Origin: Thermoleophilia bacterium | GTDB taxonomy: Bacteria > Actinomycetota > Thermoleophilia > Miltoncostaeales > Miltoncostaeaceae | Assembly: GCA_045403035.1 (NCBI GenBank) | Contig: JAXIPH010000141.1 | Coordinates: 1-26,152 of the forward strand | Length of the DNA stretch: 26,152 bases | Reading direction: 5' to 3' | The notes under the pieces: generated by a model | Databases searched by the model: none | Told to the model about the DNA's origin: nothing | Seen by the model: the letters and a program-made list of their open reading frames with translations, nothing else | Made by a program: the position numbers and the translations under genes | In this document: positions 1 through 26,152 of the stretch, piece by piece | How positions within the stretch are numbered: position 1 is the stretch's first letter | Layout: the number at the start of each line of letters is the position of its first letter

Positions 1-361
1 GGAGGCGTGGGCCGAGCAGGGGGACCGGCGGCGCGGGGGACCGGGCGTGGCATGGGTCGGGGGACGCGGCGCCACGGCGCTGGCGGAGGCGCTCGAGGCC
101 TGGGCGGCGGGCCGGGCCGTCGTCGCGCTGCCGGGGACCCCGCGGCACGATCTGCTGCGCCGGGGGCGGGTCTTGCGCGCCGAGACGATCCTCGAGGCCG
201 TGGAGGCCACCCGCTTCCTCCGTGCGAACCCGCCCCTGGCGCGTTCGTTGGGGGTGCGCGGACGCGAGACGGCGCGATCGCTGCCCCCGGCCGCGCACGT
301 GGCGACAGCCCTGGCCGAGGGGGCCGAGCTGGCGCGCCAGTCGATGGTGGCCGTACCGTGA
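1..361 (+). CDS. 3' part of a GT-B/GT4-like glycosyltransferase (runs off the left edge)
   Basis: Frame is open from position 2 to TGA 359-361. ALEAWAAGRAVVA resembles the GT4 LEAMAxGxPVVA motif, and LARSLGVRGRETA resembles the GT4 C-terminal helix. The stop overlaps the next GTG (GTGA). Confidence 0.6.
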   Translation, partial: EAWAEQGDRRRGGPGVAWVGGRGATALAEALEAWAAGRAVVALPGTPRHDLLRRGRVLRAETILEAVEATRFLRANPPLARSLGVRGRETARSLPPAAHVATALAEGAELARQSMVAVP

Positions 362-1539
362 GCGGGCCGTGGAAGCTGGCCGTGGTGGTGCCGCGCTACG
401 GGCCCGACATCGGCGGCGGCGCCGAGGGCCTCGTCCGCTGGGCCGCCGGCTGGCTGGCCCGGCGACACGACGTGACCGTGCTGACCACCTGCGCGCACGA
501 CTACCGGACGTGGGCGGACCATTACCCGGCCGGCTCCTCCACAGACGGGGGCGTCGAGGTGCGACGGTTCCCGGTCCCGCGCCCGAGGGTGCCCGGCCGC
601 TTCAACCGCTGGTACACGGCCGCGGCCGGCGGCGGCCTGGGCGTCGACGGGCTGGTGCGATGGATGCGCGAGCAGGGCCCGAACTCACCCGCCCTGCTGG
701 AGCACCTGGACCGGGAGGGGGGCGGCTATGACGCGGTGGTGTTCGTGCCCTACCTGTACGCCACGACCTGGGATGGCCTGCCGATGGTGGCCGACCGCTC
801 GTTGCTGATCCCGGCCCTCCACGACGAGCCCCCGGCCGCATTCCCGATCATGGACCGCACGTTCCACCTCGCCCGCGGCCTGGCCTTCAGCACCCCGGAG
901 GAGCGCGAGTTCTGCCGTCGGCGCTTCGGCCCGCTCCGCGCCCACTCCCGGCTCGTCGGCGTGGGCGTGGATCGCCCGCCCGAGGTGGCCTCGCGGCCCG
1001 CCGGCCGGCCCTACGTGCTCTATCTGGGGCGGGTGGACCCCTCCAAGGGCTGCGTCGACCTGCTCAAGCAGCACCGCGCCGCCATCCGCGCCGACCCGAG
1101 CTCGCCTCGCCTGGTGATGGCCGGGCGCGCGGCGATGCCGCTGCCCGACGAGCCGTGGCTCGAGGTGCGGGGCTTCGTCTCGGAAAACGAGAAGCACGAG
1201 CTACTCGCCGGCGCGCTCGCGTTGGTGCTGCCCTCGCCGTACGAGAGCCTGTCGATGGTCGTGCTGGAGTCGTGGACCCACGGACGTCCGGTGCTGGTGA
1301 GCGCCCGCTCGCCCGTGCTCGTGGGGCAGGTGCGCCGTGCCTCGGGCGGCCTCTGGTACGGGGACACGGGCGAGTACGCCACCGCCCTCTCGCTGCTGGC
1401 GGGGGATCCCGGACTCGCCGCCGGCCTGGGCGCCCAGGGACGCCGCTACGCCCGCGGCCGGTTCCGGCAGGGGGCCGTCGGGGCGCGCCTCGAGGAGCTG
1501 GTGGAGCAGGTCGTCACCGCCCGTAGGATCGCGGCGTGA
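358..1539 (+). CDS. GT4 family glycosyltransferase (393 aa)
   Basis: True start is GTG 358 (GTGA overlap), not 7. It has VVVPRYGPDIGGGAE, YLGRVDPSKG and the EX7E motif PSPYESLSMVVLESW. Confidence 0.9.
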   Translation: MSGPWKLAVVVPRYGPDIGGGAEGLVRWAAGWLARRHDVTVLTTCAHDYRTWADHYPAGSSTDGGVEVRRFPVPRPRVPGRFNRWYTAAAGGGLGVDGLVRWMREQGPNSPALLEHLDREGGGYDAVVFVPYLYATTWDGLPMVADRSLLIPALHDEPPAAFPIMDRTFHLARGLAFSTPEEREFCRRRFGPLRAHSRLVGVGVDRPPEVASRPAGRPYVLYLGRVDPSKGCVDLLKQHRAAIRADPSSPRLVMAGRAAMPLPDEPWLEVRGFVSENEKHELLAGALALVLPSPYESLSMVVLESWTHGRPVLVSARSPVLVGQVRRASGGLWYGDTGEYATALSLLAGDPGLAAGLGAQGRRYARGRFRQGAVGARLEELVEQVVTARRIAA

Positions 1540-2720
1540 GCCAGGAGGAGCGGCGAGCGCTCATCGACGCGCTGGAGGGCCGGGTCGCGCGGCGCGCAGA
1601 GGCCGGCGACTACGAGCTGCCGTGGCTGAAGGCCTCCGTGGAGGAGGTGCGCCCGCCCACGCCGGTGGACCGCTACCTGCAGACGACCCGCGGGGTGCGG
1701 GGCCGGGCCGAGCTCGCCCGCGGGCGACGGCTCCGGGAGGCGCTGGCGTGGCTCGGGCTGGCCCTGCAGGCCGAGTCGCGCGCGCGGGAGGAGCTGGAGG
1801 ACCGTCTCGACGAGGTCACCACGGACCTCGGCACGCGGCTGGAGCGGGTCGAGAGGGGCCTGAGCGCGCTCGGCCACGCCCATGGCGAGCGCATCCACCG
1901 CCTGGAGGACGACCGGCGATGGATCGCCGGACAGGCGCTGCGGGCGCTCTACCCCGAGCTCGCGGCCCCCGGGACGGCCCTCGATCTGGAGAGCTTCGAG
2001 GCCCGCGTCTCGTCACAGAACGGCGAGGACGGCATCCTGCTGAGGCTCTTCTCGGTGATCGGGGCGACCGATCGTCGCTTCGTCGAGATCGGCATCGAGG
2101 ACGGGCGGGAGTGCAACACCGCCAACCTCGCGCTGGGCTTCGGCTGGAGCGGCCTCATGGTCGACCGCGACCCGGAGGGCGTGGACGCGGCCCGGCGCCG
2201 GTTCGCCGCACGCCCGCAGACGGCCGAGAGCGTGAGGGTGCTCCAGCGGCACGTGACGCGCGAGAACGTCGACGAGGTGCTCGCGTCTGAGGGCTTCGCG
2301 GGCGAGTCGGACCTGCTCTCGATCGACATCGACGGGAACGACCTCTGGGTGTGGGAGGCCATCGAGCGCAGCCGCCCGCGCGTGGTGGTCGTGGAGTACA
2401 ACGCCACCTTCGGTCCCGAGCGCTCCGTGACCGTGCCCTACGACCCCGGGTTCGACCGGATGGCCCGGCACCCGAGCGGGTACTACCACGGCGCGTCGAT
2501 CACGGCGCTCGCGCGCGTCGGCGGGCGCAAGGGCTACGTCCTGGCAGGGTGCGACGGCAATGGGGTCAACGCCTTCTTCGTGCGCTCCGACTGCGCGGAG
2601 GGCGTCGTCCCCGCCACGGCTCCGGGGGCTGCGTGGAGGCCCATCCGTGAGCGTGGACCCCAGGACACCGCCGAGCAGTTCGAGCTGATCGCCCACCTCC
2701 CGCTCGACGAGGTGTCGTGA
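1536..2720 (+). CDS. Coiled-coil + FkbM-like SAM methyltransferase-fold protein
   Basis: SQNGEDGIL, FVEIG..DGRECNT, LLSIDIDGND and PRVVVVEYN are typical of polysaccharide-locus FkbM-like proteins. The N-terminal ~130 aa are E/R/L-rich and helical. GTGA overlaps on both sides. Confidence 0.75.
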   Translation: MSQEERRALIDALEGRVARRAEAGDYELPWLKASVEEVRPPTPVDRYLQTTRGVRGRAELARGRRLREALAWLGLALQAESRAREELEDRLDEVTTDLGTRLERVERGLSALGHAHGERIHRLEDDRRWIAGQALRALYPELAAPGTALDLESFEARVSSQNGEDGILLRLFSVIGATDRRFVEIGIEDGRECNTANLALGFGWSGLMVDRDPEGVDAARRRFAARPQTAESVRVLQRHVTRENVDEVLASEGFAGESDLLSIDIDGNDLWVWEAIERSRPRVVVVEYNATFGPERSVTVPYDPGFDRMARHPSGYYHGASITALARVGGRKGYVLAGCDGNGVNAFFVRSDCAEGVVPATAPGAAWRPIRERGPQDTAEQFELIAHLPLDEVS

Positions 2721-3787
2721 GCCGGCCACCGGGTCCCGGTCGCCGGATCAACGTCTTCGTCCCCACCGTCGCGCCCTCCGACGCCGTCTCCGACCAGGCC
2801 CGCCACGCCGTGCGCCTGCTGGGCGAGTGGGGCCACGACGCGGCCCTGGTGGCCGAGAACCTCGAGGGTGGGGGCGGCGTCCTCCCCCTGGGTGATGCGC
2901 TGCTCACCCGGCCGGGCGCCGCCTGGGTGGTGCACTACGGGATCTGGGCCGACGGCCTGCGCGAGGTGATGCGCGCCCCCGGCGGGCCGAAGGCCTTCGT
3001 GTACCACAACGTCACGCCCTCCGAGCTGCTGCCGAGGGGGCCCGTCGCCCGTCTGTGCCGCCGCGCCCGCCGGGCGCTCCCCGACCTGGCCGGCGCCTGG
3101 GACCTCGTGATGGCCGACTCCGAGTACAACGCCGGCGAGCTGCGGCGGGCGGGCTTCGGGCACGTGGAGGTCGTGCCTCTGCTCCTGCCGGTACCGGCGA
3201 GCCCCCCGCGGGCCTGGCCGCGCGGCGAGTCCGTGCTGTTCGTGGGGCGCATCTCGCCCAGCAAGGGACTCGACGACCTGATCAAGGCGTTCGCCCTCCT
3301 GCGGCGCCTGCACCGGCCGGAGGCCACGCTGGACGTGGTGGGCTCGTCCGAGGGATGGGGCCCCTATGCCGCTGGGCTTCGGGCGCTGGCGGAACGCATC
3401 GGGTGCGGCGGGATCGCCTTCCGCGGCTCGGTCTCCGACGCCGAGCGGGACGCGCTCTACGCCGGGGCGGGGGTCGTGTGCCTCACGTCACGGCACGAGG
3501 GGTTCAGCGCGCCGCTGGTGGAGGCCATGCGCGCCGGAGCCCCGGTCGTGGCCGTGGACGTGGGTGCCGTGGCAGAGACCCTCGGCGAGGGCGGCGTCCT
3601 CCTGCCCCGCCCCGACCCCCGGCTGGTGGCCGAGGCACTCGCCGCGGTCCTTTCGGACGAGGGGCTGCGGGAGCGGTTGCGCGAGGGTGCCCGCCGGGCG
3701 GTCGCGCGCGTCGATCCGTCCCTCGTCGAGGCGCGCCTGCGGGCAACCCTCGGAACCCTGATGGATGTGCCCCGGCCGGTCTCCTGA
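2717..3787 (+). CDS. GT4 family glycosyltransferase (356 aa)
   Basis: YHNVTP, FVGRISPSKG and the EX7E motif SRHEGFSAPLVEAM. Confidence 0.92.
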   Translation: MSRPPGPGRRINVFVPTVAPSDAVSDQARHAVRLLGEWGHDAALVAENLEGGGGVLPLGDALLTRPGAAWVVHYGIWADGLREVMRAPGGPKAFVYHNVTPSELLPRGPVARLCRRARRALPDLAGAWDLVMADSEYNAGELRRAGFGHVEVVPLLLPVPASPPRAWPRGESVLFVGRISPSKGLDDLIKAFALLRRLHRPEATLDVVGSSEGWGPYAAGLRALAERIGCGGIAFRGSVSDAERDALYAGAGVVCLTSRHEGFSAPLVEAMRAGAPVVAVDVGAVAETLGEGGVLLPRPDPRLVAEALAAVLSDEGLRERLREGARRAVARVDPSLVEARLRATLGTLMDVPRPVS

Positions 3788-6036
3788 TGCTGGCGGTGTT
3801 CGGCATCTTCGCGCTCGGAGCCCTCCTCTGTCTCGGGGCGGGCGCGGCAGTGAGAGGGCTGCTGTGGCCGCGCGATCCCTGGATCGGCGTCGACACGGTT
3901 CCGCTCGGGCTGGCGGCGCTGATCGCCGTCCTCTACCCGCTGGGCCTCGCCCTGTCGGGCAGCGGGGCCGCGATCGTGGTGGTGGGCCTGATCGTCGTGG
4001 GCCTGGCAGGGGCCCTGGTCCGCCGGGTGCGCGGCGGCGACCGCCTCCGCGCCGCCGGGGCGGCCCTCGTGCCGTCGGTCCCCGCGGCGATCGTCGTGGG
4101 TGGCGGCCTGGTGCTCGGGCTCCTGCTCCTGGTTGCGACGGGCCGTCAGGGCTTCCCCACCACGATCGCGGTCACCAACAACGACGGGTGGGGCTACGCG
4201 GCGATGGTGCAGTGGCTCACGGACCACCCCTTCCCGCGCGACGTGCTCCCGGACATCGCGCACCCCATGACGCTCGTGCCGTGGAACTACAGCTCGAACG
4301 ACTTCGCCGTCGGCTTCGAGCACTTCGCCGCCACGCTCGCGGGCCTGTTGGGACGGGACGGCTTCGAGGTCGTGAACGCGGCCGCGGCGGTCGGCCTGAC
4401 GGCGGCGGTCGGGGGCTGGGCAACCCTCGCCGGCGGGCTGCGCTCCCGCCTCGGGCCCCGGGACGCGGCGCTCGTACTGGTGGCGGGGGCGGTCCCGATG
4501 GCGGTGCTGCCCTTCTCGGAGAACTACGTCGCGCAGTTCTTCAGCATCTGCCTCTGGCCGTTCGCGGTCGGCGCATTCGTGATCTTCGTCCGCGAGCCCG
4601 GATGGCGACGGCTGCTGGTCGCCGCGCTCGCGGGTGCCGCGGTCGTGGGCGTGTACCCGTCGCTGACACCGTGGCTGGTGCTTCCGCTGCTCGGCGTGGC
4701 CGCCCTCGCTCCCCCCCGACCGGAGTGGACGGGCTCGCGCCTCGACCGGCTGTCCGGAGCGGGCCGGCCGGCACGAGCCCTGCGGGCCCTCTGCCTCGCT
4801 GCGGCGCTCGTCGTGGCGGTGGTGGTCGTCGCCCCGATCCAGGTCGTCCGCGGAGTGCAGAACGTGTTGTTCCTCGACGCGCTGCCGGTGAACGCGATCG
4901 CGGGGTTCTTCCCCGCCGACTCCTACGCCGCCCTCTTCCTGGGGTCGGAGAATGCGTTCGCGCTGTTCGCGGGGGTGCCCACCGGGTGGTCGGCGCTGGC
5001 CGGCCTGGGACTCCTGGCCCTGGCCTATCTGGTGGCCCTTGCGCCCCCGGGTCGCCCTCGCGGCGCACCGCTCTGGATCCTGGCCATCGGCCTGGGGGCG
5101 CTCCTGACCACGGCCGCCGTCCTGGTGCGCTACCGCGTCGTGGACGAGCTGCCGTACCAGGTCTACAAGGCGCTGATCTCGGGGGGAGCGGTGCTGGCGG
5201 GGGTCGTGGTGATCGGGCTGCTCCCCCTCGGGGGCCCGGCCTCTCGTGGCGTGCGCCTTCTGGCCCTGGGGCTCGTGGTAGCGATCTGGATCCCCGTGAC
5301 CAGCCGCACCCTGCAGGCATCCGCCGACGGCACCCCGGGCTTCCGGAGCGCGGATGTGGAGATGGGGCGGGCCCTCGCCGCCCTGCCGGAGGGCTCCACG
5401 GTGCTGGCCGCGGGCGCGGCCCCGGACCCGGACGCGTTCCAGTTCCGGATGATGGCCGCGTACTTCGGCGACCATGCCCCGGAGCGGACGGTGATCGGGG
5501 TGGGCTCGACCGGGACCTACCTCACGCCGGGCGGACTGCCCGAGTGGGAGCCGTCCCGCCCCTGGACCCACGTGCTCAGCACCCGCCCCGAGCCGCTCTC
5601 CGGCGACGGCGGGCGCGTGCGGATCTGGGGGAACTCCACCTACGCCCTGGACGCCGCGCCCACGCTGGACCTGACCACCTACGGGACGGGCTGGTACCCG
5701 ACCGAGGAGTCCGGCGGCGCGGTCCTCGCCTGGACCTCGGCGGCCGCCGACGTGGTGGTGGCCAACCGCGGCGCCTCCCCGACGCGCGCCCGCCTGTCGA
5801 TGGTCGTGGCCAGCTACGCCCGGCCCCGCCTCCTGACCCTCTCCGCCCAGGGACGCGTCCACCGCGTGCGGCTGCCCGCCGATACGCCGAGACCCGTGGC
5901 GATCGACCTCGACCTGCCGGCCGCGTCGACCGTGCGGGTGACGCTCGACGCCCGCCCGGGCGCGACCCCCGCGCCGCCCGGAGACCCGCGCACGCTGATG
6001 GTGCGCGTCCAGGGCCTGCGGGTCACGGAGCGCTGA
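3787..6036 (+). CDS. Multi-pass membrane protein, GT-C-like, with C-terminal extracytoplasmic beta-rich domain (749 aa)
   Basis: ATG 3787 lies in a TGATG overlap. About 13 hydrophobic segments, first-loop acidic motif TNNDGWGY, and a soluble tail containing GWYPTEES...WTS. Confidence 0.7.
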   Translation: MLAVFGIFALGALLCLGAGAAVRGLLWPRDPWIGVDTVPLGLAALIAVLYPLGLALSGSGAAIVVVGLIVVGLAGALVRRVRGGDRLRAAGAALVPSVPAAIVVGGGLVLGLLLLVATGRQGFPTTIAVTNNDGWGYAAMVQWLTDHPFPRDVLPDIAHPMTLVPWNYSSNDFAVGFEHFAATLAGLLGRDGFEVVNAAAAVGLTAAVGGWATLAGGLRSRLGPRDAALVLVAGAVPMAVLPFSENYVAQFFSICLWPFAVGAFVIFVREPGWRRLLVAALAGAAVVGVYPSLTPWLVLPLLGVAALAPPRPEWTGSRLDRLSGAGRPARALRALCLAAALVVAVVVVAPIQVVRGVQNVLFLDALPVNAIAGFFPADSYAALFLGSENAFALFAGVPTGWSALAGLGLLALAYLVALAPPGRPRGAPLWILAIGLGALLTTAAVLVRYRVVDELPYQVYKALISGGAVLAGVVVIGLLPLGGPASRGVRLLALGLVVAIWIPVTSRTLQASADGTPGFRSADVEMGRALAALPEGSTVLAAGAAPDPDAFQFRMMAAYFGDHAPERTVIGVGSTGTYLTPGGLPEWEPSRPWTHVLSTRPEPLSGDGGRVRIWGNSTYALDAAPTLDLTTYGTGWYPTEESGGAVLAWTSAAADVVVANRGASPTRARLSMVVASYARPRLLTLSAQGRVHRVRLPADTPRPVAIDLDLPAASTVRVTLDARPGATPAPPGDPRTLMVRVQGLRVTER

Positions 6037-6051
6037 CGGCGCCTCGCCCCG

Positions 6052-6693
6052 TCAGTCCTCCGGCGGGGGTGGCGGCGGAGGCGGCGGAACCGGGCCGATC
6101 CTCAGGAAGCGCCCGGCCTGGTTGGTGAAGATGAAGAGCTGCTCGCCCTTCCTCTCCAGCGTGATGCGCCAGATCAGGCCCGCCCCGTCGGAGATCGGAG
6201 CGCCCCGCCGGTAGCCCTGGGCGCGCACGATCAGCCAGCTCCCGAGGCCGATGCTCGAGCGGAGCCGATCCGCGCTCGCGACGCCGTCCAAGCGGAGCTC
6301 GGCGGGGTCGAAGCGCAGCTGGGGGACGGTGGCCTTCCTCGGGAACCGGAAGGGGTCGGGCTCCCCGAACCGCCCTCTCGTCCACGTGATGAACGAGCCG
6401 CGGTCGGCGCGACCCTCGGCGTAGTACTGGAAGGTGATCGTTCCGGGCTCCAGCTGGATCAGGGCGAGATCCGGAACCCGGTGCAGCCGCACGGTGAGCT
6501 CGCGGACCGCGCCCCGGATCGCACCCGGATCGGGCAGGCCCGACACACCGGGGGGAAACGCGTCGCGGCCGGTCCGGCCGCCCACGTCGACGTTGACGAG
6601 CGCGACGCCGGCGACAACGGTCAGCGCGAGCAGGACGGCCACGGCGGAGAGCCACGTCCCACCGCCGCCGAGCCTCTCGCCCCGGGTCAGCAC
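6052..6693 (-). CDS. Membrane-anchored hypothetical protein with C-terminal Pro9 (213 aa)
   Basis: GTG 6693 lies 1 nt after the upstream stop. One N-terminal TM (WLSAVAVLLALTVVAGVALV). Ends GPVPPPPPPPPPED. Confidence 0.7.
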   Translation of the reverse strand: MLTRGERLGGGGTWLSAVAVLLALTVVAGVALVNVDVGGRTGRDAFPPGVSGLPDPGAIRGAVRELTVRLHRVPDLALIQLEPGTITFQYYAEGRADRGSFITWTRGRFGEPDPFRFPRKATVPQLRFDPAELRLDGVASADRLRSSIGLGSWLIVRAQGYRRGAPISDGAGLIWRITLERKGEQLFIFTNQAGRFLRIGPVPPPPPPPPPED

Positions 6694-6694
6694 G

Positions 6695-8953
6695 TCAGGA
6701 GCCCGCACACGAGCCCTCCTCGGCCAGGACGCGGACGAGCTCGACGTGGCGGCCTGGGCGCGCCCGCAGGTCGAATCCGGACGAGCCCGGCGCCGGGGCG
6801 CCCTCACCCAGCAGGCGCAGGGCCACGTCGCGGCTGCCCCGCACCGTCCCCGCGTCCACGCACAGGGTCGCGAGGCCCGACGGGACGCGCGCGAGCCGGC
6901 CCGAGCGATCGACCCGCTCTAGCGCCACGCCGGTCTGCCGGATGGTCACGTCCACGCGCGCCCGGGTCGCGTCCGGCGCGACCAGCCTGACCACCAGGCG
7001 GCCGTCGATCCAGGCGCGGCCGGTGGGGTCGCGGTCGGCCCGGTCCGCCACCACCCCGGCCACGATGACGGCGTCGAGGGGGCGGGTCCGCTCCTGGATC
7101 GCGAAGGGCCCGTAGCGGGCCAGAGTCCGGCGGCCGTTCCCGACGGCGCCGAAGCGGGAGAGCACCCACCGGTACGACGGGGTGAACTCCGCCGCCGGCT
7201 TGGTGGTGGGCCCGAAGGCCAGCCCGAAGTGGTAGTCGTCGCCGCGGACGTAGGAGATCCGCCGCCCGCTCATGGCGACGGCGGCGTAGAGCGCGGGGAA
7301 CTCGTGCACGGCGTAGTACGAGCCGTTCGCGCCCTCGAGCAGGACGTCGCCCCGAAGCGTGCCGAGGCGGGCGGCGGCGTCGAGGGCGTCGGTGGGCAGC
7401 GCATAGCCGTCGGCCACCACGCGGGCGGTGAGCGAGGCCGACGCGGCGCCCCCCGCGCCGATGAGGCACAGCACCGCGAGGGGCGCGGCGAACCGGGCCG
7501 GGCCCCGCGTCCAGGCGGCGAGCGCCACGACGATCGCCAGCAGGAGCAGGAGGATCAGGGGTCCGAGGACCACCGCCGAGCGCTGGGTGCAGTAGCTGCA
7601 GCCGGAATCGATCCCCGCGACGAGAGCGCCCGTGCCCACGACGACCGCCACGGCCGCGACCGGTACGCCGAGGCGGCTCGCCCGGAGCAGGTGCATGAGC
7701 GAGACCGCGAGGACGGCGATCGCGGCGGCGGAGAGGAGGATCAGACCCAGGCTCACGCCGGAGCTCTCGCGGAAGTAGGGGAACGGCCGGAACTGCATCA
7801 GCCAGGGGACCGCTGCCGAGAAGCCCAGGTCGTACTGGGGGAAGATCGGCGCCAGGTTGTCCAGGAAGCCGCCGGTGCTCACGCTGCGCCAGTAGTCGAG
7901 GTTCCGGGAGAGCGCGACGGGCGAGAGGACCAGGCTCCCGGCGACGGCGAGGACCACCGGCGCCACCGTCGATCGCGTCGTCCGAAGGACGGTGCGGCGG
8001 GTCGGGCCGGACCGGGCCGCGACGACGAGCGCCACGGCGATGCTTCCGGCGACGAAGAACGGGTAGGTGAGCGGGTAGACCGTCTGGATCCCGGCCAGGA
8101 CGATCAGCAGGACGAGCGCCGGCCGGGCGCGCATCGGGGAGCGGATCCCGCTGAGGGCGAGGAGCGCGACCGGGACGAGGGCGAGCCCCGCCAGCGCGGC
8201 CTCGCTGCCCTCGATGAACAGGTGCAGCGTGAGCGGGCCCCCGTAGAGCACACACGCCGCGGCCGGGACGTAGACCGGCGCGCTCGGGAGCTCCGCGCGG
8301 ACGAGCGCGGCCATCCCCACTCCCCCGGTGAGGATGAGCGCTCCGAGCAGGGCGCTCTGCAGCGCGAGGACGTTCCATCCGAGCAGGGAGGCGGTCGCGG
8401 CGGCCAGGGCCTCGAAACCCCCCTGCTGGAAGCCACCGGCCCACCCGCTGCCGTAGTGGAGCATCACGTTCCAGTCGGGCCCCCACGGCTTCGGGTCCGA
8501 GAGCGCGTGCTGCTGCAGCGACGCCATGATGGCCGGGTACCCGCCCGTGGCGTCGTTGACGAGGTAGCCCATCGGCCCCCGGGAGCCGAGCAGCGCCAGG
8601 GGCACGGCCAGGGAGGCGATCACGACCAGGGCGGCGCCGAGCAGCAATGCGGACCGCCGGTGGTTGCGCCGCTCGCCCAGGCGCGCGAGGAGGCCGTGCC
8701 GCCGCGATGCCCAGGCGGCGGCGGCGAGCGCGGCGAGGACGAGCAGGGGCAGCAGGACCGCCCAGGCGGCGACGCGCATGGGCAGGATGTACGCCGCCGT
8801 GAAGAGGATCACGGAGCCGACCGCGAGCCCCAGCGCCGGCGCCGCGGCGACGCGCGTGAACAGCGGTCTCTCACGGAAGGCCCAGAGGCTCACCGGCAGC
8901 CCCAGGACCCCCATGAGCAGGACGATGGCGGCGGCCTGGAGGGCGAAGATCAC
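6695..8953 (-). CDS. Multi-pass membrane protein, GT-C-like (752 aa), distant paralog of 3787-6036
   Basis: Many TM segments, first-loop motif VNDATGGY, and FEALAAATASLLG and VYP motifs collinear with the + strand paralog. Soluble C-terminal tail. Start may originally have been 8991 (see findings). Confidence 0.7.
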   Translation of the reverse strand: MIFALQAAAIVLLMGVLGLPVSLWAFRERPLFTRVAAAPALGLAVGSVILFTAAYILPMRVAAWAVLLPLLVLAALAAAAWASRRHGLLARLGERRNHRRSALLLGAALVVIASLAVPLALLGSRGPMGYLVNDATGGYPAIMASLQQHALSDPKPWGPDWNVMLHYGSGWAGGFQQGGFEALAAATASLLGWNVLALQSALLGALILTGGVGMAALVRAELPSAPVYVPAAACVLYGGPLTLHLFIEGSEAALAGLALVPVALLALSGIRSPMRARPALVLLIVLAGIQTVYPLTYPFFVAGSIAVALVVAARSGPTRRTVLRTTRSTVAPVVLAVAGSLVLSPVALSRNLDYWRSVSTGGFLDNLAPIFPQYDLGFSAAVPWLMQFRPFPYFRESSGVSLGLILLSAAAIAVLAVSLMHLLRASRLGVPVAAVAVVVGTGALVAGIDSGCSYCTQRSAVVLGPLILLLLLAIVVALAAWTRGPARFAAPLAVLCLIGAGGAASASLTARVVADGYALPTDALDAAARLGTLRGDVLLEGANGSYYAVHEFPALYAAVAMSGRRISYVRGDDYHFGLAFGPTTKPAAEFTPSYRWVLSRFGAVGNGRRTLARYGPFAIQERTRPLDAVIVAGVVADRADRDPTGRAWIDGRLVVRLVAPDATRARVDVTIRQTGVALERVDRSGRLARVPSGLATLCVDAGTVRGSRDVALRLLGEGAPAPGSSGFDLRARPGRHVELVRVLAEEGSCAGS

Positions 8954-8991
8954 CGTGCCGCCCCCGGGTCCGGTCGCCGCGGGGTGCTCAC
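8950..8991 (-). other. 13-codon mini-ORF (MSTPRRPDPGAAR) overlapping the upstream stop and the downstream start
   Basis: GTG 8991 overlaps TGA 8988-8990, and its own TGA 8950-8952 overlaps GTG 8953. Whether it is translated is unknown. Confidence 0.3.
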
Positions 8992-9707
8992 ACCGCCCGC
9001 CCGGCGGCCTGCCGCCCGAGGAACCGGTCGGTCAGGGCGAGCGCCTCCGGCGTGCCGATGTCGTAGAACCGCCGGCGTGCCGGATACCCCGCCATCAGCC
9101 CGCGCGCGGCCAGGTCGCGCTGGACATCGGAGAGGTCGGGGGAGTCGGTGCCATCGAGGGCCTGGGGGGTCATCGCCAGCAGGCCGTAGTCGATCCAGCG
9201 GGCGGCGGCCGGCGGCCGGTGCTTGTCGTAGGCGACCACCATGCCCCGCGCGTACACCAGGTTGCTCGGCTCCCAGCGGTCGTCGTTGCGCAGGACCGTC
9301 ATCAACGCCGGCGTCCCGGCCCGCCGGCGTGCCGCGACGACGCCTCCGTAGTCCACGCGCAGATAGGTGTCCCCGTACATCACGAGGAACTCATCTCCCA
9401 GCAGTGGGAGGGCGGCCCGCACGGCACCCGCGGTGCCCGCGAGCCCGGGCGGGTCGTAGGCGTAGGTGATCGAGACGCCGAGACGGGCACCGTCGCCCAG
9501 GGCGGCCTCGATGCGATCCCCCAGGTGGCCGACGCACAGCACCACCGCGTCCGCTCCGTTGCTCCTCAGCAGCTCGAGCTGGTGCTCCAGGAAGGGCCGG
9601 CCGGCCACCGAGACGAGTGGCTTCGGCACGTCCTGGGCGAGGTCGCCGAGACGGGTCCCCTTCCCACCCGCGAGGATGCAGACCGGGGGGAGCCCCGCCC
9701 CGCTCAC
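8988..9707 (-). CDS. hddC: Sugar-1-phosphate nucleotidyltransferase (HddC/LmbO-like, probably guanylyltransferase)
   Basis: ILAGGKGTRLG...PKPLV, LGTAGA-like LAGTAGA, YGDTY, FYDIGTPE. Single domain of 239 aa located in a GmhA/HddA/GmhB cluster. Confidence 0.85.
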   Translation of the reverse strand: MSGAGLPPVCILAGGKGTRLGDLAQDVPKPLVSVAGRPFLEHQLELLRSNGADAVVLCVGHLGDRIEAALGDGARLGVSITYAYDPPGLAGTAGAVRAALPLLGDEFLVMYGDTYLRVDYGGVVAARRRAGTPALMTVLRNDDRWEPSNLVYARGMVVAYDKHRPPAAARWIDYGLLAMTPQALDGTDSPDLSDVQRDLAARGLMAGYPARRRFYDIGTPEALALTDRFLGRQAAGRAV

Positions 9708-10717
9708 CGCGTGGGGGGATCGGCGACGCCGTCGGGGAGCGTGGTGATCTCGCGCTCGATCCCTACCGGGCGCTCGAAGCCCTCCATCTGGTCGACGATG
9801 AAGATGGGACGGCGCTTCACCTCGTCGTAGATGCGGCCCACGTACTCGCCCATCACCCCCAAGCAGAGCAGCTGCACGCCGCTGAAGAACGAGATGATGA
9901 TCACCAGGGTGGGGTTGCCGAAGGGGATCTCGACGCCGGCCACCCGCAGGACGATGTAGGTCAGCCCCAGCAGCATGGCGACGCCCGCGAGCACGAACCC
10001 GCCCACCGAGATCAGGTGGAGGGGATAGCGGGAGAAGCCCACGATGCCGTTGACGCCGATGCGCATCGACCCGAAGAAGCGGTTGTACTTGCTGGTCCCG
10101 GCCGCTCGGGGATCGCGGTCGTAGAGCACGCTCGTCTGGGGGAACCCGACCAGCGCCACCAGGCCGCGGAGGAAACCGTGGGTCTCGTTGAGACGCAGCA
10201 CCTCGTCCACGACGCGACGGCTCATCAGGCGGAAGTCCCCGGTGTTCTGGGGGATGTCGACCTCCGCGACCCTGCGGATGAGCCGGTACCCGAGGGCGGA
10301 GACGATCCGCTTGGTGAGCGTCTCGCCCTCGCGGGTCCGCCGCTGGGCGTAGACCACGTCGAACCCGTCGCGCCAGCGCAGGACCATCTCGCCGATCAGC
10401 TCGGGTGGGTCCTGGAGGTCGCAGTCGATCACCACCACGGCGTCCCCAGACGACATCCGGAGCCCCGCCATGGTGGCGGCCGGCTGACCGAATCGCCGCG
10501 ACAGGCGCACCATCTTCACGCGCGGGTCGGCCGAGCGGAGCTCGCGGATGCGGTCCTCGGTCGCGTCCGTGCAGGGATCGAGGCTGAAGATGAGCTCGAA
10601 GTCCAGCCCGGCGTCGGTGAGGATCGGCAGCAGGCGGGCGTACAGCGGCCCGATGTTGCGCTCCTCATTGAGGCACGGCACGACCACCGACAGCAGCTTC
10701 CGGCGTGCGGAGGTCAG
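9704..10717 (-). CDS. gtrB: GtrB/DPM-synthase-like GT2 (polyprenyl-phosphate glycosyltransferase) with two C-terminal TM helices
   Basis: LSVVVPCLNEE, SRRFGQPAA, IDCDLQDPPE, GDFRLMSRR and two C-terminal TMs. Start is uncertain: CTG 10717 (SD AGGGGT, CTGA overlap) or GTG 10741. Confidence 0.85.
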   Translation of the reverse strand: MTSARRKLLSVVVPCLNEERNIGPLYARLLPILTDAGLDFELIFSLDPCTDATEDRIRELRSADPRVKMVRLSRRFGQPAATMAGLRMSSGDAVVVIDCDLQDPPELIGEMVLRWRDGFDVVYAQRRTREGETLTKRIVSALGYRLIRRVAEVDIPQNTGDFRLMSRRVVDEVLRLNETHGFLRGLVALVGFPQTSVLYDRDPRAAGTSKYNRFFGSMRIGVNGIVGFSRYPLHLISVGGFVLAGVAMLLGLTYIVLRVAGVEIPFGNPTLVIIISFFSGVQLLCLGVMGEYVGRIYDEVKRRPIFIVDQMEGFERPVGIEREITTLPDGVADPPTR

Positions 10718-11424
10718 CGGCGGACCCCTGTCATCATCCACGCCCGTGCCGGGGTCAGCGCCGACGGCCAGCGCACTCCGAACTGCAGGATCCAGGGGCC
10801 GATCGGCAGGCGGCGGCCCCGCACCTCGCCGAACCGCTCGGCCATGATCGCGCCGATGTCGCGGGCCGGGAGCTGCATGGTGGCCGGATGGGTCATCAGC
10901 GGGGTGCGCGCCAGCAGGGACAGGGGGGCGAAGAGCACCTTCTCCGCGGCGTGGAACCACCGCGGAACACACGACTCGGCCACGATCAGCCGCCCGCCGG
11001 GCTTCAGCACCCGGTGCGCCTCGGAGAGGGTCTGGCGGAGGTTCGGGACCAGGTCGCCGGCGCGCTCGCCCACCAGGTGGTGGATGACCAGCGCGAGCAG
11101 CACCGCGTCGTAGGCGCCGTCCGGCTCGTCGAGGGCCAGCGCGTCGCCGCGGCGGAAGGTGACGTTGGGCGGCGCCTCCGGGGCGGCCTCGTCCAGGAAC
11201 AGATCCACGGCCACGATCCGCTCGGCCAGTGAGGTGTCGTAGTCGAAGACCCCGCCGTTGCCGATGTCGAGGAGCGTCCCCACGCCCGCCACCTCGGCAT
11301 TGATCGCCTCCCGGATGACGCGGTAGGTCTCGAGCTCCGCGACGCCCTCCGCGTACTCCTTGTTGTTCGAGAAGAAGCGGCGGTTGGCCTCCGCGGCACT
11401 CTCGGACTGGCGCACCCCGCTCAC
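10714..11424 (-). CDS. Class I SAM-dependent methyltransferase (236 aa)
   Basis: LLDIGNGG motif I, VAVDLF, GDALAL, YDAVLL, HRVLKPGGRL. Confidence 0.85.
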   Translation of the reverse strand: MSGVRQSESAAEANRRFFSNNKEYAEGVAELETYRVIREAINAEVAGVGTLLDIGNGGVFDYDTSLAERIVAVDLFLDEAAPEAPPNVTFRRGDALALDEPDGAYDAVLLALVIHHLVGERAGDLVPNLRQTLSEAHRVLKPGGRLIVAESCVPRWFHAAEKVLFAPLSLLARTPLMTHPATMQLPARDIGAIMAERFGEVRGRRLPIGPWILQFGVRWPSALTPARAWMMTGVRR

Positions 11425-11927
11425 CTGGCCACCGCCTCGGCGTGGGGGCGGAAGACCCAGGCGCGCAGGACGAGGAAGCTCACGATGCCGAGCACGACGG
11501 TGGCCACGAAGAAGACCGCCAGGTCGGGCACCCCGAGGGCGCCCGGGAGCACCGCCAGGGCGGCGGCGGTGAGGCCGTACGAGGTGAGAGCCACGCAGAG
11601 GTAGCGCGCGCCCTGCGCGCTCAGCCGCAGGGCGTATCGCCCGTCCGACGCGAACACCCAGTTGCGGTTGAGGGTGAAGTGCAACCCCAGCGCGAGCGCG
11701 TACCCGAGCGCCAGCGCGCCCTGGATCGGCATGCCGGCCAGGCTCAGCACGGTGACGGCGCTGAGATGGACGACGGCGACCGTCAGGCCGGACACGGCGA
11801 AGCGGGCGGCCGAAGCCGCCGCGGGGATCCGCGCCAGGGTCGACACGAGTCGGCTGGTGGAGGTGGCCGTCACCGTGCGGGATCGTACTCCCCGCGCCGC
11901 GGAGGGCAGCGCACCCGGGCGGGTCAC
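11421..11927 (-). CDS. gtrA: GtrA-family flippase-like small membrane protein
   Basis: Four hydrophobic helices, RFAVSG, HFTLNRNWVF and a terminal LRAWVFR. GTG 11927 (GTGA overlap); alternative start 11873. Confidence 0.85.
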   Translation of the reverse strand: MTRPGALPSAARGVRSRTVTATSTSRLVSTLARIPAAASAARFAVSGLTVAVVHLSAVTVLSLAGMPIQGALALGYALALGLHFTLNRNWVFASDGRYALRLSAQGARYLCVALTSYGLTAAALAVLPGALGVPDLAVFFVATVVLGIVSFLVLRAWVFRPHAEAVAR

Positions 11928-12838
11928 CGCCTTCGCTCCATCACGAGCGCCTCGCGGATCCCGAAGCGCGGGCGCACACCGCGGCGCAGGAGCGCCTGCT
12001 CCAGGCGGAAGGCCCCCCGCACCAGCCGCGACGTCTCGGAGCGGGCGATATCGCGCTCGACACGCCGCCGCGCCGCCTCGTCGTCCAGGCCGCCGGCGCG
12101 GCGGCGGTTGCGCTGCTTGACGGTCCAGAAGGCGGGGTAGACGACGCTTCCCAGGTGGGCTCCGGCGCGGGGCTCGAGGCCGACCGAGCGCGCCTTGCCG
12201 GCAAGCTCGCCGCGGTCGTAGCGGCGTTCGTGCCGCAGATGTGCGTCGTAGTAGTCGTAGAGGCGTGGGTTGGCCGGCACGACGACCACGGCCCGGCCCC
12301 CCGGGCGGAGCACCCGCGCGAACTCTGCCAGCGCGTCCCGGTCGCCGGTCAGGTGCTCCAGGAGGTTGAGGGCCACCAGGCCGTCCACGCATCCGTCCCC
12401 CAGCGGGAGGTCGGTGGCGCTCGCGTGGAGGATGACGGCGCCTGGGGCCGCAACCTGAGCGCGCGCGAGGCCGGCCGACTCCGCGTCGACGCCGGCCAGC
12501 TCGGCGTCCGGCCACTCCGCCCGGAGGTCGGCGAGCAGGTGGCCCCCGCTGCAGCCCACGTCGAGCAGCGTCGGCCGTGGGCCGAGCGCGGCGCCCCTCA
12601 TCGCCGACACCGCCATCAGGCGGGTGAGGACGTCGATCGGATGCTCCTGTGCCGCGCGCTCGTGCAGGGCCTCCAGGTCGGCGGACCACCCGACCGCACC
12701 GTCGTCGCCGAGATAGGAGATGTACGGCGCGGGGGGGGTCGCCGCATCGGCCCGCCAGCCCTCGGAGGTGAGCTCGGGGAGCGCCGCCAGGCCCGGGGGC
12801 GGCCTCAGGCGGGCGACGATCGCGGGCACGGCCGTCAC
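11924..12838 (-). CDS. Class I SAM-dependent methyltransferase (304 aa) of the type found beside GtrA/GtrB
   Basis: GTG 12838 (GTGA overlap). LLDVGCSGG, NLLEHL, RVLRPGG, YDYYDAHLRHERRY. Confidence 0.85.
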   Translation of the reverse strand: MTAVPAIVARLRPPPGLAALPELTSEGWRADAATPPAPYISYLGDDGAVGWSADLEALHERAAQEHPIDVLTRLMAVSAMRGAALGPRPTLLDVGCSGGHLLADLRAEWPDAELAGVDAESAGLARAQVAAPGAVILHASATDLPLGDGCVDGLVALNLLEHLTGDRDALAEFARVLRPGGRAVVVVPANPRLYDYYDAHLRHERRYDRGELAGKARSVGLEPRAGAHLGSVVYPAFWTVKQRNRRRAGGLDDEAARRRVERDIARSETSRLVRGAFRLEQALLRRGVRPRFGIREALVMERRR

Positions 12839-13851
12839 GCGCTCGCCGGCGCGGGGGAGGACATGGTCCATCCGGAGCGCCGGTACGCCTCCTGGACCAC
12901 CGACAGGCCGTAGCGCGCGGACTCGAGATCTCCGAGCAGCGCGGCCGGGCCTCGCGCGAGAACGGCCTCCCGGAAGTGCTCCCACTCCGCCCGCCAGGAC
13001 GGGTCGGCGGCGGGGAAGGCGACCTCCTCGAGGTCGGGCGGGCCCATCTCCGGCCTCATGCGCCAGACCCTCAGGATCTGGGGGCCGTACGATCCGGCCA
13101 GGCCGGTGACCTGCAACTTCGTCCGCCTGGTGTAGATCTCCATCGCGAACTCGTTCCTCCACTCGGACCAGCTTACGTGGAAGGACGACCAGGGCGCGGC
13201 CGTGCCCGGTCCGGCGAGCGTGAGCACGGCGTTGTCGTCGACGGGCATGTCCCAGTAGTTGGTGCGCACCAGCGCGGAGTGCAGCGGCAGGGGGCCGAGG
13301 AGCCAATGGCTCAGGTCGAGGAGGTGCATCCCCTGGTCGAGCAGCTCCCCGCCGCCGGAGACCTCCGGTCGCGAGCGCCACTCGCGGTCGTAGCCCGGGC
13401 GCCCGCCGTGGCCGTAGCGGCCGCGCATGTACATGAGCTCCCCGTGCTCACCCGAGCGGACCTCCCCGATCGCGCGCGCGATGCCGGGGTGGAAGCGGTG
13501 GTTGAACCCCACCTTCACGAGCCGGCCGGTGCTCTCCGCCGCCGAGATGATCCCGTCCACCTCCTGCGGGGTGCGCCCCGCGGGCTTCTCCACCAGGACG
13601 TGGCAGCCGGCGGCGAGCGCGGCGATCGCCGTGGGGGCGAGATGGTCATGGGTCGTCGCCACGATCACGACGTCGGGCCGCTCGGCGAGGGCCCCGGCCA
13701 GGTCGGCGGCGCGTGCGCCGTGGCGGCCCGCCAGCTCCTGCGCGCGGCCGGCGTCCGGATCGACGCACGCCACCAGGCGGTCGTCCCCCAGCACCGCGGC
13801 GCGCTTGTCGCCCATCCGCCCGCACCCGACGATGGCGACGCGGAGGCTCAC
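12835..13851 (-). CDS. Gfo/Idh/MocA family NAD(P)-dependent oxidoreductase (LmbZ/CcbZ-like family)
   Basis: IVGCGRMG, HVLVEKP, VGFNHRF, GGGELLDQGMHLLD. Confidence 0.9.
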   Translation of the reverse strand: MSLRVAIVGCGRMGDKRAAVLGDDRLVACVDPDAGRAQELAGRHGARAADLAGALAERPDVVIVATTHDHLAPTAIAALAAGCHVLVEKPAGRTPQEVDGIISAAESTGRLVKVGFNHRFHPGIARAIGEVRSGEHGELMYMRGRYGHGGRPGYDREWRSRPEVSGGGELLDQGMHLLDLSHWLLGPLPLHSALVRTNYWDMPVDDNAVLTLAGPGTAAPWSSFHVSWSEWRNEFAMEIYTRRTKLQVTGLAGSYGPQILRVWRMRPEMGPPDLEEVAFPAADPSWRAEWEHFREAVLARGPAALLGDLESARYGLSVVQEAYRRSGWTMSSPAPASA

Positions 13852-14834
13852 GTGTACTCCTGCCCGGTGCAGCCCTGGTAGTCGAAGCCGAACCGGACCT
13901 CCTCGGCACCCTCCTCGGCCAGGGCGCGTCGCGTCCGGGGAGGGTCGGCGCTGTACAGCAGGACGAAACCGCCCCCGCCCGCGCCCACCAGCTTGCCGCC
14001 CAGGGCCCCGTTGTCGCGGGCGATCTCGTAGAGGCGGTCGGCGCGGTCGGTGCTCATCCCCTCCGACCGCCTGCGCTTGTTGAGCCAGTGCTCGTGCATC
14101 AGAGCCGCATACGCCTCGAGATCACCCTCCTCGAGGAGCCGCCGGCTCTCGTAGCCGATCTCCTTGGTGCGGTGGAGGTTCTCGATCATCGCGGGATCCA
14201 GCGCCCGCGTGCGCGTGTCCTGATCGGCCAGGAGCTGCGCGGCGCGGCGCGTCTCGCCGGTGAAGAACAGCAGGAACCCGTCCGCCATCCGCTCGAGGGT
14301 CGGTCCCGACAGCTGCAGCGGCTCGACCGTGACCGTGTCGTCCGGATGGAAGGTGTAGGCGCAGACCCCGCCGTGCGCCGCGGCGTACTGGTCCTGCTTG
14401 CCCGAGGGCTCTCCGAGACGGTCGATCTCGATGTGGCAGGCGGCCTCGGCGATCGCCTCCGGCGTCGACGACATGCGCCCCGCCAGCGCGAGCGCCTTGA
14501 GGAGGCAGACCGTGTAGGCGCCCGACGACCCCAGGCCGGTGCCCGCCGGGATGTCCGCGACGGACGCGATCTCCAGGGGGCTGCCCTTCCAGTGGAGGCA
14601 CAGCGCCTCGCGCAGGATCGGGTGGCGGATGTCGGCCGGGTCGTCCACCTCCTCGAACTCCGAGTACTTCAGCCGGTAGCGGCGCTGGAAGACCGTGTGG
14701 GTGAGCATGTAGACGTACTTGTCGATGGCGCCCGCCACGAGGAAGCCCCCGTGGGCGCGGTAGTACGAGGGGATGTCGGTGCCGCCGCCGCCGAGGCTGA
14801 TGCGCATCGGCGCCCGCGTGAAGATCATGCTCAC
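13848..14834 (-). CDS. hddA: GHMP sugar-phosphate kinase (HddA/LmbP-like)
   Basis: PMRISLGGGGTD, DIPAGTGLGSSG, GKQDQY, GGKLVGAGGGGF. Start is GTG 14834 or ATG 14828. Confidence 0.9.
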   Translation of the reverse strand: MSMIFTRAPMRISLGGGGTDIPSYYRAHGGFLVAGAIDKYVYMLTHTVFQRRYRLKYSEFEEVDDPADIRHPILREALCLHWKGSPLEIASVADIPAGTGLGSSGAYTVCLLKALALAGRMSSTPEAIAEAACHIEIDRLGEPSGKQDQYAAAHGGVCAYTFHPDDTVTVEPLQLSGPTLERMADGFLLFFTGETRRAAQLLADQDTRTRALDPAMIENLHRTKEIGYESRRLLEEGDLEAYAALMHEHWLNKRRRSEGMSTDRADRLYEIARDNGALGGKLVGAGGGGFVLLYSADPPRTRRALAEEGAEEVRFGFDYQGCTGQEYT

Positions 14835-15799
14835 GACGAGCTCCGGGCCGAGAAGACCCACTCGTTGTCGTCGAACCAGGCGAGGGTGCGGCCGACCGCC
14901 TCGCGGATGGTGAGCGCGGGGGTCCAGCCCAGCGAGCGCAGGCGCGAGCAGTCGAGGTGGATGAGGGGGCTGTCGCCCACCCAGCCGCGCTCGCCCCCGG
15001 TGTGCTCGACCTCGGGGCTCACGCCCAAGTGCTCGCAGATGGCGGCGACCGAGGCGTCGACCGTCGTCACCTCGTCGGTTCCGAGGTTGTAGGTCGCCAC
15101 GCCGGGCTCCGCGTGGCGGCGGGCGAGCATCGTGACCGCCTCGATGCAGTCGCCGACGTAGAGGTACGACTTCCGCTGGCGCCCGTCCCCCAGGACGCGC
15201 AGCCGGGTGGGGTCCTCGCGCAGCGCGCGGACGAAGTCGAAGAGGTGGCCGTGCGTGTACCGCTCCCCCATGATCGAGACGAACCGCAGCACGACGCCGG
15301 CGAAGCCGTACCCCTCGCAGTAGGCCTGCACCAGCCCCTCGCCGGCGAGCTTGGAGGCGCCGTAGAGCGAGGTCTGGCGGGGGAACGGGCAGGTCTCGGG
15401 GGTGGGGAAGACCTCGGGCTCGCCGTAGACCGAGCCGGTGGACGAGAAGACGATCCGCCGGACTCCCTCGGCCCGCATCGCCTCGAGGACGGTGAAGGTC
15501 GCGATGGTGTTCTGGCGCAGATCGCGATCCGGGTGCTCGAGCCCGTGGCGGACGTCGGCGTTGGCCGCGAGGTGGAAGACCACGTCGCACCCGCGCACGG
15601 CCCCGCGGAGCCGGCCCGCGTCGAGCACGTCCCCCTCCACCACGCGGGCCGAGGCGGCGGCGCGGACGCCGGTCAGGAAGCGCTCCTGCCCCGACGAGAA
15701 GTCGTCGTAGACGACGGTCTCGACGCCGTCCGACACCAGCCGGTCCGCCAGGTTGCTTCCGATGAAGCCCGCCCCGCCCGTGATCAGCGCGCGCCTCAC
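14831..15799 (-). CDS. NAD-dependent nucleotide-sugar epimerase/dehydratase (extended SDR, LmbM-like family)
   Basis: ITGGAGFIGSNL, FSSTGSVYG, YGASK. Confidence 0.9.
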   Translation of the reverse strand: MRRALITGGAGFIGSNLADRLVSDGVETVVYDDFSSGQERFLTGVRAAASARVVEGDVLDAGRLRGAVRGCDVVFHLAANADVRHGLEHPDRDLRQNTIATFTVLEAMRAEGVRRIVFSSTGSVYGEPEVFPTPETCPFPRQTSLYGASKLAGEGLVQAYCEGYGFAGVVLRFVSIMGERYTHGHLFDFVRALREDPTRLRVLGDGRQRKSYLYVGDCIEAVTMLARRHAEPGVATYNLGTDEVTTVDASVAAICEHLGVSPEVEHTGGERGWVGDSPLIHLDCSRLRSLGWTPALTIREAVGRTLAWFDDNEWVFSARSSS

Positions 15800-15823
15800 G
15801 CGCCCGCCGCCAACCTCACGCGC
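15794..15823. repeat. 10-bp direct repeat CCTCACGCGC (15794-15803, 15814-15823) duplicating the stop/start junction
   Basis: Read directly. The reverse complement GCGCGTGAGG contains the GTGA overlap in both copies. Confidence 0.8.
15796..15819 (-). other. 7-codon mini-ORF (MRLAAGA) bridging the transaldolase stop and the epimerase start
   Basis: GTG AGG TTG GCG GCG GGC GCG TGA, with a GTGA overlap at both ends. Whether it is translated is unknown. Confidence 0.3.
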
Positions 15824-16556
15824 GACCCGGGACGGGGTCGAGGGTGAATCCCGATGCCGCGGCGTCGTCGTGGAACATGCGCACCGTCTCGAGGCTGAAG
15901 GTGTCCAGGCTCTTGCCGAGGCCGCTCAGCTTGGCCAGCAGGTCGTGGGTGACCGTGATGATGTGGCAGCCCGCCTCGCTCGCCTGGACGATGTTCAGCA
16001 CCTCGCGCGGGCTGGCCCAGATCAGCTCGGCGCTCGGTGCAGCCCGCATCGCGTCCAAGGCCTCGCGGACCATCGGGACCGGATCACGGCCCGTGTCGGC
16101 GATGCGCCCGGCGAAGAGCGAGATGCACGAGGGAGCGCCGCCAGCGACGGCGGCGACGGTCTCCTCCACCTGGCGCACCGTCATGAGGGCGGTGACGTTC
16201 AGCTGCACGCCGTCCGCCGACAGGTCGCGCACCACCTCGGCGAGGGATGCGCCCGCGGTCGTGGTGACCGGGACCTTGACGTAGACGTTCGCCCCCCACG
16301 ACGCGATCTCGCGCGCCTGGATCCGGATCGCGGCCGGGTCGTCGGCGAACACCTCGAACGAGATCGGTCGGTCGGTGATGTGGCGCAGCACCTCGCGCGC
16401 AAAGCCGGCGTAGTCGGTCAGCCCGGCCTTTCTCATCAGGGTCGGGTTGGTGGTGAACCCCTTGATCCACGGGTGCTTCGCCAACCGCAGGATGCCGTCG
16501 AGGTCGGCCCCGTCGGCGAAGATCTTCACCCGGAGGCCCCTCAGGACGTCGTTCAT
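15816..16556 (-). CDS. tal: Short-family transaldolase (246 aa; TalC/FSA fold, LmbR-like role proposed)
   Basis: ATG 16556 (ATGA overlap). FADGAD, GFTTNPTLM, SFEVF, Schiff-base Lys in NVYVKVP, SLFAGRI. Confidence 0.9.
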   Translation of the reverse strand: MNDVLRGLRVKIFADGADLDGILRLAKHPWIKGFTTNPTLMRKAGLTDYAGFAREVLRHITDRPISFEVFADDPAAIRIQAREIASWGANVYVKVPVTTTAGASLAEVVRDLSADGVQLNVTALMTVRQVEETVAAVAGGAPSCISLFAGRIADTGRDPVPMVREALDAMRAAPSAELIWASPREVLNIVQASEAGCHIITVTHDLLAKLSGLGKSLDTFSLETVRMFHDDAAASGFTLDPVPGRA

Positions 16557-17173
16557 GCCGTCTCCTCCTCCACGAACGAGCTGACCGGGAGCAGCGCGGT
16601 GGCGGCCGCCACCATGCGGGCGGCGGCCGGCAGGTCGTCCACGCTCGCATCCGCCGTCACGTGCCCCCTCCGATGCCGGGTTCCGGGGTGCCGCACGAGG
16701 ATCGTCCGGCATCCCGCCGCGCGGCCCGCCGCCATGTCCGCATCCCCGTCGCCGATCATCCAGGATGCCGAGAGGTCGAGGGCGAGGTCCCGCGCCGCAT
16801 CGAGCAGCATTCCCGGCGCCGGCTTCCGGCAATCGCAGGCGCCCGAGAGGGCCGGCAGCGTGCCGTCGGGATGGTGCCGGCAGTAGCGCCAGTCGTCGGG
16901 CGCCACCCCGAGCGCCTCCAGGCGGCGGACGATCTCGTCGTGGACCGCGTCGAGGTCGGCCTCCGTGGCCGTGCCCTTGGCGGCGCTCGGCTGGTTGGAC
17001 ACCACGACGAGCGTCGCGCCGGCGCGGCGGAACTCCGCGAGCGCCTCCGCGCACCCGGGCGTGAGCCGCACGTCCTCGGGACGATGCGGCGACTCGGGCA
17101 GGCCGCTGACCGGGTGAGGCACCGGTTCGTTGATCACCCCATCGCGGTCGAGGAAGACCGCCCAGCCGCTCAC
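16553..17173 (-). CDS. gmhB: HAD-IIIA sugar-bisphosphate phosphatase (GmhB/LmbK-like)
   Basis: GTG 17173 (GTGA overlap). FLDRDGVINE, VVSNQP, YCRHHP, CDCRKPAPGML, MIGD. Confidence 0.92.
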   Translation of the reverse strand: MSGWAVFLDRDGVINEPVPHPVSGLPESPHRPEDVRLTPGCAEALAEFRRAGATLVVVSNQPSAAKGTATEADLDAVHDEIVRRLEALGVAPDDWRYCRHHPDGTLPALSGACDCRKPAPGMLLDAARDLALDLSASWMIGDGDADMAAGRAAGCRTILVRHPGTRHRRGHVTADASVDDLPAAARMVAAATALLPVSSFVEEETA

Positions 17174-17787
17174 GCCGACGCCGCCTGGGTGTCGATGCTC
17201 TCCCACGTGCCCGGCCGCTGGGCGAGCGCCGGGTGCGAGACGAGTAGGTGCCACACGACCGCCTGGAAGGCCTCCGTATGCGGCGTGAGGCGCTCCGGCG
17301 GCGCGCCCGTGACGACGACGCAGACGTCGGCGAGCTGCGCGGTGACCCCGTCCGGCCGTCCCACCACGCCGAGGACGCCGGCTCCCACCTCGCGGGCGAG
17401 CTCGACCGCGTTCACCAGGCTCATGCTGATGCCGTGCTCTCGGGATCCGCCGCCGACCGAGAGGATCAGGAGAGCGTCCTCGGCCCGGAGGCGCGACCCG
17501 CGCAGCCAGTTCGAGTAGGCGACGTCCCATCCCTCGTCGTTGACCCTGGCGGTGAGCTCGGAGACGTTGTCGCTCGGCGCGTAGCTCTCCAGATCGCAGA
17601 TCTTGCGGAAGTCATTGACCGCATGCGAGGCGTGCCCCGCACCCCCTCCGGCGCCCAGGATGAAGAGTCGTCCGCCGCCGTCGCGCACCCGGGCAAGCCG
17701 GTGTGCCATGGCCTCGATCGTGGACGTGTCCAGCGACCCCGCGATGTCGCGAACCTCCGCGAGGTACGTTTCGGAGAAGGTTGGTAT
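17170..17787 (-). CDS. gmhA: SIS-domain phospho-sugar isomerase (GmhA/LmbN-like)
   Basis: RLFILGAGGGAGHASHAVNDFRK, LTARVNDEG, C-terminal VVWHLL. The frame is open only to TAG 17797-17799. The SIS-like N-terminal helix (TFSETYLAEV) begins after ATA 17787, and the first ATG (17709) would truncate it. Confidence 0.85.
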   Translation of the reverse strand: MPTFSETYLAEVRDIAGSLDTSTIEAMAHRLARVRDGGGRLFILGAGGGAGHASHAVNDFRKICDLESYAPSDNVSELTARVNDEGWDVAYSNWLRGSRLRAEDALLILSVGGGSREHGISMSLVNAVELAREVGAGVLGVVGRPDGVTAQLADVCVVVTGAPPERLTPHTEAFQAVVWHLLVSHPALAQRPGTWESIDTQAASA

Positions 17788-17793
17788 CGCCCG

Positions 17794-17802
17794 ACGCTAC
17801 CA
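17794..17802 (-). promoter_or_regulatory. Extended -10 (TG-G-TAGCGT) 6 nt upstream of the gmhA-like ATA; leaderless-type promoter
   Basis: Matches TGnTAnnnT. Its spacer CGGGCG is nearly identical to the TACCCT-CGGGCC-ATG arrangement at 23456-23470. Confidence 0.6.
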
Positions 17803-17858
17803 GTTGAATGGGCGGCCCTCGCGCCGCCCCGGCGCGCGGAACATCCATCCTGGTCATC

Positions 17859-17864
17859 GGGAGG
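17859..17864 (+). promoter_or_regulatory. Shine-Dalgarno GGGAGG 5 nt before CTG 17870
   Basis: cGGGAGGcaacgCTGaacgag. Confidence 0.65.
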
Positions 17865-17869
17865 CAACG

Positions 17870-18697
17870 CTGAACGAGCTCGACGGGCGCCGCATCGTGG
17901 TGCTGGGCGGGACCGGTGGGATCGGTGCTGCGAGCGTGGCGGCTCTGCGGGCGCGCGGCGCCTCGGTGCTCACCACCGGGCGCGACCCCGAGCGCCTGCG
18001 CGCGCTGGGGGACGAGGGCGTCGCGACACTCCGGCTGACGCTGGGCGATGCCGGCGCGGCCGGCGAGTTGGCCGCGGCCGTCGATCGGGAGCTGGGAGGG
18101 ATCGACGCCCTGGTCGCGTCGTCCGGGGGCTACGGCCCCATCGGCCGGACCCGCTCGGTGGACCTCGCCGCCCTGCGCGCGTCCCTCGACGCGAACCTCC
18201 TCGGCATCCTCGAGTGCGTGCAAGCCCTGGCTCCGGCCCTCGACCGGGGGCGCGACCCCTCAATCGTCCTGCTCTCGGGTGGCGGCGCGACGGCGCCGCT
18301 TCCGAACTACGCCGCCTACTCCATCGCGAAGGTCGCGACCGTCCGCCTGGCGGAGACCCTCGCCCTCGAGGAGCCCGGCTGGCGGGTGAACGCCGTGGCC
18401 CCGGGATTCGTCGCGACCCGGATCCACGACGCGACCAGGGACGCCGGGCCCGAGGCGGCGGGCGGGATGTACGCGGACACCGAGCGCCAGACCGAGAGGG
18501 CGGTCCCGCCCGAGCGGGCCGCCGAGCTGATCGCGTTCCTCGTGGGGTCGGAGGCGGCGGGCATCACCGGACGGCTGATCAGCGCCATCTGGGATCCCTG
18601 GCGCGAGGAGGACGGCCGCAGGGTTCTGCGCGAGCACCCCAGCTTCGGGCGCCTGCGCCGCGTCGACGGCGACCGCGTCGTGGACACGACCGTCTGA
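17870..18697 (+). CDS. Classical SDR (ketoreductase) family oxidoreductase (275 aa)
   Basis: VLGGTGGIG, LLSGGGA, YSIAK (YxxxK), VNAVAPG. Start inferred at CTG 17870; the alternative TTG 17804 has no SD. Confidence 0.85.
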   Translation: MNELDGRRIVVLGGTGGIGAASVAALRARGASVLTTGRDPERLRALGDEGVATLRLTLGDAGAAGELAAAVDRELGGIDALVASSGGYGPIGRTRSVDLAALRASLDANLLGILECVQALAPALDRGRDPSIVLLSGGGATAPLPNYAAYSIAKVATVRLAETLALEEPGWRVNAVAPGFVATRIHDATRDAGPEAAGGMYADTERQTERAVPPERAAELIAFLVGSEAAGITGRLISAIWDPWREEDGRRVLREHPSFGRLRRVDGDRVVDTTV

Positions 18698-19938
18698 TGC
18701 GCGTGGTGGTCATGGGCGCGTGGCACCTCGGTGCCGTCGCGACCGCCGTCGTCGCGGGCTGGGATCGTGCGGTGGAGGTGTGGGACCGGGATCCGCGCGT
18801 CCGGGCCGAGCTGGCCGCGGGCCGACCCCTGGTTGACGAGCCCGGGCTCGCCGAGGGCCTCGCGTCCGCCGCAGACCGGATACGGGTCCAGCTGTCCGAG
18901 GCGCCCGAGCTGGGAGAGGCCGACGTGGTGCTCGTGGCCTACGACACCCCGGTCGATGAGCACGACCGGCCCGATCTCTCCCCCATCCGTGAGGCGGTGG
19001 GCTTCGCGGCGGGCGGCGCGCGCCCCGGCGCGCTGGTCCTGCTCCACAGCCAGCTCCCGCTCGGGACCGCCGCCGCGCTGCGGGCGGCGCTCGACGGGCG
19101 GGGGCGGACGGACCTGCTGCTCGCGGTGACCCCCGAGAACCTGCGCCTGGGACAGGCGATGGCCGACTTCGCCCGGCCGCGGGCGCTCGCGGTGGGTGCC
19201 GACGACCCGGCGGCGGCGGCGGCGGCGCGGGAGTTCTGGGCGCCGACCCGGGTCGACGTGGAGGTGGTGAGCCCCGCCACCGCGGAGCTGTCCAAGCACG
19301 TCATCAACGCGACCCTCGCCACCTGCACGGCCCTCGGCAACGAGCTCTCGGACGTGGCGGCCTCGAGCGGCGCCGACGCCACGGCCGCCGCCCGGCTGGC
19401 CAAGCGCGATCCCCGGCTCGCGTCGCTGCCGCTGCTGCCGGGCATGCCGTTCGGCGGCGGGACGCTGGCGCGCGACCTGGGCGTCCTGGCCGACCGCGGC
19501 GGCGAGGGTTCGCTGGCGGCGGCCGTGCGGAGGGCGAACGCCGGACGGCTGGACCGGCTCGCCGGGCGCATCGCCGAGGCCGGCGGCCCCGTGGCCGTGC
19601 TCGGTCTGACCTACAAGCCCGGCACCTCGACGCTGCGCCGCTCCATGGCGTTGGAGCTGGCGGCCCGGATCGCGGACCTCGGGATGGACGTGCGGGCGCC
19701 CGATCCCCACGCTCACGAGGACGACCCCGCGCTGTCGGGGCCCGGCGCGCCGGCGCTCCACGGCCGCGACGGGGCTCTGGACGGCGCGGCGACGGGCGTG
19801 GTGGCCACCGCCCATCCGGAGTTCCGCGGGATCGACCCCGCCGCAGTGCGGGCTTTTGGCGCCGGAACCGTGATCGACCTCGTCGGGGGCCTCGACCCCC
19901 GCCGCAACTGGTCCGGACTCGACGTGCAGGGCCCCTGA
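18697..19938 (+). CDS. UDP-glucose/GDP-mannose dehydrogenase-family protein lacking the catalytic Cys (LmbL-like family; 413 aa)
   Basis: ATG lies in a TGATG overlap. GAWHLG, DTPVD, PENLRLG, AELSKHVIN, VLGLTYKPGT. GGGTLARD replaces the canonical GGSC(L/F)PKD. Confidence 0.85.
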   Translation: MRVVVMGAWHLGAVATAVVAGWDRAVEVWDRDPRVRAELAAGRPLVDEPGLAEGLASAADRIRVQLSEAPELGEADVVLVAYDTPVDEHDRPDLSPIREAVGFAAGGARPGALVLLHSQLPLGTAAALRAALDGRGRTDLLLAVTPENLRLGQAMADFARPRALAVGADDPAAAAAAREFWAPTRVDVEVVSPATAELSKHVINATLATCTALGNELSDVAASSGADATAAARLAKRDPRLASLPLLPGMPFGGGTLARDLGVLADRGGEGSLAAAVRRANAGRLDRLAGRIAEAGGPVAVLGLTYKPGTSTLRRSMALELAARIADLGMDVRAPDPHAHEDDPALSGPGAPALHGRDGALDGAATGVVATAHPEFRGIDPAAVRAFGAGTVIDLVGGLDPRRNWSGLDVQGP

Positions 19939-19958
19939 GGACCGCTCACACGTCCCCG

Positions 19959-19972
19959 ATGCCGGCATCGCG
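19959..19972. repeat. Perfect 14-bp palindrome CGATGCCGGCATCG in a convergent intergenic gap (possible bidirectional terminator hairpin)
   Basis: Exact self-complement between stops 19938 (+) and 19999 (-). No U-tract. Confidence 0.5.
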
Positions 19973-19998
19973 ACCACGATCCGAGAGGCTCGCTTTCC

Positions 19999-21312
19999 CT
20001 ACGCGCCGATCGGTTGGACCGGGGGCGTCGGCGCGAGGGTGGCGTCGGCGGCCCTGCCACCCTGGTCGGCGGCCGCCACCCGGCTGACCGCGATCCCCAG
20101 CGAGCGGACATCGGACGATTCGGCGGACAGCAGGTCGGGCCGGAAGGGCTCCCGAGTGTCGAGGGTGATCTCGACGAGGTCGCCCGCGGTCGCGGGGACG
20201 CCGGCGAGCACGAGGTCGTGCCAGGCTCCCGGCGCCACCCCGAGGACCACGGACGAGCGCGGCCCGTCGGGCGGGCGGCGCGCCGAAACCTCGACCACGC
20301 ACGGTCGGAGCAGGGCCGCGGGGCCGGACCAGAGCGTCATCTCGAGCGCCGGGGCATCGCAGGGTGCACGGAGGTGGAGCTGCGCCCGCTCCCCGCTCCA
20401 GCGGACCTGCCGATCCCCCCAGTCCTCGAGCTGGTGCCACCCGACGCCTCCCTGCCGATGGCACGTCTCGCCCGGCACGTATTCCGGCGACGAAACCTCG
20501 CCGAGGACGTAGACGTTCCAGTGGTGGTGCCACAACGGCCGCTCGGGATGCTCGAGCCAAGCGTTCTCGACGTCCCGGTCCCGAACGAGCCCGTGACCGG
20601 TGAACAGGGACGTCCACCAGTCGTAGCCCGCCAGCGTGAGGTGTCCATGGTGGGGTCGTCCGTCGGGAGCGATGACGATCTGGGAGAAGCGCCGCCCCGC
20701 CAGCGCGTCGGCCCGCCAGCTCGGGTGGTCGAGCGGTAGCCCGGCGCGACCCGGCCAGTTGGGTCCGAAGCTCGGGGTCGTCACCACGATCGGCCCGCGC
20801 GCGACGCGCTTCATCTCATCGACGCAGCGGTGAACCATTGCGACGGGAAGGTGCTCGAGCACCTCCATGCAGAGCACCAGGTCGAACGCATCGGCGTCGA
20901 ACGCGTCGAGCGCGGTGACGTCCATTTGGCGCAGGTAGGGCCGTGCATCATCGGGCGCCAGCCGCAGGAAGGCCTCCGAGAAGTCGCATCCCGCGGCATC
21001 GACGCCGCGGCGGCGGAGAGCCACGACGAGCTGGCCCAGGCCGCACCCGACGTCGAGAACCGTTGCAGGGGCGAACGTCTCCACGATGGCCGCAGCCATG
21101 GCTTCCTGGGCAGCGCTCACCGTCGTCGTCCCGAGACTCGGTGCGTAGGCGTCTCCGTAGAACTCCGGAGTGAGCACCTGCCCCTCGTAGATCTCGATGA
21201 TCTCCGCATCCGAGAGGGGCTCGCTCAAACGGTACGAATCAGCCTCCGAGCCGGGGGCGTCTTCCATCGATCGGCGGCGCCCAGCCACGAGTCCCCGGAG
21301 TCGCTTCCGCAT
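19999..21312 (-). CDS. Class I SAM methyltransferase with C-terminal beta-rich domain (437 aa)
   Basis: VLDVGCGLG, CDFSE, FDLVLCMEVLEHL, GHLTL..YDWW; C-terminal GWHQLE...RWSG. Confidence 0.85.
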   Translation of the reverse strand: MRKRLRGLVAGRRRSMEDAPGSEADSYRLSEPLSDAEIIEIYEGQVLTPEFYGDAYAPSLGTTTVSAAQEAMAAAIVETFAPATVLDVGCGLGQLVVALRRRGVDAAGCDFSEAFLRLAPDDARPYLRQMDVTALDAFDADAFDLVLCMEVLEHLPVAMVHRCVDEMKRVARGPIVVTTPSFGPNWPGRAGLPLDHPSWRADALAGRRFSQIVIAPDGRPHHGHLTLAGYDWWTSLFTGHGLVRDRDVENAWLEHPERPLWHHHWNVYVLGEVSSPEYVPGETCHRQGGVGWHQLEDWGDRQVRWSGERAQLHLRAPCDAPALEMTLWSGPAALLRPCVVEVSARRPPDGPRSSVVLGVAPGAWHDLVLAGVPATAGDLVEITLDTREPFRPDLLSAESSDVRSLGIAVSRVAAADQGGRAADATLAPTPPVQPIGA

Positions 21313-21320
21313 GGGGAGCG

Positions 21321-21326
21321 AGTCTA
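21321..21326 (-). promoter_or_regulatory. Putative -10 TAGACT, 8 nt before ATG 21312 (no SD)
   Basis: TAnnnT in the 39-nt gap after gmd. Confidence 0.45.
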
Positions 21327-21351
21327 GTCGGGTCGGGTCTCCGGCCGCGCC

Positions 21352-23273
<1,922 letters not shown>

Positions 23274-23281
23274 GGGCGATG

Positions 23282-23287
23282 AGGCTA
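23282..23287 (-). promoter_or_regulatory. Putative -10 TAGCCT, 8 nt before the rmd GTG (no SD)
   Basis: TAnnnT directly upstream of the start. Confidence 0.45.
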
Positions 23288-23316
23288 CCGGACGGGGGGC
23301 GGGGCGCGACTCAAAC

Positions 23317-23404
23317 GCCGGCGTCGGATCGCCTCCTGGGGGGTCTCGCCGCAGCGGCGGCCCCTGGCGCCCGTGGATCCATGCTGCTCTCAACCGACGC
23401 CGGC
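23317..23404. repeat. 11-bp perfect inverted repeat (GCCGGCGTCGG / CCGACGCCGGC) enclosing 66 nt in the divergent intergenic region
   Basis: Arms at 23317-23327 and 23394-23404. Confidence 0.6.
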
Positions 23405-23455
23405 TGAAGTTGTGTGGGTTTTCGGAGGATCCTTCCGATCCCCGCCGCCCGGCAC

Positions 23456-23461
23456 TACCCT
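23456..23461 (+). promoter_or_regulatory. Putative -10 TACCCT, 6 nt before ATG 23468 (leaderless-type)
   Basis: TACCCT-CGGGCC-ATG, with TTCCGA 17 nt upstream as a weak -35. Confidence 0.55.
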
Positions 23462-23467
23462 CGGGCC

Positions 23468-23908
23468 ATGCGCTGGATCCGCCGCCTCGCCGTGATCTGC
23501 GCGCTGGGCGCCCTCGTCACGACGGGCGCCGGCGCCGCGCTGGCCACCTCGCCCCTCGACATCTACACCGACTACGCCGACGACGGCGTGGTCGACGGGC
23601 ACTACAGCACCGGCGACCTGCGGGAGGCGCTGGCCCGGACGCGGGGGGACGCGAACTACGGCGCCTTCGCCGACGCGGTGCAGAACGCCCTCGACCAGCA
23701 GCTTCTGGGGGCCCGGCCGTCGGGCTCGCGCCGCAGCGCCGGAATCGTCGTGCCCGCGGCGACGCCGGCCTCCGAGGAGCTGCCCGAGCCGCGCAAGCCC
23801 GACGAGAACGAGGGACCGCCCTGGCCGTTCCTGGCGCTCACGGGGCTCGGGGGGGCGCTCGTCCTGACCGGCGCGGGCAGCTCGCTCTACCGGCGCACCC
23901 GCCGCTGA
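23468..23908 (+). CDS. Small secreted, C-terminally membrane-anchored protein (146 aa)
   Basis: Signal peptide MRWIRRLAVICALGALVTTGAGAALA, acidic domain, Pro/Ala linker, LPEP, a TM helix and an RRTRR tail. Confidence 0.8.
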   Translation: MRWIRRLAVICALGALVTTGAGAALATSPLDIYTDYADDGVVDGHYSTGDLREALARTRGDANYGAFADAVQNALDQQLLGARPSGSRRSAGIVVPAATPASEELPEPRKPDENEGPPWPFLALTGLGGALVLTGAGSSLYRRTRR

Positions 23909-23934
23909 CCGCCTCCCGCGCGGGCACGAGCCGA

Positions 23935-23969
23935 TAGGCTCCGGCGGCTCCGTCGTCCCGATCCGAGGT
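23935..23969 (+). promoter_or_regulatory. Putative -10 TAGGCT (inside hairpin GAGCC-GATA-GGCTC, 23928-23941) and SD GAGGT (23965-23969) for the malic-enzyme-like gene
   Basis: SD lies 7 nt before ATG 23977. The -10 call is weak. Confidence 0.35.
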
Positions 23970-23976
23970 ACCGCCG

Positions 23977-25392
23977 ATGTCCCACGCCAACTACTCCCTC
24001 AGCGTCCGCGCCGCCATCCCGGCGAAGGTCGGAATGCTCGGGCGGGTACTCGGCGCGATCGGGGACGCCGGCGCTCAGGTTGGGGGCGTTGACATCATCC
24101 GCTCGAGCTCCGACGCGGTCACGCGCGACATCTCGGTCTACGCCCGCGACGAGGCCCACGGCGAGGAGATCCGGGCCGCGGTCGAGGCCGTCGAGGGCGT
24201 GGTGGTGGAGTCGGTCTTCGACCGGGTCTTCCTGTCGCACGCCGGCGGCAAGGTGGGCATGCGGAACCGGGTGCCGGTGGCCTCCCGCGACGACCTCTCG
24301 ATGGCCTACACGCCGGGCGTCGCCCGCGTCTGCATGGCCATCCACCACGACTTCGCGCAGGCCTGGGACTACACGATCAAGGGCAACAGCGTGATGGTGG
24401 TGAGCGACGGCAGCTCGGTGGTGGGCCAGGGCGACCTGGGGACGCTGGCGTCGCTGCCGGCCCTCGAGGGCAAGTGCGTCTTCCTGCGCAAGCTGGCGGG
24501 GATCGACGCGTTCCCGCTGCCGGTGGACCTTCGCGATCCCGCCGAGATCGCCGAGGCCGTGGCGCTCTGCTCGTCGGTGTTCGCCGGCATCCACCTGAGC
24601 GACATCTCCGCGCCGCGCTGCTTCGAGGTTCAGCGGCTGCTGGACGAGCGCCTGGACATCCCGGTGTTCCACGACGACCAGCAGGGCACGGCCGCGGCGG
24701 TGCTGGCCGCGCTCTCCAACGGCCTCTCGGTGGCCGGGAAGCGCCTCGCCGATGCGTCGGTGGTGGTCGCCGGCCTCGGGCCGGGCGGCCAGGCCGTGGT
24801 GCGGCTGCTGGTGGCCGCCGAGGTGGGCCGCGTGGTCGCCTGCGACAGCCAGGGCGCCGTGCACGCCGGCCGCGCAGACCTGGAGGGCGATCTCGCCTGG
24901 GTGGCCGCCAACACCAACCCCGACGGGGTGACGGGGGACGCCGCCTCCGCGCTGAGGGGCGCCGACGCCTTCCTGGGCCTCTCGACCCCCGGGCTCCTGT
25001 CGGCCGGCCACGTCCGCGCGATGGCCCCCGACCCGGTGGTGCTGGCGCTGGCGATGCCCGACCCGGAGATCCTCCCCGAGGAGGCCGCGGGCGTGGCGCG
25101 CGTCTACGCCACCGGCCGTCCCGACGTGCCGAACCAGATCAACTCGGGGCTCGCGTCGCCGGGGATCTGGCGCGGCGCCCTCGACTGCCGGGCCACCGAG
25201 ATCAACCAGGCCATGACCCTCGCCGCCGCCACGGCCATCGCCGAGACCGCGGCGGAGGACAGCGGGCTCTCGGAGGTCAACGTGGTGCCCTCGATCTTCA
25301 ACGCCCACCTCGTGCCCAACGTCGCGGCCGCCGTGCGCGCCGCCGCCGAGGCCACCGGGGTCGCCCGCGTCTCCCTGGGCCTCGCCTCCTAG
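23977..25392 (+). CDS. ACT-domain + malic enzyme-family protein with degenerate active-site motifs (471 aa)
   Basis: N-terminal ACT-like domain, AYTPGVA, LEGK, AGIDAFP, SAPRCFE, PVFHDDQ, ATGR..PNQIN. Confidence 0.85.
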   Translation: MSHANYSLSVRAAIPAKVGMLGRVLGAIGDAGAQVGGVDIIRSSSDAVTRDISVYARDEAHGEEIRAAVEAVEGVVVESVFDRVFLSHAGGKVGMRNRVPVASRDDLSMAYTPGVARVCMAIHHDFAQAWDYTIKGNSVMVVSDGSSVVGQGDLGTLASLPALEGKCVFLRKLAGIDAFPLPVDLRDPAEIAEAVALCSSVFAGIHLSDISAPRCFEVQRLLDERLDIPVFHDDQQGTAAAVLAALSNGLSVAGKRLADASVVVAGLGPGGQAVVRLLVAAEVGRVVACDSQGAVHAGRADLEGDLAWVAANTNPDGVTGDAASALRGADAFLGLSTPGLLSAGHVRAMAPDPVVLALAMPDPEILPEEAAGVARVYATGRPDVPNQINSGLASPGIWRGALDCRATEINQAMTLAAATAIAETAAEDSGLSEVNVVPSIFNAHLVPNVAAAVRAAAEATGVARVSLGLAS

Positions 25393-25405
25393 GGGGAGCC
25401 GGGGC

Positions 25406-26152
25406 TCAGCGCAGGAGCGTGCGGCGCAAGCGCGCAGCCGGGAACGGGAACAGCAGAGCCAGCACGGCGACGAGGAACGCCACGTCCCCCAGGGTCCCCA
25501 GGCCGGCTCCGCCCAGGGTGAGGTCGCGGGTCGCGGCGACGAGGTGCGAGAGGGGCAGGCACCAGCCCACGACCTGGGCCCAGTCGGGCAGGCCCGAGAA
25601 CGGGAAGAATATCCCCGAGAAGAGGAACATCGGGGTGAGGACGCCGGTGAACAGGATGTTGTAGTGCTCGATGCTCGACACCATGGCGGTGTAGGCCATG
25701 CCGAGCACCGCGAAGGTCAGGGCGCCGATGAGGAAGACCGGGGGCAGGAGCAGCGCAAGCGGCGTGTGGACGAGGCCGAAGGCGGCCATCACGACGACGA
25801 ACACGAGCCCGTAGACCACCGCCCGGGTGGCCGCCCAGAGGTACTCGCCCACGATCACGTCGGCCAGTGAGAGCGGCGTGGTGACCACGGCCTCGACCAC
25901 CTTCCGCACGTGGATGCGGACGAACGAGTTGTAGGTCGTCTCGATGATCGCCCCGAACATGACCGTCGAGGCCGCGACCCCGGGGGCGATGTAGTCGATG
26001 TAGTCGATCCCCTCGACGCTGGTGAGGTAGGTGCCCAGCCCGAGGCCCATGATCGCCAGGTAGGCGATCGCCTCGAGGAAGCGGGGCGTGAGCGTGGTGA
26101 GGAGGGTCTTGCGCCCCACCGTGACGTTGCGCTGCCACATCCGCAGCGCACC
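25406..26152 (-). CDS. ABC-2 type transporter permease, NodJ-like (5' end outside the window)
   Basis: Six TM segments, MWQRN, YIDYIAPG, TPMFLFSGIFFP, LPLSH. The frame stays open to the window edge (GALRMWQ). Confidence 0.85.
   Translation of the reverse strand, partial: GALRMWQRNVTVGRKTLLTTLTPRFLEAIAYLAIMGLGLGTYLTSVEGIDYIDYIAPGVAASTVMFGAIIETTYNSFVRIHVRKVVEAVVTTPLSLADVIVGEYLWAATRAVVYGLVFVVVMAAFGLVHTPLALLLPPVFLIGALTFAVLGMAYTAMVSSIEHYNILFTGVLTPMFLFSGIFFPFSGLPDWAQVVGWCLPLSHLVAATRDLTLGGAGLGTLGDVAFLVAVLALLFPFPAARLRRTLLR

Follow-up and report, generated by a model that had tools for sequence, protein, structure and literature searches.

The sugar branch of lincosamide biosynthesis is encoded by LmbR/N/P/K/O followed by LmbM/L/Z/S in Streptomyces lincolnensis and by CcbR/N/P/K/O/M/L/Z/S in S. 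caelestis, and it includes a transaldolase within a sugar-nucleotide pathway. The GDP-D-glycero-alpha-D-manno-heptose pathway (GmhA, HddA/WcbL, GmhB, and HddC) supplies a seven-carbon counterpart, while the GtrA/GtrB/GtrC systems of O-antigen glucosylation in Shigella and Salmonella, ArnC/ArnEF/ArnT, and PgfS-type systems deliver sugars through a lipid carrier. The window analyzed here, a stretch of 26,152 nucleotides from an uncultured soil actinobacterium of the Gram-positive type (class Thermoleophilia), encodes in one locus the same eight families as the lincosamide branch, LmbR/N/P/K/O/M/L/Z, a family-by-family parallel that the original prediction had drawn and that proved real. It also holds the four families of the heptose pathway in the same logical order, as well as a similar set of GT2, GtrA, and large GT-C-like proteins in one operon. 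Unlike the Gtr, Arn, and PgfS-type systems, which also differ in host type, this operon has a dedicated rare-sugar pathway as the presumed source of the cargo, two interleaved methyltransferases, and a GT-C-like protein from a rare family. The most likely role of the operon is to make an uncommon sugar of seven or eight carbons, load it onto a membrane lipid, and attach it to the cell surface.

Operon organization and genomic surroundings

Gene positions and the minus-strand orientation were obtained from third-position GC frame analysis, Pfam, and NCBIfam, which recovered every enzyme family previously claimed for the locus. Coordinates include the stop codon.

17170..17796, minus strand: SIS-family sugar-phosphate isomerase, first gene of the operon (Pfam SIS_2, weak)
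16553..17173, minus strand: GmhB-like HAD-IIIA phosphatase (NCBIfam)
15816..16556, minus strand: short transaldolase (TIGR02134)
14831..15799, minus strand: NAD-dependent SDR epimerase/dehydratase, LmbM/CcbM-like (Pfam Epimerase, 174 bits)
13848..14834, minus strand: HddA/WcbL-like GHMP anomeric sugar kinase (Pfam GHMP N and C domains)
12835..13851, minus strand: Gfo/Idh/MocA oxidoreductase, LmbZ/CcbZ-like (Pfam)
11924..12838, minus strand: first class I SAM methyltransferase (Pfam Methyltransf_11/25)
11421..11927, minus strand: GtrA-family small membrane protein (Pfam GtrA_DPMS_TM, 50 bits)
10714..11424, minus strand: second class I SAM methyltransferase (Pfam Methyltransf_11)
9704..10741, minus strand: GtrB-type GT2, polyprenyl-phosphate glycosyltransferase (match to solved GtrB, PgfS model)
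8988..9707, minus strand: sugar-1-phosphate nucleotidyltransferase (Pfam NTP_transferase)
6695..8953, minus strand: 752-aa polytopic membrane protein, probable GT-C (TM segments, hhalign, AF2 fold matches)
17897..18697, plus strand: classical SDR oxidoreductase (Pfam adh_short)
18697..19938, plus strand: UGD-family NDP-sugar dehydrogenase, LmbL/CcbL-like (Pfam UDPG_MGDP_dh N, central, and C domains)

The minus-strand genes are translationally coupled from 17796 to 6695, and 4-nt start/stop overlaps at 8 of the 11 junctions between the SIS gene and the 752-aa gene indicate a single operon. The SDR/UGD pair (17897 to 19938) is divergent from it on the plus strand, its two genes being coupled by an ATGA overlap. 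The GT-C-like gene predicted for the locus is indeed the next gene of the operon, but at 6695 to 8953 it lies just beyond the span (8988 to 19938) that had been claimed. At the conserved N terminus of the isomerase a canonical start codon is missing, and ATA occupies positions 17787 to 17785 where a homolog has ATG.

As the original prediction had stated, the window contains neither a PLP aminotransferase nor lincosamide condensation genes; adenylation, carrier-protein, CcbD-, LmbE-, LmbF-, and LmbV-type genes are absent from it, and, unlike the lincosamide branch, it holds no mycothiol-related genes. The sugar might still belong to a secreted secondary metabolite, lincosamide-like or other, instead of an envelope glycan, as the eight enzyme families in common with the lmb/ccb sugar branch and three DegT aminotransferases elsewhere in the genome would allow. 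However, the true ccb cluster interleaves all of its condensation-type genes with the sugar genes, and the three DegT genes are all on contigs other than that of the window, where one adjoins a nucleotidyltransferase of its own. The surroundings, moreover, are made up of glycosyltransferases, GtrA/GtrB, GT-C-like proteins, and a GDP-6-deoxyhexose branch, with GT1 genes at 301 to 3787 of the window. We consider a secreted metabolite very improbable; unlike that of the lincosamide antibiotics, the destination would be a lipid carrier and the envelope.

The transaldolase cassette and its core enzymes

A synteny survey found the same genes together in same-genus and other-family relatives, in metagenome contigs, and in 80 named genomes, a recurrence which indicates that the grouping is not due to chance. 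At the 49 loci with full flanks, the transaldolase is accompanied by the isomerase (43/49), the phosphatase (40/49), the kinase (39/49), and the nucleotidyltransferase (32/49), an SDR homolog is present at 19, and the tailoring set joins this cassette in only about 40%. The cassette transaldolase was detected in 4 of 40 relatives and in 5 of 400 sampled Actinomycetota, and cassettes of this type are present in at least 578 species spread over many phyla. Our literature search found no published description of the cassette.

The window transaldolase scores 321 bits with TIGR02134 (NCBIfam), above the cutoff of 282, and its Lys94, Glu68, and Phe148 are invariant among 12 homologs. Another short transaldolase is encoded on contig C344 of the same genome; the window gene is thus a second, accessory copy dedicated to the pathway. 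The presumed kinship with the lincosamide transaldolase did not hold, as the cassette transaldolases form a clade (support, 99/98) with CcbR outside it, and the best-scoring model of CcbR is FSA/TalC, unlike the TIGR02134-type window protein. The annotation of TIGR02134 describes an ordinary transaldolase, and this counts against an eight-carbon product. The natural product of ordinary transaldolase is sedoheptulose-7-phosphate.

The core enzymes were compared with a real celesticetin (ccb) cluster, recognized via CcbD, and with three heptose-type loci (kinase-isomerase-phosphatase, one of them with a nucleotidyltransferase), all of which lack the transaldolase that is integral to the cassette. 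None of the isomerase, kinase, phosphatase, and nucleotidyltransferase reached the curated NCBIfam cutoffs for heptose enzymes. The isomerase scored 37 to 44 bits with the gmhA models (cutoffs, 209 to 320) and only 13 to 26 bits with heptose-type GmhA, an outlier to both comparison sets; its cassette homologs are 50 to 67% identical across phyla. The kinase scored 140 bits with the HddA model (cutoff, 600), 129 to 139 bits with heptose-type kinases versus 110 with CcbP, and 126 to 154 bits with the solved WcbL/HddA heptose-7-phosphate kinases, its nearest solved relatives. For the phosphatase, the NCBIfam histidinol-phosphatase domain gave 129 bits and the GmhB model 125 (below the cutoff of 178), and it is somewhat closer to heptose-type GmhB (78 to 125 bits; 30 to 44% identity) than to CcbK (77 bits; 32%). 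The nucleotidyltransferase, whose orthologs in relatives (57 to 63% identity) likewise close the locus, scored much the same with CcbO (106 bits) as with heptose-type HddC (100 bits); the HddC model gave 66 bits against a cutoff of 300. Its best named NCBIfam match is MurU (109 bits), and GDP, which had been assumed as the carrier nucleotide, counts here as a candidate only. Identity of the core enzymes to Ccb is only 30 to 37%, and all five appear about equally distant by sequence from the Ccb and heptose-type enzymes, with the kinase and phosphatase leaning toward heptose.

These comparisons bear on the chain length of the sugar. With the same architecture and lipid-carrier delivery, the product could be a modified heptose (C7), in which case the four enzymes would be divergent GmhA, HddA, GmhB, and HddC, the transaldolase would be a local supply of sedoheptulose-7-phosphate, and the tailoring enzymes would carry out oxidation, epimerization, and reduction at the ring or C6. 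The leaning of the kinase and phosphatase, the solved heptose-7-phosphate kinases, and a transaldolase that passes an ordinary-family cutoff and stands apart from the CcbR lineage all fit such a product. The missed cutoffs and an isomerase almost unrecognizable as GmhA argue against it, as does a transaldolase that heptose-type loci do not need and of which the genome already has another short copy. We consider a heptose somewhat less likely than an octose.

Tailoring enzymes and the proposed sugar

The epimerase and the Gfo enzyme form reciprocal best-hit pairs with their lincosamide counterparts at 39 to 44% identity (CcbM, 252 versus 123 and 247 versus 124 bits, 43 to 44%; CcbZ, 191 versus 86 and 174 versus 95 bits, 39 to 41%). 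The UGD-family protein, like CcbL, has Thr in the column of the catalytic Cys (GGGTLARD and SGSTLQRD, respectively), while the solved 2y0c and the ordinary paralog in the genome have GGSCFPKD. Among the proteins of the Streptomyces genome it matches CcbL best (162 versus 86 bits), but CcbL in turn finds its best match in the Thermoleophilia genome in the ordinary UGD paralog and not in the window gene. The Cys-less trait is common to a much wider family, and same-genus relatives lack the UGD-like gene. Lincosamide-specific kinship is limited to the three enzymes resembling CcbM, CcbZ, and CcbL. The original suggestion of an envelope-directed counterpart, or an ancestor, of the antibiotic pathway can apply at most to these three, given that the core enzymes show no grouping with their lincosamide equivalents.

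Unlike the heptose pathway, the window adds Gfo, Cys-less UGD-family, and SDR tailoring enzymes. To our knowledge, 6,8-dehydration requires a three-carbon side chain, which among these sugars the octose alone has. This reaction is said to be performed by LmbL and CcbZ, reportedly as described by Wang et al. in 2020. The CcbZ/CcbL-like pair would accordingly suit a side-chain dehydration that would be impossible for a heptose. Unlike the lincosamide route, in which an aminotransferase acts, the window has the UGD-coupled SDR, a possible ketoreductase; in all three other contigs examined, an SDR likewise stands directly ahead of a UGD-subfamily gene with a transaldolase nearby. The first methyltransferase (11924..12838), which may O-methylate the sugar, has equivalently placed homologs (50 to 77% identity) in Solirubrobacterales loci, whereas the second (10714..11424) recurs in its place at just one of the other loci surveyed.

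We tentatively favor, at slightly below an even chance, a transaldolase-started sugar-nucleotide pathway that yields an octose (C8) and is coupled to lipid-carrier glycosylation; the choice of C8 over C7, taken alone, is about evenly balanced. The dedicated transaldolase would transfer a three-carbon unit from fructose-6-phosphate or sedoheptulose-7-phosphate to an aldose phosphate, most likely ribose-5-phosphate, giving octulose-8-phosphate. The divergent SIS isomerase would convert the ketose to the aldose, the GHMP kinase would place a phosphate on C1, the HAD phosphatase would remove the terminal phosphate of the bisphosphate, and the nucleotidyltransferase would turn the sugar-1-phosphate into an NDP-sugar, whatever its base. 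The CcbM-like epimerase, CcbZ-like Gfo enzyme, and Cys-less CcbL-like dehydrogenase may then oxidize and deoxygenate the side chain, and the SDR may reduce the keto group where lincosamide synthesis adds an amine, which would leave a neutral deoxy higher sugar for the methyltransferases to O-methylate.

Lipid-carrier glycosylation genes

The GT2 protein matches the solved Synechocystis GtrB (5ekp) over its full length at 270 bits (ArnC, 133 bits; PgfS model, 235 bits) and has two or three C-terminal TM segments, making its placement in the GtrB family solid on sequence grounds. GtrA, with several hydrophobic segments, adjoins the GT2 gene in relatives too and is a candidate flippase for the lipid-linked sugar. 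The 752-aa protein has about 13 TM segments and a C-terminal domain of about 240 aa. It has no Pfam match (a 36%-identical homolog matches DUF6541), but hhalign relates it at 95% probability to the MEM749 family, of which the G002 ortholog has a weak PMT_2 match. Its AF2 model is weak (pLDDT, 54; pTM, 0.51), with AftA, PglB, and ArnT as the best full-length fold matches, and a word-index search found only five homologs. It is probably a GT-C enzyme for which the lipid-linked sugar, outside the membrane, would be the donor. The predicted Gtr wiring is thereby upheld, with a true GtrB homolog, GtrA, and a probable GT-C enzyme in the operon of the pathway.

In the octose pathway that we favor, the GtrB homolog would load the sugar onto polyprenyl phosphate, GtrA would flip it across the membrane, and the 752-aa protein would transfer it to an envelope acceptor. 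Counted against this explanation are the isomerase start codon, the weak GT-C model, the core that is not lincosamide-like, and the partial linkage of the tailoring set, and likewise the UGD-like gene missing from same-genus relatives, the nonreciprocal CcbL match, and the breadth of the Cys-less family. In agreement with the original prediction, the literature searched describes no linear octose carried by a Gtr system.

The cassette and the GtrA/GtrB/GT-C genes could instead share an operon and act on separate substrates, with GtrB loading glucose, mannose, or GlcNAc and the rare NDP-sugar being used by cytoplasmic glycosyltransferases such as those of the GT1 genes. In other genomes, the cassette is accompanied by Wzx/Wzy and GT1/GT4 enzymes but not by Gtr genes, only 13 of the 49 cassette loci have a GT2 gene, and characterized GtrB-family enzymes are known to take common UDP or GDP sugars as donors. 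Such a division seems unlikely to us, however, as the GT2 gene is flanked by a pathway methyltransferase and the nucleotidyltransferase, overlapping the latter by 4 nt, and relatives retain the GtrA-GT2-nucleotidyltransferase block intact.

Organization of the operon

Our analysis supports the reading that the operon produces a nucleotide-activated higher-carbon sugar, which undergoes tailoring and methylation and is transferred to a polyprenyl-phosphate carrier. Gene calls made by third-position GC analysis together with Pfam and NCBIfam searches recovered the gene families and the two divergent operons named in the original prediction. The window (contig C309; ∼74% G+C) comes from a metagenome-assembled genome (MAG) of 2.56 Mb that is 79% complete, and the names carried by its close relatives include Baekduia and Solirubrobacterales. 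In order of transcription, the minus-strand operon encodes a SIS isomerase (SIS), a GmhB-like HAD phosphatase (HAD), a short transaldolase (TAL), an SDR epimerase (EPI), an HddA-like GHMP kinase (KIN), a Gfo/Idh/MocA enzyme (GFO), a methyltransferase (MT), GtrA, a second methyltransferase, a glycosyltransferase (GT2), a nucleotidyltransferase (NTP), and a 752-amino-acid (aa) membrane protein, with 4-nt start/stop overlaps at 8 of the 11 junctions. A classical SDR gene and a UGD-family gene (UGD) form a mutually overlapping pair that diverges from the operon start. Two of the operon genes, both assigned to the proposed delivery module, lie as follows.

6695-8953, minus strand: 752-aa membrane protein, last gene of the operon
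9704-10741, minus strand: GT2, a GtrB-type glycosyltransferase

The first of these is the GT-C-like gene of the original prediction; it is indeed present in the same operon, although just beyond the interval predicted. The five core families (TAL, SIS, KIN, HAD, and NTP) occur together in the window's single locus according to Pfam and NCBIfam. In agreement with the original prediction, the same searches of the window returned neither a PLP aminotransferase (LmbS/CcbS) nor condensation genes of the LmbC/D/E/F/V types, and the three DegT genes of the host genome are all located on other contigs. A scan for promoters and terminators gave nothing above chance. The start of the isomerase gene is anomalous: there is no ATG, GTG, or TTG between an in-frame TAG (17797-17799) and the ATG at 17709, the 29 codons upstream of this ATG are conserved in homologs, and an ATA (17787-17785) occupies the aligned position of the start Met in the homolog from locus L021 of another genome (IPTFSETYL versus MPSESFSKTYL). 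This could reflect a non-canonical start, a base error in the MAG, or a damaged gene.

Distribution of the transaldolase cassette

The host genome encodes two transaldolase-family genes, the operon copy and a short one on contig C344; the latter is the kind carried by most relatives and is 28 to 36% identical to the operon copy. The operon transaldolase scores 321 bits on the NCBIfam model TIGR02134, above its curated cutoff of 282, and the Schiff-base Lys (K94) and the transaldolase-type E68 and F148 are invariant in its alignment. Its distribution is patchy (4 of 40 relatives and 5 of 400 evenly sampled Actinomycetota), while at 56 to 71% identity it is found in at least 578 species of the Actinomycetota, Acidobacteriota, Chloroflexota, Proteobacteria, Planctomycetota, Cyanobacteria, and other phyla.

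Genes near the operon-type transaldolase, counted in 49 loci in which 8 kb or more of sequence flanks the transaldolase on each side
SIS isomerase: 43/49
HAD phosphatase: 40/49
GHMP kinase: 39/49
Nucleotidyltransferase: 32/49
Epimerase: 20/49
SDR: 19/49
Gfo enzyme: 18/49
GT2: 13/49
GtrA: 12/49
UGD-family gene: 10/49

Within the genus the gene order is kept (SDR / SIS-HAD-TAL-...-EPI-KIN-GFO-MT ... GtrA-GT2-NTP), and a genome of another family carries a compact SIS-HAD-TAL-KIN-NTP block amid glycosyltransferases and O-methyltransferases. The operon transaldolase is a dedicated member of the pathway. The canonical GDP-heptose pathway draws sedoheptulose-7-phosphate from central metabolism and its locus lacks a transaldolase, whereas in the window the transaldolase is placed inside the operon. 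The three heptose-type reference loci, which were picked for high HddA-model scores, have the composition KIN-SIS-HAD, one of them also with NTP, and none of the three contains a transaldolase.

Database labels on the cassette genes name heptose enzymes or a plain transaldolase, and no description of a transaldolase-centered sugar-nucleotide cassette was found in the literature searched. This gene group, built around its own transaldolase, extends over those 578 or more species and many phyla. In two few-contig assemblies (L018 from G001 and L017 from G014), many genes of the syntenic locus (transaldolase, kinase, Gfo, GDP-mannose 4,6-dehydratase, and reductase) are in two to three frame-shifted pieces, which look like long-read indel errors and not pseudogenes.

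Relationship to lincosamide and heptose-type enzymes

A single cluster from a 400-genome Streptomyces sample, with the genus marked via the chaplin domain, served as the celesticetin (ccb) reference. This Streptomyces locus (L117; G761:C1:100000-119999) was first sighted through its short transaldolase and encodes a PmbA/TldD protein, the transaldolase, a DegT aminotransferase, a nucleotidyltransferase, a kinase, an adenylation enzyme, a PIG-L amidase, a second aminotransferase, a Gfo enzyme, a stand-alone isomerase, an epimerase, a UGD-family protein, and a phosphatase. Its 359-aa protein matches 7yn2 and 9dkr over the full length at 675 bits and is CcbD, so the locus is the celesticetin cluster itself or one very close to it. 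Roles of the Ccb genes were assigned after PMC4351081 and PMC12945683. The cluster holds the same five core families as the window, plus the aminotransferase and all the condensation genes. Lmb/Ccb sugar enzymes were searched for in the PDB and none was found; two LmbN candidates with a carrier-protein fusion, among 150 cluster representatives, turned out to be ordinary metagenome proteins.

Sequence comparison between the window and Ccb or heptose-type enzymes (bit scores for each pair; identity for window versus Ccb)
TAL: window versus CcbR, 33-34% identity, 97-101 bits
KIN: window versus Ccb, 33% identity, 76 bits (110 in the three-way comparison); window versus heptose-type, 129-139; Ccb versus heptose-type, 85-112
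HAD: window versus Ccb, 32% identity, 77 bits; window versus heptose-type, 78-125; Ccb versus heptose-type, 60-79
NTP: window versus Ccb, 37% identity, 106 bits; window versus heptose-type, 100; Ccb versus heptose-type, 81
SIS: window versus Ccb, 30% identity, 65 bits (40-65 in the three-way comparison); window versus heptose-type, 13-26; Ccb versus heptose-type, 64-86
EPI: window versus CcbM, 43% identity, 244 bits
GFO: window versus CcbZ, 39% identity, 173 bits
UGD: window versus CcbL, 38% identity, 149 bits

Orthology of the transaldolase with LmbR/CcbR fails on model scores, tree position, and identity. CcbR is best matched by TIGR00875 (FSA/TalC) at 143 bits and reaches only 106 bits on TIGR02134; in the maximum likelihood tree it forms a long branch by itself, excluded from the cassette transaldolase clade (99/98 support); and the window enzyme is about as identical to CcbR as to housekeeping short transaldolases. 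Nor do the three-way bit scores of the other four core enzymes (SIS, KIN, HAD, and NTP) place them as a group nearer to Ccb than to the heptose type. Because of these scores and the position of CcbR outside the clade, the cassette core is not a set of orthologs of the lincosamide core. CcbN is itself nearer to GmhA than the widespread cassette isomerase is (89 versus 37 bits on the gmhA model).

None of these four window enzymes reaches the curated heptose equivalog cutoffs of NCBIfam: the isomerase scores 37 to 44 bits on GmhA models (cutoffs, 209 to 320), the kinase 140 on the HddA model (600), the phosphatase 125 and 63 on GmhB models (178 and 250, respectively), and the nucleotidyltransferase, whose best named NCBIfam match is MurU, a UTP enzyme, 66 on the HddC model (300). 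What the present analysis adds is the measured relationship of the cassette to genuine Ccb and heptose-type enzymes: as judged from sequence, the three cores lie at about the same distance from one another, and C7 and C8 cannot be distinguished by homology.

The tailoring enzymes behave differently from the core, and the LmbM/Z/L types assigned to them in the original prediction are largely retained. The epimerase and CcbM are reciprocal best matches (252 versus 123 bits one way and 247 versus 124 the other), as are the Gfo enzyme and CcbZ (191 versus 86 and 174 versus 95 bits). For the UGD-family protein the best Streptomyces match is CcbL (162 versus 86 bits), but this holds one way only, with CcbL slightly preferring the ordinary UGD in a search of the host genome. 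UDP-glucose and GDP-mannose 6-dehydrogenases are four-electron enzymes with a catalytic Cys in the motif GGxCxPKD. The window protein (GGGTLARD) and CcbL (SGSTLQRD) both have Thr at this column, where the solved 2y0c and the host's ordinary paralog read GGSCFPKD. These comparisons indicate that the epimerase, Gfo, and UGD-family enzymes are specifically related to CcbM, CcbZ, and CcbL.

The window UGD belongs to a small subfamily (47 to 70% identity), whose gene lies directly 3′ of an SDR gene and near the transaldolase in all three of the other contigs examined. The loss of the Cys is not a cassette-specific trait, since the wider family at ∼40% identity has Thr too. Relatives annotated as "UDP-glucose 6-dehydrogenase" or "nucleotide sugar dehydrogenase" (protein matches P0141 to P0240) read (A/S)GGTLARD without the catalytic Cys, and members occur in Gemmataceae, Acidiferrales, and many metagenomes; this large family probably consists of two-electron dehydrogenases that are mislabeled in databases. 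L021 (GCA_039746475.1) carries a DegT aminotransferase gene and a malic-enzyme-like gene downstream of the SDR/UGD pair.

Chain length, delivery, and adjoining genes

We put the chance that the operon sugar is an octose (C8) at close to even. An octose is favored because the transaldolase is dedicated and accessory, because the isomerase combines strong conservation across phyla with little likeness to GmhA, and because the CcbM/Z/L-like trio is present; its lincosamide versions reportedly (Wang et al. in 2020) carry out a 6,8-dehydration, for which a three-carbon side chain is required. The alternative, a heptose (C7), agrees with the lean of the kinase and phosphatase to the heptose type and with the annotation of the transaldolase family as ordinary transaldolase, and we regard it as a serious but less probable reading. 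The coupling of the SDR to a CcbL-like gene and the lack of an aminotransferase suggest that reduction takes the place of transamination, which would yield a neutral deoxy sugar.

On the delivery side, GT2 matches the solved Synechocystis GtrB (5ekp) over the full length at 270 bits (ArnC, 133 bits) and has C-terminal transmembrane segments at residues 243 to 297; GtrA scores 50 bits on PF04138 (cutoff, 26), and its gene adjoins that of GT2 in relatives too. The 752-aa protein is predicted to cross the membrane ∼13 times and ends in a domain of ∼240 aa. Pfam gave no match, nor did the PDB when searched by sequence and by profile, and its gene has no ortholog in close relatives; five homologs were found, plus two more in Solirubrobacterales loci. 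Its language-model neighbors are labeled DUF6541/PMT-like, a 36%-identical homolog matches DUF6541, and profile comparison (hhalign) relates it at 95% probability to the family of a 749-aa protein from an upstream operon, whose ortholog in the genome G002 has a weak PMT_2 match. An AF2 model from five sequences was unusable (pLDDT, 44), and a marginal one from seven (pLDDT, 54; pTM, 0.51) found AftA (E value, 1e-4), PglB, and ArnT as best full-length folds, with TM-scores of 0.3 to 0.45. Taken together, these indirect lines of evidence point to a probable GT-C glycosyltransferase. Wiring differs by genome: locus L022 (a Logan contig) links the cassette to Wzy, Wzx, GT1/GT4, and an acetyltransferase and contains no Gtr genes. 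Downstream use of the cassette sugar, and possibly also its amination, differs between hosts.

Returning to the octose, we tentatively propose, with more doubt than confidence in the whole, that the product would be a neutral O-methylated 8-deoxy-octose, the hydroxyl analogue of lincosamine and the first known case of a linear eight-carbon sugar in a bacterial envelope, carried on polyprenyl phosphate via the Gtr/GT-C machinery; surface-glycan cassettes would have been the pool from which the lincosamide M/Z/L enzymes were recruited, with the transaldolases acquired independently. In the literature searched, we found no surface glycan described as containing a linear octose derived by way of a transaldolase. 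If the octose is true, linear eight-carbon sugars would no longer be a peculiarity of a single family of antibiotics but a common component of bacterial surfaces, and lincosamide tailoring chemistry would gain a relative in primary metabolism.

The genes adjoining the operon in the window are the following.

301-6036, plus strand: upstream operon running towards the main operon (GT1, FkbM-like, GT1, 749-aa polytopic protein)
3787-6036, plus strand: the 749-aa polytopic protein
19999-23393: GDP-6-deoxyhexose branch (GDP-mannose 4,6-dehydratase, reductase/epimerase, 437-aa methyltransferase)
23977-25392: malic-enzyme-like gene

The 749-aa protein is 56% identical to its G002 counterpart, which is followed by a second, frameshifted copy; its relation to the 752-aa protein is the remote one detected by hhalign and not that of close paralogs (BLAST E value, 0.13). 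In the GDP-6-deoxyhexose branch, the dehydratase scores 418 bits against a cutoff of 415, and it is syntenic together with the reductase in relatives of the same genus and the same family; therefore, two or more rare-sugar lines are encoded in this region. The malic-enzyme-like gene was ruled out as a cassette companion (0 of 80 surveyed cassette loci), and any link is therefore local; close relatives show synteny of this gene with the locus, and in L021 it directly follows the UGD-family gene.
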